This document shows positions 1 to 64,000 of a stretch of 64,000 nucleotides of DNA, in pieces. The stretch is from positions 6,997 to 70,996 of the forward strand of contig CAMWIM010000004.1 in the NCBI GenBank assembly GCA_947174335.1, in the 5' to 3' direction. The first letter of the stretch is position 1. Every line of letters begins with the position of its first letter. The notes beneath the pieces were generated by a model. That model searched no databases. It had not been told where the DNA came from and was given only the letters and a program-made list of their open reading frames with translations. The position numbers and the translations under genes are program-made. The stretch comes from an uncultured Porphyromonadaceae bacterium. Its GTDB lineage: Bacteria > Bacteroidota > Bacteroidia > Bacteroidales > Muribaculaceae.

Positions 1-411
1 TATACCGACACCTATCAAGGTCCCGACGCCTTGGATATTCCTAAGGTGTATCTGGCGGTTGACGGTGGCAACACTGTAATGTCAGGACAGTTATATAAAG
101 GTGAGGATGGAACATATTTCACCGACTCCGATATGACAACGGCATACACTTTGCCTCAGGGGAGCACGGTCAGGGAGTTCGGTTGGTCTGCCATTCCCAT
201 CTCGGGTGACTGGAAACCGGGATATTTTTATACCTACACCCTTGACTATACCTATGGGATTGGTCTGCACGCCCCCGATGTGAAACCCTCCAAGGGCCCC
301 AATGCCGGAGACCCCATATTCAGCGACAAGGTTGGACTTACGGTCTCAGTCAAAGGATGGCAGAACGGTTCAGTTTCATCATCCAGCATAAATGTGCCGG
401 AATCCATTTAA
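1..411 (+). CDS. C-terminal fragment of a fimbrillin/Mfa-like surface protein; the gene begins upstream of the window
   Basis: Frame 1 is open from base 1 to the stop at 409-411. The C-terminal motif GYFYTYTLDYTYGIG parallels CQYTFTFNYTNGVG at the end of the next gene, so the two are paralogs. Confidence 0.5.
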   Translation, partial: YTDTYQGPDALDIPKVYLAVDGGNTVMSGQLYKGEDGTYFTDSDMTTAYTLPQGSTVREFGWSAIPISGDWKPGYFYTYTLDYTYGIGLHAPDVKPSKGPNAGDPIFSDKVGLTVSVKGWQNGSVSSSSINVPESI

Positions 412-422
412 ACTCATCAATT

Positions 423-1835
423 ATGAAAAAAAACAGATATTATACAACTCTTCTACTGCTTCAGGCGCTTATGCTCTTCTCCTGCTCGCAGGAGGAGCCT
501 TTGCGCGTCGATGAAGATGGAGATTTGGAAATCGTCTTCACGACCGGATTGCCGGGTATCGAGACGCGCTCCGAGTCTTTCGTGACAGGCAGCCTTAACG
601 ACGGTTTTCGTGTTACGGCATTTTGCCCCGAAGACGAGTCAACGATTGATGGCTCGGGAAACATACGCGAGTATTTTGACTATCAACTTGTGACCAGGGC
701 ACCCGGTATGGGCAATGCTTTCCGCTCTGAAATGTGCCGTTGGCCTGAAAATAAGGTCACAAAAGAGGGTACGCTGAAGTTTTTCGCCTTCTACCCATCT
801 TGTGAGGAACTCAGAGAGCGCACCGGTGGAAATGAAGACAACTTCAAATTGACAAACTCCACCACCAAGAAGGGAACTACCATCACCTACAAATATGTGA
901 TGGAAAAATTCAAGGTGAACAGAGATATATCACGTCACGTTGATTTTGTGATGGCAACGGCTCAGGAAAACAAAAAGAACGGCCTATACTCCGGTGTGGC
1001 TCTTAAATTTGAGCATCAGCTGGCACGAGTCGATATTAAAGCATGGGGAAATCCCTCTACCTTCGATATTGAGATTGCAGGCATAAGATTGGGGAATGTC
1101 AATATCGAAAGTAATCTGGACTTCTCCTTAAAACCAAATATCAGTTACAGCGCAAAAGACTCTACGCAAAATGGTCAATGGCTTCAATCTCCCGCCCCGA
1201 TCAAAGGTGTGGTAGAGTATATCTACCGGGAAGGTGAGCCGGTCATTCAAATAAAAAATGGTGGAAAATACACTACCTCTACTAATGCGACATCGCTGAT
1301 GGGAAACGCCGGAAGCGCATTTGTGATTCCCGCCTCTTATTCAAAATGGACAAAGTATGCGACGAGCGGCTTATATTTCAGCGTGCTCCTGAGGGTGAAG
1401 GATATTGACGGTATGGAGCTGTATCCCAACATTGTAGGTGCCAACATGAACAACTCAAACACAACGGATAATATGAACGTCATATATTTTGCCGTCAACA
1501 AGTCAACCGGGGTGATTAACAAGAGGATATACAAAAAGAACGGTAATTATTACGCTGATGAGGAATGCTCCGTCCTCTATACCATAAACCAAAACGAAGA
1601 AATAAGGGCTTACGGTTGGGCCGCTTTCCCTCCGTCCAGTAGTACTACGGCATTGAAATCAGGCTGCCAATATACATTTACCTTTAACTACACTAATGGT
1701 GTGGGCGTGGAAGACCCGGCGGATGTCCTCACGTTCGCGCCTATCATCACACCTGTCACTCCAACTGTTACGGTGACCTCCTTTAGCTCCGGAGGCACCA
1801 CCGACGTGACCGATAAGATTAATATAATTCCGTAG
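423..1835 (+). CDS. fimbrillin (Mfa-like, type V pilus family) lipoprotein
   Basis: Internal ATG gives MKKNRYYTTLLLLQALMLFSC (signal peptide plus lipobox Cys). This is followed by a beta-strand and an Arg site (GIETRSESF), typical of type V pilin prosequences. Tandem with paralogs. Confidence 0.65.
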   Translation: MKKNRYYTTLLLLQALMLFSCSQEEPLRVDEDGDLEIVFTTGLPGIETRSESFVTGSLNDGFRVTAFCPEDESTIDGSGNIREYFDYQLVTRAPGMGNAFRSEMCRWPENKVTKEGTLKFFAFYPSCEELRERTGGNEDNFKLTNSTTKKGTTITYKYVMEKFKVNRDISRHVDFVMATAQENKKNGLYSGVALKFEHQLARVDIKAWGNPSTFDIEIAGIRLGNVNIESNLDFSLKPNISYSAKDSTQNGQWLQSPAPIKGVVEYIYREGEPVIQIKNGGKYTTSTNATSLMGNAGSAFVIPASYSKWTKYATSGLYFSVLLRVKDIDGMELYPNIVGANMNNSNTTDNMNVIYFAVNKSTGVINKRIYKKNGNYYADEECSVLYTINQNEEIRAYGWAAFPPSSSTTALKSGCQYTFTFNYTNGVGVEDPADVLTFAPIITPVTPTVTVTSFSSGGTTDVTDKINIIP

Positions 1836-1875
1836 ATTACAATATTAATGTATGTTGCAAAACAGATTGAAATAT

Positions 1876-3021
1876 ATGAAACACAATATACTGCATATCA
1901 TACTGACGATGCTAATCGGAATAGCATTTGTCTCCTCGTGTGCATCAGAGCCCGAGGTGACTGATTATACAACGGGAGTGGAGATGACATTTGATGTCGG
2001 GACTACGACCCGTGCAAGCATAATCACAGAAGACAATTACACCAGTCAATCTTTCAAGCTTTTCGGAGACCTGAATACAAAAAAGGTTTACATCAACGGA
2101 GAATACTTTGAAGGGCTTAGGAAGATTTTTAATGGAACTCAAGTGAAGTGTCAAAGCTCCGCCTGGAACTACGGGACTGCTCAATACTGGCTTTTGGGAC
2201 AGGAATATTCCTTTGTGGCACTTATGCCTTATGCCATATCCGATTTACAGGGCTTGACATACTCCGATTCAAAATTAAGTTTTACTTACACATTGCCCTC
2301 CGACCTCAACAATGCCATAGATATTCTTGCCGCCACCGACCGAAGGAAGTTTCTCCTCACAGGCACAAACTTCTCCGGTTTGGCAAAAGTTAATTTTGAA
2401 TTCAAACATCTTCTGTCGCAGATATCTATTCAGGCAGCCCTTGACGAAGACCTTATGTATGAGGACGATGACAACTACAGGGGGGCAGATCCCGACTATG
2501 AGGATGAGTACATAGAGTTTCACAAGGTGGAGATTTGGGGCTCCAAAACAGCTGCAAACTTCACCATAACGCCGGCAGCCTCTTCGAGTACGAATCCTGA
2601 CCCCTCAGGCACAATAGAAGCAATGCTGATTGACAATGCCACAGATTCAAAACTGTCTAAACCCTTTAACGAAACAAAGAAACTCACCAACAATAAACAA
2701 TATGTCACACTCTTCTCCGACACTGATGCTCTGCTGATTATGCCACAACAATTAGCCTCTGATTCAGAGGCTAAGATGATATTGACTTACACTGTCAACG
2801 GCAACACCGACCGCCTGCGTCAGATAGAGATACCCTTGGCGGGTTCCAAATGGGAGGCTGGTAAAATCTACACCTACAAATTTACCGTGTCTAAAGCCTA
2901 CACCGGTCAGATCAAGGAGGGCTCCTTGGCCATCGAAATCAATGACATCACCGACTCCGGTGCCAATGACCGGTGGATAAGTGAAAATGACAAACTTGTG
3001 TTTAAATTTGGTGAAAAATAA
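1876..3021 (+). CDS. fimbrillin (Mfa-like) family lipoprotein
   Basis: MKHNILHIILTMLIGIAFVSSC lipoprotein signal, then the FDVGTTTRAS motif. Same orientation, short gap. Confidence 0.65.
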   Translation: MKHNILHIILTMLIGIAFVSSCASEPEVTDYTTGVEMTFDVGTTTRASIITEDNYTSQSFKLFGDLNTKKVYINGEYFEGLRKIFNGTQVKCQSSAWNYGTAQYWLLGQEYSFVALMPYAISDLQGLTYSDSKLSFTYTLPSDLNNAIDILAATDRRKFLLTGTNFSGLAKVNFEFKHLLSQISIQAALDEDLMYEDDDNYRGADPDYEDEYIEFHKVEIWGSKTAANFTITPAASSSTNPDPSGTIEAMLIDNATDSKLSKPFNETKKLTNNKQYVTLFSDTDALLIMPQQLASDSEAKMILTYTVNGNTDRLRQIEIPLAGSKWEAGKIYTYKFTVSKAYTGQIKEGSLAIEINDITDSGANDRWISENDKLVFKFGEK

Positions 3022-3042
3022 TATTTTTGCATCCGGTAGATT

Positions 3043-5355
3043 ATGAAACATATGATTGCCAAAGATATACCAACAATAATAATTATATTACTGAGCTCGA
3101 TACTGCTCCAATGCCTGTATTCCTGCTCCGACGACACGACTCTCAACAACAGTGGTGACACAACTAATGACGGGGTGGAGATCTCCCTCCCCCTCTCGCT
3201 GTCTGTGCTGCCCATGAGCTCAGATGATCCCCAATCGCGTGCCACTGGTTATGAAGCTGCCACAGATGATGAAAAGAAAATAACCGATTTTTGGCTTATA
3301 GAGTATAATGAGAAAGGCGTTAGGGTCGGGCTTCCACGTTATTTTGAAGTGGAGGGCGATGCTCTCACATCATATTCGCTCGATGAAATCAATATCATTG
3401 TGCCCCGCGAAGATGACCAGAAATATACTTGTGTCATTATTGCCAACACGAGAGACAATACTTTTTTCAGCGAGCAAAACCGCGCGAAATTCAGCACCCT
3501 TAATGCCCTGCGCAACGTTGATAAGGATGTCACCAATCAGGAGGACCTCTTCAAGCCCGCCGAGGGTAGGTATTTGCTGATGAGTGGATGGAAACATATC
3601 ACAAAAGATACCCGGGATCTTAATTTTGATTTGGTGCGCAATGTCAGCAAGGTCAGGGTAAGGCTTACCGATTTTCCTGATGATAAGTTGGTGGCGAAAT
3701 ATTTCCAGTGGTGCGATGTCCCCTTCGGAAAGCTTTTCCCTCACGGCACAAACGCTAATTATAAGCAGAAAGTGAGCCGCAACTGGAGGCAGCATGACGA
3801 TTTTGACACACTACGGAGTGAAAATGGATACGATTACTATATTCCGTGCAACAGCTGGATTCCGGAAGATATATCTGACACACCTGATAATGGTCCTACC
3901 GTCAGAGATGAGGACCCCACATACTTTGATATTGTCTGCCGTCTTAACTCAGATAAAACTGACCCCAATGATGTGCCGATTGATGATCGCGAACTGTATA
4001 AGTTTTCCATCTATCCCAGTAAGGATAAGGAGAAGCAATTCAATTTCAAGCCCAACCATTATTATGAGATAGAGGTGTCAATCAAGGATATCCCTGATCC
4101 TGATAAAGATCCCTTTTTCAATAAACTGGGCTACACCGACCTCCGTGGAGCCAATTGCTATATTATCGACACCAATGCCAAAGATATCTTCAAGCTTCAC
4201 CTCGACCAGATTAATAAGTTCTGGGGACAATACAACGGCAAAAACCTGCTTGACAATGACCCCGACAATGAGAACAATGAATGGGTGGCAGAAGTAATCT
4301 GGCAGGATACCGATGTCAGGATCTTCGACTTCTCTTTTGCAGAAGATGAGGACTCTGAGAAGGACTTGACAAAGTTTGACGGCAATGGCAATACCTATTT
4401 CACCTTCTGTCCCTCCCACAGTGGCACCGGCAATGTGATTGTCGGTGTGCGCAAACGCGTGCCTGAAAATAAAATCCCACCCCGTAATAAACGTGAGTAC
4501 TTCTGGAGCTGGCACATCTGGATCACCGATTACAAGCCTGATGAGCACCCGGCTGAATGGAGCCGTACTCCGAATGGGTATACAGATGTTTATAAATATC
4601 CTGTCACCGGCGGGAATGTGCAGTTGTATTCCAACTACATTTGGGACGTCCCTGTTAAAAATATTTTAACTGATAGGTTTATGATGGATAGGAACCTTGG
4701 AGCCTGGTCTGCCACCAAGGAAGACGGCTACAAGACCTTCGGGTTCTATTACCAGCGAGGCCGCAAGGATCCTTTCCCTATCGCCAATTCCTCGATACAA
4801 AAGGTTTATGATATTGATGGCAATGAAATTGAGGTATTCAATGGAGCAGAGACTATGATCGTTGAAATGGAACAGGCCACTATTGCCGAGGGTGTAAAGT
4901 ATCCTTATAAATTATTCCAACCTGATTATACTTCTCAATGGTGTTACGACAGTAAAGCCGGTAATTTTGACAACGGTTGGTTGAACTATAATGTCGATTC
5001 TTACACCGAGAAAAGTATCTTTGACCCGTGTCCTCCTGGATGGATGCTTCCCCCGCGTGAAGCCTATGGAGCCAATGTTAGCATCAATGCATACGATACA
5101 TTCAGCTCCCAGGCAAGTGGCGAACAATATGAGCCTTATGGCATTAGCTTTTACTTATATACGTCTAGTAGTGAAAAGATCTGGTATCCGTTAAACGCTA
5201 TCCGGCTCCAAGGTACTAGTGTTGGATACTATTGGACTGCTCCTCCCAAAGGATCGTGTGTCTTCAACTTCCAAGATGCCACAATTGGCGGCAGTTTTAC
5301 GGCTAACGTAAATGTAGCCGGAGTGAGATGCATCAGTGATCCCTCATACAAGTGA
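3043..5355 (+). CDS. large pilus-associated lipoprotein with a C-terminal Fibrobacter-succinogenes-major-paralogous (FISUMP)-like domain
   Basis: Lipobox LYSC. N-terminal pilin-like SRAT site. C-terminal FGFYYQRGRKDPFP and DPCPPGWMLP match the FISUMP signature (YYQWGRKDPF / CPxGWRLP). Confidence 0.65.
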   Translation: MKHMIAKDIPTIIIILLSSILLQCLYSCSDDTTLNNSGDTTNDGVEISLPLSLSVLPMSSDDPQSRATGYEAATDDEKKITDFWLIEYNEKGVRVGLPRYFEVEGDALTSYSLDEINIIVPREDDQKYTCVIIANTRDNTFFSEQNRAKFSTLNALRNVDKDVTNQEDLFKPAEGRYLLMSGWKHITKDTRDLNFDLVRNVSKVRVRLTDFPDDKLVAKYFQWCDVPFGKLFPHGTNANYKQKVSRNWRQHDDFDTLRSENGYDYYIPCNSWIPEDISDTPDNGPTVRDEDPTYFDIVCRLNSDKTDPNDVPIDDRELYKFSIYPSKDKEKQFNFKPNHYYEIEVSIKDIPDPDKDPFFNKLGYTDLRGANCYIIDTNAKDIFKLHLDQINKFWGQYNGKNLLDNDPDNENNEWVAEVIWQDTDVRIFDFSFAEDEDSEKDLTKFDGNGNTYFTFCPSHSGTGNVIVGVRKRVPENKIPPRNKREYFWSWHIWITDYKPDEHPAEWSRTPNGYTDVYKYPVTGGNVQLYSNYIWDVPVKNILTDRFMMDRNLGAWSATKEDGYKTFGFYYQRGRKDPFPIANSSIQKVYDIDGNEIEVFNGAETMIVEMEQATIAEGVKYPYKLFQPDYTSQWCYDSKAGNFDNGWLNYNVDSYTEKSIFDPCPPGWMLPPREAYGANVSINAYDTFSSQASGEQYEPYGISFYLYTSSSEKIWYPLNAIRLQGTSVGYYWTAPPKGSCVFNFQDATIGGSFTANVNVAGVRCISDPSYK

Positions 5356-5578
5356 TTACCGTTATCCAATGCGTGATTAATCCGTTTTTTTCGTGCTTTC
5401 AATACGGATTACATCCTTGTCAAGCCTTCAGGGAAGTACGTTATTTTTGACATCCCGGTGATATAACGTATGCCATTATGTCTCCGTGGCTTATGGATTT
5501 TATGTTTTTCAATATGTAAAAAAAAGAGGTTGCGTCTATTTTGACACAGCCTCTTTGTGTGTTATTTATAGCAGTATG

Positions 5579-6637
5579 CTACAATTCCCATTTGGTTTCT
5601 TCCATTGGGTCTGTAGCCGATTCTACTATTTCAGGTTCAATACCACCATTTGCAATCGCACCACTCAATGAGAATTCAAGAGTGTGCATCTTCATTCGCT
5701 TGAATGGAAAGCTATAATCACTTGACCAAAGCACGATTTCTTCATTTGCGGGAGTCTTATATATAATTTTATAATTTCCGGCTGCCCATACTGAACAATT
5801 CTCTGCAATCCAGGCAGCATCTCTCTTCCCCTGATAATTACTAAATCCCGCTGGGAATTGCACATTACATTCCATCGTATTTGTTCCGGTGGAATTTCCT
5901 TCCATTACAATAGAATCTTGTTGTTCATTGTATATAATTTTACCTTCATAGAAATCAGTAACCTTTATTCTGATACCATATTGCCAGCGATAAAGTTTTA
6001 TACTGACTTTCTTATTGTCATCATCAGGTTTAAAATTTCCGTATTCACCTTGATAGCGTAAAATTTGATTAATGTCATTTGGTTTGTTACTGGGCTCCCC
6101 TTTAGGGCAAGTTGCACTATGCACAAATCCAGCGTCACTAAAATCCTGATATACCACAGTGTTTAATTCTGGTACTGCATCATACCAACCCAACAGAGTA
6201 AATGGATTCATCCATTTACCTTCACCTGCTGGTTCTACAAGATTTTTGCCATCGGGAATATATGTTAAAGAAAAGTGGTAGTAATGCCTCTTGGATAGTT
6301 TCAAATTAATTAAGTTAGGATTATCAAAGATGGCACATGCTGCACCATTTACATGGGGACCACCGCCTTCTGCCGGGATAGAATCAACAGACTGAAACAC
6401 AGCTAAGGCATACAGGTCATCATTAGATGCTCTTGACATAGGAGATACTTCCCATTCAAGAGAGCTGAGAGCAAGAGATACTATTACGGAGTCTGAACTG
6501 ATTGTGGGTTCTTCCGGAGGTTCGGGAGTAGGATAGTCGGGTTCTTCGGCACCGCTCTGTGAGCAAGCTGCGGGAATAAGGGCAACAATGCCAAATAGCA
6601 TAATCCCCTTGATGTAATTGAAAAGTTTTGTTTTCAT
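5579..6637 (-). CDS. lipoprotein of unknown function (last gene of the LRR operon)
   Basis: MKTKLFNYIKGIMLFGIVALIPAAC signal and lipobox. 29-nt gap to the upstream gene on the same strand. Confidence 0.6.
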   Translation of the reverse strand: MKTKLFNYIKGIMLFGIVALIPAACSQSGAEEPDYPTPEPPEEPTISSDSVIVSLALSSLEWEVSPMSRASNDDLYALAVFQSVDSIPAEGGGPHVNGAACAIFDNPNLINLKLSKRHYYHFSLTYIPDGKNLVEPAGEGKWMNPFTLLGWYDAVPELNTVVYQDFSDAGFVHSATCPKGEPSNKPNDINQILRYQGEYGNFKPDDDNKKVSIKLYRWQYGIRIKVTDFYEGKIIYNEQQDSIVMEGNSTGTNTMECNVQFPAGFSNYQGKRDAAWIAENCSVWAAGNYKIIYKTPANEEIVLWSSDYSFPFKRMKMHTLEFSLSGAIANGGIEPEIVESATDPMEETKWEL

Positions 6638-6666
6638 AAAATGATTAATTTATAATTTGATTTATT

Positions 6667-6990
6667 TTACATTTTCATTTCTTCAGGCTTGATGTACTTG
6701 AGAATAATTCTGCCGTTCAAATTAGCCGGGACAACAGTTTCATTATGTTCCCCAATGTAAAGAATTATATCCCCTGCGAGAACTTCAATTTTGACAGGCA
6801 AATTACCATTTTCATCAAGTACTTCAGGTTTTATTTCGACTGAACCCAAAATTTTCCACACTTCCTGTCCATCGATAGACTCTATGGTGAAATCATTTAA
6901 GATTCCTCGTTCTTTTTGCTCATTAAGGGATTTGAAAAACTTATTAGTTCCCTTCTTGACTCTTTCTATTGAATCTTTGAAAAGTCTCAT
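6667..6990 (-). CDS. hypothetical small protein
   Basis: 107-aa ORF packed between same-strand genes (gaps of 22 and 29 nt). No recognisable motif. Confidence 0.45.
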   Translation of the reverse strand: MRLFKDSIERVKKGTNKFFKSLNEQKERGILNDFTIESIDGQEVWKILGSVEIKPEVLDENGNLPVKIEVLAGDIILYIGEHNETVVPANLNGRIILKYIKPEEMKM

Positions 6991-7012
6991 AGTTATCTTA
7001 GTTTAAAAAATT

Positions 7013-7447
7013 TTATTTTGGAATTTCATCATACCAACGACCTTCAATATCAATATAGCCGTTTTTGTGTTGGAAAGGTATTCCGACAATATTTTCATCG
7101 TCGAAATCAGACTCGTTTATAATGCTATCAGCAATTTCATCAAAGGATTTAAGAATGCGACTTCCATCATTTTGAACAAACAATCTTGCATTCACAGAAG
7201 TCTTAACTTTAGCATATCCATTTTTAAAAAATTCAGCTATTACAAATACAGCCGGAACGAGATATGAACCATCCGGTTTGAGATAGCCCCATTCTCCTTC
7301 AAATTTGTCCCATTTAATTTTAAATGCGGCGAAACCATTGCAGAAGTCCCGAACTTCATCAAATTTTGGCTCAATGACCCATAGACCTTCAGAGTCAACG
7401 AAGCCATATTTACCGTCTCTATTTTGTTTAGATTTTAATTCAATCAT
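7013..7447 (-). CDS. WG-repeat (KWG) protein
   Basis: Repeated GKYGFVDSEG..VIEPKF and WGYLKPDGSYLVP..F motifs, typical of WG-containing repeats. Confidence 0.7.
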   Translation of the reverse strand: MIELKSKQNRDGKYGFVDSEGLWVIEPKFDEVRDFCNGFAAFKIKWDKFEGEWGYLKPDGSYLVPAVFVIAEFFKNGYAKVKTSVNARLFVQNDGSRILKSFDEIADSIINESDFDDENIVGIPFQHKNGYIDIEGRWYDEIPK

Positions 7448-7504
7448 ATTTGTAAAATATTTACTGATTAAATTGATATTTTATAATATCTTCTGAATTA
7501 GAGA

Positions 7505-10312
7505 TTAGTCAACGTATATTATCTCAGCATTCCCTTTGGACATATTGCTGATAGTGATACCACTTTTTAAATATAATGTATTTAGAGTCGACATACTGCA
7601 ATATAAATCGGTCAGGGCTGTATTCTTTGAGAGATCCAACGTAGTAAGCTTGTTATCCAAACAATACAACTTACTCAGAGCTGTGCAACTTGTTACATCT
7701 AATGAAGTTAATTGATTCATATCGCAATGTAGCTCTGTCAGTGCTTCATTTTTTGATATATTTAATAATGTTAAATTGTTCAAGTAGCATCTTAAAAAAG
7801 TTAGCGCCATATTATTTGAGACATCTAACGTAGACAATTTGTTTTTATCACAGTTCAATTTCGACAGCAGTGTATTCCTTGAGACATCCAAGGAGGAGAG
7901 CTGGTTATCGTTACAGTCTAAGGATTTCAGCATAGTACAATCTGAGACATTCAATATTGTCAACTGATTGCTGTAACACTCTAAATCAATCAGTGCTGTA
8001 TTTCTTGTGATATCCAATGAAGTCAGCTGATTATTACCACATACCAACTTAGTAAGCGATGTATTCTTGAACACGTCCAACATTGTCAATTTATTTAAAT
8101 GACAATCCAACTCCGTCAGCATTGTGTTATTTGAAACATCTAATGTTGTCAACTTATTATTACCGCAATTTAGCTTCTTAAGAGTTGTATTTTTTTTGAC
8201 ATCTAATGATGTCAACTGATTTTTTTCGCAATTCAACTCATTAAGCACTGTATTATTTGACACATCTAATGATGTCAACTTATTAAAGTAACAATTCAAA
8301 TATGTCAGCGCGGTACTGCTTGATACATCCAACGTTCTCAAATCGTTGGTACTGTTGCAATCTAATTTAGTCAGCGATGTACATCCTGAGACATCCAAAG
8401 AGGTCATAGAATGATTAAAACTACAATCCAACTCAATTAATGCTTTAAAACCAGAAACATCTAACGAGGTCAACTTGTTTGAGGAGCACTTCAAGTTAGT
8501 GAGGACTGTATTGTTAGATAAATCCAACGAGGTCAACTGGTTTGAGTAGCATTCCAAATTAGTCAGGGCTGTATTGTTAGATAAATCCAACGATGTCAAC
8601 TGATTATAATAGCAACTTAGATCGTTTAAATTTTTAAAATATTGTATTCCCTCAAGTGATTTAATGCTTTTAAAACCACAAGAGACTCTTGTAACATTTA
8701 ATGCTTCCTTGCCTGAAATGACACCATCTTTATCTTTATCAAAATTACTCAAAACATAACTACGGAAATTTTCATCAGGGAAGGCTATAGTCATATCTGA
8801 AGGAATTGAAAATGTAAACTCTTCCTGGCTAATTTTAATTGAAGTGAAAGCTTTTCCGGTTTTATCTACTATTTGTATAGTAGCGCTACGAGCATCTCCA
8901 TTATTTTCACTTACTAACAAAGTAATTGTTTCTTTTCGGTTTGCTCTTGATTCAACAGTGCTAATCCAACTTTTTACGTCGGTGGGGATTGACAGAGAGT
9001 AGTCGGTATTGGTTTCTATATTGATACTTACTGACCCACCTGTTGTCGGAACTTGATATGTCTCTCCACTTGTTACCTTTAAAAATTCTTCCTCTTTGCC
9101 ATTTCCCTGGTTAATCTCAATTGAGGTGAAAGCGTTACCGTCTTTATCTACTAATTGAATGTGTGAGGTACGGGCAACATCTTTATTCTCCCTAATTAAT
9201 AAAGTGATTGTTTCTTGACGGTGGGTGCGTGATTCAACTTTGCTAACCCAATGTTTATCTTCGTCAGGAATTGAAAGGTCGAAGTCTGTATTTGTTTCGA
9301 GATTGATACTTACGGTTCCACCGGTTTTGGGTACTTGATATGTTGTTCCGCTTGTTACCTGCAAAAAATCTTCTTCGCCAAACGAAATGCTGCTCATCAC
9401 AGTTACCTTACCGTTTGATGCAAGCAAGATGACCTTGTCATATTCGTCAATAGCATCCCCGGTAATAATAGAGATGGTACCTTTTGCTGAATTACGATTA
9501 TTTAATTTTGCTTTGACATTACCCGATGAAATAACCTCCAATTTGAGTCCAACGACGCTTCCTTCAACAACATAGCTGATATTATAGGTCGAATTAGGAG
9601 AAACTGATTTTAGTTCGGCAAGCGTTTGCTCATCAAATTTTATGGTTAACTCTGCTTGACGAGGGAGTGTAAATTTAGTGCCGTCTGACAGAGTAAAGGT
9701 TACTTTTTGAGGGTCTGAGGTGTCAATGTCGTTGAAAACTGCATTTTTACCGTCGGCGGTGCCTTTGCCGAGATTGACCCAGGTTTTGCCACCGTCAGCC
9801 GACATCAACCAGTTGTCTTTGTCAATTTTAAACTCGGGAAGAACAACATCTGATGTTCCGGTAGTACCAACTTTATTCCCATCTTCGCTGAGTATCCATT
9901 CTCCGTTGATAGTCCAATAATAATCTCCTTTTTCATCTTGTTTGATTCCAATAACGGGGGCTGAACCATTAGTGCCATCAGCACCATTGATGCCATTGAC
10001 GCCGTCTTGACCATCTTTACCGTGATAAACCGAGATTGACGGACTTTTGACAAATGCAAATGTATAGCCGACCTCTTTTTCGCCCTCTTTGATCGGAGTA
10101 ACTGAAGTGATAGCATCTCCGTTTTCCATAGCGTTAACCAATGTCTGAATCGATGTGACATTAGTATTCAGTTGTTTGCACTGTTCTTCGAGCGACTTCA
10201 CTCGATTTTCAAGATTTTCAACGCGATTGCTCAATGGTCCGTCGTCATACTTGTCACAAGATGACAATGCGAATAGAGCAACCGCACAAATGGAGAGAAT
10301 AAAATTCTTCAT
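7505..10312 (-). CDS. surface lipoprotein: N-terminal coiled-coil domain + two BACON-like domains + about 17 leucine-rich repeats
   Basis: Lipobox LSSC. Duplicated module YQVPxTGGxVSINxETNTDxxLSIP (BACON-like). Long array of 22-aa LTSLDVSxNTxLTxLxCxxNx repeats. Confidence 0.85.
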   Translation of the reverse strand: MKNFILSICAVALFALSSCDKYDDGPLSNRVENLENRVKSLEEQCKQLNTNVTSIQTLVNAMENGDAITSVTPIKEGEKEVGYTFAFVKSPSISVYHGKDGQDGVNGINGADGTNGSAPVIGIKQDEKGDYYWTINGEWILSEDGNKVGTTGTSDVVLPEFKIDKDNWLMSADGGKTWVNLGKGTADGKNAVFNDIDTSDPQKVTFTLSDGTKFTLPRQAELTIKFDEQTLAELKSVSPNSTYNISYVVEGSVVGLKLEVISSGNVKAKLNNRNSAKGTISIITGDAIDEYDKVILLASNGKVTVMSSISFGEEDFLQVTSGTTYQVPKTGGTVSINLETNTDFDLSIPDEDKHWVSKVESRTHRQETITLLIRENKDVARTSHIQLVDKDGNAFTSIEINQGNGKEEEFLKVTSGETYQVPTTGGSVSINIETNTDYSLSIPTDVKSWISTVESRANRKETITLLVSENNGDARSATIQIVDKTGKAFTSIKISQEEFTFSIPSDMTIAFPDENFRSYVLSNFDKDKDGVISGKEALNVTRVSCGFKSIKSLEGIQYFKNLNDLSCYYNQLTSLDLSNNTALTNLECYSNQLTSLDLSNNTVLTNLKCSSNKLTSLDVSGFKALIELDCSFNHSMTSLDVSGCTSLTKLDCNSTNDLRTLDVSSSTALTYLNCYFNKLTSLDVSNNTVLNELNCEKNQLTSLDVKKNTTLKKLNCGNNKLTTLDVSNNTMLTELDCHLNKLTMLDVFKNTSLTKLVCGNNQLTSLDITRNTALIDLECYSNQLTILNVSDCTMLKSLDCNDNQLSSLDVSRNTLLSKLNCDKNKLSTLDVSNNMALTFLRCYLNNLTLLNISKNEALTELHCDMNQLTSLDVTSCTALSKLYCLDNKLTTLDLSKNTALTDLYCSMSTLNTLYLKSGITISNMSKGNAEIIYVD
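7570..8640 (-). repeat. 66-bp-period coding tandem array (LRR units) inside the LRR gene
   Basis: Recurring gtcaa(c/t)tg.tt / acatc(t/c)aa(c/t)g blocks visible at about 66-bp spacing. Matches the 22-aa protein repeats. Confidence 0.8.
8830..9370 (-). repeat. internal tandem duplication encoding two BACON-like modules
   Basis: Protein segments FLQVTSGTTYQVPKTGG...IEINQG and FLKVTSGETYQVPTTGG...IKISQE are collinear and highly similar. Confidence 0.75.
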
Positions 10313-10645
10313 TATTAAAATAAGATTGGTTCAATGTCCGACCAACACCCACTCGGACTGGTATATACAAAAAAGCGTGGTGCCGAACTAAGTTGCTCGT
10401 TCCACGTCTTGAGGCCTTCGCATTGCCTAACATCAAAGAACAAGCAAAGTAGAAGACCCACGCTGTATGGTATATATAAATATATACACATCAGGTGTCA
10501 CTACTTATGCTTCGTTCGATTGATGTTTATTTTGAAAGTTGCGAAGTTCCAAGACATCAGAACTGAAGCGCGATAGTAACGCTTTATGTTTTATTTAAAC
10601 CATCAAAAATCTCCTCGCTCGGAGGGTTGATGACATCGCAAATTT
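10313..10645 (-). promoter_or_regulatory. structured 5' leader, copy A (promoter to start codon of the LRR operon)
   Basis: The -7 box TAAATTTG is the reverse complement (rc) of 10638-10645. Small hairpin at 10566-10582. Box gttgcgaagtt at 10537-10547. Long hairpin at 10374-10462 with the conserved apex aggccttcgcattgcc at 10411-10426. U-tract is the rc of 10368-10373. Same blocks and order as copies B and C. Confidence 0.7.
10368..10462 (-). terminator. terminator-like long hairpin + U6 inside leader A
   Basis: GCGTGG (10374-79) pairs with CCACGC (10457-62). Inner stem gttgctcgttc/gaacaagcaa. On the minus strand the hairpin is followed by UUUUUU. Confidence 0.6.
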
Positions 10646-10825
10646 ACGACATAATTTTGAAGTAACCAAATAGGTTGCACAAAATACAGTGTTTTACAGG
10701 TCATCAAAATGGTTTATAGCGTGGGCCTTTTTCCTTTGCCACTGCAAAATTAAATGAAATTAATTCAAAAACTATCATCCACTTCATCCATTTTGGGGGT
10801 AGACAAATTCCTTACGAGCTATTAT

Positions 10826-10850
10826 AAATTTAACAAAATTTGTTAAATTT
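10826..10850. promoter_or_regulatory. 25-bp perfect palindrome (operator candidate) upstream of the Panacea-domain TA operon
   Basis: aaatttaacaaa-a-tttgttaaattt has 12-bp arms. A -7 box tatctttg lies at 10906-10913, just before the ATG at 10920. Confidence 0.55.
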
Positions 10851-10919
10851 GATGTCGTGTTTTGAAATGTTTTGGCACTCACGTTGTTATATAAAAAAAA
10901 AGTATTATCTTTGCGAGTT

Positions 10920-11495
10920 ATGAAATCAAAAGAGCAAATTCTAAAGATTAGAGCGACTGTATTATATATACTGAGTGCATTTCCAAAGGGTATAGACTAC
11001 ATTAAACTTTTTAAGATTTTATATTATGCCCAACAGAAGCATTTGGTATGTTATGGTCGTACTATAATCAACGATAATTTTCAAGCTCGACAAAAAGGTC
11101 CGGTTTGTGGATTTGTACGTAAAGGATTGAAGCTTATTGAAAATTCAAAAAAACTTGAGGATGATTTTTTGATATTTGGTAAAAATATTCAGGTTTCCAT
11201 GGGGAAAGATTGTCAAATTATAAGTTCTCATGAGATGCCGGATATGGATGAATTGTCAGTTTCAGAAAAAAAATGTCTTGATACATTCATTGAAAAATTT
11301 AGAGATATGAATTCTAAAGATGTATCAGATTTTTCACATAAAGATAAAGCATGGGAAAGAGCGTTTAACAGAGCTAAAGATGATCCTCAGCTTAGGGTGA
11401 TGACAATACTTGAAATTGCCGAATCAGGAGGAGCGAATCATAATACATTAGCTTACATTAAAGAGAATCTTGAATTGGATCAATCGTTGAACTAA
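10920..11495 (+). CDS. Panacea/SocA (DUF4065) domain protein, putative antitoxin
   Basis: IKLFKILYYAQQKHL...FQARQKGPV matches the KLxKLLYYA..W..GPV DUF4065 signature. I prefer the ATG at 10920, downstream of the -7 box, to the TTG at 10872. Confidence 0.7.
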   Translation: MKSKEQILKIRATVLYILSAFPKGIDYIKLFKILYYAQQKHLVCYGRTIINDNFQARQKGPVCGFVRKGLKLIENSKKLEDDFLIFGKNIQVSMGKDCQIISSHEMPDMDELSVSEKKCLDTFIEKFRDMNSKDVSDFSHKDKAWERAFNRAKDDPQLRVMTILEIAESGGANHNTLAYIKENLELDQSLN

Positions 11496-11923
11496 TGGAT
11501 CGCAAAATTCAACTTGGTGATATTTATTACATTTCCTTAACTCGTGATGATGATGTGACGCCAAAAGGTGGTCTTGACCACCGAAAAAAGTATTGTTTTG
11601 TTGTCGGTTTCTCAGAATATGGATTTTATGTTGCGTACTTCTTGATGAACAGTGAAGTTAACAAAAAATATATCAATACAAATGAGCGTTTGTCGTGCCA
11701 ATATCCATTATCTCATTCAGATTATCCTTTAATAATCAAACCCGAAAAGGATCCTTCATTTCTTGACTTGGGCCATGTTAGAGAGATTGAAAAGACACGT
11801 ATGTTGACTGAAGGTAAATATTGTGGATCCCTAACGGAAACTGATCACCGAAATATTTTTGAATGGTTACGAGATTCAGAACAGTATTCGCCAAAAATGA
11901 AACGAAAGTATGGTTGGGTTTAA
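11495..11923 (+). CDS. putative toxin partner of the Panacea-domain protein (unknown family)
   Basis: Its start codon overlaps the upstream stop (TAATG). 142 aa with no recognisable motif. Confidence 0.45.
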   Translation: MDRKIQLGDIYYISLTRDDDVTPKGGLDHRKKYCFVVGFSEYGFYVAYFLMNSEVNKKYINTNERLSCQYPLSHSDYPLIIKPEKDPSFLDLGHVREIEKTRMLTEGKYCGSLTETDHRNIFEWLRDSEQYSPKMKRKYGWV

Positions 11924-12240
11924 TGCTCGTTAATATCCCTTTTTCTTTTTCGTTCATCTCGTACGGCTTTTATCTCAGCATTTATTTCGTCTAATGACAT
12001 TTCGGGAATATTTGAGTTTGCAATGGATTGGCGCATCGCATCAAATGCATTGAGAGCTTTTTGACGTGATATCTCAGTGCTGTCGGCTCTGATCTCAAAT
12101 GGAATTTTTCTTTCTCTTACAACGGTTTTCATAAAAATATTGAAAGCCGAAGATGTACTAAGCCCGAAAGCCTCACACAATGAATCGAAATTCTTCTTTA
12201 GATTCTGATCTACTCTGATTGATATTGTCGCTTGTGCCAT
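11920..12240 (-). CDS. RelB/DinJ family antitoxin (no adjacent toxin gene)
   Basis: MAQATISIRVDQNLKKNFDSLCEAFGLSTSSAFNIFMKTVVRERKIPFEI is a typical RelB/DinJ ribbon-helix-helix N-terminus. The ATG at 12240 is preferred. Confidence 0.8.
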   Translation of the reverse strand: MAQATISIRVDQNLKKNFDSLCEAFGLSTSSAFNIFMKTVVRERKIPFEIRADSTEISRQKALNAFDAMRQSIANSNIPEMSLDEINAEIKAVRDERKRKRDINEH

Positions 12241-12252
12241 AATTATGTTATT

Positions 12253-12283
12253 TGTAATGCAAAGATATGATATTTGCATTACA
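12253..12283. promoter_or_regulatory. palindromic operator overlapping the relB/dinJ-like promoter
   Basis: tgtaatgcaaa-N9-tttgcattaca has 11-bp arms. The minus-strand -7 box TATCTTTG (rc of 12260-12267) lies inside the left arm. Confidence 0.6.
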
Positions 12284-12347
12284 TTTGCAAGAATATTTGT
12301 TTTTTAATTAATTCTGGTGATATTTAGACCATAGAGGATTGAAGTCT

Positions 12348-12416
12348 GCAAATTGTTCCTTGTAAGGAACAATTTGGCGAATTTTACCTTGCAGGGAACA
12401 ATTTTTATTATATTTG
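12348..12416 (+). promoter_or_regulatory. palindrome plus a third half-site plus the -7 box upstream of the kinase gene
   Basis: caaattgttcctt-gt-aaggaacaatttg at 12348-12375. A third gggaacaattt at 12393-12403. The -7 box tatatttg at 12409-12416. ATG at 12439. Confidence 0.5.
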
Positions 12417-12438
12417 CAGAGAATTTCTTTATTGATCT

Positions 12439-13803
12439 ATGTCGCAGTTCCTCAATGATGACAGTCAATTCTCGCATGACGGTCGTGGCGAGATTGATTT
12501 TGATGACGCTATCAGGTTGCCTGACGGCGGCTCGACTTGTGACATTTATCGAACCAAATGGCAACGCCGCGATGTGTTTGTAAAACGGTTGAAGGAGGAG
12601 TTCAGGAATAAGCCTCTCTACCTTGATGCACTCGACAAGGAGTTTGATGTCGGAGTCAATCTCAAGCATCAATCGTTGCCCGAATATCGTGAATTTCATC
12701 GCGACTATATCGTACTCGATTACATTGACGGACAAACCCTTGCCGAGATGATTAGCCGTCAGGACCCGTGGCTGACCAATGAGCGTAACATAATTAAAAT
12801 GCTTCGCGAACTGGTTGATGTTGTCGGCTATCTGCACCGTCATAACGTGGTGCATTGCGACATCAAGCCTGACAATATTATGATTACTGCCAACGGGCGA
12901 AATCTTGTGTTGATCGACTTTGACAAAAGCTATACCGATGCGCTCGGCGATACATCGGGACATCCCGGAAAATATGGATTGCCAACTGACGAAAAGGGTC
13001 GCATGGCTATCGATTTTCATGGTATTGGAATGGTGGTCGAGAAGTTGAAAGAGAGTGTTCGCGGCTTCAAATTTTCAGCATATAAGAAGTTTGTGAAAGC
13101 GTGCAATAAATCAGATGTCGATTGCGAAGAACTTTTTGCCATATTAGATTATACTCCATCCATCCCCCAAAAACAAATCAAATATATCATGATTCTTGTC
13201 GCGATTATAATAATGAGTGTCGTGATATATTTCAGTAATAACAGGGAGGGCAATAGTGTCTCGTCTGAGGATGTTGATACAATTTTTACCGAACCTGTTA
13301 CTGACGAGAAAATAAAACAAGACTCGGCTTATTCAGAAGAAATTATATCACCCAAAAGCGATGAAAATGGGCTGAAAACTGAAATATCAGCAAATGAAAT
13401 TGAATATAATTCGCCCAAAAAACTGTGGGATATTGCTGAGAAGAAGGCTGCGATTTTAGATGGTGTGATAAAGCCGCAGTTTGATGAATTGCAGGCAAGT
13501 CTTGACCATCTTCAAAAACTCAAAAATGATACTACTTTAAGCGGAGAAGAACTTCTTGACGCAATTCGTCGACAGGGCGATTTGGAAGATGAATATGTAA
13601 AGGAGGCTGTTTTACGGGCGCAAGAATTGTTTAATCTGGATCAAGCCAATGAGCTTGATCAGCGTGAACTCTCGCGCATTTTGTTTAAATCGAAAGCTTA
13701 TACCGAGTATAAGCGGAGATATGCTCGTGAAGGTCGCGAATTTCGACTTGAATATGAGCGGCGATTACAAAAAGAGGGGAAGACATTAGAGGATCTCAAC
13801 TGA
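12439..13803 (+). CDS. membrane-anchored Ser/Thr protein kinase with a C-terminal coiled-coil region
   Basis: VFVKRLK (catalytic Lys region), HCDIKPDN (catalytic loop), LIDFDKS (DFG-like). TM segment IKYIMILVAIIIMSVVIYF. Charged helical tail. Confidence 0.8.
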   Translation: MSQFLNDDSQFSHDGRGEIDFDDAIRLPDGGSTCDIYRTKWQRRDVFVKRLKEEFRNKPLYLDALDKEFDVGVNLKHQSLPEYREFHRDYIVLDYIDGQTLAEMISRQDPWLTNERNIIKMLRELVDVVGYLHRHNVVHCDIKPDNIMITANGRNLVLIDFDKSYTDALGDTSGHPGKYGLPTDEKGRMAIDFHGIGMVVEKLKESVRGFKFSAYKKFVKACNKSDVDCEELFAILDYTPSIPQKQIKYIMILVAIIIMSVVIYFSNNREGNSVSSEDVDTIFTEPVTDEKIKQDSAYSEEIISPKSDENGLKTEISANEIEYNSPKKLWDIAEKKAAILDGVIKPQFDELQASLDHLQKLKNDTTLSGEELLDAIRRQGDLEDEYVKEAVLRAQELFNLDQANELDQRELSRILFKSKAYTEYKRRYAREGREFRLEYERRLQKEGKTLEDLN

Positions 13804-14343
13804 TTTCAGCCCCTTGAACTTTGCCGACTCGTATGCCCCGAGATCTTTACCGTCACGGATAACGTGCGCCGCTACAAATCGGTGTCCGCCTGCAAGTTGA
13901 GTGATAGTCAGCAGGTCACCTGTCATGATATTTTTGCTCCCTTTAACTCCATTGACAATAAACTGAGAGTCACCCAGATATGTGAGAAAAAATTCACGGT
14001 TAGGAGCGTATGCGATTCTGATTTGTGTTCCTTTTCCCAAGTCTTTCACTTCAATACAATCAATTGGAGTAAATAACGAAATATCAGCATCCTCGCCAAG
14101 TTCTTTTATCAGCGATTCATAGTCTTCACTACCAAGATAACGGGCGATTATGTCCATGGTCGAAAGGCGAGGCACAACCTTGTCGTTCTTGAAGCCAAAC
14201 AACCTTTTGAGTGTATTGACCCCCAGATGCTCGTGTGTGTTGTCTTTTATTGATTGAGATAACACCTCGAAATCGGCACTGCGGGTCATCCCCAAACCAA
14301 CCTTTTCACGCACTCTTCGGAGTATTTCGGTTTTATTAGTCAT
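13786..14343 (-). CDS. hypothetical protein
   Basis: 185-aa ORF. A minus-strand -7 box TATTTTTG lies just upstream (near 14368-14375). Converges on and overlaps the kinase gene by 18 nt. Confidence 0.5.
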   Translation of the reverse strand: MTNKTEILRRVREKVGLGMTRSADFEVLSQSIKDNTHEHLGVNTLKRLFGFKNDKVVPRLSTMDIIARYLGSEDYESLIKELGEDADISLFTPIDCIEVKDLGKGTQIRIAYAPNREFFLTYLGDSQFIVNGVKGSKNIMTGDLLTITQLAGGHRFVAAHVIRDGKDLGAYESAKFKGLKSVEIL

Positions 14344-14497
14344 GATTCTAACTTTTTAAACTTTGTGCAAAAATAATGGTTTCTTCTCAATTAGAGGTGC
14401 AATTGCGTTGAAATGGACGAAGTGGATGAGTCAAACGTGACGGAAATCAGCCATATATCTTGTAAATTTGTAGTGCCTAAATTAAAAATATGTAAAT

Positions 14498-14665
14498 ATG
14501 AAGGATTGGATGTGTTGGACACTGTTAGTCATCGGTGTAATTGCGATTGCCTGTGTATCCTATTGGTTATCTCATAATCTGCCGATTATGTGGAGTATAG
14601 GTACGACAATCTTTTGCAACTTTCTTGTCAGTTGCTATCTCACATTCCGGAAAAAGTGGTCGTGA
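14498..14665 (+). CDS. possible 55-aa two-TM small membrane protein (below the ORF-track cutoff)
   Basis: ATG at 14498, preceded by the -7 box taaatttg at 14463-14470. Translation is MKDWMCWTLLVIGVIAIACVSYWLSHNLPIMWSIGTTIFCNFLVSCYLTFRKKWS. Confidence 0.35.
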   Translation: MKDWMCWTLLVIGVIAIACVSYWLSHNLPIMWSIGTTIFCNFLVSCYLTFRKKWS

Positions 14666-14672
14666 AATTGTT

Positions 14673-15818
14673 CTATTCCCGTTCGTAGCGTCGATAGAGG
14701 GTGAAAATGAGTAAGCAGCCGATGAGGACAATTGGCACACCGATAATCGACGGCGCACTAACACTGTAACCTTTGGCAATGACAAGGCTGCCGAGCCAAG
14801 CGGCGATGGCGTTTCCGGCATTGTAGGCTATCTGGATGCATGCCGCACCGAGAAATTCACCTCCACGCGAATATCCCACAATTGACGATTGCAACGGACT
14901 CCCCGAACCGAAAAGTGTGGCTGTTCCGAGCATCATCAGCACAACGGCGGCGACTTGATACGATTCGAAAAAGTAAATGAGAACCATCACCGGGATAGCC
15001 GTAGCCTGCACCCATCCTGCCACCCACGACGGTTTGTAGCGGTCGCTGAGTCGTCCGGCGATGAGATTACCGCCGACCATGCCGAGCCCGGCAAGCACCA
15101 TCAGCCATGTAAGGTCGCTTTGAGTAAATCGGCTCACTTGAGTAAGTTGCGGGTCAATGTAGCTGTACCAGCAGTAAATGCCGATTTGACCGAAAAGCAC
15201 CCCGCCAAAAATTAACCACGGCGGGAGGGTTTTCAAAAAATGAAATTGAGCCTTAAAGCCTTGATATTTGAGCGGCTCAAGCCGTGGTACCCATAGGGTG
15301 ATGGCAATTGCCGTAAGTGTGCCGCAAATTCCGGTAATCAAAAAAGCAAGACGCCACGTAAGGTTGTTGGCAATGAACGTCCCCATCGGTACGCCCACAA
15401 GGTTGGCGGCAGTCATTCCCGCAATCATATAGGCGACAGCACTGACCTCTTTGCCCGGATGTGCAATTTTTCGCGCGACAATTGCTCCGACACCAAAGAA
15501 ACATCCGTGGGGGAGTCCTGAAAGAAATCGGGCTGCAAAAAACGAGTTATAGTTCCATGCTCCTGCCGCTGAAAAATTTCCGACCGCGATAATTACGCTC
15601 AAAAAAATCATCAATCTTTTAAGCGGAATTCGTCTGGCAAACAGCAACATTATAGCACCTGCACACACCCCCAGCGCATAAGCCGAAATAAAGTGACCGG
15701 CTTCGGCAACAGTGACACCCATGTTTGAGGCGATGTCGCTCAAAATGCCCATCATCAGAAATTCGGCAATTCCAAGTGAAAACGTCCCTATGGCGAGTGC
15801 AAAAATTCCTTTATTCAT
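14673..15818 (-). CDS. MFS transporter
   Basis: 381 aa with about 12 hydrophobic segments. N-terminus MNKGIFALAIGTFSLGIAEFLMMGILSDIA is typical of the YdhP/AraJ-like MFS group. Confidence 0.85.
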   Translation of the reverse strand: MNKGIFALAIGTFSLGIAEFLMMGILSDIASNMGVTVAEAGHFISAYALGVCAGAIMLLFARRIPLKRLMIFLSVIIAVGNFSAAGAWNYNSFFAARFLSGLPHGCFFGVGAIVARKIAHPGKEVSAVAYMIAGMTAANLVGVPMGTFIANNLTWRLAFLITGICGTLTAIAITLWVPRLEPLKYQGFKAQFHFLKTLPPWLIFGGVLFGQIGIYCWYSYIDPQLTQVSRFTQSDLTWLMVLAGLGMVGGNLIAGRLSDRYKPSWVAGWVQATAIPVMVLIYFFESYQVAAVVLMMLGTATLFGSGSPLQSSIVGYSRGGEFLGAACIQIAYNAGNAIAAWLGSLVIAKGYSVSAPSIIGVPIVLIGCLLIFTLYRRYERE

Positions 15819-15825
15819 ATTGCTC

Positions 15826-18489
15826 TCAGTCGATATATTTGATTTCGGTCTTTGAATTGATAAACTCGATTCCGCGGTTGATATTTATACCGTTAATTCT
15901 GAATCCGGTCTTCAGATACAAGGTCTTGAGCGACGGCATTACGCACCATAGATCGGTCAGCTCCGTGTTTTTAGAGAGGTCTAATGTCGTGAGCTGATTT
16001 CCGTTACAGTTCATCATATATAACTCGGTGTTGTTCGAGAGATCAAGCGTTGTGAGTTGGTTTTCAGAACAATCAATATCAGCAAGTGCTGTATTTTTTG
16101 TAAAATTGACCGAGGTCAATTTATTGTCGTAGCAATACAGGTGGGTCAAAGTTGTAAGAGGGGATAGATCTAATTCGGTTAACTCATTATGATAACAATG
16201 TAGCTCGGTTATCTTTGTGTTCTGAGAGATATCTAACGACGTTATATCGTTATATGAGCAGTCAAAATAGGTTATCTCAGGGCAGTGAGAGCTGTCGAGC
16301 GAAATAAGCATGTTTTTGTGACAGTTCAGATATGTCAGTGACGGGCAATTTGCAAGATTCAATGAAAGAATCTGATTGTCGGCGCACAATATCTGGGTAA
16401 GTTCGGGACAATTTGGAATTTTAAGTGAGGTCAGCAGATTTGATTCGCACCACAACGATTTGAGTGCAGTGCAGTTAGATACGTTTAGCGAATACAGCTT
16501 GTTGTTAGAGCAAGACAGCGAGGTCAATGCCTGACACTTTGATACATCCAACGAATTCAGACGGTTGCCCGAGCATGATAACGAAGTCAGAGCCGGGTTA
16601 TTAGATAGATTCAGTGATGTGAGGTGATTGCCGTAACACTCCAGCTCGGTCAGAGCCGGGCAATTAGAAAGATTCAGAGTGCCGATCAGATTGTCAGAAC
16701 AGTCTAAATAGGTCAGAGCTTTGGAATTGGATAAATCTATTGAAATTAAACGGTTGTTGTAGCATTTCACACTGGTTAACTCCGGACAACAAGCGAGGTT
16801 GAGCGTTATTAGGTCGTTGCCATAGCAATCCAGGTCGGTCAGGCGGGGGCAGTTTGAGAGGTCAAGCGATGTCAGGTAGCAGCTGCACGACAGTGTGGTC
16901 AAAGCCGGGCAATAAGATAAATCTAAAGTTGTCAAATTGTTAGCCGAGCAATCAAGATATGTCAGTGCTGCACATTTTGACAAATTCAGATATGGAATCT
17001 CATTTGTGCGACATTTCAATTCAGTCAGTTCGGCGCAGTCCGAAATATCAAGCGATGCAATTAGATTGTTTTCGCAATTCAAGCTTGTCAATGCTTTATT
17101 TTCAGAGAGATTGAGAGTGGTTATTTCGTTATTTGAGCAATTGAGAACTTTCAGATTTGAGAAATATTGAATACCCTCAAGCGATTTAATGGTGTAAATC
17201 GATCGTTTTGATACGTCGAGTGTCGTTACCGCTAACGCCTCTTCTTTAGAGAGAGTCCCGTCGTGGTTGGTGTCTAAATCTTCCAACACATATCTTCTAA
17301 ATAACACATCGGGGAAAGCCGATTGCATATTTGACGGAATCTCGGTGTTAAGCGATTGACCCTCTTGGCTGATTTGTATCATTGCCAATGTTATCCCATC
17401 GATGTTTGTTAGATACACTTTGGTTGTGCGGGTGACATCGTTGTTTGGTGAAATATTCAGTGTGATAGTCTCTTGCCTGATTGCTCGCGATGTAACCTCG
17501 CTGATCCATCCTTGGGCATCTTCAGGAATAGAGACCGAATAATCGGTGTTGGTTTCGATGGTAAATTCTATAGTCCCGCCCTCATTCTCGACGTTATAAA
17601 AAGCTTCAGAAGTGATATGTATAAATTCGTCTTCTTCAAACGACAAACTCTTTGATACCGAAGTAGAGCCGTTTGAAGCGATCAAGATTAACTTGTCAAG
17701 TTCGCCAATTGTTTCTCCGGTTTGAATGGTGATTGTTCCTTTTGCTGATTCGGCATCTTCAATCTCAGCCTTGATATTGCCCGATGTTACAACCTCAACA
17801 TTCAGCCCTTTGGTTTCACCCATAATGGTATAGGCTACTCTGATTGTCGCGTTAGGTTCGACCGGAATATTATTGTCAACGTCGTCAATGTTGAATGTGA
17901 TGGTTAATTCTGGCTGGCGGGGTATTATAAGTTTCTCGCCATTTGACAACGTAAAGACAACCTTCTCTGCATCAGACATATCAATGTCGCTGAAAAGCAC
18001 ATTGTTGCCTTGACCGAGATTGATCCAGCTTTTACCATTATCGAGGGAAACATACCAATTTTTTTTCTCAATCTTAAGTGTCGGTAGAACAGCAAATTCC
18101 GATCCGTAAGGCATGACCTTATTACTGTTGCTGTCAAGTAGCCAACCGTCGTTTAAAGTCCAGTAATAAATGCTGTCACTATCTTGCTTGATGCCGATTG
18201 AGGGTGATGTCGAGCTATTCCCGTAATAGATTGAGATAGGCTTATTTATAGCGAATGCAAAAGTATAGCCGACCTCTTTATCATCTTCAATTAGTGGCGA
18301 AATAGAAGTGATAAGGTCGTTATCATGCAAAATGTCAACCAACGCTTGTAAGGCGGTAATATTGGAATTTATCTGATTACACACCTCATCAAGCTGCTCA
18401 TCAGGATAGCCGGGCTCCTCTTTGTCATCATTACAACCGACTAAAACCATGATTGTTATCAAGAAAAGTGTGTATATAAATTTTTTCAT
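15826..18489 (-). CDS. surface lipoprotein, paralog of 7505..10312 (one BACON-like module + LRR array)
   Basis: Lipobox LVGC. Same N-terminal domain (ITSISPL.EDDKEVGYTFAF). About 66-bp coding repeats at roughly 15900-17160. Short-leader promoter (rc of 18522-18529 = TAACTTTG). Confidence 0.85.
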   Translation of the reverse strand: MKKFIYTLFLITIMVLVGCNDDKEEPGYPDEQLDEVCNQINSNITALQALVDILHDNDLITSISPLIEDDKEVGYTFAFAINKPISIYYGNSSTSPSIGIKQDSDSIYYWTLNDGWLLDSNSNKVMPYGSEFAVLPTLKIEKKNWYVSLDNGKSWINLGQGNNVLFSDIDMSDAEKVVFTLSNGEKLIIPRQPELTITFNIDDVDNNIPVEPNATIRVAYTIMGETKGLNVEVVTSGNIKAEIEDAESAKGTITIQTGETIGELDKLILIASNGSTSVSKSLSFEEDEFIHITSEAFYNVENEGGTIEFTIETNTDYSVSIPEDAQGWISEVTSRAIRQETITLNISPNNDVTRTTKVYLTNIDGITLAMIQISQEGQSLNTEIPSNMQSAFPDVLFRRYVLEDLDTNHDGTLSKEEALAVTTLDVSKRSIYTIKSLEGIQYFSNLKVLNCSNNEITTLNLSENKALTSLNCENNLIASLDISDCAELTELKCRTNEIPYLNLSKCAALTYLDCSANNLTTLDLSYCPALTTLSCSCYLTSLDLSNCPRLTDLDCYGNDLITLNLACCPELTSVKCYNNRLISIDLSNSKALTYLDCSDNLIGTLNLSNCPALTELECYGNHLTSLNLSNNPALTSLSCSGNRLNSLDVSKCQALTSLSCSNNKLYSLNVSNCTALKSLWCESNLLTSLKIPNCPELTQILCADNQILSLNLANCPSLTYLNCHKNMLISLDSSHCPEITYFDCSYNDITSLDISQNTKITELHCYHNELTELDLSPLTTLTHLYCYDNKLTSVNFTKNTALADIDCSENQLTTLDLSNNTELYMMNCNGNQLTTLDLSKNTELTDLWCVMPSLKTLYLKTGFRINGININRGIEFINSKTEIKYID

Positions 18490-18725
18490 AGTGTGTTTTT
18501 GATTGTTACTGCAAAGTTAAAATATAATTTTTATATGAGCAACATAATTAAAAGTTTTGATTTTCATTTTTAATGTATTTCACGCAAATTTAAAGGATAA
18601 AAGAGAAAGGTTATATAAGTCTTAATTCCTTCTGCTAATTTTTAGTGAATAGTAGTGAATATAGTTTCTAAATTATTGTTATTTTTGCAAAATAGAAAAA
18701 TTAATAATCTATTGAAAGCAAGATA

Positions 18726-20390
18726 ATGACTGAAAAAGAATTACAAACATATTTGCTAAAGAGATTTCCAAAGGAAGACTCGGGATGTGATTGGAAAGAA
18801 ATGAAAAATCTAAAAAATTCATTTGCCAACGATCCTCATAAAGATGTTATATCTTATCTTTCAGGTATCTCAAATATGGAAGGTGGGTATCTTGTTATTG
18901 GAGTAAAAGACGGAACTTTGGATATTGTAGGTACCGATTTGTCAAAATTCAATTTTAATTCTACTTCAGTAATATATAAAATGATTGAGATGTGTCCCAA
19001 TCTTCCGTCTGAAGGTCTTTTTGTTGAGGAGTATGTAACTTCTGATACTGATAAGACGGTGTGGATTATCAATATACCTAAACATCTACCGCGCCGCCCT
19101 GTATTTGCTCATAAGAAAGCGTGGCAAAGGATAGGGGACTCCCTTGTTGAGCTTACATCGGAACGTGAGAATGTCATATTGAACGAAGAGATCTTGCACT
19201 ATGATTGGTCTGCGGAAATCGTGGAGGATGCTGATTACACTGATCTTGATGTTTATGCAATTCAAAAAGCGTTGGATGGTTATTGTGAACGTTATCCTAA
19301 GAGAGCAGAAGAAGCTCGAAATTGGAGTATAGAAGTCTTTTTGGACAAAGCAAAGATTACAAAAAGCGGGAAAATAACTCGTACGGCATTACTTTTGCTT
19401 GGAAAAGAAGAGTCGGTTCATTATCTAAATCATCCTGCTGAGATGGTATGGAAACTTCAGACTGGGGAGGAACGAGCTGCCCAGATATTCTATCCGCCAT
19501 TCTTACTTACCGCTGTAAATCTACGAGCAGAAATAAGAAATTATCAAATAAAGATATTCCCCTCAAATGCATTGCTCCCATCTCCCGTGCCAAAGTATGA
19601 TCAGCGTACTCTTCTTGAAGCACTTCATAATTGTATTATGCATCAGGATTATACAAAGAAAGAACGTATAGTAGTGACCGAGACGGCTGATAGTGTGAGG
19701 TTTCAAAATGCAGGATCATTCTTTGAAGGGCGTTACTCAGACTATATTGAAGGCGAAAAGTCTCCTACAAAATATAGAAATGAATTTCTAAAAACGGCAA
19801 TGCTAAATCTTAATATGGTTGATAGTCAAGGGTTTGGAATTCACGATATGTTTGAACATCAGCGAAATCGTTATCTGCCTATGCCTGACTTCGAAAGATC
19901 CACAGAATCTCATGTTATTTTGGAAATACCCGGACAAGAAATTAATAAGGAATATTCTACTGCGTTGATGGAAAATTCAACACTTGATTTGACAACGGTA
20001 TTTCTTCTTGATAGGGTACAGAGAAATAAACCGATTAGTAAAGAGGCAAGAGATAGATTAAGGGAATTAAATCTGATAGAGGGTCGCCATCCTCATATTT
20101 TTATTAGTAGAAAGGTTGCTCAGCTTACTAATATGGAAGCTGAATATACCGATCTCAAGGGTTTTGACGATGAATATTACAAAGATCTTATTTTAAAATC
20201 AATTGGAGATCACAAAAGGCTTCGCAGAGATAAAATTGATAAGCTTTTGTATGGAAAACTTCCAAGTGCAATGAACGATCGACAAAAGAAGAATCATGTT
20301 GATTATCTTTTGAAAAGCCTTCGTAAGGCTGGAAAAATACACGTCGGGTCAAATAAGAACTGGGAGCTTGGTCCTGGGCAAGAGATATAA
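18726..20390 (+). CDS. AlbA_2 (Schlafen-like) + ATPase-like domain protein / putative DNA-binding regulator
   Basis: EDSGCDWKEMKN...SFAN...GGYLVIGVKDGTLDIVG matches the AlbA_2 signature. -7 box tatttttg at 18680-18687. Confidence 0.7.
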   Translation: MTEKELQTYLLKRFPKEDSGCDWKEMKNLKNSFANDPHKDVISYLSGISNMEGGYLVIGVKDGTLDIVGTDLSKFNFNSTSVIYKMIEMCPNLPSEGLFVEEYVTSDTDKTVWIINIPKHLPRRPVFAHKKAWQRIGDSLVELTSERENVILNEEILHYDWSAEIVEDADYTDLDVYAIQKALDGYCERYPKRAEEARNWSIEVFLDKAKITKSGKITRTALLLLGKEESVHYLNHPAEMVWKLQTGEERAAQIFYPPFLLTAVNLRAEIRNYQIKIFPSNALLPSPVPKYDQRTLLEALHNCIMHQDYTKKERIVVTETADSVRFQNAGSFFEGRYSDYIEGEKSPTKYRNEFLKTAMLNLNMVDSQGFGIHDMFEHQRNRYLPMPDFERSTESHVILEIPGQEINKEYSTALMENSTLDLTTVFLLDRVQRNKPISKEARDRLRELNLIEGRHPHIFISRKVAQLTNMEAEYTDLKGFDDEYYKDLILKSIGDHKRLRRDKIDKLLYGKLPSAMNDRQKKNHVDYLLKSLRKAGKIHVGSNKNWELGPGQEI

Positions 20391-20419
20391 AGGTCGTTAA
20401 CCGCTGATTATAAATTTTT

Positions 20420-20463
20420 CCGCGAACTTTCCGCGAACTTTCCGCGAACTTTCCGCGAACTTT
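20420..20463. repeat. perfect 4 x 11-bp tandem direct repeat (ccgcgaacttt)
   Basis: Read directly from the sequence: four identical units, 30 nt after the stop codon of 18726..20390, between convergent genes. Confidence 0.95.
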
Positions 20464-20591
20464 TATTGGCAAAGTATGCGGTTTTAGCTGTAAAGAGGCT
20501 TGTTAAGAGAGATTTATATTGGAGAGTCCTTAAAAAATTAAGCCATTAATTCCGCAAACAATTTAGCCTTACACCAAAAGAAAAGCTCTTT

Positions 20592-21206
20592 TTAATTTAT
20601 TGTCATTGGAGGTCGTTCGGTAAATTTTGAGGCGATAGTGTCGGCCAATTGGATTAGAGTTACAAGAGGATAGAGCTTTTCAGCGGTGCGGAATGAGTTG
20701 CGTTCTTCGTTATCTGACTGATTGACGCTCCAAGCACCCATGTGCCAGCGAATTGCGCTGATCTCTGCATCGGTTAGCCCGAATCCCATTCTTAGAAGCA
20801 TTACAACCGATTTTTCGCCGTGACCGATTGGGAGAGCACCCGGGTCAGTGCCAAATTCGGCTTGCCCAAACTCGATTTGGGCACCGCGTTTGCGGTGATA
20901 AATATCGCTTTTACACATATCATGAAGCAGACTTGCGACAATGATACTTTCATCGCTGATATTGTCAAAAATATCAGGACGCTCGGTCATAAAAGTCTTT
21001 TTCAGCGTGAGTGCCGCCTCACAAACGTTTAACGAATGACACATTAAACCACCCTCAAAACAAAGATGATTTTTCATTGATGCCGGAGCTGTGAAAAATC
21101 CTGAATTTTCGAGTTCTTCAAGAAAATAATCGATGTCGTCGATTCCTGTAGATTTCAATAAATCAATAATTCGGTTTTTGACTTTTTTCAATTCTTCTTT
21201 ATCCAT
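20592..21206 (-). CDS. HD-domain phosphohydrolase
   Basis: H...HD motif (ASLLHDMCK) and downstream His/Asp residues. -7 box (rc caaaatta) just upstream. Confidence 0.8.
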   Translation of the reverse strand: MDKEELKKVKNRIIDLLKSTGIDDIDYFLEELENSGFFTAPASMKNHLCFEGGLMCHSLNVCEAALTLKKTFMTERPDIFDNISDESIIVASLLHDMCKSDIYHRKRGAQIEFGQAEFGTDPGALPIGHGEKSVVMLLRMGFGLTDAEISAIRWHMGAWSVNQSDNEERNSFRTAEKLYPLVTLIQLADTIASKFTERPPMTIN

Positions 21207-21329
21207 ATCAAATTTCTTTTTTGCAAAATTAAAAAAATAACTTGGAAATAGAAGAATATCTGATATTTAGATGACATATGAACTTAAAAAATTCGGAATT
21301 TCTGAAAAGTATAAACAGGTTGAAAGTAT

Positions 21330-21372
21330 AATTAAAATAAATAGCGCTTCTAAAGTTTTACTTTAGAAGCGC
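21330..21372 (-). terminator. intrinsic terminator of the 21394..21972 gene
   Basis: 12-bp perfect stem gcgcttctaaag/ctttagaagcgc (21344-21372). Followed on the minus strand by UAUUUAUUUU. Confidence 0.75.
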
Positions 21373-21393
21373 ATATTCAATTAAATGAGCTAT

Positions 21394-21972
21394 TTAGTGA
21401 TCCCATTCAAGACCTTCTGTTTTGAAATTAAAGGTTCGAGTTCCTTCGCTGAAAAATTCAGCATTGATTTTCATTGTACGTGATTCTTTTATTTTATTGA
21501 GTACTTTATTATAATTATCAATGAAAAGGAGATCTGTGCTATAATCTGAAGGTTGAATGCAATGAACAATAATAGGCTCATTATCATCAAAACGTACTTT
21601 AATATTTGTCCCGTTAATACCTGGATTAAATTGTCCCTTGGAGATTTTTATATAAATATTTTTCCCATATTGAGGACTATTTCGGATTGTAAGGGTAAGA
21701 CTACTGCCTCCATTGTAAGGAAAATCAAACTCAACTTCATTTTCTGACTCAATAGAAGCATAGTAAGTAGTTTTATCTGTCATTTCGTCAATGGACTGAT
21801 GATATTCCCAAGCTGTTTTTTTAGCTTTATTTAATTGAGGATCCTCCTTTGTCAAACTTGAGTCCGAGCTACTTTCAGAAGTTGTTTCACTTGAAGAGTC
21901 GTCAGAGGTACATAAGGCGAAAGCAAACAAAACTACTAAAAAACATAGAATTGGTAGAAGAAATTTCTTCAT
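21394..21972 (-). CDS. small lipoprotein of unknown function with a Ser/Asp/Glu-rich linker
   Basis: MKKFLLPILCFLVVLFAFALC signal and lipobox, then a low-complexity TSDDSSSETTSESSSDSS linker. Confidence 0.7.
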   Translation of the reverse strand: MKKFLLPILCFLVVLFAFALCTSDDSSSETTSESSSDSSLTKEDPQLNKAKKTAWEYHQSIDEMTDKTTYYASIESENEVEFDFPYNGGSSLTLTIRNSPQYGKNIYIKISKGQFNPGINGTNIKVRFDDNEPIIVHCIQPSDYSTDLLFIDNYNKVLNKIKESRTMKINAEFFSEGTRTFNFKTEGLEWDH

Positions 21973-22346
21973 GGCTGTTTATGGTGCCTTCGGACTCCCC
22001 TCGTTGGCATTTATCAGATTATAAAAAGAGAGCGTGAGAGCCGTACCTGCTGCTCGTTCCACAATTGGAGGCCTTCGCATTGCCCGGTTAGTTGAACGAG
22101 CAACTGCAGAAGCCTCACGCAGAATATGCCTATACAATAACATATGGTACTCACGCACCAATTGTTATTGGAATGTACATATCCACAAGACATCTACCGT
22201 TGCTACAATCCTGACTAACCTAAGAAAGTTGCGAAGTTTCCAATTGTCAAGAAAGAGCGTCGAGTAAACGCTATCTAAAAATGTTAGCCGACCCTCCCGC
22301 ATTTCCCATACCAAGGCTTCTGCGTTTAGATCTGCGGTGCAAAGTT
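21973..22346 (-). promoter_or_regulatory. structured 5' leader, copy B
   Basis: The -7 box TAACTTTG is the rc of 22339-22346. Small hairpin at 22255-22271. Box gttgcgaagtt at 22227-22237. Long hairpin at 22031-22119 with apex aggccttcgcattgcc at 22068-22083. U-rich tract is the rc of 22022-22030. Confidence 0.7.
22022..22119 (-). terminator. terminator-like long hairpin + U-tract inside leader B
   Basis: GCGTGAG (22031-37) pairs with CTCACGC (22113-19). Inner stem ctgctcgttc/gaacgagca. Followed on the minus strand by UCUCUUUUU. Confidence 0.55.
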
Positions 22347-22591
22347 AGATAAATTTTATTATTCCACAAATATTAAAATTTAAAATTATTGGTAAATAAA
22401 TATATTTAAGGTGGGATATTGTGTCATTTTTCGCGAACTATTTTGAAAATATAAAAAGAATGTTGTAACTTTGTGGTCGAAAATAGAATATCGCACTTTT
22501 TAATTCGATAACTCAAGGGGTCTTCGCCTTTCACGGCCGAGATTCTTTATTTTTTTACTATTTACGAAAAAACAAAAAAACAGATAAAACT

Positions 22592-23062
22592 ATGGCAATT
22601 ACTTTTATGACAAAAGAGGGCTATAAGAAAAAAATGGAAGAAATAGCCTATCTTGAAAATGTAAAACGTCCTGAAATATCGGCTGCTATCGCTGAAGCTC
22701 GTGACAAAGGTGACCTTTCGGAAAATGCCGAATATGATGCCGCTAAAGAGGCTCAGGGTATGCTTGAAATGAAAATTTCACAGCTTAAAGACCTTGTGGC
22801 TAACGCTCGTATTTTGGACGAAAGCAAACTTAACACCGACGTTATTCAAATTCTTAACCGCGTTAAACTCAAAAACTTGACAAAAGGTGTTGAACTCGAA
22901 TACACAATCGTGGCTGACAGCGAAGCTAATCTCAAAGAAAAAAAAATCGCTTCGTCAACTCCTATCGCCCAGGGTCTTCTCGGTCACAAAGTTGGTGACG
23001 TGGTCGAAATCAAGGTTCCTGCCGGAGTCATGAAATTTGAGATTCTCGAAATCGGCTTCTAA
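22592..23062 (+). CDS. greA: transcription elongation factor GreA
   Basis: 156 aa. Contains AEARDKGDLSENAEYDAAKEAQ, the GreA coiled-coil signature. Confidence 0.95.
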   Translation: MAITFMTKEGYKKKMEEIAYLENVKRPEISAAIAEARDKGDLSENAEYDAAKEAQGMLEMKISQLKDLVANARILDESKLNTDVIQILNRVKLKNLTKGVELEYTIVADSEANLKEKKIASSTPIAQGLLGHKVGDVVEIKVPAGVMKFEILEIGF

Positions 23063-23074
23063 AAATTATCGTTT

Positions 23075-23470
23075 ATGGCATCAATCTTTTCACGCATCAT
23101 CGCCGGCGAAATTCCTTGCTACAAGGTTGCCGAAGACGATAAGAATTTTGCATTTCTCGACATCAATCCCGTTGCGCCGGGTCATGTTTTGGTCGTTCCT
23201 AAAAAGGAAGTTGATTATATCTATGACCTTGACGAGGATGATTATGTTTCGCTCGAACTTTTTGCTGCAAAGGTAGCTCGTGCAATAGTCAAAGCAATCC
23301 CATGCAAACGGGTTGGCTCGGCTACAATCGGACTTGAAGTTCCGCACGCCCACATCCACCTCATTCCAATCAACAAAGAATCGGATATGAATTTTTTCAG
23401 CGAGAAAGCTAAATTGTCTGAGGCTGAAATGCAACATATCGCCGACTCAATTGCCGAACAGATTCAATAA
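23075..23470 (+). CDS. HIT (histidine triad) family protein
   Basis: FLDINPVAPGHVLVVPK and the HAHIHLIP histidine-triad motif. Confidence 0.9.
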   Translation: MASIFSRIIAGEIPCYKVAEDDKNFAFLDINPVAPGHVLVVPKKEVDYIYDLDEDDYVSLELFAAKVARAIVKAIPCKRVGSATIGLEVPHAHIHLIPINKESDMNFFSEKAKLSEAEMQHIADSIAEQIQ

Positions 23471-23488
23471 TTTTTAAAACTATACCAG

Positions 23489-24574
23489 ATGAAAAAAACT
23501 TTCTCCAAAACAGTCACCAGCCTTGGCTTGGGCGTTGCCGTTATGATGACAATGACAAACTGCGGCTCAAAAAATGAGTGGAAGGTTAAAGGCTCAATCG
23601 ACAGCGCCGCTGATCAACTTGTTGTTCTTGAAGCATCTAACAACGGTTATTGGTATGCCCTCGACACAATTTCAGCCGACAAAAACGGTAAATTTTCATT
23701 CACTCGTGAGGCAGCCGGCTATCCCGACGTTTATCGTCTTACAATCGGTGACAACTCAATATATTTCCCTGTTGACAGCATCGAAACCGTAACAATCACA
23801 GGCTCAAACGGCGTTGTTGACATACAGGGCGCAGAATCGGCAGACGCTTTTATGCGTGTTGACAAACTTGTCAACGATGCTGTCGTAAAATCGGGCGTAA
23901 CTGCTTTGAATGATTCTGTCCTTAAACGTCAAATCGGACAAATTATTTTGGAAAATCCGGCTGGAATCGCCGCCTACTATGCAATCAACAAAAAAGTAGG
24001 TGATACTCCATTGTTTAACGTTGCCGACAAAGCTGACCTCCGCATCATCGGTGCTGTTGCAAATGCGTTCAACTCACAGCGCCCCGGCGATCCCCGTACA
24101 ACCTACCTCCGTTCGATTTATCTATCAAACCGATCTTCACAGACTCCCGGAGTCACAATCGAGGCGTCAGAACTGCCGTTTATTGACATAGATCTTCTCG
24201 ATCGCGATGGTAAAAGTGTGAAGTTGAGCGATATCGCAGGCAACGGTAAGGTTACATTGGTATGCTTCACCGCGTTAACTGCTGAACAGTCTCCTGCCCT
24301 TAACCTCGAACTCGGTAAAATTTACAGCGATCTTTCTCCCAAAGGTCTTCAAATCTATCAGGTTGGCTTTGATCAGGACGAATTTGCATGGCGCCAGTCT
24401 GCCAAAAACCTCCCGTGGATTTCGGTTTATAATGGTGCAACAAACGGCGAAGTGCTGATGAAATACAATGTTGGCAGTCTCCCCGCAATGTTTATCCTTG
24501 ACCGTCAGGGCAATTTGGTAGAGCGTGTTGACAACATGCCAAACCTACGTCCGCTTGTCAATAAATATCTTTAA
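23489..24574 (+). CDS. thioredoxin-fold (TlpA/AhpC-like) lipoprotein lacking the CxxC motif
   Basis: Lipobox TNCG. C-terminal Trx-like region (KVTLVCFTALTAEQSPALN...LPAMFILDRQG), but no Cys pair where WCxxC is expected. Confidence 0.65.
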   Translation: MKKTFSKTVTSLGLGVAVMMTMTNCGSKNEWKVKGSIDSAADQLVVLEASNNGYWYALDTISADKNGKFSFTREAAGYPDVYRLTIGDNSIYFPVDSIETVTITGSNGVVDIQGAESADAFMRVDKLVNDAVVKSGVTALNDSVLKRQIGQIILENPAGIAAYYAINKKVGDTPLFNVADKADLRIIGAVANAFNSQRPGDPRTTYLRSIYLSNRSSQTPGVTIEASELPFIDIDLLDRDGKSVKLSDIAGNGKVTLVCFTALTAEQSPALNLELGKIYSDLSPKGLQIYQVGFDQDEFAWRQSAKNLPWISVYNGATNGEVLMKYNVGSLPAMFILDRQGNLVERVDNMPNLRPLVNKYL

Positions 24575-24648
24575 TCGTCAGTCCCAATCAAACCATAGGG
24601 CATGTTGATATGTTATTTTGATATAATAACCCAAAATTCAGTTTATTT

Positions 24649-25614
24649 ATGTCAAGCCTCATATCAACAGCAGCGGTTGCTCATCGTAAAACCGTAAAAA
24701 GATCAACAACTGCTTCACCTCTTAAATTTAAAAAGATAACGCTCGCCGATCTCCCTGAAATCAATCGCATACTTCAGGAATCAAAGAGCCGTACGTGTGA
24801 CTGTACTATCGGCGGTATATTTATGTGGATAGACTATTTTGATTATAGTTATTGCATTTATCGCGATACACTCTTCATCAAAGGTGTTTCTGAACTCTAT
24901 CCCAACAAGCCTGCATTTTCATTGCCTCTCGGTAAAATGGATATTGCTCACGCCATAAACTTGCTCAAACAATATTGTTATGAGAACAAACTTGAGCTTC
25001 GTTTTTCGGCAATCCCCGAGGATTGTCTCGATGAATTCCGTTCGGTTGGCGTCCGTGATACCGAGCAACTTGTTGACTGGGGTGATTATCTCTACGATAT
25101 TCATACGCTTGCGACCCTCTCAGGTAAGAAAATGTCTAAGAAGCGTAATCACGTCAACAAGTTTGAGATTGAAAATCCCGGATATAGTTTGGTGGCAATC
25201 ACTCCCGAAAATGTGCATAGACTGAGGGTTGAATTTGATTCGTGGTCATCGCCTGAAGACCTAGACCGCCCGACAGCAGTCGAAGAACATCGCCAGGTTG
25301 TGAATGTACTCGAAAATCTCAATTGCTATCCGTTTGAAGGCTTGATTCTTCTTGATAAAGACCATCATCCTGTGGCGTTTACGCTCGGTGAAGTTATCGG
25401 TGATACGCTCTTCGTTCATATCGAAAAGATGCGTCACGATGTTGCCGGAGCAGGCGAGATGATTAATAAATCGTTTGCCGGCTATATGCTTGAACGTCAT
25501 CCCCAATTGAGATATGCCAACCGCGAGGAAGATACCGGTGATCCCGGATTAAGAAAAGCCAAAGAATCATATCATCCCGAAATGATTCTCACAAAATATG
25601 ACATTGTAGTCTGA
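24649..25614 (+). CDS. DUF2156-like (phosphatidylglycerol lysyltransferase C-terminal-like, GNAT fold) protein
   Basis: General resemblance to DUF2156 proteins in length and the SGKKMSKKRNHVNKF segment. The family assignment is from memory. Confidence 0.55.
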   Translation: MSSLISTAAVAHRKTVKRSTTASPLKFKKITLADLPEINRILQESKSRTCDCTIGGIFMWIDYFDYSYCIYRDTLFIKGVSELYPNKPAFSLPLGKMDIAHAINLLKQYCYENKLELRFSAIPEDCLDEFRSVGVRDTEQLVDWGDYLYDIHTLATLSGKKMSKKRNHVNKFEIENPGYSLVAITPENVHRLRVEFDSWSSPEDLDRPTAVEEHRQVVNVLENLNCYPFEGLILLDKDHHPVAFTLGEVIGDTLFVHIEKMRHDVAGAGEMINKSFAGYMLERHPQLRYANREEDTGDPGLRKAKESYHPEMILTKYDIVV

Positions 25615-25656
25615 CACGACTGTCGACAATAAACCAAACCGTTTCAACAAAATCAA

Positions 25657-26577
25657 ATGACTGACACTATTACACATCTGACTGATTCAGAAATCGTTGC
25701 CCAAGGACGAAAAGTTACTTGGATAGGATTTGGTGTCAATGCTGTGCTTGCATTTTTAAAAATCATTGCCGGTATTTTCGGACGTTCGACAGCTATGCTT
25801 GCCGACGGTGTTCACTCGCTTTCTGATTTTGTTACGGACGTCATCGTGATTGTGTTCATGGGGTTGTCACGCCGAAAGGCTAACAGTAAATATTCTTATG
25901 GACACGGCAAATATGAGACTTTTGCCACAATGATTGTGTCGTTCTTCCTCATCGTTGTTGCCATCGGGTTCTTTGTTGACGGTGCTCAAAAAATTTGGGA
26001 TTCAATACACGGGCATGAAATTGCACGTCCCGGAATGGTTGCGCTTGTAATGGCGGTTATATCCATTGCGTCAAAAGAGATTTTATTCCATTACACACGC
26101 TATGTCGGACGCCGAATAAATTCTCAGTTGATTATAGCTAACGCTTGGCACCATCGCAGTGATGCTCTGTCGTCAGTTGCCACTTTGCTCGGTATTGCCG
26201 GCGCAATGTTCCTCGGTCCGTCATGGCGTATTCTCGACCCGTTGGCGGCAATGCTTGTGAGTGTCTTTATTGTGATTGTGTCAATCAAACTTGCAGCCCC
26301 GGCAATAAAAGAGTTGCTCGAAGCATCTCTCCCCCCTGATTTAGTCAAACAAATCGACACCATTGTTGCAAATACAAAGGGCGTCAAATCATATCACAAA
26401 GTTAGAAGTCGTCGAAACGGCAATACCGATATTGTCGACCTTCATATTCAGGTCGATCCCGACATTACAGTCAAGCAAGGTCATGATATTGCCACCGACT
26501 GTGAGCGGCATCTAAAAAAACTTCTTGGTAAGTCGGCTATTATAAACATCCATGTCGAACCATATCATTCTCATTAA
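25657..26577 (+). CDS. cation diffusion facilitator (CDF) family metal efflux transporter
   Basis: ADGVHSLSDFV and HHRSDALSS motifs. Six TM segments plus a C-terminal cytoplasmic domain. Confidence 0.9.
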   Translation: MTDTITHLTDSEIVAQGRKVTWIGFGVNAVLAFLKIIAGIFGRSTAMLADGVHSLSDFVTDVIVIVFMGLSRRKANSKYSYGHGKYETFATMIVSFFLIVVAIGFFVDGAQKIWDSIHGHEIARPGMVALVMAVISIASKEILFHYTRYVGRRINSQLIIANAWHHRSDALSSVATLLGIAGAMFLGPSWRILDPLAAMLVSVFIVIVSIKLAAPAIKELLEASLPPDLVKQIDTIVANTKGVKSYHKVRSRRNGNTDIVDLHIQVDPDITVKQGHDIATDCERHLKKLLGKSAIINIHVEPYHSH

Positions 26578-26605
26578 ACACCTAACATTCAACATTATAC
26601 TTACG

Positions 26606-28120
26606 ATGAAATCCCGCTTCAGACATTTGGTTTTGGGAACTGTGGCAGCGATTATCGCAGTCACATCTTTTTCATTTCTTTTTTCAAGTTGTAGCAAAGA
26701 AGATGGTAACCTTCTCGATAACGTACCTTACAATTCAAAGGTTATCGCTACGGTTAACCTCGACTTGATTCTTAAAAACGCTGGTTGTCAGTTTAGAGAC
26801 GGTACAATTTTGCTCTCAAACGATCTTGCTGTTTTGCGCGACCGTTATTTTCAGGATCGCTCGACAGCTGTCAATATGGTTTTGTTGACCGCCTCGACTG
26901 TTGACTTAAAAAAGGTCGTTATATATCAGCTTGATAATCTCGACCCGGTTTTGACATTTAGAATCAAGAACAAAGATATTTTTACCGCACTTGCAACCGG
27001 AGCTGCCGGCAAAATGGAGTCGATAGGTAAATTTGATGTTTTTGAACTTGAAAAGTGTGTAATCATGACCTCGGGTAACATCGGTTGGCTTTCGTCGTCA
27101 GTTACTAATATAGAAAAATCACTTGCGCCGAATAAAGGAAAGAAGCATGAAGGCTTCAATAATGCTAAAAACATCATTGACTCTTCTGACAAGGCGGTAG
27201 CTATGGCTATCAACCTTCATCAAAGCATTGATGCCGCGCCCGACAACGGAGTTGTTCAATATTTTAAAAATACTTGGGTTATCGGCGAAGTAAATCTTGC
27301 CGACAATATCCTTGGGCTCTCATTCAAGGCTATCGACCGTGGCGGTGAGGCTCTTGACATCAGCCCCTATATCGGTGAAATCGACCCTGACTTTTTAAGA
27401 TATACTCCCGACAATACTCAGCTTCTTTTTACGATCGGAAGTGTTAACGGTATTGATGAATTATATACCAAAATCCGCACGGCTCTATCCCCCGAAGTCC
27501 GTGAGTCAATCGACCGTTTCCTCCCTTACATCAAGGAAATAGACGGTACAACCTCGGTTGCAGTCAACCCGGTTGCAACCGGCAGCAGTCTGACCGACTT
27601 CTCGCTTGACACATGGGATGCAACAATTATGACACATCTGCCTCAGCACAGTGTTGACGGTATCGTCACAATGATAGGACACCTCGGCACACTTACCGGA
27701 CAAGCTCCGTCTGATGATGAACAACCCTCGTTTACAATTGGAGACAAAGAGGTTTTCTATGGCAATTACGACGGCTATCTCGCATTTTCAACTCGTCCTA
27801 TTTCAGCCGATTATAATAATTCGTTTACTACCGTTGTATTAGGTAGTCGCGCTCTTTTCATGCTCGATATACCCTATAAAAGTGAAACGATGAAGGCGTT
27901 TGATTTACCTTTTGGCTTCTACATGTCGCTCCGCCTTGAAAATACTTCGCTTAATGGTCGATTGAAATTCAACGGCACAAATGCACCGTTCCTCAGTGCG
28001 TTGGCATCGGCAATGGTTTCCTATGCTCGTGCCAATCCGTTGCCCGACATCGTAACTGAAACAGTTACTGATGAATATCACGACGATTCAATGATTGAAG
28101 ATGAACTCCAGCCTCTCTGA
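26606..28120 (+). CDS. lipoprotein of unknown function
   Basis: An internal ATG gives MKSRFRHLVLGTVAAIIAVTSFSFLFSSC (signal plus lipobox). Confidence 0.6.
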   Translation: MKSRFRHLVLGTVAAIIAVTSFSFLFSSCSKEDGNLLDNVPYNSKVIATVNLDLILKNAGCQFRDGTILLSNDLAVLRDRYFQDRSTAVNMVLLTASTVDLKKVVIYQLDNLDPVLTFRIKNKDIFTALATGAAGKMESIGKFDVFELEKCVIMTSGNIGWLSSSVTNIEKSLAPNKGKKHEGFNNAKNIIDSSDKAVAMAINLHQSIDAAPDNGVVQYFKNTWVIGEVNLADNILGLSFKAIDRGGEALDISPYIGEIDPDFLRYTPDNTQLLFTIGSVNGIDELYTKIRTALSPEVRESIDRFLPYIKEIDGTTSVAVNPVATGSSLTDFSLDTWDATIMTHLPQHSVDGIVTMIGHLGTLTGQAPSDDEQPSFTIGDKEVFYGNYDGYLAFSTRPISADYNNSFTTVVLGSRALFMLDIPYKSETMKAFDLPFGFYMSLRLENTSLNGRLKFNGTNAPFLSALASAMVSYARANPLPDIVTETVTDEYHDDSMIEDELQPL

Positions 28121-28772
28121 AAAATCTGTCATTGACAAAATTTTCCTGAATCGGGTCGTTCCCGATGCTTTTGCTGCGTCGTGTCCTCAATCTGAAATTT
28201 GGAATCGCGAATTCACGTTTGAACGTGGTAAGTTTTATCGTGTCGATGCGTTGTCGGGCGGTGGTAAATCATCGCTGTGCGCCTTTATTTACGGACTTCG
28301 TAACGACTATTCCGGCTCAATTTTCATCGGTGATAAAAATGTGGAATCGTTAGACGGTGAACATTTGTCGGCGATGCGTACCCTCAATATCGCCTATCTC
28401 CCTCAGGATCTTGCACTTTTCCCCGAACTGACTGCCGGGGAGAATATTCAAATAAAAAACTCGCTGACAACCCATAAGACCCGACAGCAGATTAATGAAA
28501 TGGCTCGTTCGCTTGATGTTGACAGCTTGATGAACCGCAAGGTTTCAACTCTTTCAATTGGTCAGCAACAGCGTGTTGCCATTATCCGTGCCTTGTGCCA
28601 GCCCTTCGATTTCATATTGCTTGATGAGCCTGTCAGTCACCTTGATAATGAAAACAATTTTGCTGTGTCTCAGCTTGTTGTCAGTGAATCTATAGCCAAC
28701 GGAGCTGCTATTATCTCAACTTCGGTGGGTAACAACCTGATGATTGATAATCATTTCATCGTTAAGCTATGA
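28095..28772 (+). CDS. ABC transporter ATP-binding protein
   Basis: Walker A-like SGGGKSS. Signature LSIGQQQR. Walker B ILLDEP. Confidence 0.8.
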   Translation: MKMNSSLSEKSVIDKIFLNRVVPDAFAASCPQSEIWNREFTFERGKFYRVDALSGGGKSSLCAFIYGLRNDYSGSIFIGDKNVESLDGEHLSAMRTLNIAYLPQDLALFPELTAGENIQIKNSLTTHKTRQQINEMARSLDVDSLMNRKVSTLSIGQQQRVAIIRALCQPFDFILLDEPVSHLDNENNFAVSQLVVSESIANGAAIISTSVGNNLMIDNHFIVKL

Positions 28773-29929
28773 CTCCAATTGCCAAACATCTTCTCTCTAT
28801 CAATATCAATCGCGCGCGTCTTTTCGCATTCGGAGTCGCCAATCTCATCGGATTGACAATCGTTATGTTGGCAATACACTTCTATGGCGATATAAAAAAA
28901 ACATTGTATGTCGATATTAACGATGCGGGCGACTACATTGTCATATCAAAAAAAATTGATACTTTCGGGCAGACCGATGCCCCCGGATTTTCGGTTGAAA
29001 TGATCGATTCGATTATTGCACAGCCCTGGGTGCTTGATGCCGGACCGTTTCAATCATCCCAAGCCGACATCATGGCGACTGTGTTGTTACCCGATGCCCG
29101 ATTATCGACTTCATTATTTTTTGAAGCTGTTCCTGATCGTTTCCTTGATATTCATCCGGCGGCTTTCACGTTTGAAAAGGGCGATTTGACTGTTCCGGTA
29201 ATATTACCGAAAGAATACCTTTCGCTCTATAATTTCGGATATGCTTCGGCTCGCAATTTGCCTGCGATGAGTGAGGCTATGCTCGGAATGGTTCCCCTGC
29301 AGATAACAGTCAGCGGTAATGGTAATTCTTTGACTTTCAAAGGGAGGGTTGTCGGCTTTTCATCGCGCATAAACACTATTGCCGTACCTCAAAATTTCAT
29401 TACGACTACCAACCAAATGATAGGCTCGGAGAAATCATCCGATCCCTCACGACTAATCGTGAAAATTGACCCGACAAACCGACATTTGATTGCTCCGTTT
29501 CTTGAAAAGCATAACCTTGACACAACCTCGTCGGATCTTCAATCTCAAACCGATTATATCCTTCGTATAATTACTGTGGCTGTTGTGATTGTAGGCTTGA
29601 TAATATGTGTTCTCTCGTTATTCCTGTTGACGTTGACAATCTTCCTTACACTCGAGAAAAATCGAGACAAAACAAGGTTGTTACTTCAGCTCGGATATTC
29701 TCCACGTTCAATTGCCGCATATTATCGCAACATTATTATATTGCTCAATTCGATTGTTTTCTTGATTGCGACGTCGATTTTAATCCTCATCGACTGTCTT
29801 GTTTTACACCACGCCAACGAATATATTTCAATTCAGCAGTCGCCAATTGTTATTCCAATGGCGGTCGGTTTCGCATTGACGCTTATATCTATTATAATCA
29901 ATACATTATCAGTCAAGCGAAGTATTTAA
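28769..29929 (+). CDS. FtsX-like ABC transporter permease
   Basis: 4-nt overlap with the ATPase gene. N-terminal TM segment, large loop, and a C-terminal three-TM bundle. Confidence 0.7.
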   Translation: MTPIAKHLLSININRARLFAFGVANLIGLTIVMLAIHFYGDIKKTLYVDINDAGDYIVISKKIDTFGQTDAPGFSVEMIDSIIAQPWVLDAGPFQSSQADIMATVLLPDARLSTSLFFEAVPDRFLDIHPAAFTFEKGDLTVPVILPKEYLSLYNFGYASARNLPAMSEAMLGMVPLQITVSGNGNSLTFKGRVVGFSSRINTIAVPQNFITTTNQMIGSEKSSDPSRLIVKIDPTNRHLIAPFLEKHNLDTTSSDLQSQTDYILRIITVAVVIVGLIICVLSLFLLTLTIFLTLEKNRDKTRLLLQLGYSPRSIAAYYRNIIILLNSIVFLIATSILILIDCLVLHHANEYISIQQSPIVIPMAVGFALTLISIIINTLSVKRSI

Positions 29930-29934
29930 GCATT

Positions 29935-31554
29935 TCAAAACGGAACGCTGCACTCAAAACAATAGTGTTGCCCGTTTATCGGGAATGTAAATTCGATTTT
30001 ATGTGCGTGAAGATGCAAACGTTCACTATTGGCAGTCGCTTTGCCATATAGCCGGTCGCCTGCAATTGACATTCCAAGCCCTTCTGACGAGGCTGAATGT
30101 ACTCTCAGCTGATGTGTTCGTCCCGTAACGGGGTGGAAAATCACGCGACTTCTGCCGTTAGAAACCTCAGTAAATAGGTATTCTGTAACCGCGCTTTTCC
30201 CATTTTCAAAATCAATCCGTTGTCGTGGTCGATCGAGCCAATCCGGTGAAATCGGCAGGTCAATCATTCCTTGTTCGGCTAATCCTTTTTCCCTGTAATC
30301 GCCGTCGAGCAGTGCCACGTATGTTTTTTCGGTCTTTCGTGTCGCAAATATCGACTGCATCGCTTTATAGGCTTGTAGTCCGAATGTTGCTATTATCAGT
30401 CCCGATGTATCTTGGTCAAGTCGATGCGCAACCTTTACATCACGGTCGGCTTCATAATGATTTTCAAGCCACTGTTGAAGCGAAATTTCATATCCTTTGC
30501 CCGGTACTGAAAGCATCCCTGATGGCTTGTTGACAACGCAGAACCATTCGTTTTCAAATATAATCTCGGGCTTATGCTCTGTTAATGAATGTGAGTGTGT
30601 GTCGAGTTGAGGAACAATCTCAAGTCCTTGAAGCATCCAACTGAGTACAGGCAAACACTTACCACGACAAGCAGGATAATGCTCTCCATGGATTCTCACT
30701 TCGCCCCCTTTAGGCTTACCATACCAAAATTCGGCAATTGAAATCGGCTTCCAACCTTTTAGATATGCAGCTTGTATTAACTTTGGGGCACAACATTCTC
30801 CGGCTCCTGAAGGTGGAATTTTCATTGGCGTTTCAGCGAAAATCTCACTTAAACTTCGACTTTCACCACGCGCATTAAGTAACTTAAAATTTGAGAATAA
30901 CCAATTTTGCAATACCTCGGAGTCGTGACGACGGCGTTCTTTCATTTCCTCCAATCGTGCGGTGGCATCATTGAACTTATCTATATTAGGTTGTAAATCC
31001 TCTGCCAATCTTTTTTTAAGACGATGAAGTTCAGCCTTCTCAAATTGGCTTTGGCGTATCATCTGTACAATCTCATTGTCATCTGTCAAGCCAGCCTCTC
31101 GTTTGGCATCACGTTGAGCCTTTGACTGTCGACATTTCTCTTTAAAGTCGTTTAAAGAGATGGTCAATTGTTCCTTAATATGTTCGTATTCATTCCGTAT
31201 TTTAGTAAGTTTGCTATTTTCAAACTCATCAATCTCTTTATTTTGGAGTGAGATTTCAGCTTCGTGAGTCTTGAAATATCCATCGGGTTGTAGATAGTCA
31301 AACACAGGTCCGACAAACCCCTCATGATAGAAACCTCCATTCCCGAGCTGACCCGAAAAAGCATAAAGGGTATGTCGTTCGCCATCCGTGTCCTCGGCTA
31401 TAAGCACTCCAAGCATCTTACCGTCAGCGAGTTCGTTACAAAAATTAACGTCCTCAGTCCGGCTGCTCAATTTCATCGCCTCCAGTCTGTCCATCAATTT
31501 AGCAAAAGCCTCCCGACACTCGTAGCCCGGTATATAATCAAACGGGTTGTTCAT
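29935..31554 (-). CDS. RluA-family pseudouridine synthase with a roughly 300-aa N-terminal extension
   Basis: HRLDQDTSGLII catalytic motif and the C-terminal RTHQLRVH motif. The N-terminal part has a coiled coil and a Cys cluster. Confidence 0.85.
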   Translation of the reverse strand: MNNPFDYIPGYECREAFAKLMDRLEAMKLSSRTEDVNFCNELADGKMLGVLIAEDTDGERHTLYAFSGQLGNGGFYHEGFVGPVFDYLQPDGYFKTHEAEISLQNKEIDEFENSKLTKIRNEYEHIKEQLTISLNDFKEKCRQSKAQRDAKREAGLTDDNEIVQMIRQSQFEKAELHRLKKRLAEDLQPNIDKFNDATARLEEMKERRRHDSEVLQNWLFSNFKLLNARGESRSLSEIFAETPMKIPPSGAGECCAPKLIQAAYLKGWKPISIAEFWYGKPKGGEVRIHGEHYPACRGKCLPVLSWMLQGLEIVPQLDTHSHSLTEHKPEIIFENEWFCVVNKPSGMLSVPGKGYEISLQQWLENHYEADRDVKVAHRLDQDTSGLIIATFGLQAYKAMQSIFATRKTEKTYVALLDGDYREKGLAEQGMIDLPISPDWLDRPRQRIDFENGKSAVTEYLFTEVSNGRSRVIFHPVTGRTHQLRVHSASSEGLGMSIAGDRLYGKATANSERLHLHAHKIEFTFPINGQHYCFECSVPF

Positions 31555-31934
31555 AGCTTGGCTATCAACTCAGTTCCTGTCAATACCTCCATTTTTGAGA
31601 AAGCGAAGAGTTTTTTGCCAAGGTCTTTTAGCGAGGCTCCGATGTGATAGACATCTTCGTCGATTATCAGGAAGCGATCGTGAGCTTTAGTGTATTTGTG
31701 TAAAGTTACACCGGGATACTGTCCGTTGTGTTTCTCGACATCCAATCGAATCTGCTTGGAAATTTGTCCGTCATAAATGTCAACAGTTACGCCGGGCGTA
31801 CGCTTCGACAGCTGCGTTAGAACGGTGTCATCTACATAGTTATCGATTAGTACAATCCGCTTTTTAGCCTGTCTTATCAAATCGGCAATAAGCGCATACG
31901 CATCAAAGATCTGACCATTGAAAAATACTCCCTC
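31551..31934 (-). repeat. direct repeat copy 1 (3' part of the gene; 290-bp core identical to copy 2)
   Basis: By manual alignment, 31639-31928 is base-for-base identical to 35710-35999. The flanking 3' 88 bp has many substitutions. Confidence 0.9.
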
Positions 31935-32417
31935 TATTGGTTGTAGCGATGAGCGTACAAAAAAGTCAACTTTCTCGTCAAGTTGGAGTAAGTGGCGATC
32001 ATATTCTGACAATCTTCGATCAATACGGTCTTCAAGTTGCATTAGACGTTGATTGATAGAATAACCACGCAACAGGTATTCTTTTAAGATTTTGTTTGCC
32101 CATATTCTAAATTGAACCCCTCGTGGAGATTTAACTCTATAACCTACTGAGGTTATCATCTCAAGATTGTAGTACTCAACCTGATATGTTTTACCATCTG
32201 TGGCAGTTGTCGCAAATTTTGCGACAACTGGTTGACCCAATAATTCCTCTTTTAATGCATTGTTGATATGCTTTCCGATTGTCTTAACATCTCTGCCAAA
32301 CAATTCTGCAATCTGCAACCTATTAAGCCACACCGATTCATCCTCAACTCTCACGTCAAGAGCGAGTGTGTCATCAGGCTGATATAGTATTATTTCATTT
32401 GTTTGATTCGATTCCAT
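31551..32417 (-). CDS. RhuM-like N-terminal domain fused to a PLD/HKD-like (HxR variant) C-terminal module
   Basis: N-terminus ILYQPDD..VRVEDESVWLNRLQIAELF..YYNLEMITSVGYRVKSPRGVQFRIWA is RhuM-like. C-terminus has AHDRFLIIDEDVYHIGASLKD. -7 box (rc of 32422-32429 = TACTTTTG) lies 4 nt from the ATG. Confidence 0.7.
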   Translation of the reverse strand: MESNQTNEIILYQPDDTLALDVRVEDESVWLNRLQIAELFGRDVKTIGKHINNALKEELLGQPVVAKFATTATDGKTYQVEYYNLEMITSVGYRVKSPRGVQFRIWANKILKEYLLRGYSINQRLMQLEDRIDRRLSEYDRHLLQLDEKVDFFVRSSLQPIEGVFFNGQIFDAYALIADLIRQAKKRIVLIDNYVDDTVLTQLSKRTPGVTVDIYDGQISKQIRLDVEKHNGQYPGVTLHKYTKAHDRFLIIDEDVYHIGASLKDLGKKLFAFSKMEVLTGTELIAKL

Positions 32418-32494
32418 AATGCAAAAGTAACAAATTTAACAGAATCAACCATTCTTATACTGGATATTTCACACGAATTTCATATCTTTGCATT

Positions 32495-33388
32495 ATGACC
32501 ACCATACCTAAAGATATAGAGAAGAAGTTGAAAGCTGTTGTTCGTCGAATAGAGGAGGCAGCGGCTTTTGACGGTGTGGGTAACGATGATTTTAATCAGG
32601 CTACATCAGTCAAAACTCTTGTTGATATTTCAGGGATGTCAGAACGAAGTCTACGTAACTGGTTCAAAATCTATAGCGGAACAACGGTAAGCGAATATGC
32701 CAGAGATAGACGAGTTAATTATGCAGCAAGAATATTCCGGTTGTTCCCCGATACCTCAAAGTCAAAGGTGTCGCAATTTATTGGATTGAATTCATCGAAT
32801 GCTCTTTATCCATATATGAAAAAAGCTGGCGTAGAGGATTTAGACGCTCTAAGATCATCAGATAATCTAACAGATTTTACACTATTGAATTTTACAATAG
32901 AATGCTTGCCCGACTCGATATTATTTTATACAATGAATGAAGTTTTGTATGATGAGTGTTCTGATGTTGAATTTGAAGAATATAATTGGAATAAGATTAA
33001 TAGCTTTATAACGTCGAAAATTCCGGAGGCGTCTATTATTGGAGATGTCGGATTTGCGATAGACCGATATGTCGAAAATAAGATAGATGAAGGGCTTTTT
33101 GTAGCGGGAATACTTTGTAAAAGTATATCAAAGTCAAGTCTGTCAAAAGATCTAATAGGAGATATCGGTTGGAGATTTATTCAAAGTCAAAAATATGTTG
33201 TTTTTACTCATATTGGAAATTACGGAGGACTAACAGATTTCTACAATTTAGCTCTTCAAACATTGAGGCATAATGAAGCTATTCAGGTTGATAAATCGCT
33301 ATTAATTATGGAGAAATACATCAATTCCCCGGTAAATACTTCTAACGAGGAATTGATAACAGAGATTTGGATTCCGATTATTGATTAA
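32495..33388 (+). CDS. AraC-type HTH regulator with a GyrI-like effector-binding domain
   Basis: SERSLRNWFKIYSGTTVSEYARDRRVNYAARIF (AraC HTH). C-terminal GNYGGL..Y......MEKYINSP...EELITEIWIPI is GyrI-like. Confidence 0.65.
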   Translation: MTTIPKDIEKKLKAVVRRIEEAAAFDGVGNDDFNQATSVKTLVDISGMSERSLRNWFKIYSGTTVSEYARDRRVNYAARIFRLFPDTSKSKVSQFIGLNSSNALYPYMKKAGVEDLDALRSSDNLTDFTLLNFTIECLPDSILFYTMNEVLYDECSDVEFEEYNWNKINSFITSKIPEASIIGDVGFAIDRYVENKIDEGLFVAGILCKSISKSSLSKDLIGDIGWRFIQSQKYVVFTHIGNYGGLTDFYNLALQTLRHNEAIQVDKSLLIMEKYINSPVNTSNEELITEIWIPIID

Positions 33389-33923
33389 ATCTAAAGGCTT
33401 TGAATGAGGCATCGGTTTCGTCTTCTTTGACTAATGAATTCATAAATTCAAAGATTGTTGGGTCAACAATTTTGTCGCATTCAGCCCATGCATCGAGAGT
33501 CTCTTTTATTAAATTTTCGATATATTTTCCCCATAACTGGGTACCTAAGCCATTTTTATCGGTAATTATTCGACCGGTCAAATGAAAACAATATTTATCA
33601 GGTTCAATAACCCCTCTTTCTTCTTCGATTGTGAGAGTTGAGAACATTCCAATTTTATTCCATTTTTGTTCAAAAATCTTCAGTTCATCTAAATCGCTTT
33701 CATTGAAGACTGTCCAGGGATGAGCTGAAATGTAAACTAAATGATCTTGGGGATATACATCTGTTACAATTGATATTTTCGCTTCGTCAATTATTCGCGT
33801 TACGTGAAAAATTGTTGAGGTTCCTTCTTGCATAATTGCAGCACCCTCGGTGTTGTAGATTGTCTTATACTTTACATCATTGAGTCTTAGATGATTTTGT
33901 AGTGATTTTGTTATTAGATCCAT
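33378..33923 (-). CDS. hypothetical protein
   Basis: 181-aa ORF, AT-rich, no recognisable motif. Confidence 0.45.
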   Translation of the reverse strand: MDLITKSLQNHLRLNDVKYKTIYNTEGAAIMQEGTSTIFHVTRIIDEAKISIVTDVYPQDHLVYISAHPWTVFNESDLDELKIFEQKWNKIGMFSTLTIEEERGVIEPDKYCFHLTGRIITDKNGLGTQLWGKYIENLIKETLDAWAECDKIVDPTIFEFMNSLVKEDETDASFKAFRFNQ

Positions 33924-33941
33924 AATATAAACAGTTAGAGA

Positions 33942-34877
33942 TTAGATATAACGTGGAGTAAACATTTGATGACAATAGGTCAATTTTTTTAATATTATCG
34001 GTCTTTTCAACGTCCAGGAAATACAATGTAATGCTCCTCCCTCTGAAATTATTGGAGACATTTTTATCGGAATACATTGCTTCTTAGTAAGATTTTCGAT
34101 TTGTTGAAGTGCCGGGGTGTCACTCGCAATGTTGGCAGATGGCACGAGAACTATATTTCCGGTATCAAGATAGTTAAGATGACACCAGCTATTCTCTCGA
34201 TATTTTGATCCGTATGAAAGTTCAGATATCTCAAATCTATTACCAAGTGCTTTCTTGATAGAATTCCCGAGCTTGGGGTCAAAATCAGAGTAACAATTTA
34301 AAAGTAATTTACCGTTGCCAATACTTCTTACCATTCCGTCGGAATGTCCGTATGGTTCCTCATGATCCCAAGGAATAAGTATTACCTCAGCTCCAAGACA
34401 TTTTTCAAGTTCTTTAAGAATATCATAATGAGATAGAGACGGATTCTCATAAAGTACCTTTGTCGTCATGATAACGCAGTTAACTCCATTTTTGTCAACA
34501 CATTTTATCATGTTCCCACCATCTAAAATCAGGTTGGTATGATGACAATATTTATATGATAATTTAGATGATAATATGGGACCGCCACCTGATTCAATAA
34601 AGGCATCTCGGCAATTAGTGATATACTTTTCTTTGCCTTTTAGATAGTCAGGGTTGTATCTATAAATAACGAATCCACCGTCATGGCGTTGAAAGGGCAT
34701 AAAATCTCTTACCCATATATCATTGGCATTGGGAACAAAGTTATAAAGCAAGCATTCAGCTTTTAGAATTGATTCAATTTGTTCCCATGCCGATTGGTAC
34801 TTAGCCATTGATTTAAGAAATGGCGCAAAATAAATAGTTCTTCTCATAATTGCTTGTATAAAGTTTTTACACTGCAA
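33942..34877 (-). CDS. agmatine deiminase / Porphyromonas-type peptidyl-arginine deiminase family (guanidino-group modifying enzyme)
   Basis: IWVRDFMPF (W.RD..P motif) and the C-terminal GGALHCISW catalytic-Cys motif. The true start may be the ATG at 34847. Confidence 0.7.
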   Translation of the reverse strand: MQCKNFIQAIMRRTIYFAPFLKSMAKYQSAWEQIESILKAECLLYNFVPNANDIWVRDFMPFQRHDGGFVIYRYNPDYLKGKEKYITNCRDAFIESGGGPILSSKLSYKYCHHTNLILDGGNMIKCVDKNGVNCVIMTTKVLYENPSLSHYDILKELEKCLGAEVILIPWDHEEPYGHSDGMVRSIGNGKLLLNCYSDFDPKLGNSIKKALGNRFEISELSYGSKYRENSWCHLNYLDTGNIVLVPSANIASDTPALQQIENLTKKQCIPIKMSPIISEGGALHCISWTLKRPIILKKLTYCHQMFTPRYI

Positions 34878-34921
34878 AATTACGAGAAGAATAATTAGGG
34901 GATTGTACTCAAATCGGCAAA

Positions 34922-35584
34922 CTATTCAATATGCTTTGTTCCCTTGGGTCGAATCCTGGAAGGAATATCTTTGCATTTTGTGGGATCTTCGTTCATGTAA
35001 AAGAAACGATAAGGTCTATTATGTGTATCTTCAAAGATTTTGTTTAGATCTTTATCAGTAGGGTCAATGCTTAACCTTGTTAGCCAGTTTTTTACACTGG
35101 CCGTTTTATCTTTTATATTAATATGACGTTTACATTGGTAGAGTTTTTCACTAACCTTTTGTTCTATTAATATAGGATATTCAGTTTTGGTTATACCAAA
35201 TGCATCAAAATTATCCCAAAGAATATTAACACATTTCTGTGGTCCGAAAATATAGTCTCCGGTTTCAATATTTTTAATACCTCTAATAAGAATACCCCCG
35301 AAAGATGACTTATTACTTGTAAATGTAAGGTCAACTCCACTTTGGTGGAAGAACCATCTTCCTGCTACCATATATCGTGGATAGGTAATATGATCGGGAT
35401 GAGATTTACTATTATAGTAGAACTCTATCTCAACAATAGCATATTTGGTAGAACCTTTCTGTATATCATCCGTACCTTTCTGTATAACATAATTGCACAT
35501 CAATTCTTTTGCAATTTTTTTAAATTGATCTTGCAAGTCCGGCTCATTGTAGCTATTATCCAGTAATTGTTTTAATTTAGTCAT
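34922..35584 (-). CDS. hypothetical protein with distant resemblance to AAG/MPG-type 3-methyladenine DNA glycosylases
   Basis: By-eye pattern match: YAIVEIEFYY..HPD..TY / GRWFFHQSGVDLTF / GGILIRGI / FGPQKCVNIL against VETEAY..D.A.H / G..YVY..YG...N / LIRALEP / NGPGKLCQAL. Confidence 0.4.
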   Translation of the reverse strand: MTKLKQLLDNSYNEPDLQDQFKKIAKELMCNYVIQKGTDDIQKGSTKYAIVEIEFYYNSKSHPDHITYPRYMVAGRWFFHQSGVDLTFTSNKSSFGGILIRGIKNIETGDYIFGPQKCVNILWDNFDAFGITKTEYPILIEQKVSEKLYQCKRHINIKDKTASVKNWLTRLSIDPTDKDLNKIFEDTHNRPYRFFYMNEDPTKCKDIPSRIRPKGTKHIE

Positions 35585-35621
35585 AATTCTTTTCGTGTAT
35601 TATTTGTCGTATTCTGGCTAA

Positions 35622-36005
35622 TTATAACCCTGCAATCAACTCTGCTCCAGTCATAACCTCCATTTTTGAGAAAGCAAAGAGTTTTTTGCCGAGATCTTTT
35701 AGCGAAGCACCGATGTGATAGACATCTTCGTCGATTATCAGGAAGCGATCGTGAGCTTTAGTGTATTTGTGTAAAGTTACACCGGGATACTGTCCGTTGT
35801 GTTTCTCGACATCCAATCGAATCTGCTTGGAAATTTGTCCGTCATAAATGTCAACAGTTACGCCGGGCGTACGCTTCGACAGCTGCGTTAGAACGGTGTC
35901 ATCTACATAGTTATCGATTAGTACAATCCGCTTTTTAGCCTGTCTTATCAAATCGGCAATAAGCGCATACGCATCAAAGATCTGACCATTGAAAAATACA
36001 CCCTC
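35622..36005 (-). repeat. direct repeat copy 2
   Basis: See copy 1. Offset is 4071 bp, same orientation. Confidence 0.9.
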
Positions 36006-36533
36006 ACGGGGTTTCTCATCACCTCCGAGTTTATCAAGAATTGCATCAACCTTTTCATCAGTTTTTAGCTGCTTCATCTCCAATTGATCCATTCGTTGAA
36101 ATATCGCAGCATTATTCATAAGGAAATTGCGCATCGCCGAGAAAGCTCTCATAATATTAATATTAACTTCGATAGCTTTATCTGAACGTAATACACTACT
36201 AAGCATTGCAACCCCATTCTCTGTAAATACATAGGGCATATATTTAAGATGATGTCCACGCCTTTCGTTTAAGGTCACAATTTGTGACCTTAAACATTCT
36301 TCCTTTGTTAGTTGAAACATAAAATCTTCAGGGAAACGCTGAATATTTCGTTTTACTGCTTGATTCAATACTTTCGTTTCTACACCGTATAATCGTGCTA
36401 AATCGGAATCGAGCATTACCTGCTGTTCACGAATTATATGTATAAGCGATTCTATACGAACCGGCTTCAACATAAAGCCATATTCTGCAACCGTTTCAAT
36501 ATTATGCTTAGATTTCTTTTTTGAATTTTCCAT
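35622..36533 (-). CDS. ORF6N (KilA-N-like) domain fused to the same PLD/HKD-like C-terminal module
   Basis: REQQVMLDSDLARLYGVETKVLNQAVKRNIQRFPEDFMFQLTKEE is the ORF6N signature. The C-terminal ~150 aa are nearly identical to 31551..32417. -7 box (rc of 36538-36545 = TACTTTTG) lies 4 nt from the ATG. Confidence 0.75.
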   Translation of the reverse strand: MENSKKKSKHNIETVAEYGFMLKPVRIESLIHIIREQQVMLDSDLARLYGVETKVLNQAVKRNIQRFPEDFMFQLTKEECLRSQIVTLNERRGHHLKYMPYVFTENGVAMLSSVLRSDKAIEVNINIMRAFSAMRNFLMNNAAIFQRMDQLEMKQLKTDEKVDAILDKLGGDEKPREGVFFNGQIFDAYALIADLIRQAKKRIVLIDNYVDDTVLTQLSKRTPGVTVDIYDGQISKQIRLDVEKHNGQYPGVTLHKYTKAHDRFLIIDEDVYHIGASLKDLGKKLFAFSKMEVMTGAELIAGL

Positions 36534-36596
36534 ACCACAAAAGTAACAAAATTTATGGTAATTCAGTGAATTTATTCTTTTGTTATTGTTGAAATT

Positions 36597-37169
36597 TTAT
36601 TTAAATATAGCATGGTGGATGCGGTCGGTATGCCATTTGTCGCGTGGAGCTGAAATTTTGACAGGATGACCGATTGGAATAAGATTGAACGGTACGAAAT
36701 TATCAGGGAGATTCAGGATGCGCATGGCGGCTTCCATACGATCGGAATGAGGATAAAGACAGGTCCAGACTCCACCGAGACCTAATGCGTGAGTCGCAAG
36801 TAGAATGTTCTCTGACGCTGCTGACAAGTCCTGTTCCCACAAAGTTGAGTCATCGCCGTCAAGAAACCGCTCTTTGTTTCCGCAAACCATAATTGCCATC
36901 GGCGCGGTTGCTGCCATCTTGGCGTAAGGCAGTGCATCTGCCAATGATTTAAGTATTTGCTTGTCATCAATAAGCATAAATTCCCACGGCTGACAGTTTA
37001 CACCGGTCGGGGCGCACATTGCCGCATAAAGCAACGCTGTTTTCTCATCATCAGTAATAGTTTGGTCGGTATAACGGCGCACGCTTGTACGCTCCACGAT
37101 ATTTCGATAAGCCGGATTTTCATTTATAATTTTTGTAATTATTTCGTTCATAATCTTTCTGATTGTCAA
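36597..37169 (-). CDS. nitroreductase family protein
   Basis: RTSVRRYTDQ..., PTGVNCQPWEF, and a C-terminal dimer-interface region typical of the NfsB/NfnB-like fold. The start may be the ATG at 37151. Confidence 0.85.
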   Translation of the reverse strand: MTIRKIMNEIITKIINENPAYRNIVERTSVRRYTDQTITDDEKTALLYAAMCAPTGVNCQPWEFMLIDDKQILKSLADALPYAKMAATAPMAIMVCGNKERFLDGDDSTLWEQDLSAASENILLATHALGLGGVWTCLYPHSDRMEAAMRILNLPDNFVPFNLIPIGHPVKISAPRDKWHTDRIHHAIFK

Positions 37170-37296
37170 TTATATAAATATAACAATACCAATAATGATA
37201 AGTTTGGAACAATACACTTTAAATCACATTCTTTCTCAAGAATTTTTCTTACTTTTGCAATATGACAAGTAATCTACACGAATTAATTTTATTCCC

Positions 37297-37923
37297 CTAT
37301 TTCCCTTGATAGGAAGCCGTATATTTTTTCATGGGTTGTTTGACAAATTCGGTGGTGCCTTTCCATGTCATATCGTCGATTTTCCAGTCTCCGGCACTGT
37401 TTTTTATGAGCTTAATAGTAACAGGAGTTGTCTGGTCGCTATTAACCACTTTGATATTGGCTGATGCCGCTGACTCAGTATCAAACGTAATTTTGTCAAT
37501 TGTTACATCTAATTCATAAACATCTTGACCACAATAAAATAAATCCCAGTCGAGAAATTCCATCATTGCCTCAGGGTCAAGCCGGTTGAATTGATCCCAT
37601 GTTTTTTTGAAATCATCGCTCATCAGGTCGGTGCGTTTGACCTCATTTTTGAACCCTAACTCTTTGAATTGATTGAGCATTGATTTTGAGTAGATGCGCT
37701 CGGTCTCGGGGGTGAGGGTCGGGTCGAAATAGGCAAGCAAAATTGTGCGTTTGATCGCATCGGTCTGTTTTGGGTCGTTTTCTAATACTTCAATAGGCTC
37801 TTTTGCGGCGAGTTCGGTCGAATCGGTGGTTTCATTTCCGGTATTCTTTTTCGATGAATTTCCGGTACAAGATGCCACAATTGCCGATAGAATAATGATT
37901 GCTGAAATTTGATATATTTTCAT
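37297..37923 (-). CDS. lipoprotein of unknown function
   Basis: MKIYQISAIIILSAIVASC signal and lipobox. Confidence 0.6.
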   Translation of the reverse strand: MKIYQISAIIILSAIVASCTGNSSKKNTGNETTDSTELAAKEPIEVLENDPKQTDAIKRTILLAYFDPTLTPETERIYSKSMLNQFKELGFKNEVKRTDLMSDDFKKTWDQFNRLDPEAMMEFLDWDLFYCGQDVYELDVTIDKITFDTESAASANIKVVNSDQTTPVTIKLIKNSAGDWKIDDMTWKGTTEFVKQPMKKYTASYQGK

Positions 37924-37941
37924 GTCAATAATGTATTATGT

Positions 37942-38721
37942 TCAGAATATTTTTTCAATGCCGAGACCAAAGAGAGCGAAGTCATATTTGATGGGGTCTT
38001 CGGCATCATATTTTCTTAATGCATCGGTCAGCTCAAGAACCGCTTTTCGGTCGTTTGATTTGCGAGACAATAAGTTAAGCGTACGTGATGTGTCGGCAAC
38101 GTGAACATCGAGCGGAATAAACAACTGAGATGGTTTGAGCGCTTTCCAAACACCCATATCGACGATTCCATCATTTCTAACGAGCCATCTGAGAGCCATG
38201 TTGACTCGTTTCAAAGGGGTTGATTTCAGATTGTCGGGCAAACATCTCACGCTTTTTTGATAACTGACATTTGCATCGGCAGTCAGTCGGTTGAGGCTTT
38301 CAACCATTTTCCAAGAGGGCAGTTCATCGTTGACCGCACCGGTTTTTACTGCGAAATTTTCAAGTGTTCCATATTGCGCATAAACCTGTTTCAGACCTCT
38401 GATAAAGTAAAGCAAATCACGTCCGAAAAACGTACGGTGAATGTTTGAATCCGGCGCAATGATGCCGGGTTGTTCAGCCTCTTCCATCACAAATCGGTAG
38501 GGCTGATTGTCCATCAGTTCGAGAAGCCGGTTACAGTCCCGACAAATCATTTTACGGTTTCCCCATGCGATATGGGCACACAATAATGCCGCGATTTCAA
38601 TATCCTCCTGTCGTGAAAATCGGCGTGGAAATTGAACGGGGTCTTCAGGGATAAACGACGGTTGATTTATTCGCTCAACCGCTTGATCCATTATTGATTT
38701 TAGCTCTTGATTCTGACTCAT
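37942..38721 (-). CDS. TIGR02757/DUF2400-like protein
   Basis: I prefer the ATG at 38721, which forms an ATGA overlap with the upstream GT2 stop. The family call is from memory of the conserved Bacteroidetes DUF2400 context next to glycosyltransferases. Confidence 0.55.
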   Translation of the reverse strand: MSQNQELKSIMDQAVERINQPSFIPEDPVQFPRRFSRQEDIEIAALLCAHIAWGNRKMICRDCNRLLELMDNQPYRFVMEEAEQPGIIAPDSNIHRTFFGRDLLYFIRGLKQVYAQYGTLENFAVKTGAVNDELPSWKMVESLNRLTADANVSYQKSVRCLPDNLKSTPLKRVNMALRWLVRNDGIVDMGVWKALKPSQLFIPLDVHVADTSRTLNLLSRKSNDRKAVLELTDALRKYDAEDPIKYDFALFGLGIEKIF

Positions 38722-39716
38722 CGGTTGTGGAAAATATAATGTTCGGTCAAGATGTTGCAACGCGGATTCATTGTTTTCAGTAGGTCAACATCGGGGTGAA
38801 CCGTGTAGTTTTTCTTCATTTTGGCAAAATCGCGATGGGCTTTGAAAATTGCCTTGGCATTCTTGAAATCAAACTTGACGACATACATCAGCCACGCGAG
38901 CGTGTCGAGCAAACGCCTGACAAAAAGTTTGCTCGAACGTGTGCGGTCAGGCAGGTTTTTATACATCATCAGAAGGTTGTTGCGGAAGTTCAGATAGGTC
39001 TTTCTCGGATTTTTGTAGTCGAGGCTTCCTCCTCCAAGATGATAAACTGTGCTTTCAGGTACTGCAAAAATTCGGTAGCCAAGCAGTTGCATACGCCAAC
39101 AAAGGTCAATCTCTTCCATGTGGGCAAAAAATTCGTTGTCAAGTCCGCCGGCTTTGATATAGGCATCACGTCTGACGGTCATAGCTGCTCCGCTTGCCCA
39201 GAAAATTGAAGACGGAGCGGCGTCATATTGTCCGTAGTCGGTTTCAACCGAATTGAAAACGCGTCCGCGACAATAAGGAAATCCATGAATATCAATCAGT
39301 CCGCCTGCCGCACCGGCGTGTTCAAATTTGGTTTTGTCTTTATATGATAGAATCTTTGGCTGTACTGCCCCGACGTGGGGATGACTCTCCATGAAATCAT
39401 ATAGCGGATTGAGCCATTGTTCCGTCGTCTCGACATCAGAGTTGAGCAACACAACATATTTGTTATCGACCATCTCGATAGCCTTGTTGTAGCCTCCGGC
39501 AAAGCCATAGTTTTTGTCAAAAGTAAACACTTCGACGTCTTGAAATTGTTCTCTCAAAACTTTGAGTGAGTTATCGGTCGATCCATTGTCTGCAACAATT
39601 ATGCGGGCAAGTTCGGGGTCGGTATTTGCTGTGACCGATGGCAAAAATTCTTGTAGTAGCTCGGCGCCATTCCAGTTTAAGATGATGACGGCTATCGGTT
39701 TTTCGGTGGCGTTCAT
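38718..39716 (-). CDS. family 2 glycosyltransferase
   Basis: VIILNWNG...VADNGSTD...LLNSDV (DxD region), typical GT2 rhamnosyltransferase-like. Confidence 0.85.
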   Translation of the reverse strand: MNATEKPIAVIILNWNGAELLQEFLPSVTANTDPELARIIVADNGSTDNSLKVLREQFQDVEVFTFDKNYGFAGGYNKAIEMVDNKYVVLLNSDVETTEQWLNPLYDFMESHPHVGAVQPKILSYKDKTKFEHAGAAGGLIDIHGFPYCRGRVFNSVETDYGQYDAAPSSIFWASGAAMTVRRDAYIKAGGLDNEFFAHMEEIDLCWRMQLLGYRIFAVPESTVYHLGGGSLDYKNPRKTYLNFRNNLLMMYKNLPDRTRSSKLFVRRLLDTLAWLMYVVKFDFKNAKAIFKAHRDFAKMKKNYTVHPDVDLLKTMNPRCNILTEHYIFHNR

Positions 39717-40624
39717 TGGTTTTTATCGGGGAGTGTGACCGGATTTTTCCAGCGGTTATGGCTCCAGAGCCAGTTTGCCGGGTCGCGGTCGATTGTTTGT
39801 TCGAGAAGTTTAAAATATTTGTCGGTGACCTCTTCGGGGGGCATTGTTGATGCGTTAAATGTTATAGGACGGGTAATGATGCGGTAGTGTCCGCGTCCTT
39901 CGTGACTAATGTCCCAGTAAACCACTCCGGTTGACATTCGACATGCCAGAGTAGCCGTCCCGGAAATGACGGCTGTCGGACGGCGCAAGAATGAAATAAC
40001 GTGAATTGGGTCGCCGTGGCTTGGCTTTTGATCTGACATAAAGCCTGTTACGGTTAAAAAACCGTCACGATGCATTGTCATGAGTTCGCGCAGAGTGCGA
40101 TTCTTGGGTATTGAAATAGACTCAAATCGGCTTCTGAGCTGAAGCATCAGAGAGTCAAACCAAACGTTTCGTAACGGACGGTATATCTGGCAGAACTTTA
40201 TCTTTTTACCGTTGATTTCGGGTGTAAGATATATGGTTGTAGATGGTGCCCATTCCCAGTTGAAACAGTGTGAAAAATAGATTGTTACCGACCGACCGTC
40301 CCGCAAAATTGACTCAATCAACTCGAGATTTTCAAATTTCATTCGTTTCTCCATCTCGCGGTTGCTGATATGCAGCAACTTGACGGTCTCAAAAAAGTAG
40401 TCTGACAGTCGGTGGTAAAATTCGTCAGCAATGACCTCCAGTTTCTTTTGATTTTTTTCTGGATAGCACGCTTTGAGGTTTGACAAAATTATCTTACGGC
40501 GGTATCTGATGATGTGGCAAAGTATAAATCCGATTATATCACTGAAAAAGTATAGCACACCGAGCGGAAGCCGGGCGAGCGACTTCAGCAAAAAGCCGAC
40601 TATGTCATACATCATTTTTTTCAT
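39713..40624 (-). CDS. lysophospholipid / lipid A (LpxL/HtrB-like) acyltransferase
   Basis: N-terminal TM segment, FSHCFNWEW (HxxxxD/E-like acyltransferase box region), ~300 aa. 4-nt overlap with the GT2 gene. Confidence 0.7.
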   Translation of the reverse strand: MKKMMYDIVGFLLKSLARLPLGVLYFFSDIIGFILCHIIRYRRKIILSNLKACYPEKNQKKLEVIADEFYHRLSDYFFETVKLLHISNREMEKRMKFENLELIESILRDGRSVTIYFSHCFNWEWAPSTTIYLTPEINGKKIKFCQIYRPLRNVWFDSLMLQLRSRFESISIPKNRTLRELMTMHRDGFLTVTGFMSDQKPSHGDPIHVISFLRRPTAVISGTATLACRMSTGVVYWDISHEGRGHYRIITRPITFNASTMPPEEVTDKYFKLLEQTIDRDPANWLWSHNRWKNPVTLPDKNQ

Positions 40625-40645
40625 GAGACGATAACTATTATTTAT

Positions 40646-41764
40646 CTATCGTTTTGAACTAGTTGAAAATCTTTTCTCAAATACATTATCTCTGTGGTAT
40701 TTAAGATACTCGATTCTTTTAGGATTTAGTAATTTTTTATCTAGTACAAAATTTGACAGGTATTTTTTCATATCATCATCTAAAGCATATGAAGGCATAA
40801 TTGTCCCATCATCAGAAAATGTAATATAGCCTAAGTCAAATAATGAGTCAAAAGCTTTATTTAAGAGTAGACCATTATTCAAATCAAATTGATCCGTAGA
40901 GCCATCGGTGCAATGACTATAGGGCTTAATATGAGAGGCAATAAGAACAGGGTGCGCTAATCCGTCCAACATACATTTAGGGGTCTTACATTTGTAATAT
41001 GAACAACTTTCCTCCTCAAGCTCTGATTTATAGACTCGTTGCAAGTACGGATCTCTTACTGCCTTTTTTTGTTTTTCATCGCCAAACAATCTATCAGCAT
41101 CCGTTTTGAAGTATATCATACCATCATGAATGCATAAGTCATCAAGGCGTCCTAATAAGTTTAGAAAATGTTCAATTTGATTATATTTTCTATCTATGAA
41201 GTCTATATCAGTTGCATTTTTATATAACCTATCTAGTTCTTCCTTGTTAAGAAATCCTTTTTTATATTTATTAATATCTGCATTCATAATTGCAATGAGA
41301 GCTCTTTTATCAAGAGCACCAACTTCTTCGAGAGTTTTCAATAAAAATTGGATTTGTTTAGTAGAATGACTTTCTGGTTCAGATATAGAATTTTGAAAAT
41401 TGCTATAACTATATACAATCTTAGATAAAATATTTGAACGTCGCCTATCAGTCTTAGCTTCAATATAGGATTTAGCCTCTGCATTATATCCTTGCATATT
41501 TGGCTTTAAAAAGCCAAGTTTAACCAATTGATTTATACCCTTCCTGGAAGAAGCGTCGGGCGAGTCTCCTTTAAACCCAATTGCATTAATAACCAAATCT
41601 TGTAATTTTTTATAGTCATCATCTTGGTAATTTTTTATACCATTTTCATCAAAATAATCTAAACAGGTCCGCAAACAGGTTAAAAATTTTTTACCATTTA
41701 AATCTGTCCAAGCAGCAGTATATTTCCAATATTCCTCGTATATTTGATTAACTCTATTTTTCAT
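40646..41764 (-). CDS. restriction endonuclease candidate with a C-terminal HNH nuclease domain
   Basis: ASHIKPYSHC....NGLLLNKAFDSLFDLGYITF is the HNH (PF13391-like) signature. 4-nt overlap with the upstream methyltransferase gene. Confidence 0.65.
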   Translation of the reverse strand: MKNRVNQIYEEYWKYTAAWTDLNGKKFLTCLRTCLDYFDENGIKNYQDDDYKKLQDLVINAIGFKGDSPDASSRKGINQLVKLGFLKPNMQGYNAEAKSYIEAKTDRRRSNILSKIVYSYSNFQNSISEPESHSTKQIQFLLKTLEEVGALDKRALIAIMNADINKYKKGFLNKEELDRLYKNATDIDFIDRKYNQIEHFLNLLGRLDDLCIHDGMIYFKTDADRLFGDEKQKKAVRDPYLQRVYKSELEEESCSYYKCKTPKCMLDGLAHPVLIASHIKPYSHCTDGSTDQFDLNNGLLLNKAFDSLFDLGYITFSDDGTIMPSYALDDDMKKYLSNFVLDKKLLNPKRIEYLKYHRDNVFEKRFSTSSKR

Positions 41765-42765
41765 AAATGTGTATCAATTAAAAATAAATATTCTATATCA
41801 TTCTTCTTTTTTTCTTTACCAGTAACACGGTATGCATAAGGCATTTCGTGTACAGCAATATCATTAGAAAAATGATTTAACAATTCCAACATTTCATCTT
41901 TAGAAGGCGTAGAACGGCTGTTATAACTTAACATCCAGTATCTATATTTAGAAAGTCTTGAAAATAATTCGTAGAAAAGATATTTGATATTTTTCTTGTC
42001 CATGAAGTTTTTATCAAAAGGCTTCACTTGTTCACCTTTTATATACGAATCAAGTAGCCCATAAAAGCCATAATAATCATTCATAGTTCCACTGTATGGC
42101 GGATCTAAATAAATAACATCTGCGTTGGTTATATTTATTGCATCAAAAATATCTAAATTGAGGGCTTTGTTATTTTTTTGATTATCAAATATAGCATTAT
42201 TATACTCATTTAAATTATCCTCAAAATGAAATCTAAATGTTTTATTATGATATGATCGTCGTCTGCCATATTTTGAATAACTTAAATCTTCATTCCTTAA
42301 CTCTACAATCTTATCCCAATTTATTGTAAAACGAGAGTATGGCATTTTTCTAATCATTGCTCTTCTAAGGAGAGCAAATGCTAGAGACTTTTTATATGGA
42401 TTTAAGAATGAATCAATGTTTTTACGAATTATATCAAGTTCCTTGCATTCGTCAGGATAATAAAATCGGTTAGAGTAATTATTAAACATAAATCCTTCGA
42501 TAGGCTCTCCACTAAATAGTTGGTCAACGTCATCTTTACTTAATAAAGTTTCATTATTTTCAATAAAGGCCTTTGCAATTTGAAAATTTATATTAAGTAT
42601 GTCGTTTGAAAAGACTTGAAGACCAAGTGTTTTAGCCTTGTAACTGACAGAGCAACCTCCCGAAAAGGCATCAAAAAATGAATTTGCATCGTGAGGGATT
42701 AATGATGCAATCCAATCTACAATCTTTTCTTTATTTCCAATATAATTTATGGTCGGATATTTCAT
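41761..42765 (-). CDS. N6-adenine DNA methyltransferase (D12/Dam-like class)
   Basis: INYIGNKEKI, FDAFSGGCS (FxGxG), IYLDPPY (motif IV). Confidence 0.8.
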   Translation of the reverse strand: MKYPTINYIGNKEKIVDWIASLIPHDANSFFDAFSGGCSVSYKAKTLGLQVFSNDILNINFQIAKAFIENNETLLSKDDVDQLFSGEPIEGFMFNNYSNRFYYPDECKELDIIRKNIDSFLNPYKKSLAFALLRRAMIRKMPYSRFTINWDKIVELRNEDLSYSKYGRRRSYHNKTFRFHFEDNLNEYNNAIFDNQKNNKALNLDIFDAINITNADVIYLDPPYSGTMNDYYGFYGLLDSYIKGEQVKPFDKNFMDKKNIKYLFYELFSRLSKYRYWMLSYNSRSTPSKDEMLELLNHFSNDIAVHEMPYAYRVTGKEKKKNDIEYLFLIDTHL

Positions 42766-43754
42766 TTATAAAGCATCTCTTTAATAGATTCAGCAATGCA
42801 ATATGCTAATTTAGGAGGAACGGAATTCCCAACCATTTGCTGTTGCTTTATGCTGTTCCCTAAAAAAATAAAGTTATCTGGGTAACTCTGAATTGCAGCA
42901 AGTTCTCGGACTGTCAACGCCCTATTTTGTGAATAATGAAAAACTTTTCTCATATCACCAGTAATACAAATAGATGGTTTTGTACTATCATAGCGAATAT
43001 ATTTTCTAATATCCCCTTTTTGAGGTCGAATTTCTTCTGGTATATCCATTCTTGAGCCACCATCTTTGACGTAACTCATTTTTTCAAGCATTTGGGAGGA
43101 GTGAGTCATTGCTTGATGATTTGGTATCAAGGAGTTTTGACCACTTTGTAATGGTGGATAGCAGTCAATAGCATCTTTGATAGTCATTTTAGAACCGCTG
43201 TGTTTTCGAGGAAATACTATATCAGTATCTATATTGTTCTTAATTCCTATAAATAAAACACGATATCTATTTTGTGGAACGCCAAAGTCTGACGCGCAAA
43301 CAATCTGAGCTTCAACCTTATATCCTACTTCTTCAAATCTTTTAATAATTTCAAACCTTGTAGAGCCATTAAGTCGAGTATATAATCGTGCGACATTTTC
43401 CATTACAAAACAAGTTGGTTTGACTATGTCTACAACTCGAACAAATTCTTTAAAAAGATTATTTCTTGGATCATCAAGGAACTTGCGACCTATATTTGAG
43501 GCCATACTAAACCCCTGACAAGGAGGGCCGCCTATAATTACATCAATTTTTCTACCATTAATTGCCTTTTTAATTTCATCACTTGTTAATTTTGTAATAT
43601 CAATTTCAAACAAATGATGATTAGGAAAGTTATAATTGTAGGTTCTACATATTTCATGATCATATTCAACTGAAAATATATTCTCAAATCCAGCCTTGTC
43701 AAAACCAAGAGAAAAGCCTCCTGATCCGGAAAATAAGTCAATGTATGTAGGCAT
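42762..43754 (-). CDS. C5-cytosine DNA methyltransferase
   Basis: DLFSGSGGFS (I), GGPPCQGFS (IV), ENV (VI), QNRYRV (VIII), GNSVPP (X). Confidence 0.9.
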   Translation of the reverse strand: MPTYIDLFSGSGGFSLGFDKAGFENIFSVEYDHEICRTYNYNFPNHHLFEIDITKLTSDEIKKAINGRKIDVIIGGPPCQGFSMASNIGRKFLDDPRNNLFKEFVRVVDIVKPTCFVMENVARLYTRLNGSTRFEIIKRFEEVGYKVEAQIVCASDFGVPQNRYRVLFIGIKNNIDTDIVFPRKHSGSKMTIKDAIDCYPPLQSGQNSLIPNHQAMTHSSQMLEKMSYVKDGGSRMDIPEEIRPQKGDIRKYIRYDSTKPSICITGDMRKVFHYSQNRALTVRELAAIQSYPDNFIFLGNSIKQQQMVGNSVPPKLAYCIAESIKEMLYK

Positions 43755-43866
43755 TATAATTCAGTTTTAGGGCTTAATGGGAAACTCAAGTTAATCGTTA
43801 AAAGTATATATCATGAAAATATCACTATTCTATTTTGCAATAATTAAGAAAGTAAAATCATAATTG

Positions 43867-43874
43867 CAAAGTTA
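43867..43874 (-). promoter_or_regulatory. -7 promoter box of the RM operon
   Basis: rc = TAACTTTG (TAnnTTTG), about 113 nt upstream of the C5-methyltransferase start. Confidence 0.5.
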
Positions 43875-44012
43875 CGAATTTTTTGTGGTTTAAGATGTAT
43901 AATTTTTGTGAAAGAAATAAGATTCGTTTTACTTATATATAGAACAATATTTTTATTTAAAAATAGTGAACCATAAAGGACTAGATATAAAATATATGCT
44001 TAATGTGATTTT

Positions 44013-45332
44013 TCATGAGACAATAATACCTTTAGATTCCTCTGCTTTAGGATTATAGCTTTTCAACTCAACGTTCACAATGGTGTTGTCGAGTGAGTTG
44101 TCGGCAGGAACTTTAACTTTCAGATAGTTGTCGGTGAAACCCGAAAGAACGCCGGGGGTGCTTCCATGTTCGAGCAGTACCGGACGAACCGTATTGATAA
44201 AACGGGAGGTAAATTCGGTTAACTTTTTGTCTGACAGGTCGATCATTACCGCTGTACGACGATGTTTTTCAGTTTGATCGACAACGTGGTCAATTGAAAG
44301 TGCACGGGTGCCGGGACGCTCGGAGTAGGGGAACACGTGAAGTCGTGAAATGTCAAGCGATTCAACAAAGTCGCGTGACTTCTCGAATTCTTCGAGGGTT
44401 TCACCTCGGGTACCGACCATCAGGTCAACACCGATAAAAGCATCGGGCATCGCTTGTCTGATAAGCTCCATTTTATGACGGAAATGGGCTGTGTCATAGT
44501 GACGGTGCATCAGTTTCAGAACGGCATCAGAGCCCGCTTGCAACGGCACATGGAAATGGGGCATAAATCGGTGCGAGTTAGCTACAAAATCAATGATTTC
44601 CTCGCTGAGCAAATTCGGCTCGATTGACGATATGCGGTAACGGTCGATGCCGTCGATTTGGTCAAGCTCTTTGATGAGGTCAAGAAAATTTCGGTCAGTT
44701 CCTTTGCCAAAATCACCGATGTTGACGCCTGTAATCACAACTTCGCGCCCCCCCTCCTTTACAACCTGATTGACCTGCTCAACCATCGATTGGATAGAAC
44801 CCGAGCGGCTGCGTCCGCGAGCAATCGGGATGGTGCAGTATGTACACCAGTAGTCACACCCGTCTTGAACCTTCAAAAAATAGCGGGTGCGGTCACCGCG
44901 TGAGCATGACGGGGTGAACTTGGTAATTTCGCGAGACGGCGTGACAACGAGCTGTTGGTTACGTTGTTCAACCCATTTGTCAAGAAAGTCGGCAAGATTT
45001 TGCTTTTGGTCAGAACCGGCGACGATAGCGACCCCGTCGATAGAGGCAATTTCGCCCGGTTTGAGCTGAGCATAACAACCGGTAACAATTATCGGCGCAT
45101 TTGGATAGCGTTTGGCAAATGACCTTATAGCCTGACGGCATTTTTTGTCGGCAAGGTCGGTAACGCTGCAAGAGTTGATGACAACCAAGTCGGGTATCTC
45201 TCCCTCAGCGACACGTCTGATTCCCCTTTGCCTGAACATATTAGCCACAGTCGAGGTCTCGGCAAAGTTAAGTTTGCATCCAAACGTATGAAATAGCGCG
45301 GTCGCTATCCCTGATATAGTGTGATCGGTCAT
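44013..45332 (-). CDS. mtaB: tRNA (t6A37) methylthiotransferase MtaB (radical SAM)
   Basis: N-terminal UPF0004 domain (TFGCKLNFAE), radical-SAM CDYWCTYC, C-terminal TRAM-like domain. 439 aa. Confidence 0.85.
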   Translation of the reverse strand: MTDHTISGIATALFHTFGCKLNFAETSTVANMFRQRGIRRVAEGEIPDLVVINSCSVTDLADKKCRQAIRSFAKRYPNAPIIVTGCYAQLKPGEIASIDGVAIVAGSDQKQNLADFLDKWVEQRNQQLVVTPSREITKFTPSCSRGDRTRYFLKVQDGCDYWCTYCTIPIARGRSRSGSIQSMVEQVNQVVKEGGREVVITGVNIGDFGKGTDRNFLDLIKELDQIDGIDRYRISSIEPNLLSEEIIDFVANSHRFMPHFHVPLQAGSDAVLKLMHRHYDTAHFRHKMELIRQAMPDAFIGVDLMVGTRGETLEEFEKSRDFVESLDISRLHVFPYSERPGTRALSIDHVVDQTEKHRRTAVMIDLSDKKLTEFTSRFINTVRPVLLEHGSTPGVLSGFTDNYLKVKVPADNSLDNTIVNVELKSYNPKAEESKGIIVS

Positions 45333-45419
45333 TGTTCAATCAAAAATAAGGACAATGCAAAGTTAATGAATTTGAGCGAAACAGACAACATCCCCCAGGT
45401 TTATACATCAGCAATTAAT

Positions 45420-45583
45420 AGCAAGAGGCAAAAGAATAATACCTCTCTTGCTTACATGAACCAGCCAAATGTAGTATAAAATTATGAGATTTGGCTGCCT
45501 GATGTAAGTAAATTTATAGATTGTGCCACAAAGGTGCCAAATCAACAAAATTATACCAACATTTGGCACCTTCGTGGGTTTTT
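45420..45583 (+). other. cluster of three strong hairpins; the last has a U-tract on the plus strand
   Basis: H1: agcaagagg/cctct(ct)tgct at 45420-45452. H2: cagccaaat/atttggctg at 45462-45497. H3: ccacaaaggtgccaaat/atttggcaccttcgtgg at 45526-45577, then gttttt. The H2 and H3 loops are both 18 nt and both contain aaaattat. Confidence 0.6.
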
Positions 45584-45710
45584 ATTAAATATGCAGCCTA
45601 AAACCATATCTATGATATAGTGGAAGAAAACGATAAATCTCAAAATTACTCCACTCGAATAGTATTAAGAATTACATATAGTTAGCGTTATACATATTGT
45701 AATGATAAAT

Positions 45711-46403
45711 TTATTTAGGAGGTAGAATCTTAACAATGTGATGAAGCTCAATGTGCTCTTTCTTTGCGGCATTTAAAGCATATTTCAGTATGCGCATAAT
45801 GCCTGGGCTTCGTCTATGAATAGTCGATGGACTTAACCCCTGAAGATAGTTATTGATAGTGACATCACGAGTTAAAATATCTCTAATAATGGTTCCGTAA
45901 AATGGGTCTCTTAGAATTGACCTTGCTATAAATGCAGACTTATCATCCTCATTAAGTTCTTTATAAACATACCCAAAACAACTTAAATACCAGGAACTAT
46001 AATATTGAAATACCAGACCGAGCTGCTTAGATGTTTTTATTTGGTTTTCACCATACTTACGGAGTGCGTATTCCGTTTGACTCTTACAATAATGAGGAAA
46101 TAATCGACCAATTTCTTCAAATGAATAGCCGGGATTATCATTATCAGAAAGGATAGAACACATCTCTATTTCAGACGCAGAGAATGAGCTGCTTTGAGTC
46201 ATATCCTCTGTGCTAATTGGAGGGTAGTCCCAAGAAATAATGAAATAGAGAAATTCCTCGTAAGGAATATCGATAATACTCTTAACGTATTTTTTAAGCA
46301 TAGATATAGGGATGTTGTATGAATAATCATCCAACATCTTATCATTTACTTGATTCTCCAACGAACGGTAAAAGAAGGATTCTATCTTGCCTTGGTTATT
46401 CAA
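45711..46403 (-). CDS. hypothetical protein, last gene of the six-gene operon (possible HTH region)
   Basis: 8-nt overlap with the upstream gene. GYSFEEIGRLF...TEYALRKYGENQIKTSKQLGLV looks helix-turn-helix-like. No family recognised. Confidence 0.5.
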   Translation of the reverse strand: MNNQGKIESFFYRSLENQVNDKMLDDYSYNIPISMLKKYVKSIIDIPYEEFLYFIISWDYPPISTEDMTQSSSFSASEIEMCSILSDNDNPGYSFEEIGRLFPHYCKSQTEYALRKYGENQIKTSKQLGLVFQYYSSWYLSCFGYVYKELNEDDKSAFIARSILRDPFYGTIIRDILTRDVTINNYLQGLSPSTIHRRSPGIMRILKYALNAAKKEHIELHHIVKILPPK

Positions 46404-47382
46404 TAGACATCAGCGTTTTAAGTTGGGCATATAGTTTTTTCAACTCAGTATAAAGCCCCATATCGCTCAAATTTTCAAGAATAGCCGTGCTCTCGTTGGA
46501 TACCGCAATATTAAAGTTACGGATTTTGGCAGTGAGATTAGCTATTTTACTATCGCTCTCCACGAGTTCAACTGCCTCATCTAGTGACATTGTCTCATTG
46601 ATAAAGCCATTGATCGCTTCATCCGTGACCTCACTTTCAGAGCCGACAATCTTACCGACTTTTCTTAACTCACGAGCATCGGCAAATTTCCCGTCTTTGA
46701 TTCTTTCAAGAATGGTTTCTTTAATGGCTAACAGGGGATAGTTTTCATCTGCTCTTTGTATTGCGCCATTTTTAACAAACTCGTGATAGTAGCTCCATTT
46801 ATCACGCACGAGATCATCGTTTTGCTCCATAAGATCATAAGTGGCAATGTACTTATGAGCAGCAGAACGAGTAAGACCTAACTCATCAGCGATTGCATCA
46901 ACCTTTTTACGTGATGTCGTGATGCGCTTACGTAAATAAGCTGCTTGCTCAAAAGGAGACCAAGGAGTTTTCCCAATTATGTGCATGGTGCCAAGCAGAG
47001 AAAAAATCTGGTCAGCGGTTACTGATGAAGGAAGAAGGACTGCTCTAATGCTAGACCATTTAATGGGATCCTCATGCACGAGCAGGCGGTATGCAGCTAA
47101 ACGGCTGTTGCCTTCTAAAACTACACTATCTTTAACGAAGATAGGCTCAATGAGACCGCCATTAACCCTGATACTGTTTTTCAACTCCTTTACATGGTCA
47201 AGGGACTGCATCTTCTGCTCAATCTGCTCCTGTGTGGGATTATCACCAAATTCGGATTCGATAATGCTATTGATACGCGGGTTTTCAGGATAGTATTGTA
47301 GATCAACAATGCTGATGTCTGTTTCTACCGCCTCAACGATGCTGTTTTCAATGCGTATAAATTTCTTAGTCTCTTCCATCAT
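46396..47382 (-). CDS. ParB/Srx-like N-terminal domain protein (paralog 2)
   Basis: YYPENPRINS ... LKNSIRVNGGLIEPIFV...VVLEGNSRLAAY (ParB N-domain Arg-patch region). GKTPWSPFEQAAYL parallels GPRAWDPYSKAKYL in paralog 1. Confidence 0.7.
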   Translation of the reverse strand: MMEETKKFIRIENSIVEAVETDISIVDLQYYPENPRINSIIESEFGDNPTQEQIEQKMQSLDHVKELKNSIRVNGGLIEPIFVKDSVVLEGNSRLAAYRLLVHEDPIKWSSIRAVLLPSSVTADQIFSLLGTMHIIGKTPWSPFEQAAYLRKRITTSRKKVDAIADELGLTRSAAHKYIATYDLMEQNDDLVRDKWSYYHEFVKNGAIQRADENYPLLAIKETILERIKDGKFADARELRKVGKIVGSESEVTDEAINGFINETMSLDEAVELVESDSKIANLTAKIRNFNIAVSNESTAILENLSDMGLYTELKKLYAQLKTLMSIE

Positions 47383-48845
47383 TATTCAATGTTCAGTATG
47401 TTTCTTATAAGTTGAGCGAAACTGTAGTCCGCTTTTTTATGGTATTCAGAAATCGTGGTGTCTCCTTGCGCTAAAAAAGCGGCTTGTTGTTTTGCATACA
47501 ATAAGACATCGATCCATTCATCAATGCTATTCTCGACAATAAGATTGTAAATGTGACAATCTTTTTTTTGAGATAGGCGATGTATCCTATCCTGCGCTTG
47601 CAGATAATCATCTAGATTGAAACCTCGGTCATAAAAAATAGCATGATTAGCATTCGTCAATGTTAATCCCTCTTTTGCCGATTGGGGGGTGGCAAAGAGA
47701 ATCTGAGCATCACCAGATTTGAAAGCATTAACAGAATGGTTTCTGCTTTCCATATTCATTTTCCCCGTAATCTTTACCGAACGGAGAGATTTATATTTCT
47801 TAGAAAGTCTATCAATGTTATCCGTGAAAATGCTCCATACGATTACGCTTTCCTTATTCTCTACTATGGAATGAATTAACTCATCGAGTTTTGCTTCTTT
47901 GGCAGAAATAGCATCGTAAGAATCATCTAAAAGCGATGGATTCGAAGCGATTTGAACTAAGCGGAGTAATCGTTTAATTGCTTCTGGAGATTCATCAAGG
48001 ATGGTACTATCACCTTTAACAACGGATATTTGCATTTCCTTTCTTACTGTGTCATACATTTGGTGTTGTCGTTCCTCAAAGGGGACCGCAATTGTGTGAA
48101 CATACTTACTTGGTAAAGTAATGATCCCACTATTTTTTGTTTCTCGAACAGAGAAGGATCTAATCTTATCAAATATTGATGATACGCTATTTTCAAAGTA
48201 AGCCACCCTACTTTCATTATAACCTAAATCGTTGGATAAGTCACATTGGGTCTTAAATTCATTGAAATCCTCACCAAGACTCTTTCCCTGGTCTAAAAAG
48301 AATATTTGTGCCCAAATATCATACGGACGATTCGCAACTGGGGTGCCGGTCATTATAACTCTACGCTTAAAGTAAGGTGAAAGTTCAAAGAAATCTTTAG
48401 TAAGTTTCGAGTCGGGATTCTTAATCTTTGTAGATTCATCTATTATTATGCCAACGTTCCTAGTTTGAAGAAATAGCTTTATTCTCTCTTTTTCTCCGCT
48501 AATTGTTTCAAAATTGGTAACAATCAATCTTGTCGGACTATTAAACACGAAGAAGTTATCCCCTTTTCTGGAAGTCAAAATGTCGGGACGTAAGGATGTA
48601 TGGTTTTTAATCTCTGAGAGCCAATTAAATACTAATGTCTTTTTTGTAACTATTATAACGGTGTCTATAGAACTCTGAAGCCAGTAAAGAAGAATATCAA
48701 TCGCAATTTTAGTCTTTCCGAGACCTTGCTCATGGAAGATTGCACCATACTCTAAATCTTTAATGGCATCCACTGCCTCAGTTTGATACTTAAAGGCATC
48801 AAACTTAGTGGAGTAATCAAATATTTCATCGTAAATTACAGACAT
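47382..48845 (-). CDS. SNF2-family helicase/translocase (core only, 487 aa)
   Basis: GLGKT (I), IIIDESTKIKN (II), MTGTPVANRPYDIW (III), QAQDRIHRLSQ (VI). Confidence 0.85.
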   Translation of the reverse strand: MSVIYDEIFDYSTKFDAFKYQTEAVDAIKDLEYGAIFHEQGLGKTKIAIDILLYWLQSSIDTVIIVTKKTLVFNWLSEIKNHTSLRPDILTSRKGDNFFVFNSPTRLIVTNFETISGEKERIKLFLQTRNVGIIIDESTKIKNPDSKLTKDFFELSPYFKRRVIMTGTPVANRPYDIWAQIFFLDQGKSLGEDFNEFKTQCDLSNDLGYNESRVAYFENSVSSIFDKIRSFSVRETKNSGIITLPSKYVHTIAVPFEERQHQMYDTVRKEMQISVVKGDSTILDESPEAIKRLLRLVQIASNPSLLDDSYDAISAKEAKLDELIHSIVENKESVIVWSIFTDNIDRLSKKYKSLRSVKITGKMNMESRNHSVNAFKSGDAQILFATPQSAKEGLTLTNANHAIFYDRGFNLDDYLQAQDRIHRLSQKKDCHIYNLIVENSIDEWIDVLLYAKQQAAFLAQGDTTISEYHKKADYSFAQLIRNILNIE

Positions 48846-49255
48846 AAGATCTCGGTGTTAGTGTTGTCTGATAACAGATGAAACGTTACATCCTTTACAT
48901 TATGCTTTTCAATGAGTAAATTAACGTAGTTGAAAAGAGAGCAGAATGCGATGAATGGTACGCATAATACTATGTGGCGTTCTCCGTCAAACAGTTTTAC
49001 CTCCTCAATATAAGAAAGTATTTGGTCTTGAGTGTGTGGATTTATCAGGTCGTTTTCGGTCTTTGCTTCACCTATAATAATAGCTTTAGGATCTTTATAG
49101 AATACATCCGGATAGAAGCCCCCAACTACACGACTAGTACGAGTGTTGTAATTGTCAAGATCGGCTTCAATGAAGTCTACACAACAATACGGTATAGTTT
49201 CAAGATATGAAACTATACTCCTTACAAGTTGTTTGTGTAGCCTACTTTCAGCCAT
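48836..49255 (-). CDS. small PD-(D/E)xK nuclease-fold protein
   Basis: FYPDVFYKDPKAIIIGEAKT gives PD-x12-E-A-K, the classic restriction-endonuclease-like motif. Overlaps both neighbouring genes. Confidence 0.55.
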   Translation of the reverse strand: MAESRLHKQLVRSIVSYLETIPYCCVDFIEADLDNYNTRTSRVVGGFYPDVFYKDPKAIIIGEAKTENDLINPHTQDQILSYIEEVKLFDGERHIVLCVPFIAFCSLFNYVNLLIEKHNVKDVTFHLLSDNTNTEILCL

Positions 49256-50282
49256 TTTGGATTTCGCGGATATTTTCTAGTATGATATTCAGTTGGCTTT
49301 CGAGCGATTGAAGATGATAGACTCGTTCACTAGCTTCACTACTATCATCAGTTGCTAATCTCTTAATTTCAGATATGGAGGGTTCGCTTGAGATGAGTTT
49401 CTTGTATAGTTGAGAGACTAATACATAGTATGGGTATTTGCTCAAGTCGGCAGAGTCTAATTCTGCCGCAAAAATTATTTTTTCGGCTTCTCCCAGATTC
49501 GTATGTAGGAATTTCGCTCTGGCTTCATCATTGGCTAAGACCTTAGGCAGAATACGGACCCTTTGGGCAGTGTCTATATTACCTTCGGCAACCCACTCGG
49601 CAAAAATTGATAAATCAAACCCCGCCTTTCTTATGCTGTATTGGATTGCGTTGTTCTGAAATTCATGGAATTTAGAAAACTCCCGAATATCAAAACGCCT
49701 GTTTCGTTTTGAACTGACATAAGGTCGGTAGTATGTCTCCATATACTGGTAAGCAGCTATACTTCGCTGAATTTCTGTTTTGCCTCCTCCGCATAAGGAG
49801 ATTATAGTATTGAGAGGCATGTGCTCTACCTCACTCAATTGCCAAAGATATTTGGCTTTCGAGTAAGGATCCCAAGCTCGAGGGCCAACGAGATGAGATT
49901 GCAATCGAACCTCATGCTTTTTCTCATTCTCAAGTCGGTCATAAACAATCGCAGGGATTCTATCCCATAGTCCTGAACTATCATTCTTTTGGAACTCTTT
50001 ATAAATCTGAAGACGAGTATTGCCTTCGATAGCAACATACGTTCCATCTTCTTCTAAAGAAACTATAATGGGATGTATAATACCGCCACATTTCTTAATA
50101 GAATCTCTCAAAGATGTATAAGAGGTGGTAGCATCCTGCGTATTTGAGCTATTAGATAACGCAAGAGCAATATGCACCGAGGCAATCTCCTCCCTTGGAT
50201 AGTTGTCAAGATAATTCTTGATACGCGGATTGTCTATATCAAGGCGTATCAGCGATATGTCTAAATTCTCGTGACGTGGCAT
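49248..50282 (-). CDS. ParB/Srx-like N-terminal domain protein (paralog 1)
   Basis: LIRLDIDNPRIKN ... LRDSIKKCGGIIHPIIV...YVAIEGNTRLQIY. Confidence 0.7.
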   Translation of the reverse strand: MPRHENLDISLIRLDIDNPRIKNYLDNYPREEIASVHIALALSNSSNTQDATTSYTSLRDSIKKCGGIIHPIIVSLEEDGTYVAIEGNTRLQIYKEFQKNDSSGLWDRIPAIVYDRLENEKKHEVRLQSHLVGPRAWDPYSKAKYLWQLSEVEHMPLNTIISLCGGGKTEIQRSIAAYQYMETYYRPYVSSKRNRRFDIREFSKFHEFQNNAIQYSIRKAGFDLSIFAEWVAEGNIDTAQRVRILPKVLANDEARAKFLHTNLGEAEKIIFAAELDSADLSKYPYYVLVSQLYKKLISSEPSISEIKRLATDDSSEASERVYHLQSLESQLNIILENIREIQNG

Positions 50283-50284
50283 AA

Positions 50285-51673
50285 CTATTCAGATTTAAGC
50301 CATAGATTCGGGTTTACCAAATCTCTTAGGCGAAGATTAAAGAGTCGTAGTAATTCTTTCTTATGGGATGAGAAGCGTTCCAAAAATGAGATAATGGTTT
50401 TTAAGGGCAATGATATTTTTTTATCAGTATAATAACCATTATTAAAGTCAACTATAAACTCCTCATAAGATTTTATAGGAGTCACTTTTAATCCTAGAGT
50501 ACGTTCCTCCCAAAAAGTTTGGTTTCTATAACAAAATTCCCAAAAGGACATTTTTTTGTAAAAAGCAGGCTGGTTACACCAGCGTGCAATCTGAACATAA
50601 ATGTTTTGGAGTTCATGATTGTGGTAATCTTCATGGCGCATAATATAGCCTAGACAGCCATATTTCATAAGTACTTCTATACGATAAAATATTTCCTTAA
50701 TATCTTTAAGCAATAAATCATCATCGTTAGAATTTAACTTATAACCGCAGAAAAGATAAAATTTTGTTTCTTTTTTATTATATCGTTTCCAAATTTTTAA
50801 TGCTTTCTCAATTTTGGGCCTATCAGACCAATTGTCAAAAGCAAAAATATAATCGCCATGATATTTACATTGTGATAACAACTCTGCAATTTCTTCTCCA
50901 TATGGACTTTCAGCTAAGATACGTTCATCCAAACCTTGCCTAAATTGAAAAGGTCGTCTTGTTTCCATTAACTCCTTTAGAAGTGGTCGCCATATTGAAG
51001 GAGAAGAAGCCAAAAAGTTATCATCCCATAAATAAATATAAGGACGTTTTAGTCTTCCTTTTTCATCTTTTTCATCACTCAAAAACCATTGAATTTTAGA
51101 ATAAGGAAGGATTCTATTCTCAAAACGATTTACACAAAATGGGCATTTGCGGAAACACCCTCTGGTAAGGAATCCAATAGAGTACTGAAGATAATCTTTA
51201 TAATACGATTTCTTTCGTCCTGCTGCAATTCGCTTTTCTATGTATGGAACGTATAGATCATAGAATGGCATCTGATGAGCCATTGAAATGCCCATCTCTT
51301 TGCCATCTCTCATATTTGGATAGCGATTCAAGAATGGGTCATTTTCAAGTTGCATCATATCTACAGAACGATATTGCCTAAATCCCATTTCGTTTTCATT
51401 TAATGCGTAAAACCCAGTACCACCCCAGCGAAAACGAGATTCTTTTCCTTTCTTTTCCTCCTGACTTCTATTAAAAAACTTAGGATCTTTGGTAAATGAA
51501 AAAACCTTACTAATATATATAAGATGAAATTCCGAGATGTCTTCATTCTCAGATTCAATTAATCTAAATTCGATATTATGATCATTAAGAAAACCAGCAA
51601 GTTTAAGCAATGCGAGGTTAGGATGGCGGGTTCCGCCATCCAATAGATCTGCATCGACTAAACCAATTTTCAT
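50285..51673 (-). CDS. radical SAM protein with an N-terminal Rossmann/B12-binding-like domain
   Basis: TRGCFRKCPFC is CxxxCxFC, with the aromatic residue expected before the third Cys. The N-terminus MKIGLVDADL...NLALLKLAGFL resembles class-B radical SAM N-domains. Confidence 0.7.
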   Translation of the reverse strand: MKIGLVDADLLDGGTRHPNLALLKLAGFLNDHNIEFRLIESENEDISEFHLIYISKVFSFTKDPKFFNRSQEEKKGKESRFRWGGTGFYALNENEMGFRQYRSVDMMQLENDPFLNRYPNMRDGKEMGISMAHQMPFYDLYVPYIEKRIAAGRKKSYYKDYLQYSIGFLTRGCFRKCPFCVNRFENRILPYSKIQWFLSDEKDEKGRLKRPYIYLWDDNFLASSPSIWRPLLKELMETRRPFQFRQGLDERILAESPYGEEIAELLSQCKYHGDYIFAFDNWSDRPKIEKALKIWKRYNKKETKFYLFCGYKLNSNDDDLLLKDIKEIFYRIEVLMKYGCLGYIMRHEDYHNHELQNIYVQIARWCNQPAFYKKMSFWEFCYRNQTFWEERTLGLKVTPIKSYEEFIVDFNNGYYTDKKISLPLKTIISFLERFSSHKKELLRLFNLRLRDLVNPNLWLKSE

Positions 51674-52059
51674 TATGTATCTTTGAACTATGCAATTTTA
51701 CATTCATCGACCCCCTGATGAATATATAGATACAAAAAAAGCGCAGGATCCGTACTTGTTACTCGTCCTGCTGCTAAAGGCCTTCGCATTGCCCGAAATA
51801 GTAGAACGAGCAACGCAGAGCCTACGCCGTATGAATATATTATACACCATAGTAGACTATATTATAGATATAATCAACCAATGGGTACACATCATACCCG
51901 AAGACATCTACAGTTGCTTCATTCTCGACTATTTCTTAAGAGGTTGCGAAGTTCTTAGCAGCCAAGAATTAAGCGAAAGTAAACGCTTTTGAAATATGTT
52001 TTAAACCCACCCATCCGACGGATAATTTCGTCATCGGCGTAGATTTCACTGCAAAATTA
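51674..52059 (-). promoter_or_regulatory. structured 5' leader, copy C (in front of the six-gene operon)
   Basis: The -7 box TAATTTTG is the rc of 52052-52059. Small hairpin at 51972-51987. Box gttgcgaagtt at 51943-51953. Long hairpin at 51741-51827 with apex aggccttcgcattgcc at 51778-51793. U7 is the rc of 51734-51740. Confidence 0.7.
51734..51827 (-). terminator. terminator-like long hairpin + U7 inside leader C
   Basis: GCGCAGG (51741-47) pairs with CCTACGC (51821-27), with a G.U pair only if read on the minus strand. Inner stem gttactcgt/acgagcaac. Followed on the minus strand by UUUUUUU. Confidence 0.6.
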
Positions 52060-52200
52060 CAAATAATATTGGGACAATCAATATTTTATCTTAAGAATTA
52101 TATATTAATACACTCTTGGTCTAAAATATGTGTTTTAGTGGCTATGAGATAAATAAACATTACGTTTTTGAGGGGATAAAAGCTCGATTTTCACTGTCTT

Positions 52201-53418
52201 TTACTTCTCTTTCCTCGTGATCGAGGCAATGGTTGCGGTGGCGAGCCCGACGAGGAAAATTGAGAGGGCGACGATGACGATGTCGGAGAGTTTGAGGGCG
52301 ACTGGATAGCTGTCGATAGCGAGGGTGCCGGTCATGGAAGCATTCCCGAGCCCTATTAAGCCGAACTGTTGTTGGAGCCCGACGAGGATGACCCCCAAAA
52401 TTAAACCGATGATACCTCCACCGATAGAGATTAAAAGCCCTTGAATTGCATAAATGCCGCGTATCATCGACGGCGATGCACCGAGCGACATAAGTGTTTG
52501 TGTATTACTTTGTTTCTCGATGATGAGCATCGACATTGTCGAGATGATGTTGAATGAGGCGATTATGAGTATAAAGGCGAGCATGAGAAAGGTTATCCAC
52601 TTCTCAATCGAAATCATTTTAAATGAATCGGCTTGTTGTTCAAGTCGGTTTTTGACGGTCAAACCTTCGGGAAGTTCGGCTTGTATCTCGGCTTGCAGTT
52701 TGTCGGTTTTGTCATCGTCGGGATAGATGCAGATTGTTGATGCTTCGTTTTCATAATCGAGCAGTGAGCGGACAACGTCAATGTCAACCATGATGACGTC
52801 AGTGTCATACATTTCTTGCTCAACTTGCCAAACGCCGCTGATATAGAGCGTGTCGCTACGGAATGAGGATTCGGGCACGGCGGTTGAAATTTTACCGACA
52901 CGACGTGGTACAAACAACATCATCCATTTGCCGTCATTGGGTCGTATGTCAAGATTGATGGCGACACCGACACTCGACAGGGCGGTGTAGGGCGCAACAT
53001 CGCTGATTTGGGTAGTACCGTCAATCGTGATTGCCTTTATATCAGCATTTTGCACAAAATCGCGACTGACGCCCATAACATTGACTGTCATTTGATGTCC
53101 GCTTGACGATGCAAGAGCCTGTTCTTTGAGGACAGACGAGACTCTGACACCTGCAAATTGTTCTGAAATAACTTTGGCAAGGCTGTCGGCATTCTCGATA
53201 ACTTTGCCTGTATCGGGCACAATTGCCAGTGGCGGGTCAATGCGCGACAACTGCTTCATCGCAAGGTCGCTGAACCCGTTGAAGACCGATAAAACCACAA
53301 TCAATGCCGTTGTGGCTACAGCGATTCCTGCCACCGATATCATCGAAATGACATTGACAGCATTATGTCTTTTGGGAGAAAAAAGATAGCGGATTGCTAT
53401 CAGAAACTGTAGCCTCAT
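52201..53418 (-). CDS. LolC/LolE-like FtsX-family ABC transporter permease
   Basis: MRLQFLIAIRYLFSPKRHNAVNVISMISVAGIAV is the typical LolE N-terminus. Four TM segments plus a periplasmic loop. Confidence 0.8.
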   Translation of the reverse strand: MRLQFLIAIRYLFSPKRHNAVNVISMISVAGIAVATTALIVVLSVFNGFSDLAMKQLSRIDPPLAIVPDTGKVIENADSLAKVISEQFAGVRVSSVLKEQALASSSGHQMTVNVMGVSRDFVQNADIKAITIDGTTQISDVAPYTALSSVGVAINLDIRPNDGKWMMLFVPRRVGKISTAVPESSFRSDTLYISGVWQVEQEMYDTDVIMVDIDVVRSLLDYENEASTICIYPDDDKTDKLQAEIQAELPEGLTVKNRLEQQADSFKMISIEKWITFLMLAFILIIASFNIISTMSMLIIEKQSNTQTLMSLGASPSMIRGIYAIQGLLISIGGGIIGLILGVILVGLQQQFGLIGLGNASMTGTLAIDSYPVALKLSDIVIVALSIFLVGLATATIASITRKEK

Positions 53419-53762
53419 TATTTCTTATCGGCGTCAAGGAGCGCGTCGATTTTTTCGATATAATCGAGCGAATCATCGAGATGGAATGAGAGTTCGGGCG
53501 TTTTTCTCAACTGAAATCTCACTTTTTGAGCAAGTTCATAACGGATTGTACGGGCATTTCGGTTAATGCTGTCAATCATTTCGGCACCTTTATCAGACGG
53601 GAAAACCGAGAGATAGGCGCGGGCAATGCTGAGGTCGGGCGAAACTTTCACCGAGCTTACCGATACGATTACGCCATGAGTTTTGGCGGTTTGCTGACGG
53701 AAAATTTCACTTAATTCTTTTTGAATGAGTCTTGATATTTTTGCTTGACGAGTTGATTCCAT
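53418..53762 (-). CDS. rbfA: ribosome-binding factor A
   Basis: 114 aa. RQAKISRLIQKELSEIF...VSVSSVKVSPDLSIARAYLSVF is the RbfA signature. Confidence 0.85.
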   Translation of the reverse strand: MESTRQAKISRLIQKELSEIFRQQTAKTHGVIVSVSSVKVSPDLSIARAYLSVFPSDKGAEMIDSINRNARTIRYELAQKVRFQLRKTPELSFHLDDSLDYIEKIDALLDADKK

Positions 53763-53820
53763 AATGTTTGTTGTTTTATTATAATTTTTATTATAATAAC
53801 GTATTGTCGCCGCAGATGGT

Positions 53821-55017
53821 TTATTTTATTACTGCTAAACCGCCTTGTGAAGTCTCTTTGTAAAGACTCGGGATGTCATGACCGGTCTGTTTCATAACTT
53901 CAACGATACGGTCAAATGAAACTGAGTGATGACCATCGGAAAACGCTGCAAAAAGGTTTGAGTCGAGGGCGCGCGCGGCGGCATAGGCATTACGTTCGAT
54001 ACAAGGAATCTGGACGAGACCGCAAACAGGGTCACAGGTCAATCCTAAGTGGTGTTCGAGCGCCATTTCGGCTGCATATTCAATTTGGGCAGGCGACCCT
54101 CCGAACAGATGACTTGCGGCGGCTGCACCCATCGCACATGCGACCCCGATTTCACCTTGACAACCTACTTCGGCGCCTGATATTGAAGCGTTTGTCTTCA
54201 CTACGTTGCCAAAAATTCCGGCAGTGGCAAGAGCACGCAAAATACGTTTATCGCTGAATGATTTTGAGGTGCTGAGGTGATATAGAACGGCTGGAACTAC
54301 GCCACTTGATCCGCAGGTCGGGGCGGTAACGATTTTTCCGCCCGAAGCATTTTCTTCAGAGACTGCCAAGGCATAGGCATAAACCAATCCGCGACTTTTA
54401 AGATTGTTCGTATAACCCGCTGCATGAACATGATAGCTTACCGCTTTGCGTCTTACGCCAAGTCCTCCGGGCAAAACGCCCTCGGCTTCGATACCACGTT
54501 CAACAGCTTCTTTCATTGTTTTCCATACTTCGTTGAGATAGTCCCAAACGTCGCTGTTTTCACACATATCGACATATTCCCAATAGGAGCGACCGGTTTC
54601 CTCGCACCATTGCATAATGTCTTTTATGGTGGTGAGTTTGTATATCGATTCTCCGGCAACACGTTCTTGACCTTCGCGACAGATGTCACCGCCTCCAATC
54701 GAGAAAACCGTATCAGTATCAATTATTTTGCCCTCGCTGTCAAATGCTTTGAAAGTCATTCCGTTAGGATGGAAATCAAGAAACACTTTCGGTTCCCAAA
54801 CAATTGTTGTGGGGGCTGTCGGTTCGAGAGTCTCTAAAATTGCGCGGTCGGTAAGGTGACCGACTCCTGTAGCTGCGAGCGATCCGTAGAGTGTCACCTC
54901 AAAGCGGGCTGCATTTGGGTTGCGGGCAAGAAACTCTTCCGAAGCTTTGCGCGGACCCATCGTGTGGCTGCTCGACGGTCCATATCCTATTTTAAATAAT
55001 CGTTTTATCGATTCCAT
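53821..55017 (-). CDS. sdaA: L-serine ammonia-lyase (iron-sulfur dependent, fused alpha/beta)
   Basis: FKIGYGPSSSHTMGP N-terminal motif. Conserved Cys residues (APTCGSSG, IPCIERN). Confidence 0.85.
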   Translation of the reverse strand: MESIKRLFKIGYGPSSSHTMGPRKASEEFLARNPNAARFEVTLYGSLAATGVGHLTDRAILETLEPTAPTTIVWEPKVFLDFHPNGMTFKAFDSEGKIIDTDTVFSIGGGDICREGQERVAGESIYKLTTIKDIMQWCEETGRSYWEYVDMCENSDVWDYLNEVWKTMKEAVERGIEAEGVLPGGLGVRRKAVSYHVHAAGYTNNLKSRGLVYAYALAVSEENASGGKIVTAPTCGSSGVVPAVLYHLSTSKSFSDKRILRALATAGIFGNVVKTNASISGAEVGCQGEIGVACAMGAAAASHLFGGSPAQIEYAAEMALEHHLGLTCDPVCGLVQIPCIERNAYAAARALDSNLFAAFSDGHHSVSFDRIVEVMKQTGHDIPSLYKETSQGGLAVIK

Positions 55018-55026
55018 GTATCTGTT

Positions 55027-57381
55027 TTAATACTTGATGGTTATATCGCTGTTTTTGCCTGTCACATATTTAGATTCAAATGTGAGGGTATGTTTTACAG
55101 CGTCAAAAATAAATCGTTTGAGTTTGGTGCCATCTACTGTTATTGATTTTGGTGATGACACATTATATAATTTAAATGTAAGACGTTTGCCTGTCTTGTC
55201 GGGAATACCGTTTTCAACCGTAGAGATTGAAAAAGTAGTCTCATTATCAGCTGTTTTTGCATTGATTTTGATGAGGTTATACGGTGCATTACCCGATGTC
55301 GGAGTTTTCAAATCATCTTCATATATCAATCCCGAACCCTCACAATTGTCAACCGAATAGTAGTTGAGAGTATAACGCGAAGTCGAATAGTCGCCGGTGT
55401 TTCTCATCGGATAATCGGCTGTCGGGATAACAGCCCCGGCTTTGACAAACAGTGGGAGGATGTGCAGCGGTGCGTTATAGTTGATTGTGTCGGGTCCGTT
55501 ATAAATTGTCGTGGGATTGTTGTAGTCAACCCAAGTGCCTTCGGGTAAAATGACATCGCGGCTTGTTGCGCCCTGATGAAGAATCGGAGCGACGAGCAAA
55601 TCGGATCCCCACATATATTCGTTTTCAATCGAGTTAAGTTCTGACCGACGGGTGTAGTCAACCGGGCGAACCAACGGCATACCGGTAGTTGTATTTTCAA
55701 AAGCCAACGTGTAGTTATAGGGCAACCAACGATAGCGTTCCTTGATGAGCGGTTTAATGATACCGTTGTATTCGGGGTAGTGATATGGCTCTGCCATGAC
55801 TGTGGCATGGGTTCGCAAAACCGGTGAGAATAATCCGAGTTGTAGCCAGCGAACATATAGTTCGGGATCGGTCGGATGTTTAGGGTCAACGGCAAAACCG
55901 CCGACATCATGGCTCATGTAGCCGAGTCCGCTCATTCCCGAATTAAGCATGATTTTGATTTGAGGTTGCAATCCTCCCCATGAACGCGAAACGTCAGTTG
56001 ACCATGGAAAGACATTGAATCTTTGCAATCCGGTAGTACCGCCACGCATCAGCGACATCAGTCGGGTTGTAGGATACTGCTCTTTATAAAGATTATAGAT
56101 GATTTCGCTCCAGTCGTTACCATATCTGTTATGATATTCACGGGCAGTCAATCCGTTGGCGTGAATCATCGATTCGGGATGAACTTCAGGTTCGCCAAGG
56201 TCGCCCCACCATCCGGTAACGCCCTCGTCGGTCAGCTTTTTATAGCGGTCGCTGAGCCATTTGCGGGTGTCGGGGTTTGACACGTCAAACATACCGCCTT
56301 CGCCAACCCAAATCTTTACCTCGTGGGTTTGACCAAGAGAGTCACGTCCAAAAAGACCTTGCTCCGAGAGGGTGTTGTAGTTTTCGAGACCACGTCCGTT
56401 TTTAAGGACATAGGGCTGAGAGATAGGAATCAGATTGACACCGCGACGTTTAAGATTGCGAAGCATTTTGATATGGTCGGGCCATTGTGATTTTTCCCAT
56501 GACAATGATCCCATATCCTGCTCTTTGCCATACCAATAAAGGTCGAGTACGATGCCGTCGACAGGATAGCCTTCACGCTGGAGGGTATCGATAACACCCT
56601 CGGTTTCAGTTTGGTCGTGATAACCATATTTTGAAGTGATATACCCTAAAGCCCATAACGGAGGCAATTCCTGACGTCCGGTCAATTGAGAAAGCAATTT
56701 GATTGTGCCTTGAAGCGAACTATCATTGTCGCCACCCGAAATGAAATAATAAGAAATCGGAGTTTTCAGATTTTCGGTGACATATTCCATCGGGTTGTTG
56801 AGAATGAGTGTCGAGGCTGCAAAATCATCAAACAAAAGTGCATATCCGTTGTCGCTGATGAAAAGTGGCATTGTTATACCCATCTGTGAGATGCGCTTGT
56901 CCCCCTCGGTATATCCGTAATTCTGGCGGTTGTAGTTTACCAACGTATCACCTCTGAGGTTCAGACTGTTTCCACGTTCGCCTCCGCCAAAAATCTGAGT
57001 GGTATGGTCGGGAGTAAATATTTTGATGATACGTTTGCCGTATATATCTTCGGGAAAACCTTCATCGACAATGGTGCGACTGCCTCCGGCTGAGAGCACA
57101 ACGCTGTTGCCGGTAATTGTAGCCGACAATCCTGCAGGTGTTATGATGGTCGTAGTTTTACCGATTGTCACGTGCTTGCACTCCATCTCCTTGTTCTTGA
57201 TGTCAAGCACCATGTAGACAGGAGAATACTCATTGCCCTCCCAGTCGTCGGGGGTATAGGTCACACGAAAAATGTTGGGTGTGATAGCCTCGACCGAGCG
57301 AGTGAAAGAGACCTTGCCGTTCACCTGCAAAAACGCAGCGGCTATGAGAGAAAGAGTAAGTAAATGTCGCAGTTTGTTCAT
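55027..57381 (-). CDS. glycoside hydrolase family 31 (alpha-glucosidase/xylosidase-like), secreted
   Basis: Signal peptide. DGIVLDLYWYG and GWWGDLGEPE (catalytic nucleophile region), typical of Bacteroidetes GH31. Confidence 0.8.
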   Translation of the reverse strand: MNKLRHLLTLSLIAAAFLQVNGKVSFTRSVEAITPNIFRVTYTPDDWEGNEYSPVYMVLDIKNKEMECKHVTIGKTTTIITPAGLSATITGNSVVLSAGGSRTIVDEGFPEDIYGKRIIKIFTPDHTTQIFGGGERGNSLNLRGDTLVNYNRQNYGYTEGDKRISQMGITMPLFISDNGYALLFDDFAASTLILNNPMEYVTENLKTPISYYFISGGDNDSSLQGTIKLLSQLTGRQELPPLWALGYITSKYGYHDQTETEGVIDTLQREGYPVDGIVLDLYWYGKEQDMGSLSWEKSQWPDHIKMLRNLKRRGVNLIPISQPYVLKNGRGLENYNTLSEQGLFGRDSLGQTHEVKIWVGEGGMFDVSNPDTRKWLSDRYKKLTDEGVTGWWGDLGEPEVHPESMIHANGLTAREYHNRYGNDWSEIIYNLYKEQYPTTRLMSLMRGGTTGLQRFNVFPWSTDVSRSWGGLQPQIKIMLNSGMSGLGYMSHDVGGFAVDPKHPTDPELYVRWLQLGLFSPVLRTHATVMAEPYHYPEYNGIIKPLIKERYRWLPYNYTLAFENTTTGMPLVRPVDYTRRSELNSIENEYMWGSDLLVAPILHQGATSRDVILPEGTWVDYNNPTTIYNGPDTINYNAPLHILPLFVKAGAVIPTADYPMRNTGDYSTSRYTLNYYSVDNCEGSGLIYEDDLKTPTSGNAPYNLIKINAKTADNETTFSISTVENGIPDKTGKRLTFKLYNVSSPKSITVDGTKLKRFIFDAVKHTLTFESKYVTGKNSDITIKY

Positions 57382-57434
57382 CGTTTTTACAATTTGGGCA
57401 ATCGGTAAGAAAAAAATTAGCTCAACAACTTGGT

Positions 57435-58430
57435 TTAGCTGAATGTAGAGGCAAGGCGTTTGATGGCGGTTTCAACCGAAACGCGTTTGTATAGAATGTC
57501 GTAAACCGTGTTAAGGATTGGCATATCAACACCATAATTGGCGTTGATTTCATATATACATTTTGTGCCGTAATAACCCTCAGCAGTCTGTTCCATTTCC
57601 ATGCGGGCGGCTTTGACCGAATATCCCTTACCGATCATCGAACCGAAGTTGTGGTTGCGTGAGAATCGTGAATAAGCGGTCACGAGAAGATCACCCATAT
57701 AAACCGAGTCGCAAATTTGACGCGGACGCGGGCAAGCTGTTTCAAGAAAGCGTTCCATTTCGCGGATAGCGTTGCTGACAAGCATTGCAAGGAAGTTGTC
57801 GCCTCGTTTCATACCATGAATAATACCGGCAGCGATAGCATAGATATTTTTAAGAACGCCTGCATATTCGATACCCTCGACATCGTTTGACGTGATGGCG
57901 TGGGCAGTCTTTGATACAAGACATTTTGAGAAGTCGTTGGCATTGAAAATGTCAGAACTTCCCACTGTCAGGTAGCAGGGGCGGTCAAGTGCGACCTCCT
58001 CGGCGTGGCAGGGTCCTGAAATGACAAGAATATTATCAGGCGAAACACCGAATTTCTCGACCATATAGTCTGAGATCAGCATATTTTCGTCAGGCACAAG
58101 TCCCTTGACAGCGTTTATAACATACTTTTGGCTTATATCGACCTTGAGTTTTGCCAAATGGTCCTTAAAATAGGGAGAAGGCATCACCAAGAGGAGGGTA
58201 TCACATTCAGAGCAAACCTTGTTGATGTCACTCGAAAAGTTGATACGTTCAATATCAAACATTACGTCGGTCAGATAGGCGGGATTGTGTCTCAGATGTT
58301 TAAACTCTTCGATACGATCGTCGCGACGCATGTACCATGTTATTTGTTCACAGTTATTCATTAACAGTTTGGCGAGTGCGGTAGCCCAGCTACCACCGCC
58401 CATTACTGCTATATTACCCGGAAAACTCAT
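57435..58430 (-). CDS. gpsA: NAD(P)H-dependent glycerol-3-phosphate dehydrogenase
   Basis: GGGSWATALA Rossmann motif. 331 aa. GpsA-like throughout. Confidence 0.9.
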   Translation of the reverse strand: MSFPGNIAVMGGGSWATALAKLLMNNCEQITWYMRRDDRIEEFKHLRHNPAYLTDVMFDIERINFSSDINKVCSECDTLLLVMPSPYFKDHLAKLKVDISQKYVINAVKGLVPDENMLISDYMVEKFGVSPDNILVISGPCHAEEVALDRPCYLTVGSSDIFNANDFSKCLVSKTAHAITSNDVEGIEYAGVLKNIYAIAAGIIHGMKRGDNFLAMLVSNAIREMERFLETACPRPRQICDSVYMGDLLVTAYSRFSRNHNFGSMIGKGYSVKAARMEMEQTAEGYYGTKCIYEINANYGVDMPILNTVYDILYKRVSVETAIKRLASTFS

Positions 58431-58459
58431 CTTGTTTTGGTTGTATGTGGTTGGTATAT

Positions 58460-60199
58460 TTAGCAGCTTGCAGCCGCTTTCTCAATCCAGGCGCCAACCT
58501 CTTCGATTGTAGGGTTGGTGAGTTCGAGTTTGAATTTCTTATTGAGTCCGCAGAGCTCCTGATGGAGTTTGCCTGCCGATGTCACGGCACCGAGCATCGC
58601 AACGGTGACGATCCCATTTTTTTGAAGCGGTGCCACCCATTCAGCCGGCACACCGATTTCGGTATAGGCTTCCTCGCGGTCGCGTTTCTGAACTTTTTCG
58701 GGACGCATCTGGGGGAAGAACAACACTTCTTGGATGGTGGTCTGACCGGTCATCAACATAACGAGTCGGTCCATGCCGATACCCATTCCCGATGTCGGGG
58801 GCATACCATATTCGAGAGCGCGTATAAAGTCGTGGTCGATAATCATTGCCTCGTCATCGCCCTTCTCGCCGAGTTTCATCTGCTCGACAAAACGCTCATA
58901 TTGATCAATCGGGTCATTAAGCTCTGAGTATGCATTGCAAAGTTCCTTGCCATTAACCATAAGCTCAAAACGTTCGGTCAATTCAGGATTGTTGCGGTGA
59001 CGTTTGGTGAGAGGTGACATTTCGATGGGGTAGTCGATGATGAATGTGGGCTGAATGTAATTGCCTTCACATTTTTCACCGAATATTTCGTCGATGAGTT
59101 TACCTTTACCCATTGATTCATCAATTTCGATGTCGAGTTTTTTGCAAACATCGCGGAGCTGATCTTCGTTCATACCGGTGATGTCAATGCCTGTAAATTC
59201 TTTGATAGCATCAATCATTGTCACGCGACGGAACGGAGTTTTGAAATCAATTTCGTTGTCGCCGACTTTAACTTTGGTGGTGCCGTTCACTTCGAGACAG
59301 ATGCGTTCGAGCATATTCTCGGTGAAGGTCATCATCCAGTTATAGTCTTTATAGGGAACATAGATTTCAGTACATGTAAACTCGGGATTGTGGGTGCGGT
59401 CCATACCCTCGTTTCTGAAGTTCTTGCCAATTTCATATACACCGTCAAGACCGCCGACAATAAGGCGTTTCAAGTAAAGCTCGGTTGCGATACGAAGGTA
59501 AAGATCCATGTCGAGGGTGTTGTGGTGGGTAATGAACGGACGAGCCGATGCTCCACCTGCAATTGACTGTAGGATAGGAGTCTCAACCTCAACATAGCCA
59601 TGCTCGTTAAAGTAGTTGCGCATCGAGTTGTAAACCTTGCTGCGTTTTAGGAAGATATCTTTGACACCTTCGTTTACAACGAGGTCAACATAACGGCGGC
59701 GGTAACGAAGCTCGGGGTCGTCAAACGCGTCATAGGTCACACCGTCTTTCACTTTCACGATAGGAAGCGGACGAAGCGATTTGGCAAGCACGGTCAAACT
59801 TTGAGCGTGAATTGAAATCTCGCCTGTTTGTGTACGGAAAACATAACCTTCGACACCGATAAAATCGCCGATGTCAAGAAGTTTTTTGAATACTACGTTA
59901 TAGAGGTCTTTATTTTCGTCGGGGCAAATTTCGTCACGGTTGATATAAATTTGAATACGACCATCGCCATCCTGAAGCTCGACAAACGAGGCTTTACCCA
60001 TGATACGGCGGCTCATGATTCGTCCGGCAACCGCCACGTCGCGGCGAGGAGCGTCATCCTTGAAATTTTCTTTTATCTCCTCGGTGTGTCCGGTTACAAC
60101 ATATTCTGCTGCGGGGTAAGGGTCAATTCCGAGGTCACGCATTGCCTGAAGGCTGTTGCGGCGTACAATTTCCTGTTCGCTCAATTCAAGTGGATTCAT
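58460..60199 (-). CDS. lysS: lysine--tRNA ligase (class II) with the Bacteroidetes-type C-terminal extension
   Basis: The internal ATG at 60199 gives MNPLELSEQEIVRRNSL. Class II motifs present (FRNEG, GMGIGMDRLVM). Confidence 0.95.
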   Translation of the reverse strand: MNPLELSEQEIVRRNSLQAMRDLGIDPYPAAEYVVTGHTEEIKENFKDDAPRRDVAVAGRIMSRRIMGKASFVELQDGDGRIQIYINRDEICPDENKDLYNVVFKKLLDIGDFIGVEGYVFRTQTGEISIHAQSLTVLAKSLRPLPIVKVKDGVTYDAFDDPELRYRRRYVDLVVNEGVKDIFLKRSKVYNSMRNYFNEHGYVEVETPILQSIAGGASARPFITHHNTLDMDLYLRIATELYLKRLIVGGLDGVYEIGKNFRNEGMDRTHNPEFTCTEIYVPYKDYNWMMTFTENMLERICLEVNGTTKVKVGDNEIDFKTPFRRVTMIDAIKEFTGIDITGMNEDQLRDVCKKLDIEIDESMGKGKLIDEIFGEKCEGNYIQPTFIIDYPIEMSPLTKRHRNNPELTERFELMVNGKELCNAYSELNDPIDQYERFVEQMKLGEKGDDEAMIIDHDFIRALEYGMPPTSGMGIGMDRLVMLMTGQTTIQEVLFFPQMRPEKVQKRDREEAYTEIGVPAEWVAPLQKNGIVTVAMLGAVTSAGKLHQELCGLNKKFKLELTNPTIEEVGAWIEKAAASC

Positions 60200-60414
60200 A
60201 TAATAGTTTTGTCTGTGAATAGTAATATTTTTTGCAAATTTAGTCAAAAATAACGAGATAATTCGATTTTGACATAAAAAGCAGCCTGTCACATCTGTTA
60301 ATAATACATAACTTACACACATCCTTTAAAAAATATGGCGCATTGCGACTTCCTTTTCAAGTTTTTCACTACCTTTGCAAAAAATAAATTTCATACCTAA
60401 AAATCATCAATCTA

Positions 60415-61635
60415 ATGAACGTAGTCGACCGCTTTCTCAAATATGTCAAATTTGACACTCAGAGCGATGAACTCACCGGAATGACCCCGTCAACTCCCGG
60501 TCAAATGGAATTTGCTCAATACCTTGAAGGTGTTTTGCGAGAAATGAAACTTGCCAATATTTCACTCGACGAGAATGGTTATCTGATGGCAACTCTCCCT
60601 TCAAACATCGATAAAAAAGTGCCTGTTGTCGGTTTCATTGCCCATCTCGATACATCGCCCGATATGTCGGGCCATAACGTATCGCCACGCATCGTTGAAA
60701 AATATGACGGCAACGATATTATTCTCAATGCCGAGCAAAATATTGTCCTTTCGCCGGCAGAGTTTCCCGAACTTCTCAAGTACAAGGAACAGGATTTGAT
60801 CGTAACTGATGGTAAAACCCTTCTTGGTGCCGACGACAAAGCCGGTATCGCCGAAATTATTTCAGCCGTAGCCTATCTTCAGGAGCATCCCGAAATCAAA
60901 CATGGCGACATACGCATCGCTTTCAACCCCGATGAGGAAATCGGTATGGGTGCCCACAAGTTTGATGTAAAACGATTTGGATGTGAGTGGGCTTACACAA
61001 TGGATGGCGGCGAAATTGGCGAACTCGAATATGAAAACTTCAACGCTGCTGTCGCTAAAATCACATTCAAGGGTCGCAATGTTCACCCCGGATATGCAAA
61101 ACATAAAATGATTAACTCAATCCGCATTGCCAACCAGTTTGCAATTATGCTTCCCCGTTGGGAAACTCCTGAACATACTGAGGGTTATGAAGGATTTTAT
61201 CATCTTGTTAATATCGAGGGTTCGGTTGAGCAAACCGTTCTCACCTACATAATTCGTGACCACGACCGAGACCGTTTTGAACGTCGCAAAGAGGAATTCC
61301 GTCACCTTGTCCGCAAGATTAACCACGAGTTCCCCGATTGTGCGTCACTCGAAATCAAGGATCAATACTACAACATGAGAGAGAAAGTCGAGCCGCTTCC
61401 CCATATCATTGACATTGCCAAACAGGCAATGGTTGATGCCGGTGTGACCCCTGTGGTTGTTCCCATTCGTGGCGGTACAGACGGCGCTCAGCTCTCATTC
61501 AAGGGACTCCCTTGTCCCAACATCTTTGCCGGTGGTTTGAACTTCCACGGTCGCTTTGAATTTGTACCCATTCCGTCAATGGAAAAAGCAACACAAGTGA
61601 TTGTCGAAATCTGCCGCATCGTTGCAGAACGATAA
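60415..61635 (+). CDS. pepT: peptidase T (tripeptide aminopeptidase)
   Basis: [17 protein letters not shown]-terminus. M20B metal ligands (HLDT, GADDKAG). 406 aa. Confidence 0.95.
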
Positions 61636-61636
61636 T

Positions 61637-62536
61637 ATGCATTGTCTAATCGTTATAACCGGCGCAACGGCGTCGGGAAAAACATCAGTCGCAGTCGAGC
61701 TTGCAAAAAAGCTCGGCTGCGATATTATTTCTGCCGACTCGCGTCAAATTTTTAGACAAATTCCAATCGGTACGGCAACCCCGACTCCCGATGAGATGGC
61801 AGGTGTCACCCACCACTTCATCAGTTGTAAAAATCTTGATGAATATTATAGTGCGGCAGCCTTTGAGACTGATGTGCTGGCTCTGTTGCAAAAGCTATGG
61901 CAGACAAACGATTATGCAATTCTATGTGGTGGCTCGATGATGTATGTCGATGCGGTTGTAAACGGTATTGACGATCTTCCCGACATTTCTCCTGCAATCA
62001 GACAACACGCTGCCTCAATATATCGCGACGGTGGAATCGAAGCTATCCGCGCCCAACTTGAAATTCTCGACCCTGACTATTATCAACAGGTTGACCTCAA
62101 TAATCACAAACGTCTCATCCATGCTGTCGAAATTTGTTTACAAGCCGGCAAGCCTTATTCGTCTCTACGAACCGGTCAACGAAAACAGCGTGATTTCAAG
62201 ATACTTAAATTTGCAATCGATCTCGATCGCAAACAACTCTTTGACCGCATCAACCGCCGTGTCGAAATGATGATTGAAGCCGGACTTGAAGATGAGGCAC
62301 GCCGGGTATATCCGTTGCGCAATCTCAATTCGCTTAACACCGTGGGCTACAAGGAGATGTTTGCTATGTTTGACGGCGTAATGGACCGCGAAACCGCCAT
62401 TGCCCGACTTCAAAAAAATACCCGAGTGTTCGCTAAAAAACAACTTACTTGGCTAAAGCGTGACCCGTCGATGATTTACGTTCAATATCCAGACATTGCC
62501 GATAAAATTTATAATTATATCATCAACCACCAATGA
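61637..62536 (+). CDS. miaA: tRNA dimethylallyltransferase
   Basis: The ATG at 61637 gives MHCLIVITGATASGKTS (P-loop), then ISADSRQIF. Confidence 0.9.
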   Translation: MHCLIVITGATASGKTSVAVELAKKLGCDIISADSRQIFRQIPIGTATPTPDEMAGVTHHFISCKNLDEYYSAAAFETDVLALLQKLWQTNDYAILCGGSMMYVDAVVNGIDDLPDISPAIRQHAASIYRDGGIEAIRAQLEILDPDYYQQVDLNNHKRLIHAVEICLQAGKPYSSLRTGQRKQRDFKILKFAIDLDRKQLFDRINRRVEMMIEAGLEDEARRVYPLRNLNSLNTVGYKEMFAMFDGVMDRETAIARLQKNTRVFAKKQLTWLKRDPSMIYVQYPDIADKIYNYIINHQ

Positions 62537-63033
62537 CAGCCCGCGATTTTGAACTCTATTTCAAGCGACTCTATTTGCCCCTGGGAATGTATGCCCTGAG
62601 GTTTGTTGATGATGTCGCTGTCTCAGAGGATCTGGTGCAGGAAGCGTTTATGAAAGCGTGGCTCTATCTCGAAAATGGTGGAGCGATCGACAACATTCAA
62701 GCGTTTATGTATCGATCTGTCCGTAACGGATGTTTGACGTGGCTGAGACAGCAGCGCGAAACCCTTGATGAGAGTTTTATTCCCGAAGTCGGAGAGGAAG
62801 AAATCGACACCTCGTTCCGTGATGCAAAAATATGGCGAGCAATCGATGAGCTACCCGAAAAATGTCGCCAAATTTTCTTAATGAGCAAACAAGACGGCTT
62901 GTCAAACGAAGAAATCGCTATCGAACTCGACATCTCAATAAAGACCGTCAAAAATCAGATGACCAAAGCCTTGTCACGCCTACGAGAAGCATTATCAACC
63001 AACCACAAACCATTCTTTTTACCATTTTTGTAA
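62533..63033 (+). CDS. ECF-type RNA polymerase sigma-70 factor
   Basis: Region 2 (DLVQEAFMKAW) and region 4 (LSNEEIAIELDISIKTVKNQM). ATGA overlap with miaA. Confidence 0.8.
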   Translation: MTARDFELYFKRLYLPLGMYALRFVDDVAVSEDLVQEAFMKAWLYLENGGAIDNIQAFMYRSVRNGCLTWLRQQRETLDESFIPEVGEEEIDTSFRDAKIWRAIDELPEKCRQIFLMSKQDGLSNEEIAIELDISIKTVKNQMTKALSRLREALSTNHKPFFLPFL

Positions 63034-63202
63034 AAACATCTATAATTATAATGAGAGTAGAATAAGAGAATTGCCCTTGATCATAAATAACAGGTTTTAT
63101 TTATAATAGAGATCATCGTATCAGCTTAATAGGGAAAAATTTTGAATTGAGTGTAACTTTTATGGTTGTTTTTGCACCTAACGTTACAAAAACATCAAGA
63201 AA

Positions 63203-63697
63203 ATGAAAAGTCCACTAAAAACAAGTAGGGAGTTTGCCTCTTTTATCAAGAAGCATTCCCGTATCATCAACAAGGTCTGTTGGACATACGCTACCCCAAA
63301 AGTCCCTTATGAGGATCTACGTCAGGAAATCCTTACCAGCCTTTGGTTGGGTTTAGAGCAATTCCGGGGTACGAGCAAACTATCTACCTGGGTTTATCGG
63401 GTTGCTGTCAACTCAGCCTTAATGGCAATTCGCAATTACAAGCCGAAAGTTGAAACACTCCACTTTGAGATTTCTGCTGTCGATATTTCTTCGGAATCAG
63501 ACAATAACAAGGCGGAGCAGCTTACAGCTCTACACGAACTGATAAACCAACTTCTCCCGATTGAGAAAGCGATTATTCTGCTTTGGCTTGATGAATACTC
63601 ATATGAGGAAATTGCAGACATAATCGGTATCGAAAGGAACAATGTGGCTACCAAACTTCACAGGATTAAAAACAAACTCATTTCAAAATCGAAATAA
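63203..63697 (+). CDS. ECF-type RNA polymerase sigma factor (second copy)
   Basis: Region 2 (DLRQEILTSLW...WVYRVAVN) and region 4 (YSYEEIADIIGIERNNVATKLHRIK). Confidence 0.8.
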   Translation: MKSPLKTSREFASFIKKHSRIINKVCWTYATPKVPYEDLRQEILTSLWLGLEQFRGTSKLSTWVYRVAVNSALMAIRNYKPKVETLHFEISAVDISSESDNNKAEQLTALHELINQLLPIEKAIILLWLDEYSYEEIADIIGIERNNVATKLHRIKNKLISKSK

Positions 63698-63698
63698 T

Positions 63699-64000
63699 AT
63701 GAACTTAGACGAACTCAAAAAAAGCATGTCAACTCTCGATGACGTACTCGCTCAAAAAAACAACGAGCCAATCAGCTTCAACACCGGGACTTGTTCTTCG
63801 GCACAATCTCGCATAGCCAAACAATACCGCAAAAGCATTCTGAATTGTAGTGTACTGGCTGCAGTGTTCATCATTCTCTGGCTCAGCGGAACAGACGAAA
63901 GTGCTTTCCCGGTTGCAATGAAAGGATTTCTTGGAATCTTCATGGCTGTAGCTGCAATAGTTTATATTGTTTTGTACCGCTCAATCAAAAAGATTCAGCC
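63699..64000 (+). CDS. 5' part of a membrane protein (possible anti-sigma partner); runs off the window
   Basis: ATG 1 nt after the sigma-factor stop. The frame is open to the window end. Hydrophobic segments VLAAVFIILWL and FLGIFMAVAAIVYIVL. Confidence 0.4.
   Translation, partial: MNLDELKKSMSTLDDVLAQKNNEPISFNTGTCSSAQSRIAKQYRKSILNCSVLAAVFIILWLSGTDESAFPVAMKGFLGIFMAVAAIVYIVLYRSIKKIQ

Follow-up and report, generated by a model that had tools for sequence, protein, structure and literature searches.

A multicopy structured 5' leader of Bacteroidales and its candidate role in transcription attenuation

Background

What is the role of ~320 nt that contain no credible gene and lie between a promoter and the start codon of a lipoprotein gene? 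The stretch in question, copy A, occupies approximately positions 10632-10313 on the minus strand of the window (the whole 64,000-nt stretch of DNA that was analysed) and ends directly before the ATG at 10312. An earlier note, made from the letters of the sequence, had described it as one of three leader copies and as the control element of a four-gene operon. To our knowledge, next to nothing is known of how Bacteroidota attenuate transcription, and in the Muribaculaceae, an abundant gut family, regulatory RNA is unexplored. The analysis presented here leads us to hold, with moderate confidence, that copy A is one of the 5' leader RNAs, ~260-400 nt long and acting in cis, that make up a large uncatalogued family in the Bacteroidales, and that it acts as a bistable transcription attenuator.

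The copy A locus and its transcription unit

The features that surround copy A are as follows.

10670-10667, minus strand: promoter -33 TTTG, from sequence reading
10646-10639, minus strand: promoter -7 box TAAATTTG, with a 20-nt spacer from TTTG; a canonical Bacteroidetes promoter
7505..10312, minus strand: gene 1, 935 aa, with DUF4988, BACON and LRR (Pfam) and a lipoprotein signal peptide
7013..7447, minus strand: gene 2, a WG-repeat protein (Pfam WG_beta_rep) without signal peptide
6667..6990, minus strand: gene 3, 107 aa, no Pfam family, without signal peptide
5579..6637, minus strand: gene 4, 352 aa, no Pfam family, with a lipoprotein signal peptide
5515..5550, minus strand: intrinsic terminator GAGG..CCUC followed by eight U, after gene 4 at the end of the operon

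The -7 box and the ATG flank copy A as had been described, apart from a shift of one base in the box (10639-10646 in the sequence, against 10638-10645 claimed). Transcription is predicted to start at ~10628-10632, and the same -7 box is aligned in at least 48 of the 53 family copies considered below. The coordinates of the ORFs agree with the description of three same-strand genes behind the LRR lipoprotein gene, separated by gaps of 57, 22 and 29 nt, and the Pfam and signal-peptide results agree with an operon made up of LRR lipoprotein, WG-repeat protein, small protein and lipoprotein. No TAnnTTTG box is present in the three intergenic gaps or between the U-run of copy A and the ATG at 10312. 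Since a terminator also follows gene 4, the simplest reading of the sequence, and a well supported one, is that the four genes form a single transcription unit fronted by the leader. The paralogous LRR gene at 15826..18489 is indeed without a leader; TAACTTTG lies only ~22 nt before its ATG.

Parts of copy A

By both sequence and fold, copy A is a structured leader, promoter-proximal and with a 3' hairpin that resembles a terminator, and it is placed directly before the LRR lipoprotein gene. Its fold is well beyond chance, with a minimum free energy (MFE) of -100.3 kcal/mol compared to -72.6 +/- 4.9 for shuffled sequences (z = -5.6). The predicted parts, in the order of transcription, are the following.

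10601..10632, minus strand: private 5' stem-loop CAUCA..CCUC-CGAGCG-GAGG..UGAUG, in both the MFE and centroid folds
10497..10583, minus strand: 5' arm, able to fold as a local hairpin (covariance model R1, 47.7 bits, E = 4.7e-8)
10583-10580 / 10570-10567, minus strand: AGCG/CGCU of the 5' arm
3' strand to 10497, minus strand: helix Hd of the 5' arm, GUUACUA/UAGUGAC
10559-10549, minus strand: K2-5' of the 5' arm, UGAUGUCUUGG
10546-10540, minus strand: K1-5' of the 5' arm, CUUCGCA
10527-10520, minus strand: K3-5' of the 5' arm, AACAUCAA
10517-10501, minus strand: candidate antiterminator strand of the 5' arm, GAACGAAGCAUAAGUAG
10466..10494, minus strand: truncated middle hairpin, with the AT hairpin GUAUAUAU/AUAUAUAC (10487-10470) at its apex
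10369..10463, minus strand: terminator hairpin and U-run; the hairpin alone has -36.1 kcal/mol
10463-10458 / 10380-10375, minus strand: T1 of the terminator, GCGUGG / CCACGC
10448-10438 / 10402-10392, minus strand: T2 of the terminator, UUUGCUUGUUC / GAACGAGCAAC
10436-10429, minus strand: K3-3' of the terminator, UUGAUGUU
loop 10422-10416, minus strand: K1-3' loop UGCGAAG of the terminator, with T3 GGC/GCC around it
10411-10403, minus strand: K2-3' of the terminator, CAAGACGUG
10374-10369, minus strand: U-run UUUUUU; 7 U in the 8 nt past the stem
10313..10368, minus strand: post-terminator spacer with the hairpin GUCCGA (10358-10353) / UCGGAC (10341-10336), AU-rich from there up to the AUG

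The distance from the U-run to the ATG is 55 nt. The AT hairpin to which the earlier note drew attention is present (GTATATAT at 10487-10480 and ATATATAC at 10477-10470); it is the least conserved part of the leader, at the apex of a truncated middle hairpin, and is not likely to be the switch. The statement that copy A keeps every conserved block holds for the core blocks common to copies A, B and C. It does not extend to three elements found in most copies: the 5' GCAGAAGCC box with the GGGUGGG element, the full-size middle hairpin and a K-turn-like hairpin before the AUG. In the alignment, the private 5' stem-loop of copy A takes the place of the GCAGACCG..GCAGAAGCC..GGGUGGG element of most copies.

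Family size, distribution and gene context

Copies B (~21973-22345) and C (~51674-52055) are true homologues of copy A, and the count of three reported for the window rises to 15 over the 2.4-Mb draft genome when it is searched with a profile made from A, B and C. BLAST matches to the leader were found in 22 of 41 relatives. The covariance model of the 5' arm, R1, matches 44 of 301 sampled Bacteroidales genomes, which carry many different family labels; among ~290 genomes from the rest of the phylum there was no match at E <= 1e-5. Searches of Rfam 15 (4227 families) gave nothing at the gathering threshold across the whole 64-kb window. With relaxed limits, copy A gave only chance matches of the snoRNA/miRNA type with E > 0.1 (searched up to E = 10), copy B gave no match (up to E = 5), and three other copies gave a single chance match (up to E = 1), to SNORD59, with an E-value of 0.33 and far from the leader. 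A full-text search of the literature found no description of the leader family. That the leader structure is real, conserved and new relative to Rfam and the searched literature is solid.

Copies are always located 3' of a TAnnTTTG box and 5' of a gene, and in the genome studied here the ATG follows the end of the profile match by 1-66 nt. DUF4988/LRR lipoprotein paralogues lie behind copies on contigs C4, C48, C3 and C51. The earlier statement that the leader belongs to this locus alone, and not to the gene family, was therefore overstated, since the genome has 15 such loci and at least four other DUF4988/LRR paralogues stand behind copies, directly on C48, C3 and C51 and as a pair deeper in a leader-fronted operon on C40. 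Some paralogues, including that at 15826..18489, are without a leader. The copies on C11 and C2 precede another lipoprotein family, copy B precedes a small lipoprotein, and copy C precedes a defence-like radical-SAM/nuclease/helicase cassette; behind the remaining copies of this genome are other non-surface genes. For 49 copies in other genomes, the gene next to the leader is of the BspA-type LRR in 8 cases and of another LRR type in 6; the others include Ig-like proteins, a C10 peptidase, a SusC-like protein, glycosyltransferases and many of unknown function. As a modular cassette, the leader is neither the property of one locus nor universal across the LRR gene family.

Of the 15 copies, six are near the end of a contig. 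This observation, the copy number and the long imperfect inverted repeat would fit a repeat that acts as DNA (MITE-like, a recombination site or a cruciform) and stands upstream of genes by chance. The contig ends are explained by the fact that contigs from DNA runs break within the conserved leader blocks, where k-mers are common to the copies. Moreover, the element has a fixed orientation to promoter and gene, no inversion joints occur in the DNA runs (which also led us to reject an invertible promoter), and neither target-site duplications nor a transposase were noted. Transcription of the element from the predicted start, and the G-U pairs in its helices, which on the other strand are A-C mismatches, also tell against such a repeat, and we consider it highly improbable.

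Conserved architecture

An alignment of 53 non-redundant copies (A3) shows the same order of parts in each copy: promoter, variable 5' element, 5' arm, middle hairpin, terminator hairpin, U-run, short spacer and AUG. In most copies the variable 5' element reads GCAGACCG..GCAGAAGCC-CGGUC..GGG..GCGGGUGGG. The consensus helices of the 5' arm are Hd (GCGUUUAC/GUAGAUGC), Hf (UCUUGAC/GUCAAGA) and Hg (GAAA/UUUC), and those of the long 3' hairpin are T1 (GCGUGAG/CUCACGC), T2 (GUUGCUCGUUC/GAACGAGCAAC) and T3 (GGC/GCC). The middle hairpin of the other copies measures 60-90 nt and has the conserved base GGAUAUGUA/UACAUAUUC. Most copies other than A have the K-turn-like hairpin in the short spacer between U-run and AUG.

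Pairing is strongly conserved in this alignment. Paired cells amount to 88.3%, compared to 81.6% in column shuffles (0 of 500 shuffles were as high), and 308 double-sided changes were observed where 105 are expected; when the partners are slid by 1-3 columns, pairing falls to ~40%. Hd and Hf are paired in 97.6% and 96.0% of cells, respectively, and the changes in Hd of copy A are private and compensatory (rank 0). T1 and T2 covary (AU 24 / GC 24 and CG 22 / UA 20), and at least five U are found within 8 nt of the T1 stem in 52 of 53 copies. The helices contain many G-U pairs (GU:47 and UG:48 in Hd; GU:17 in K2), which indicates that the constraint is on this RNA strand rather than on DNA. Pairing is weakly supported for two mini-helices, Hg (84%) and T2b (CUGC/GCAG, 60%). 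The Ha pairing, between the 5' GCAGAAGCC and GGCUUCUGC, is found in 85.8% of cells with double changes in 6 of 8 pairs; it is absent from copy A and thus not essential to the core mechanism. Reading frames that open at the conserved AUG of the middle hairpin are, by eye, of unequal length in copies A, B and a third copy from the same genome (own3). Some post-terminator hairpins have a hammerhead-like CUGAUGA..GAA motif; it was dismissed, since CAACGAG takes its place in other copies.

Private long-range pairing

In their upper halves the 5' arm and the terminator hairpin are complementary, each strand of one to a strand of the other. The complementary words are private to the copies. The loop-loop pair K1 is CUUCGCA/UGCGAAG in copies A, B and C and consists of different words in other copies; K2 is UGAUGUCUUGG/CAAGACGUG in copy A and ACAAUUGGA/UCCAAUUGU in copy B; K3 is AACAUCAA/UUGAUGUU in copy A and GGUUAGU/ACUAACC in copy B. 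Duplex energies, which are independent of the alignment, separate cognate from non-cognate partners. For K1+K2 the cognate mean is -24.3 kcal/mol and the non-cognate mean -10.6 kcal/mol, with the own partner best in 48 of 53 copies; the corresponding values for K3 are -10.5 and -3.8 kcal/mol, with the own partner best in 35 of 53. Copy A pairs with its own K1+K2 partner at -23.0 kcal/mol and ranks first (rank 0 of 53). Single columns of K2 hold four pair types, for example UA 19 / GC 15 / AU 11 / CG 4, so that the sequence varies and the pairing is kept. This private pairing is maintained in 12 of 15 further copies, which were taken from ten genomes of other families. A model with a kissing loop only was rejected as incomplete, because with K2 and K3 the complementarity takes in both strands of the upper halves of both hairpins.

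The K helices would also fit a four-way junction like that of CopA/CopT in which the lower stem of the terminator stays intact; taken alone, they are no proof of an antiterminator.

Two folds predicted to compete

The complementarity continues below the K helices. The 3' half of the 5' arm (AGCAAC..GUAGA) is 89-91% paired with the 5' strand of the terminator (UCUGC..GUUGCU), with few compensatory changes, and by inspection the segment before Hf pairs with the 3' strand of T2 (AAAAGCG with CGCUUUU). The leader as a whole can thus fold into a single giant hairpin, which is capped by the middle hairpin and has no terminator. This giant hairpin, without T1, is the predicted ground state (RNAfold MFE) in 50 of 53 copies and lies on average 10.9 kcal/mol below the summed local folds, in a model that ignores pseudoknots. 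In copy A the two values are -84.6 and -77.1 kcal/mol. Stepwise folding of copy A gives the local 5' hairpin for a nascent RNA of 139 nt; once the 3' arm has been made to 10403, at 167 nt, the giant helix is optimal (-74.6 compared to -40.7 kcal/mol), with the 3' strand of the terminator still untranscribed.

Copy A provides a case of its own. Two changes in the 5' strand of its terminator (GUUGC to UUUGC and UCUGC to UCUAC) are matched in the 5' arm and not in the 3' strand of T2 (rank 0 of 53). Judged from sequence comparison, these compensated changes are the best single evidence for selection on the putative antiterminator pairing at this locus. The truly exclusive pairs, AT1 and AT2, hardly vary in either strand and so give little direct covariation. 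Covariation is also seen in the helices that are confined to the local folds (Hd, Hf, T1 and T2), and both folds therefore appear to be maintained. Three of the features that mark an attenuator are found at copy A, namely a promoter-proximal sense-strand leader directly before the gene, a stable GC-rich hairpin with an immediate U-run and, by computation, an alternative pairing that excludes the terminator.

The predicted predominance of the giant hairpin could also be taken to mean that it is the sole relevant fold. The leader would then be a constitutive structural 5' UTR that protects the 5' end of the mRNA, as the ompA 5' UTR does in E. coli, and boosts abundant surface proteins; the terminator-like hairpin would be the mere 3' half of the giant hairpin and would rarely or never stop the polymerase. 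Such a leader gives no reason for 52 of 53 copies to have kept a U-run immediately behind a GC-rich stem. Nor does it account for covariation of T1 and T2, two helices exclusive to the local fold, or of the local 5' helices Hd and Hf, in which copy A has private compensations, and a pure stabiliser needs no pair of self-folding arms. The giant hairpin is also an imperfect long-range duplex of at least ~60 bp, with conserved pairing and free sequence, and in this it resembles a typical RNase III substrate. Cleavage by RNase III sets the mRNA half-life in the pnp and rnc leaders, and a processing or decay site of this kind could likewise detach the 5' part of the transcript from the mRNA here and set its half-life. 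The conserved U-run and the covarying local hairpins would have no explanation, and RNA contigs of a relative are unbroken from the start to the ORF, although contigs would bridge a cleavage; we rate an RNase III site as very improbable.

RNA evidence from relatives

The copy A locus itself was found in DNA metagenomes and in none of the RNA runs. RNA runs X4-X8 hold only the conserved blocks of relatives' copies, as short contigs. A Duncaniella genome with the copies L072, L142 and L144 is present in many mouse-gut metatranscriptomes, and the RNA contigs of these three copies begin 17-25 nt after the box. L072 was seen in eight runs from four studies. Its RNA contig starts at 7259-7262, which is 17-20 nt past the TATTTTTG box, and extends over 1160-1246 nt in one piece through the terminator (7544) into the ORF (7603), at a depth of 20-230; the DNA upstream has a coverage gap. 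L144 is represented in run X17 by a 990-nt RNA contig with a depth of 388, which starts at ~1660 (76 nt before AGCGUUUA), crosses the terminator (1351) and stops close to the end of the ORF. L142 is expressed in X18 only and is again read through. A second Duncaniella locus, L100, is absent from the runs chosen.

The contigs of this relative confirm the promoter; they also confirm that leader and gene are transcribed together and that the polymerase reads through in vivo. In the earlier note the leader was said to control the operon; the contigs support this as far as transcription from the promoter through the leader into the gene, and control itself is something that we infer. No leader-only contig was seen for the Duncaniella copies, in contigs that carry one mean depth each; with such Logan contigs, partial attenuation is neither visible nor excludable. 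Leader RNA is also absent from the silent units of this relative. This suggests that units are switched on and off at initiation, at the promoter, with the leader at most modulating, and termination may play a minor part. The occurrence of leader and ORF in one RNA contig at a depth of 20-388, and the lack of leader-only RNA in the Duncaniella relative, are what a constitutive structural UTR would give. Taken with the covariation of the local folds, such a UTR is unlikely, though the least improbable of the alternatives considered.

The leader might also be a stand-alone RNA. In that case termination at the U-run would free a stable RNA of ~260 nt that acts in trans through its copy-specific loops, either on nascent transcripts of its own locus (dosage feedback) or on others, and the mRNA would be a by-product of read-through. 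The leader has its own promoter and terminator, is multi-copy and highly structured, has copy-private loops, and is represented by short leader-sized RNA contigs of relatives' copies in X5, X6 and X8. These short contigs end at blocks common to the copies, where assembly graphs break, and thus give no evidence of discrete RNAs. Every complete copy is sense-oriented at a short and similar distance before a gene start, and the partner of each private loop is available in cis; a free RNA is, in our estimation, improbable.

Proposed mechanism

Conditional termination by copy A would be the most economical reading of the terminators in 52 of 53 copies combined with a competing fold that is under selection. 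The leader, with a stop signal of its own and an upstream arm that can mask it, probably tunes how much transcription reaches the downstream genes. Transcription would start a few bases past the TAAATTTG box, and the 5' arm (10583-10497) would be the first to fold, as a local hairpin. The 3' arm (10463-10375) could then pair internally and make a long intrinsic terminator hairpin with UUUUUU after it, and RNA polymerase would be halted 55 nt before the ATG. Alternatively, the 3' arm could pair strand for strand with the 5' arm to give one giant hairpin. Pairing would be nucleated by the complementary hairpin loops CUUCGCA/UGCGAAG, extended by the copy-private helices UGAUGUCUUGG/CAAGACGUG and AACAUCAA/UUGAUGUU, and extended further by pairing of GAAGCA..GUAG with the 5' strand of the terminator. 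The terminator would thereby be abolished and the polymerase could transcribe all four genes, from the LRR lipoprotein gene onwards.

From the predicted folds, we infer that the two structures compete during transcription and that something shifts the balance between them. Candidates are the speed or pausing of the polymerase, the single NusG paralogue, an RNA-binding protein, temperature, and the terminated leader RNA. As to a protein partner, the K-turn-like hairpin present in other copies hints at a binder of the L7Ae type. The genome has one NusG paralogue, on contig C31, with no leader adjoining. A metabolite signal is disfavoured by the great diversity of the downstream genes, and no sensor or ligand pocket was identified in the leader. 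A more speculative idea, to which we give little credence, is that the copy-private complementary boxes are address codes: a terminated leader RNA would kiss nascent transcripts of the same locus, or of loci that share CUUCGCA, as A, B and C do, and flip their fold. If this were true, the copies would form an RNA-only network of locus-specific feedback and cross-talk that sets the expression of surface-protein and defence operons, in effect plasmid antisense control in a cis/trans hybrid form, put to use by gut Bacteroidales for surface variation.

The leader occurs in up to 15 copies per genome and in about one in seven of the sampled Bacteroidales genomes. If it is a working switch, it would be a common layer of control for host- and phage-facing functions, from surface genes to defence cassettes. 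Each copy is a natural lock-and-key pair and is hence directly testable by compensatory mutation.

Comparison with known systems

Like classical attenuators, riboswitch platforms and T-box leaders, the present RNA is a promoter-proximal 5' leader with a GC-rich hairpin and U-run before the coding region, in which an upstream segment can pair with the 5' strand of that hairpin, making the two folds mutually exclusive. It differs from them in having no recognisable aptamer, specifier, leader peptide or protein-binding box, and in being present in 15 copies per genome before unrelated genes. Furthermore, the competitor of the terminator is a whole mirror-image arm of 85 nt, itself a hairpin, and not a short antiterminator. 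A catalogued riboswitch was rejected on the grounds that no Rfam aptamer matches and the gene context is not coherently metabolic.

Within the Bacteroidales, the leaders of Bacteroides capsule loci that depend on UpxY, a NusG paralogue, are likewise long 5' UTRs before loci for surface structures. Premature termination is thought to be the controlled step in these loci, which begin with upxY/upxZ and have invertible promoters. Copy A cannot be assigned to this group: no copy has upxY behind it, copy A is followed first by the LRR lipoprotein gene, and inversion joints were absent from the DNA runs. The multicopy sRNAs FopS and GibS of Bacteroides are similar in being multicopy Bacteroidales RNAs with sigma-ABfr promoters and a link to the outer surface (PMC11697453). 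The FopS RNAs are 65-70 nt long, consist of a single-stranded 5' seed and a terminator, act in trans on susC mRNAs, and are in Rfam (PMC11697453). Membership in the FopS/GibS family was rejected, as copy A is ~320 nt long in a family of 260-400 nt, is cis-linked, and has no Rfam match.

A further likeness is to CopA-CopT and other plasmid antisense systems, which also consist of two stem-loops with complementary loops and upper stems and with specificity in private sequences. In CopA-CopT, as may be the case here, nucleation at the loops is followed by two inter-hairpin helices beside two retained lower stems. The partners of the present leader are in cis on one transcript, 130-190 nt apart, the target is a terminator and not a translation-initiation region, and there is no separate antisense gene. 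If the leader is a working switch, it would be of a new architecture, with a mirror-image hairpin as antiterminator that finds its terminator by loop-loop kissing.

A conserved 5' element paired with the terminator hairpin

Most leader copies carry a conserved element at the 5' end that is missing from copy A, the leader of the four-gene surface-protein operon. In copy B, a homologous leader in the window, it reads as follows.

22290-22335, conserved 5' element, GCAGACCG-N-GCAGAAGCC-CGGUC-N-GGG-N-GCGGGUGGG

Within this element the GCAGAAGCC box forms a helix with GGCUUCUGC, which belongs to the terminator hairpin's 5' strand; in an alignment of 53 copies this helix is 85.8% paired and double changes are seen in 6 of its 8 pairs. 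The 5' element may act as a sensor domain, or it may be a third competitor. The leaders also vary in size. Two of the 13 copies in genome G111 (L148 and L149) represent a compact variant with a very short middle hairpin, and both retain matching boxes for the copy-private helices K1 (CCUGGAA/UUCCAGG), K2 and K3.

Expression in Duncaniella

Three leader-gene units of one Duncaniella genome (L142, L144 and L072) range in depth from 0 to 388 across mouse samples, each being on or off as a whole, which points to strong variation of these surface genes at the promoter level or the population level. Two RNA contigs from a mouse-gut metatranscriptome run (X18) end exactly at L142:751 and L142:901 with Illumina adapter sequence attached, which suggests that discrete RNA ends are abundant some 400-550 nt beyond the terminator of the L142 leader.

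Genomic surroundings and copy number

Two features lie upstream of the promoter of copy A.

10745-10752, minus strand, second TAATTTTG box, 106 nt upstream of the promoter
10872-11923, plus strand, SocA/Panacea-domain antitoxin gene (PF13274, E = 3e-21)

The box is followed by GUGGCAAAGGAAAAAGGCCCAC, which is similar to the upstream promoter segment of the leader copies on contigs C40 and C10 of the same genome. The closest TTTG is just 13 nt away, so this second box is unlikely to serve as an active promoter. The antitoxin gene is divergent from the promoter region and is overlapped by a 142-aa ORF that has no Pfam match.

In addition to the housekeeping NusG on C29, the genome has only one NusG paralogue, which no leader copy adjoins.

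C31:8039-8332, NusG paralogue (32 bits, 188-aa frame)

Of the 15 leader copies in this genome, six (on C14, C39, C50, C51, C10 and C63) are no more than about 550 nt from where their contig ends. Assembled DNA contigs from Logan are likewise broken within conserved leader blocks, where depth rises to more than 300. The leader family fragments metagenome assemblies, and it may be under-counted in MAGs.

A small hairpin ahead of the AUG

Most leader copies (for example L075, L038 and L133), copy A not among them, have a small hairpin after the terminator, given here for copy B.

21980-22030, post-terminator hairpin between U-run and AUG, GCC-AAC-GA-GG...CC-GA-GGC

Covariation is seen in the outer stem (GCC/GGC, GCU/AGC, GUC/GAC). 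The hairpin is similar to a K-turn of the U4 or box C/D type and may be a site where a protein binds at the translation start.

Follow-up and report, generated by a model that had tools for sequence, protein, structure and literature searches.

A multicopy leader RNA with two mutually exclusive folds, a putative transcription attenuator, precedes a small lipoprotein gene in Muribaculaceae

Gut Bacteroidales alter their surfaces and phage defences constantly, through switches that are known to include DNA inversions and antiterminators of the NusG type. In the stretch of Muribaculaceae DNA analysed here (the window, 64,000 nucleotides), a repeated noncoding element precedes surface-protein genes and a defence-type operon, which raises the question of what this element does. 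Its copy B lies on the minus strand at 22347-21973, from the promoter box TAACTTTG to the ATG of a gene for a 192-amino-acid lipoprotein, and specifies a folded leader RNA of about 370 nt that has a promoter of its own and contains a stop signal. The initial annotation had treated the three copies in the window as a shared regulatory element; it missed the two-state terminator/antiterminator design that is the element's main content.

Copy B is a true member of the repeat family, as a repeat search of the window matched 22021-22086 with 10364-10429 and 51730-51795. Its reported closeness to copy C holds modestly in global alignments, with 64% identity between B and C, 60% between A and C, and 56% between A and B. 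Two motifs had been given as shared by B and C. The first, AAGACATCTAC.GTTGCT, is present in B (22187) and C (51901) and absent from A; the second, CTTAAGA.GTTGCGAAGTT, is exact in C only, copy B reading CTAAGAAAGTTGCGAAGTT, and its part GTTGCGAAGTT is common to all three copies and hence not specific to B and C. In the 2.4-Mb Muribaculaceae genome as a whole, nhmmer found 15 leader copies (E 5.6e-105 to 8.7e-17), and relatives contributed more than 200 others. Of 25 genomes sampled from the Muribaculaceae, 23 carry the family, as do 64 of 301 sampled Bacteroidales genomes (about one fifth), with up to 20 copies each; among the latter its distribution is patchy over many families, with many copies per genome. 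Muribaculaceae bacterium Isolate-104 (HZI) gave a match to the full-length model, and the cultured strain Odoribacter lunatus DSM 112344 gave one to the core pattern of the short variant. A search of the whole window against Rfam 15 gave no family at the gathering score, and for 21900-22450, with E values up to 10 allowed, the sole match was a chance one to Plastid-ndhJ (14.7 bits, the cut-off being 43). No description of the leader family was found in the literature on leaders, attenuators, and multicopy RNAs of the Muribaculaceae and Bacteroidetes. The family is an uncatalogued RNA, and across gut Bacteroidales it precedes surface-protein and defence genes in their hundreds.

The position of the leader relative to promoter and gene is fixed. 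A TAnnTTTG box lies no more than 120 nt upstream of 90 of 98 leaders, where 0.08 would be expected per 120 nt, and in copy B this Bacteroidetes-type -7 box, TAACTTTG, can be read from the sequence at 22340..22347. The leader is always directly upstream of a gene and co-oriented with it, and in most copies the start codon follows 40-66 nt past the U-run, at a constant spacing of about 52 nt. In copy B, as in an attenuator, the leader lies between promoter and start codon on one strand (22347 to 21972).

The gene behind copy B is the open reading frame 21394..21972 on the minus strand, and the description of its product as a small lipoprotein agrees with the translation, in which the N-terminus MKKFLLPILCFLVVLFAFALC-TSDDSSSETTSESSSDSS comprises a signal peptide followed by Cys21 and a Ser/Asp-rich linker. 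The translation reads MKKFLLPILCFLVVLFAFALC directly followed by TSDD, and the lipobox has its invariant Cys and a noncanonical Leu at -1. The acidic residues past the Cys would fit the surface-export signal of Bacteroidetes, which they resemble. The strong terminator ascribed to the gene was found as a 13-bp stem with six GC pairs (21372-21344) followed by the tail TATTTATTTT, the whole spanning 21334..21372 on the minus strand. It is plausible that the gene is monocistronic, as had been proposed; the next gene on the same strand (20592..21206) lies past this terminator and has its own TAATTTTG box. After the linker comes a beta-rich domain of about 140 amino acids. The protein matched no Pfam family at an E value of 0.001 or better and had no PADLOC match, and its 159 homologues are all annotated as hypothetical. 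An AlphaFold2 model (pLDDT 87.2) had as its top Foldseek match Bartonella IalB (PDB 3DTD), a weak one at E 6.8e-4 over 139 aligned columns, with a TM score of only 0.44/0.55, an rmsd of 5.2 Å, and 11% identity between the two domains. The lipoprotein gene occurs in three of 41 relatives, with the leader accompanying it each time, and in one of these it lies about 4-5 kb from the same neighboring gene as in the window. Leader and lipoprotein gene are inherited together. An obligate link between the two families was considered and rejected, since one distant homologue has a weak, short leader and two others have none.

The claim that one cis-element precedes both surface-protein genes and defence-type operons was borne out on a scale far beyond three copies. 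Among 96-97 first downstream genes, 61 encode products that look exported, with signal-peptide-like N-termini; 14 are of the BspA-type LRR class, six have BACON domains, and five have DUF4988. A minority are genes of restriction or defence, encoding type III methyltransferases, an HKD+Snf2 protein, Mokosh MkoA, or a radical-SAM cassette. Many downstream genes belong to neither the surface nor the defence class, and helicases and many genes of unknown function are also present. Because the downstream genes are so heterogeneous in function, they give no hint of a signal, and nothing in the analyses made pointed to envelope or phage stress, which had been suggested as a trigger. The lack of a coherent metabolic or transport theme among the first genes (LRR proteins, BACON and DUF4988 proteins, methyltransferases, helicases, unknowns) also speaks against a metabolite riboswitch. 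There are conserved internal loops, GAAAY/RGCCU and UUUC/GGGC, but they can just as well be apical stems of the fold called state Y below.

The helices of two mutually exclusive folds can be traced through the family. In state X the leader forms a giant hairpin, in which a copy-specific duplex of about 24 bp is stacked on a conserved antiterminator; state Y consists of the P2 hairpin and an intrinsic terminator. In copy B (all coordinates on the minus strand) the RNA begins with the 5'-terminal hairpin P0 (22292..22337), CCGCAG...AUGCGG, with the G-rich motif GGGAGGG at its end. P0 appears when B and 25 other copies are each folded as single sequences, its length differing among copies. The P1 hairpin AGCGUUUACUCGACGCU (22256..22272) follows and is the most conserved block, with a divergence of 0.01 among copies with near-identical cores. 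Its 5' half can alternatively pair with GGUAGAUGU (22198-22190) as helix X1. The P2 hairpin of state Y (22208..22253), recognized by covariation, has a lower stem of UUCUUGAC (22253-22246) with GUCAGGAU (22215-22208) and holds the copy-specific segments a (22246-22240), b (22236-22230), and c (22220-22215). Next come the antiterminator 5' strand UGUAGCAACGGUAGAUGUC (22189..22207), also recognized by covariation, whose partner in state X is 22120-22094, and between the antiterminator strands P3 (22121..22188), an apical hairpin seen in folds and varying in sequence and length from copy to copy. That partner, GCGUGAGGCUUCUGCAGUUGCUCGUUC (22094..22120), is the strand shared between the states, being the antiterminator 3' strand in X and the terminator 5' arm in Y. 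The terminator loop (22062..22091) contains c' (22091-22086), b' (22079-22073), and a' (22068-22062), with b' in a small GGGC..GCCU hairpin, and as a whole is the reverse complement of the a-b-c of P2. The terminator 3' arm consists of GAACGAGCAGC (22059-22049) and GGCUCUCACGC (22042-22032), followed by the U-rich tail UCUCUUUUU (22031-22023), arm and tail together spanning 22023..22059. A conserved post-terminator module, AUAAUCUGAUAAAUGCCAACGAGGGGAGUCCGAAGGCA with an A-rich run to the ATG (21973..22022), completes the leader, and within it GGGGAGUCCG (22000-21991) is able to form helix P5 with the 3' arm of the terminator.

Counts of covariation across 102 distinct leader sequences, with shuffles as controls, give evidence for both states. 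The long-range helix of a-b-c with c'-b'-a' is 95.4% paired, with 630 double-change cells against 201 in shuffled sequences, and slid controls were at most 46% paired. The terminator helices are 86% paired, with changes on both sides in 17 of 20 pairs; the antiterminator is 84% paired (71 double-change cells against 34 shuffled) and includes the co-insertion GCAAAC/GUUUGC. For the P2 lower stem, 93% paired, there are 16 double-change cells against 5.2, and for X1, 95.4% paired, 39 against 9.6. Covariation runs three ways, linking the shared strand to the antiterminator strand and to the 3' arm of the terminator, as in AGUAAC/GUUACU/AGUAAC and in the contrasting classes GAAUG/CGUUC/GAACG and GGAUU/CGUCC/GGACG. 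A conserved alternative helix therefore shares one strand with the terminator. The terminator hairpin alone is predicted at a mean of -39.6 kcal/mol, and at least six U occur within 9 nt after its stem in 89 of 101 copies, so that a stable hairpin is joined by a U-run as in an intrinsic terminator.

The copy-specific duplex was also examined by exchanging partners between copies. The a-b-c duplex is predicted at -22.3 kcal/mol for cognate and -8.1 kcal/mol for non-cognate pairs, and c/c' alone at -7.3 and -1.1 kcal/mol. In a hold-out set of 87 leaders kept out of discovery the cognate advantage was replicated, the long-range duplex having -31.7 kcal/mol against -12.8 kcal/mol for non-cognate pairs. 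GU wobbles in this helix outnumber AC mismatches by 49 to 7, a strand-specific bias which indicates that pairing acts at the RNA level on the leader strand. The cognate advantage of P5 is -11.0 against -8.9 kcal/mol (-10.2 against -8.2 in the hold-out set), with visible compensatory classes, and because P5 joins the terminator 3' arm to the post-terminator spacer, it is possible only in read-through RNA. Segments a and c have a divergence of about 0.5, the same as an unpaired linker; we therefore rejected diversifying selection on them, neutral drift under the pairing constraint being sufficient.

From these features we favor, with somewhat more than even confidence, the reading that copy B attenuates transcription in cis, from within the 5' untranslated region of the lipoprotein mRNA. 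The leader probably decides whether the downstream gene is transcribed, by termination that would take place at the U-run after a conditional choice between the two folds. Transcription would start a few bases past the TAACTTTG box, and the nascent RNA would first fold into P0, P1, and the P2 hairpin. On emergence the shared strand (22120-22094) would pair with the antiterminator strand upstream of it. It is followed by 30 nt, c'-b'-a', whose sequence is exactly the reverse complement of a-b-c in the P2 loop, and if the duplex of about 24 bp zips up, P2 would open and the antiterminator would be completed (state X). The terminator 3' arm would then be left without a partner, and the polymerase would continue into the gene, after which the post-terminator module could bind the free arm and lock state X. 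If the duplex forms too late, the 3' arm would capture the shared strand, and the long terminator hairpin with its U-run (state Y, with P2 and X1) would halt transcription about 50 nt before the ATG. Folds of copy B at stepwise increasing length are consistent with this order, P2 forming first and being displaced as c, b, and a emerge. RNA contigs of relatives contain transcribed leader-like sequences, in some of which read-through extends for about 100 nt.

In 95 of 101 copies energy minimization predicts state X, which is more stable than the terminator partition by about 14 kcal/mol on average. The terminator should consequently be rare at equilibrium, and termination would need a kinetic window or a factor. 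The same energies favor the strongest competing explanation, that the leader is a constitutive structured 5' untranslated region, in which the giant hairpin (state X with P0 and P5) stabilizes or processes the mRNA, perhaps by protecting its 5' end or by offering RNase III a substrate in the duplex of about 24 bp, and the terminator is a leaky brake, not regulated, that holds expression at one level. Nearly the entire leader, P5 included, is base-paired in the read-through form, P0 is a stable 5'-terminal hairpin, and the patchy, multicopy distribution fits a self-sufficient expression cassette. A pure stabilizer would nevertheless need none of the terminator-specific pairings, U-run, P2, and X1 that selection keeps, and we consider this explanation possible, though unlikely.

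The leader is self-contained as a promoter-to-terminator unit of about 320 nt, and contigs of 240-370 nt from RNA runs span just the leader. Together with the existence in Bacteroides of multicopy small RNA families such as FopS (PMC11697453), this could indicate an independent gene for a trans-acting small RNA, with downstream transcription as incidental read-through. We consider this improbable, given that the leader is co-oriented with and directly upstream of a gene at a near-constant distance and that the post-terminator spacer covaries with the terminator arm, which is relevant only in read-through RNA. In addition, no separate promoter box lies between leader and ATG in the window, and the variable segments have no match elsewhere in the genome and show no pairing with start regions. 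In a genome search for an antisense partner acting in trans, a-b-c and c'-b'-a' of all the genome's own copies matched leaders only. Cognate and non-cognate segments were equal when tried for masking of the start codon, the spacer, the first 400 nt of the coding sequence, or P0, and pairing of the G-rich end of P0 with the terminator 3' arm gave no cognate signal. No ligand, protein, or trans RNA emerged from these comparisons. The FopS and GibS RNAs resemble the leaders in being multicopy in Bacteroidales, in having TAnnTTTG promoters, and in their link to the cell surface (PMC11697453). FopS RNAs are trans-acting, 65-70 nt long, with a single-stranded R1 seed and a terminator, and their authors report deposition in Rfam (PMC11697453); membership of the leader in these families was rejected, as it has no Rfam match, is about 370 nt long, would act in cis, and has another architecture (PMC11697453).

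A DNA-level element is very improbable: a-b-c and c'-b'-a' do form an inverted repeat, with arms of about 30 bp separated by roughly 130 bp, and phase variation in Bacteroidales classically affects surface and restriction genes, but as recombinase sites of an invertible segment the repeats differ in every copy and so offer no common site, the promoter lies outside them rather than between repeats shared across loci, the wobble bias belongs to RNA, and DNA contigs of three runs (which drop rare variants) are colinear without strand-switch joints, while a passively spreading repeat, which the initial annotation had allowed for, is ruled out by the compensatory structural changes and the fixed position relative to promoter and start codon and is at odds with the strong purifying selection on the conserved core.

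If copy B is an attenuator, its invariant core (P1, the P2 stem, and the antiterminator and terminator strands) suggests that a trans-acting factor shared by the copies recognizes it, or that they respond to a common physical cue, in which case all copies in a cell would constitute one regulon. Co-regulation of the leader-bearing units, as originally proposed, is plausible. A broader reading, which we put forward tentatively and regard as rather doubtful, is that the leader is an autonomous RNA device across the Bacteroidales, with a short form in some other Bacteroidota, in which an intramolecular switch from kissing loops to an extended duplex would control, in each genome, dozens of accessory genes for surface proteins and anti-phage functions. 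All copies could answer one factor or cue, making up an orphan riboswitch-like or protein-dependent regulon of the surface proteome; another possibility is that each copy flips stochastically, giving phase variation of surface antigens and defence at the RNA level with no DNA rearrangement. An attenuator working as proposed would be a third general layer of control over surface and phage-defence genes and, among large bistable RNAs in nature, an unusually clear one, with both states documented by covariation. Each copy carries a private 24-bp "address" on an invariant core, which opens the mechanism to compensatory mutagenesis, and the leader might be used as a portable expression switch in Bacteroides engineering.

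Classical attenuators (trp-type, PyrR, TRAP, BglG/LicT, and transcriptional riboswitch platforms) likewise have an intrinsic terminator in the 5' untranslated region and an upstream strand that rivals the terminator 3' arm for one shared strand; a further upstream hairpin, P2/X1 in the leader, competes with the antiterminator, so that there are three layers. The leader differs in that the decision would fall to a long-range, copy-specific duplex of about 24 bp, in which the terminator's own loop pairs with the loop of a hairpin upstream. It also differs in its 15-20 copies per genome, placed before accessory genes of unrelated function, and in having no known protein-binding repeat, recognizable aptamer, or leader peptide. 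A leader peptide was rejected because there is no conserved open reading frame, the AUG in GAAUGAAGCAAC becoming AUUG or AUGUAG in whole classes of copies. As in the kissing complexes that turn into extended duplexes (HIV-1 DIS dimerisation, CopA-CopT, and refolding of the hok/sok type), the complementary loops b and b' are borne on short apical stems, and full complementarity of a-b-c with c'-b'-a' becomes available only after both stems melt. Unlike in those complexes, both partners lie in one nascent transcript, and their conversion would decide termination.

Antitermination by RfaH at ops and by the Bacteroides NusG paralogue UpxY controls operons for surface structures, with termination in the leader as the controlled step. 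As in the leader family, long 5' leaders there precede horizontally acquired surface-structure genes. The leader family differs from these systems in that no NusG paralogue is linked to its loci and many of its targets are single short genes. Compared with ops (GGCGGTAG), GUAGAUG alone is conserved in the leader, a weak resemblance.

Copy B, one of three leader RNA copies (A, B and C) in the window, is a true representative of a bistable leader RNA that is widespread and uncatalogued. An HMM built from the three copies located 15 in the organism's own draft genome (2.40 Mb, 42% G+C, of which the window is C4:6997-70996), each immediately upstream of a co-oriented gene. A covariance model (R1) built from these 15 matched 26 of the 41 relatives, with up to 20 copies per genome; within the organism's own family it matched 23/25 genomes and 10/11 genera. 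Among 301 Bacteroidales genomes sampled evenly over the order, 64 had matches, representing 50 of 209 genera. The leader has no match in Rfam 15, and we found no description of the family in the literature. The multicopy FopS sRNAs of Bacteroides (PMC11697453), at 65-70 nt, are unrelated to it.

Beyond the family, many R1 matches represent a compact, roughly 190-nt form in which P1, the long-range helix and the terminator are retained. In an exact-pattern scan of named records, the full-length form occurred mainly in Muribaculaceae (Sangeribacter, Duncaniella, Muribaculum and Lepagella) and the short form in Symbiothrix, Paludibacteraceae, Dysgonomonadaceae, Odoribacter lunatus DSM 112344, Culturomica and some Bacteroidota outside the Bacteroidales. 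Compact loci (L120-L124, L035 in G039; L248-L327) lack most of P3 and the upper terminator helix and retain P1, the copy-specific long-range helix and CCCACGC with its U-run. They come from termite-gut and environmental Bacteroidales, O. lunatus DSM 112344, some Weeksellaceae and groundwater Bacteroidota records.

All elements of copy B lie on the minus strand. Its promoter, TAACTTTG (22347-22340), is a Bacteroidetes TAnnTTTG -7 box; such a box precedes 90 of 98 leaders, where chance would give 0.08 per 120 nt. The 5'-terminal hairpin P0 (22337-22292), with GGGAGGG at its 3' end, is joined by an A/U-rich linker to P1 (AGCGUUUAC..CGCU, 22272-22256). P2 (22253-22208) has a lower stem, UUCUUGAC/GUCAGGAU, around the copy-specific segments a, b and c. 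The antiterminator 5' strand UGUAGCAACGGUAGAUGUC (22207-22189) is separated by the variable hairpin P3 from the shared strand GCGUGAGGC..GUUGCUCGUUC (22120-22094). Segments c', b' (within a small GGGC..GCCU hairpin) and a' follow at 22091-22062, then the terminator 3' arm GAACGAGCAGC..GGCUCUCACGC (22059-22032) and a tail rich in U (22031-22023). The post-terminator module, conserved as AUAA(A)CC(A)AUC..GCCAACGAGGGGAGUCCG..GGCA (22022-21985), leads to an A-rich run and the ATG. Most copies have 40-66 nt between the U-run and the first ORF start, the commonest spacing being near 52.

Two alternative folds are supported by covariation. RNAalifold on the 15 own-genome copies chose the long-range helix, with compensatory changes at almost every pair and zero pairs broken. 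Using an alignment of 103 leader matches (A3), we paired the 5' segment of each copy with the 3' segment of that copy and with those of other copies. Cognate pairing of a-b with b'-a' averaged -22.3 kcal/mol (non-cognate -8.1), and that of c with c', a pair absent from the model, -7.3 (non-cognate -1.1). The entire P2 loop is thus the reverse complement of the entire terminator loop, over about 24 bp that are distinct in each copy. Helix columns were counted over 102 distinct sequences. The long-range helix is paired in 95.4% of cells, with 630 double-change cells against 201 in shuffled controls and a score of 0.673 against 0.224 (slid controls at most 0.105), counts for helices a and b being biased towards structure because A3 was fitted to a model containing them. 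Helix c, the terminator, antiterminator, P2, X1 and P5 lie outside that model. The terminator is 86% paired (161 double-change cells, 60 shuffled), with 17 of 20 pairs changed on both sides; the antiterminator is 84% paired (71 and 34), the P2 lower stem 93% (16 and 5) and X1, in which the 5' half of P1 pairs with a downstream strand (GCGUUUACU with GGUAGAUGC), 95% (39 and 9.6). X1 is incompatible with P1 and with part of the antiterminator. Antiterminator strand, shared strand and terminator 3' arm covary three ways (AGUAAC/GUUACU/AGUAAC; GCAAU/AUUGC/GUAAU; the class GAAUG/CGUUC/GAACG versus GGAUU/CGUCC/GGACG), and a co-insertion GCAAAC/GUUUGC is seen beside these. In the long-range helix GU pairs outnumber AC 49 to 7, which places the constraint on RNA of the leader's strand. 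All cognate signals were reproduced in 87 further leaders from other genomes (cognate versus non-cognate: whole a-b-c -31.7 vs -12.8, upper terminator (T upper) -17.4 vs -13.2, P5 -10.2 vs -8.2 kcal/mol).

State X comprises P1, the long-range helix a-b-c/c'-b'-a' and the antiterminator in one giant hairpin, and state Y comprises X1, P2, P3 and the terminator. The two exclude each other, since the shared strand has either its upstream or its downstream partner, the P2 stem bases also take part in helix a and the antiterminator, and on topological grounds a 24-bp duplex should be impossible within two closed hairpin loops. In state Y, b and b' lie in apical loops and could kiss; complementarity over the whole loops points to conversion into the extended duplex. 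Folded without constraints, 95 of 101 copies have state X as their minimum-energy structure (mean -107.8 kcal/mol, against -94.1 for the upstream part together with the terminator and -39.6 for the terminator hairpin by itself). When copy B is folded at increasing lengths, P2 forms earliest and is displaced once c' emerges, followed by b' and a', and the terminator is never favoured at equilibrium. The thermodynamic default is therefore read-through, and termination would require either a kinetic window or some factor keeping P2/X1 in place or preventing the long-range helix from forming.

Cis-acting transcription attenuation is the best supported function of copy B, and we regard it as moderately likely. 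That the leader acts solely as a stand-alone sRNA is disfavoured by P5, in which the G-rich part of the post-terminator module covaries with the terminator 3' arm (GGCUCUC with GGGAGUC, GAUUCC with GGGGAU, CAGUUCCU with AGGAGCUG, GGAUCC with GGGUC), as this helix can form in read-through RNA only. P5 would sequester the free terminator 3' arm, fixing state X in the mature mRNA. The data do not support DNA inversion, given a promoter outside the repeats, copy-specific repeats, the excess of GU over AC and colinear DNA contigs. The genome holds no second copy of any a-b-c segment; we found no pairing of the variable segments with the start region, coding start or P0, and no conserved leader ORF among the copies. 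None of the RNA runs searched contains the source organism or a Sangeribacter locus. Four contain leader-like contigs of 80-480 nt from relatives, one extending about 98 nt past the terminator, which shows only that such leaders are transcribed somewhere.

As the initial annotation had it, copy B precedes a small lipoprotein gene with a strong terminator of its own. The 192-aa ORF (21394..21972, minus strand) has its ATG 368 nt downstream of the promoter box, and its product begins MKKFLLPILCFLVVLFAFALC-TSDDSSSETTSESSSDSS, with a signal peptide followed by a lipobox-like Cys and a linker rich in Ser and Asp. The gene ends at a 13-bp hairpin and T-run (21372-21334, minus), and the next gene has a separate TAATTTTG box, making a monocistronic unit plausible. 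In the loop of this terminator (21356-21359), DNA sequencing runs X1 and X2 agree with the window; run X3 has AAA plus one inserted A in place of TTT, which looks like a flipped hairpin loop and may be a strain polymorphism or an assembly effect. The gene occurs in only 3 of 41 relatives (G008, G013 and G000, which is the own genome), in all three behind a leader, and in G013 the orthologue of window gene 26552-28120 is about 4-5 kb away, matching the spacing in the window. Its 159 homologues, all "hypothetical" and without Pfam domain, are in Muribaculaceae, Alistipes, Chitinophaga and Spirosoma, and also Neisseria and Paraburkholderia; a weak short leader lies upstream of one distant homologue, and two others have none. 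The AlphaFold2 model has a confident beta-rich domain (pLDDT 87.2), whose best PDB match, Bartonella IalB (3DTD; E 6.8e-4, TM 0.44/0.55), is too weak to support a functional assignment.

Copy B is closer to C than to A, as had been proposed, by a slight difference (B-C 64% identity, A-B 56%, A-C 60%). Of two motifs quoted as common to B and C, the first is exact in both; the second is exact in C only, B having an indel. GTTGCGAAGTT is common to all three. Copies A, B and C (10538, 22228, 51943) have the same b box, CUUCGCA/UGCGAAG, with identical GGCAAUGCGAAGGCCU, and the b boxes of other copies in the own genome belong to different classes (CCUGGAA, CUCGCA, UUCGAAC and others). It is thus the b box that marks subfamilies, a and c being unique to each copy.

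The proposal of one cis-element before surface and defence genes holds as a family-wide association in Pfam and PADLOC searches of first ORFs, yet the association is not exclusive. A signal-peptide-like N-terminus is present in 61 of 97 first ORFs, 31 of these with a lipobox-like Cys. Pfam matches include LRR_5 of the BspA type (14), BACON (6) and DUF4988 (5), and also N6_N4 methyltransferase, ResIII/DEAD, SNF2 and PLDc_2; PADLOC matches are type III methyltransferase (2), MkoA (1) and HKD+Snf2 (1). Many first ORFs encode small proteins without a family. A cassette in G010 orthologous to the radical-SAM cassette of copy C likewise has a leader. Co-regulation of the copies as a regulon would be reasonable, judging from a core invariant among all copies in one cell. 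Two BspA-type LRR paralogues (15826-18489 and 7500-10312) have common 63-nt (21-aa) repeat arrays (repeat families D1, D2 and D4); of the two, the 10312 gene alone has a leader, the HMM finding none upstream of 18489.

The core is frozen in sequence. In pairs of copies whose core identity is 95% or more, 0-5% of positions differ in P1, the P2 stem and the antiterminator/terminator strands, and 45-52% in segments a, c, a' and c'. The latter figure is close to the unpaired linker (51%), suggesting neutral drift of the variable helices under a pairing constraint. Multiple alternative pairings explain part of the freezing, which would also be expected from a common protein or RNA-polymerase contact. 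For six of the 15 leaders in the own genome, a contig end is no more than a few hundred bases away (C14:45-329, C39:1-275, C50:19326-19566, C10:48270-48554, C51:18621-18911 and C63:194-467). As a repeat, the conserved core apparently breaks assemblies, and copy counts from draft genomes are therefore probably too low. In a sister species, leader L067 (G008:C41:2007-2288) has a P0 module near-identical to that of copy C (window 51674-52059) and precedes an unrelated 565-aa gene, not a radical-SAM cassette as copy C does; leaders and genes have apparently been re-assorted.

Follow-up and report, generated by a model that had tools for sequence, protein, structure and literature searches.

The known routes by which DNA is labelled as self are methylation, phosphorothioation and the insertion of 7-deazaguanine. 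Classical type I–III restriction-modification operons encode a SAM-dependent DNA methyltransferase. The Dnd, Dnd-PbeABCD and SspABCD-SspE systems combine a modification module with interchangeable ATP-dependent restriction modules, and proteins of the ParB superfamily (DndB and the DUF262 domain of SspE) take part. The DndFGH and CxC/Pbe systems have been argued to work stand-alone (PMC10853773). For Dpd (DpdA/B/C with DpdD-K), the ParB-like NTPase DpdB assists the DNA-modifying enzyme, and the SNF2-type protein DpdE belongs to the restriction part (PMC12839542). The SNF2 helicase DrmD of DISARM works with a modification enzyme, and ZorD of type I Zorya is a SNF2 protein fused to an Mrr-like PD-(D/E)xK nuclease.

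The locus described here lies in a 64,000-nt stretch of DNA (the window) from an uncultured Porphyromonadaceae bacterium (GCA_947174335.1 CAMWIM010000004.1:6997-70996). The original prediction was of six coupled minus-strand genes at 45711-51673 that form an undescribed defence system of the modification/restriction type. All six ORFs (g1 to g6) were recovered at the positions given beforehand and are listed in Table 1. A gap of 2 nt separates g1 from g2, and the subsequent junctions, computed from the coordinates, are overlaps of 8, 10, 1, and 8 nt. The same six products are called on two independent public assemblies. An exact-sequence look-up of the radical SAM (rSAM) and MtaB proteins of the window returned no record.

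Table 1. Features of the island, with positions counted from the first nucleotide of the window
Feature	Position	Strand	Remarks
Direct repeat, right copy, TTAAGAATTA(C/T)ATAT	45665-45679		15 nt; island edge
g6, helical protein ("C12" domain), rSAM partner	45711-46403	-	230 aa; TTG start
g5, ParB/Srx-like protein "b"	46396-47382	-	328 aa
g4, minimal SNF2 ATPase/translocase core	47382-48845	-	487 aa
g3, small PD-(D/E)xK-type nuclease candidate	48836-49255	-	139 aa
g2, ParB/Srx-like protein "a"	49248-50282	-	344 aa
g1, rSAM protein	50285-51673	-	462 aa
Leader RNA, one imperfect hairpin of ~257 nt	51734-51990	-	ends in a U7 run ~60 nt before the g1 start codon
Probable operon promoter, TAATTTTG	52052-52059	-	sequence reading; match to the -7 consensus TAnnTTTG
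Direct repeat, left copy	52091-52105		15 nt; 17 nt outside the homology limit at 52074

The block is AT-rich as predicted, with a GC content of 0.32-0.43 compared with 0.44-0.51 in mtaB and the FtsX/MacB-type permease gene. It forms part of an AT-rich island of 6.4 kb, flanked by core genes, in which no other phage gene and no integrase is present. Homology to the copy of the island in a related locus (L006) ends at 45671 and, just upstream of the promoter match, at 52074. The two-copy repeat at the island edges could have arisen by chance. The restriction-modification operon expected on the other side of mtaB is found at 40646-43754, where HNH_2, D12 N6-adenine methyltransferase and C5 methyltransferase genes are present. 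These are the nearest methyltransferases and belong to a separate operon; the Pfam scan detected no methyltransferase domain in g1-g6, in agreement with the original prediction and in contrast to type I–III systems.

The six genes lie downstream of a long structured leader RNA, as predicted. The sequence of its probable promoter matches the consensus of the Bacteroidetes -7 element. The minimum free energy of the leader is -124.5 kcal/mol, compared with -90.2 ± 5.3 kcal/mol for shuffled sequences (z = -6.4). Searches using nhmmer identified counterparts preceding the rSAM gene at five further loci, which belong to module types A and D. In the resulting alignment 95% of the cells are paired, and compensatory changes occur in 26 of the 72 pairs, compared with 10 ± 2.3 in shuffles (0/500) and 2-8 in slid controls. 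Several G-U pairs appear in all or nearly all of the sequences, which places the structure on the operon strand. The Rfam search gave nothing credible, either for the whole window at the gathering threshold or for the leader at E ≤ 10, so the leader does not belong to any known riboswitch class, cobalamin and SAM riboswitches included. A protein-coding leader was rejected, because neither the strand nor the reading frame of the longest open frame is the same across loci and no ORF is conserved. The leader with its U-run probably throttles read-through by attenuation; expression would proceed from the Bacteroidetes-type promoter through the hairpin into the operon.

The product of g4 is a member of the SNF2 family, with the N-lobe, the Helicase_C domain and motifs I, II, and VI. 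The predicted GLGKT, DEST, TGTPVAN, and QAQDRIHRLSQ motifs are present, and the Pfam matches to SNF2-rel_dom (PF00176, 5e-28) and Helicase_C (PF00271, 1e-17) are both above the gathering cut-offs. Matches in the PDB include ISW1 (3e-26) and the snf2/rad54-family helicase 1z63 (3e-24), and the phage family phrog_62 is matched at 7e-93. The best PADLOC match is to ZorD (5.6e-41), with the DpdE models at 7e-39, in each case through the helicase parts only. Since g4 aligns to positions 725-1163 of the 1176-position DpdE model, it represents the helicase core rather than a full-length DpdE. The cassette further differs from Dpd in the absence of TGT/DpdA and DpdC and in having six genes rather than eleven or so. 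With the 10-nt overlap of their genes, g3 and g4 look like a split version of ZorD, but ZorA, ZorB, and ZorC are not found in the cassette. DrmA, DrmB, DrmC and the DISARM methylase are likewise absent from the cassette.

The PD-x12-ExK motif predicted for g3 is present as P49-D50...E63-A-K65, and residues E3, H7, P49, D50, E63, and K65 are invariant in 11 orthologues. Neither Pfam, NCBIfam, PADLOC and PHROG profiles nor the PDB sequence-profile search provided a match for this protein. The paralogues g2 and g5 are ~22% identical and carry EGNTRL and EGNSRL, respectively. The NPR and EGNxR motifs are invariant (NPR and EGNTR in g2). The proposed ParB-like assignment agrees with the family scans, although the matches to TIGR00180 (2e-4) and ParB_N (PF02195; E 0.007 and 0.053 for g2 and g5) are weak and below the cut-offs. 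A profile of 16 orthologues matches ParB 7bnk in the PDB at a weak E of 0.021, and the best phage family of g2 is phrog_3694/620. The PADLOC candidate PDC-M38A is matched by g5 (2e-9) and g2 (6e-7) over only ~155-170 of its 715 positions; a full-length match, as membership of PDC-M38 would entail, is given by neither. No DndB match was obtained for g2 or g5, in which EGN(T/S)R is found instead of the DGQHR motif of DndB.

The rSAM assignment of g1 from a CxxxCxFC motif is upheld. The motif, C173-x3-C177-x2-C180, reads CFRKCPFC, and none of its three cysteines varies among 30 homologues and three phage homologues. The protein matches phrog_9298, annotated as "radical SAM domain protein", at 5e-34. 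No match was found in Pfam, NCBIfam or PADLOC, with PF04055 and the B12-binding model PF02310 not reaching E 0.1, and the PDB sequence-profile search using the rSAM alignment returned nothing. The AlphaFold2 model (pLDDT 89) contains an N-terminal alpha/beta Rossmann-like domain followed by an rSAM barrel. The best Foldseek matches are TsrM, OxsB, MgmA, and RimO (probability 1.00, E 1.6e-6 to 1.7e-4), and AprD4 is matched with a probability of 0.98-0.99. By this model g1 is a divergent radical SAM enzyme with a barrel fold like those of solved rSAM enzymes, and is predicted to cleave SAM. The label "class-B-like" comes from the fold matches to B12-dependent enzymes (TsrM, OxsB, MgmA), for which, as for the other fold matches, the TM scores are only 0.38-0.42 and no Pfam B12-binding or Radical_SAM match accompanies them; that part of the original prediction may hold. 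The cellular proteins all have cysteines C309, C340, and C366, which are kept in two of the phage homologues and lost together in the third. By analogy to sulfur-inserting rSAM enzymes these residues suggest an auxiliary Fe-S cluster, and a second cluster is probably present. The extra cysteines map to the C-terminal portion of the barrel rather than to an N-terminal UPF0004 domain as in RimO-type enzymes, and a TRAM domain is absent. Homology points to no known rSAM relative that binds or modifies DNA.

Across several Bacteroidales lineages, about 15 genome loci share the six-gene order as a unit, each with unrelated flanks. The order is also present on one contig of the viral collection (L093), even though the rSAM protein there has only 38% identity. 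The conservation expected for the gene set is thus observed, but the conserved core is the rSAM gene, often with g6, and the modules vary. In all 83 related loci the rSAM gene is directly followed by an ORF of the same orientation (median gap 6 nt), and it is the first gene of at least six alternative module types: ParB-nuclease-SNF2-ParB, as in the window; DndFGH; PbeA/PbeC; DrmA/DrmB with a NERD helicase; McrBC/LlaJI-like; and GmrSD/SspE-like. In the sister loci DndF, DndG, and DndH are matched at E values of 5e-90, 8e-35, and 0, and PbeA and PbeC at 8e-203 and 1e-85; one locus (L173) has the full PbeA-60aa-PbeC-PF27807 set. The DndFGH, PbeA/C/D and DUF262-DUF1524 modules of the Dnd, Pbe and Ssp systems are all found behind the rSAM gene. 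The DrmA/DrmB pair follows it in 36 sister loci (for example L020), with a NERD helicase and an uncharacterised 795-aa protein in place of DrmC/D/E/M. Other partners are an AAA_5/LlaJI-like or McrC-like gene and a GmrSD/DUF262-DUF1524 gene. Small Xre-type HTH genes occur upstream of the rSAM gene in other loci.

The module types are interleaved in the rSAM tree, which indicates that modules were swapped repeatedly around a constant rSAM gene. The evolutionary unit is therefore g1, often together with g6, combined with exchangeable modules, and not the six genes as such. The loci occur in defence-island or mobile settings, with PARIS, Septu and AbiL neighbours, and in an integrative and a conjugative element. 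The median gap of 6 nt, the constant strand and the g1-g6 fusions described below led us to reject an interpretation of the rSAM gene as a mere border gene of a mobile element beside a cargo hotspot. Flanks were covered up to 10 kb, where DndA/C/D/E and SspA-D are not recurrent among the best 25 of 335 PADLOC families; Dnd or methylase genes may be present elsewhere in the carrier genomes.

The block could alternatively be a remnant replication or recombination module serving the DNA metabolism of a phage or mobile element. The best phage families of g4, g2, and g1 listed above would fit such an origin, as would the complete copy on the contig classed as viral and the neighbouring SNF2 helicase, rSAM and ParB-like genes of Caudoviricetes vir335 and Bacteroides phage BKO1-TP3. 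This explanation is very improbable given an island free of other phage genes and integrases between core genes, the same six genes with unrelated flanks in several Bacteroidales lineages, and an rSAM gene otherwise tied to recognised defence modules.

The g6 protein was found only in rSAM-linked loci of this kind. Fusions of g6 to the C-terminal end of the rSAM protein occur in type D loci and among divergent proteins, in at least 10 representatives of 50%-identity clusters. In some type B loci, some type D loci and L077 the g6 gene directly follows the rSAM gene. By fusion, g6 is a Rosetta-stone partner of the rSAM protein. All type C loci and the majority of type B loci have no g6. As stated originally, g6 has no family match in Pfam, NCBIfam or PADLOC, and the PDB sequence-profile search with its alignment was empty. 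The AlphaFold2 model (pLDDT 93) is helical, with a helix-hairpin element weakly resembling winged-helix proteins, and gave nothing below E 0.3 using Foldseek against the PDB and BFVD. Some homologues bear a C-terminal Peptidase_S24 domain; these fusions resemble LexA/CI-type repressors and fit a regulator as well as an enzyme subunit.

A sensor or regulator might accordingly be formed by g1 and g6, in which g6 would be a repressor-like DNA binder and the Fe-S/SAM domain would sense redox state, SAM level or phage interference and license the following nuclease module. The LexA/CI-like architecture, the helix-hairpin element, the upstream Xre-type genes and the elaborate leader of the operon are all compatible with this role. 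It is nonetheless quite unlikely. The full CxxxCxxC motif and many barrel residues are invariant across 30 proteins of 61-78% identity and in phage homologues, which points to a catalytic and not a sensing function. The phage copies are found inside methyltransferase clusters and have no g6, and it would be unusual for a regulator to be the largest, most highly conserved and first-translated gene in six different systems.

A shorter (~365-aa) homologue of g1 is encoded on at least 473 viral contigs. The phage proteins lack g1 residues ~93-127 and the C-terminal ~80 residues, and have neither g6 nor a nuclease partner. A ParB_N-N6/N4 methyltransferase or C5 methyltransferase gene is located within three genes in 39 of the 73 viral loci (adjacent in 26), and a SAM-synthetase-N-like gene in 20 of the 73. 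Short homologues lie between ParB_N-N6/N4 and C5 methyltransferase genes, as members of the DNA-methyltransferase clusters found upstream of phage terminase genes. Orphan modification genes of phages show this pattern.

The phage context also bears on whether g1 acts as an effector or co-effector, which would make an antiviral small molecule or altered nucleotide in a viperin- or Ophion-like manner, or deplete a metabolite, as a second layer co-transcribed with self-sufficient nuclease systems. Defence rSAM proteins with such roles exist, namely pVips and OpnA in Ophion (10.1101/2025.09.30.679545). The argued independence of DndFGH and Pbe-type systems and the type B and C loci without g6 are also consistent with an effector. 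This role is unlikely, since g1 has no detectable similarity to the viperin-type PADLOC models and is repeatedly fused to g6, a protein confined to these loci. A constant first place in the operon with a 6-nt median gap is not expected of a layered effector, and an antiviral effector placed between DNA methyltransferases would be of little use to a phage.

The rSAM gene instead occupies the position of a modification module before DndFGH, Pbe, DrmAB, LlaJI/McrBC-like and GmrSD/SspE-like modules. Such modules normally depend on a self-marking module or come paired with one. The occurrence of the same rSAM enzyme ahead of at least five other known restriction modules indicates that it probably writes a protective DNA mark. 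The cassette is best read as a modification-restriction type defence whose methylase or Dnd module has given way to a divergent, class-B-like rSAM enzyme with no relation to the PP-loop protein DndC, and whose restriction part is ParB-nuclease-SNF2-ParB instead of DndFGH. Our judgement falls slightly on the side of the cassette being a member of a modular, restriction-modification-like family directed against invaders, in which g1 would mark host DNA and unmarked DNA would be cut.

In the mechanism proposed, g1 with g6, and possibly with g2 in the manner of DpdB with DpdA, would form the modification module, by which the host's own DNA would receive a covalent mark of a non-canonical kind. Together, the g3 nuclease and the g4 translocase would act as an endonuclease driven by ATP, comparable to a ZorD or DpdE split in two. 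Loading on DNA, or reading of its state, would fall to the ParB-like NTPases g2 and g5, and incoming DNA that lacks the mark would be cut. DNA as the substrate of g1, the nature of the mark, the identity of the readers and attenuation by the leader are what we infer. DpdB provides a precedent for a ParB-like ATPase that aids a DNA-modifying enzyme (PMC12839542).

Several observations bear on this assignment from the other side. If DndFGH and CxC/Pbe systems work on their own, as has been argued, they have no logical need of a modification partner. The usual target of McrBC- and GmrSD-type proteins is modified DNA. The g6-less type B and C loci, the lack of a recognisable fold for g6 and the low TM scores of g1 also count against a DNA mark. 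In one locus from a metagenome-assembled genome (L081), the rSAM gene is frameshifted and g2-g6 are intact, which, if real, counts against an obligatory protective role.

No named system was matched at the level of single-protein models by PADLOC, and rSAM, g3, and g6 have no model in Pfam, NCBIfam or PADLOC. The reported absence of tgt/DpdA and of DndACDE/SspABCD from the cassette is likewise borne out by the Pfam and PADLOC searches. In the literature on radical SAM proteins in anti-phage modification and restriction, only unrelated systems were found (Ophion; reviews of Dnd and BREX), and none of the papers found describes the association of the rSAM gene with restriction modules. Module position, the methyltransferase context in phages, the lack of a named match and the conserved gene set all favour the original prediction of a modification/restriction-type defence with the rSAM protein as its only plausible modifier. 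What emerges as the main novelty is that g1, and not the six-gene set, is conserved as a unit.

More tentatively, and at somewhat less than an even chance, g1 (with g6) may found a new class of DNA-modifying rSAM enzymes. Their non-methyltransferase mark would be a common self label for DndFGH, Pbe, SspE-like, DrmAB, LlaJI-like and ParB-SNF2 modules in gut anaerobes, and the phage copies would be captured orphan genes used in counter-defence. The mark could be a C-methyl group, a methylthio or other sulfur-containing adduct, or a backbone adduct. The DNA-mark proposal is directly testable because cultured carriers exist, among them Paraprevotella clara YIT 11840, Parabacteroides segnis BX2, Bacteroides ndongoniae Marseille-P3108, Dysgonomonas sp. 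520, Prevotella sp. tc2-28, and Muribaculum intestinale YL27.

If DNA is marked by the rSAM enzyme, this would be a new chemistry for epigenetic self-labelling. It would be widespread, with rSAM matches in at least 205 species genomes, mostly of gut and rumen Bacteroidales, in addition to the viral contigs. It would bear on how self is discriminated from non-self by DndFGH and Pbe-type systems without Dnd genes. An unrecognised mark in dominant gut taxa would also affect the interpretation of long-read methylomes and the transformability of these organisms.

The original prediction had placed six tightly packed genes on the minus strand, and when the open reading frames were called again all six positions matched exactly (Table). 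The same six products were obtained from independent gene calls on two public contigs. The first two genes are separated by 2 nt and the following ones overlap by 8, 10, 1, and 8 nt. The block is AT-rich, with a GC content of 0.32–0.43 versus 0.44–0.51 in the two core flanking genes, mtaB (domains UPF0004 and Radical_SAM) and an FtsX/MacB-type permease gene. The restriction-modification (RM) operon reported beyond mtaB was also found, and it encodes a C5 methyltransferase (MTase), a D12 N6-adenine MTase, and an HNH_2 endonuclease. With this island on one side and the cassette on the other, mtaB is flanked by two independent foreign islands. The stretch separating g6 from mtaB contains two hairpins, both of which lack a U-run behind them on the operon strand; they could be the terminator region of the operon or a control element of mtaB.

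Coordinates of the cassette, its surroundings, and features of related loci (positions are those of the window unless a locus is named)
Feature	Position	Strand	Details
g1 (radical SAM)	50285–51673	minus	462 aa
g2 (ParB-like)	49248–50282	minus	344 aa
g3 (PD-(D/E)xK-type candidate)	48836–49255	minus	139 aa
g4 (SNF2)	47382–48845	minus	487 aa
g5 (ParB-like)	46396–47382	minus	328 aa
g6	45711–46403	minus	230 aa
RM island	40646–43754		three genes, AT-rich, separate; between lipid A acyltransferase gene and mtaB
g6–mtaB hairpin region	45448–45577		
Hairpin 1, arms	45526–45542/45561–45577		94% complementarity
Hairpin 2, arms	45448–45470/45489–45511		83% complementarity
Direct repeat TTAAGAATTA(C/T)ATAT	45665–45679, 52091–52105		15 nt; brackets 6.4-kb island
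Motif TAATTTTG	52052–52059		upstream end of folded leader sequence
Leader hairpin	51734–51990	minus	single, ~257 nt, U7 end (U-run 51734–51740)
Homology with L006 island	52074 to 45671		
5′ part of g1, low identity to L006	51584–51100		47–78% per 100-nt window
Same, over the longer range	51584–51097		47–71%
L171, rSAM–g6 fusion with NurA–HerA operon	2659–8349		
L172, rSAM–g6 fusion with NurA–HerA operon	2208–7916		
L081, rSAM gene	5265–6646		frameshifted
L001, cassette remnant	10001–14582		
L131, cluster V4 gene	1656–2486		

One genome per species was scanned for relatives of the radical SAM (rSAM) protein g1. A total of 205 stretches encode such a relative, and the best 80 of these were fetched. 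The carriers are mainly gut or rumen Bacteroidales, and sporadic occurrences in Clostridia, Lachnospiraceae, Akkermansia, and Kiritimatiellia point to horizontal spread of the gene. The six window proteins were mapped, and all open reading frames around the rSAM gene were clustered, in 84 loci. In 83 of 83 loci the rSAM gene and the next open reading frame share a strand, and the median distance between them is 6 nt. The six genes had been taken as one unit, and this architecture (type A) is kept in about 15 of the 84 loci; elsewhere the rSAM gene is joined to a different module. In type B (36 loci) it is followed by genes for a NERD helicase, an unknown 795-aa protein, DrmA (1e-178), and DrmB, in type C (17 loci) by those for DndF (5e-90), DndG (8e-35), and DndH (E = 0), and in type D (12 loci) by those for PbeA (8e-203), PbeC (1e-85), and a 153-aa protein. 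Single loci combine the rSAM gene with AAA_5 (McrB-like), KilA-N, and DUF2357/PDDEXK_7 genes, with AAA_5 and LlaJI-like genes, or with g6 and a GmrSD (DUF262-DUF1524) protein. Among cultured carriers, Paraprevotella clara YIT 11840 has the DndFGH type, Parabacteroides segnis BX2 and Dysgonomonas sp. 520 the DrmAB type, Bacteroides ndongoniae Marseille-P3108 the Pbe type, and Muribaculum intestinale YL27 the ParB-SNF2 type with a broken SNF2 gene. On a conjugative element, a divergent rSAM relative precedes a full set of PbeA, a 60-aa protein, PbeC, and PF27807 (‘DNA_S_mod_dnd_assoc_4’). Two other divergent relatives, the rSAM–g6 fusions of loci L171 and L172, lie tail to tail with an operon on the opposite strand for NurA, HerA, an LmuB-like ABC ATPase, and a 270–280-aa protein, which is a candidate further partner module.

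When the rSAM proteins were grouped by identity using average linkage, types A, B, and D were mixed in one clade and types B and C in others; this interleaving argues that the rSAM gene has stayed constant and its partner modules have been swapped repeatedly. Type A is itself old, since the viral-collection contig L093 retains the six genes in the same order at identities of 38% (rSAM) and 66% (SNF2). Among the top 25 of 335 families within 10 kb of type C and D loci, the recurring ones are further defence genes (PARIS AriA, Septu PtuA, AbiLi, HEC-01A, and PD-T4-4), and no Dnd, Ssp, or MTase family was seen two or more times.

No model for g1, g3, or g6 was found in Pfam, NCBIfam, or PADLOC. 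The sole family match of g1 is phrog_9298, ‘radical SAM domain protein’ (5e-34), and the CxxxCxxC motif on which the rSAM assignment was based (C173, C177, C180) is invariant in the homologues. The AlphaFold model of g1 (pLDDT 89) contains an N-terminal alpha/beta domain and a barrel. The closest solved folds are those of the cobalamin-dependent rSAM enzymes TsrM, OxsB, and MgmA, followed by RimO, with E values of 1.6e-6 to 1.7e-4, yet with TM scores of just 0.38–0.42. Three additional cysteines (C309, C340, C366) are invariant across the cellular family, kept in two phage homologues, and all absent from another. From this conservation and joint loss we infer a putative auxiliary Fe–S site. 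The rSAM frame extends about 150 aa farther upstream in L060, L073, L076, L080, and P0163 (products of 602–628 aa), which may represent an additional N-terminal domain. A LAGLIDADG_3 domain (intein or homing endonuclease) splits one of the homologues P0221 and P0244; in the other, the C-terminal portion of a C5 DNA methylase is fused ahead of the rSAM domain.

The same island occurs at a different genomic site in L006, a Muribaculaceae MAG. Genes g2–g6 are about 99% identical in nucleotide sequence, the 5′ part of the rSAM gene is far less similar (Table), and further 5′, including the leader, identity is as high as 91%. A stretch of low identity inside an island of about 99% is the pattern of a recombination mosaic. 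The mosaic is confined to residues 31–165, where the family varies most, and may be a specificity swap. The 6.4-kb island contains no integrase. The direct repeat around it is absent at the L006 site and may be a chance occurrence or a target duplication.

The structured leader proposed for the operon is borne out by folding, as the sequence from TAATTTTG to the start codon folds far better than its shuffles (z = −6.4). With nhmmer the hairpin was also detected ahead of the rSAM gene in L005, L006, L056, L073, and L075, five loci belonging to types A and D, and it accompanies this gene across the two module types. In the six sequences 95% of cells pair, and compensatory changes are found at 26 of 72 pairs, compared with 10 ± 2.3 in shuffles (0 of 500) and 2–8 in slid controls. 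Many G–U pairs are shared by every sequence or almost every one, and they place the structure on the sense strand. The leader has no match in Rfam and contains no conserved open reading frame. We read it as a lineage-specific element of the attenuator type, for which attenuation is the presumed function; it might instead act as a processed RNA or a site for protein binding. In type B, C, and D loci (L013, L022, L025–L027, and others) the place of the hairpin is often taken by a small gene about 50 nt upstream of the rSAM gene, for either a protein of ~85–115 aa with no family match (cluster C8, motif GGMYQEWMSLIDLVEED) or a ~73-aa Xre-type HTH protein (cluster C15).

The SNF2 assignment of g4 was verified as a minimal core (PF00176, 5e-28; PF00271, 1e-17). 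Its PDB matches include ISW1 (3e-26) and the snf2/rad54-family helicase 1z63 (3e-24), and the PADLOC models for ZorD, DpdE, and DrmD align over the helicase parts only. The ParB-like pair g2 and g5 are indeed paralogues, though distant ones (~22% identity), and their assignment to ParB drew weak ParB_N matches in Pfam and NCBIfam. Across 16 orthologues the NPR and EGN(T/S)R boxes do not vary, and the profile of these orthologues reaches ParB 7bnk at an E value of 0.021. Protein g3 has no family match; the residues invariant in 11 orthologues (E3, H7, P49-D50, and E63-x-K65) would fit a PD-(D/E)xK nuclease.

The AlphaFold model of g6 is helical (pLDDT 93) and gave no significant structural match in the PDB or BFVD. 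In profile searches g6 is the last gene of those type A loci that retain this end of the cassette; the copy in L007 was detected by tblastn only, and the truncated Muribaculum copies L001–L004 are without it. Four type B loci, three type D loci, and L077 have it immediately 3′ of the rSAM gene. The remaining type D loci carry g6 fused at the rSAM C-terminus (~704 aa), and at least 10 further rSAM–g6 fusions appear among 50%-identity cluster representatives. Some free homologues of g6 bear a C-terminal Peptidase_S24 domain or other extensions.

A shorter homologue of g1 (~365 aa, 36–44% identity) is encoded by at least 473 IMG/VR stretches; it is without residues ~93–127 and the C-terminal ~80 residues. 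The recurring phage order runs from a SAM-synthetase-N-like gene and a ParB_N–N6/N4 MTase through the rSAM gene to a C5 MTase, with an unknown gene and then the terminase genes behind it. An MTase gene is adjacent to the rSAM gene in 26 of 73 loci and no more than three genes away in 39 of 73. In GenBank phages the rSAM gene is near methyltransferases, ParB-like proteins, and SNF2 helicases of phrog_62, the family matched by g4 (7e-93). In viral loci L102–L147, a ~276-aa protein consisting of the SAM synthetase N-terminal domain alone (PF00438, 3e-9; cluster V4, for example in L131) is regularly encoded ahead of the ParB-MTase, rSAM, and C5-MTase genes, an arrangement suggestive of a phage module for supplying or using SAM.

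The rSAM gene, with or without g6, occupies the position held by DndABCDE, SspABCD, or a methylase in known systems. Downstream come nuclease machines driven by ATP, and several of these are known to pair with a self-marking module. This position, the methyltransferase context in phages, and the g1–g6 fusions together argue for a modification–restriction family with the rSAM enzyme as the modifier. That model is the best supported and is favored by a narrow measure; that the cassette is an anti-invader system of some kind is likely. The rSAM enzyme would modify DNA, g3 and g4 would form the nuclease–translocase of the window cassette, and g2 and g5 would load onto DNA or read it in an NTP-dependent manner. 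One analogue for the loader or reader role is the DUF262 domain of SspE. Another is DpdB of the Dpd system (PMC12839542). It has been argued that DndFGH and the CxC/Pbe systems frequently occur without a link to Dnd genes and that ‘entirely different modifications’ may serve some of them; this rSAM family is not mentioned there (PMC10853773). The B12-rSAM-like fold of the g1 model might speak for C-methylation as the mark, and the extra Cys triad for sulfur insertion or electron transfer; both proposals are speculation.

Several observations count against the rSAM enzyme as modifier. Partners of the McrBC and GmrSD types usually attack modified DNA, the structural similarity of g1 to solved rSAM enzymes is weak, the S24 fusions mean that g6 could act in regulation, and g6 is absent from most type B and all type C loci. 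In the L081 MAG the rSAM gene is frameshifted near residue 215 with g2–g6 intact. An assembly error is possible; if there is none, this locus is a case from nature that contradicts an obligatory role in protection. The opposite state is found in L001 (M. intestinale YL27, CP021421), which has intact rSAM, ParB, and 139-aa nuclease-candidate genes, whereas an insertion has truncated the SNF2 gene to 332 aa beside a transposase-like gene, and neither g5 nor g6 is present. An integrative element that also encodes an integrase and Mob proteins carries this cassette, and the strain would be a ready-made ‘modifier only’ one.

The original prediction had matched the composition to no named system, and PADLOC searches with the single proteins likewise returned no match to the cassette. 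The association of this rSAM gene with restriction modules was not described in the literature searched. Ophion, the only rSAM defence system found there, is viperin-like and unrelated to the cassette in composition. The restriction–modification logic proposed for the family is known, and its proposed modifier is new.
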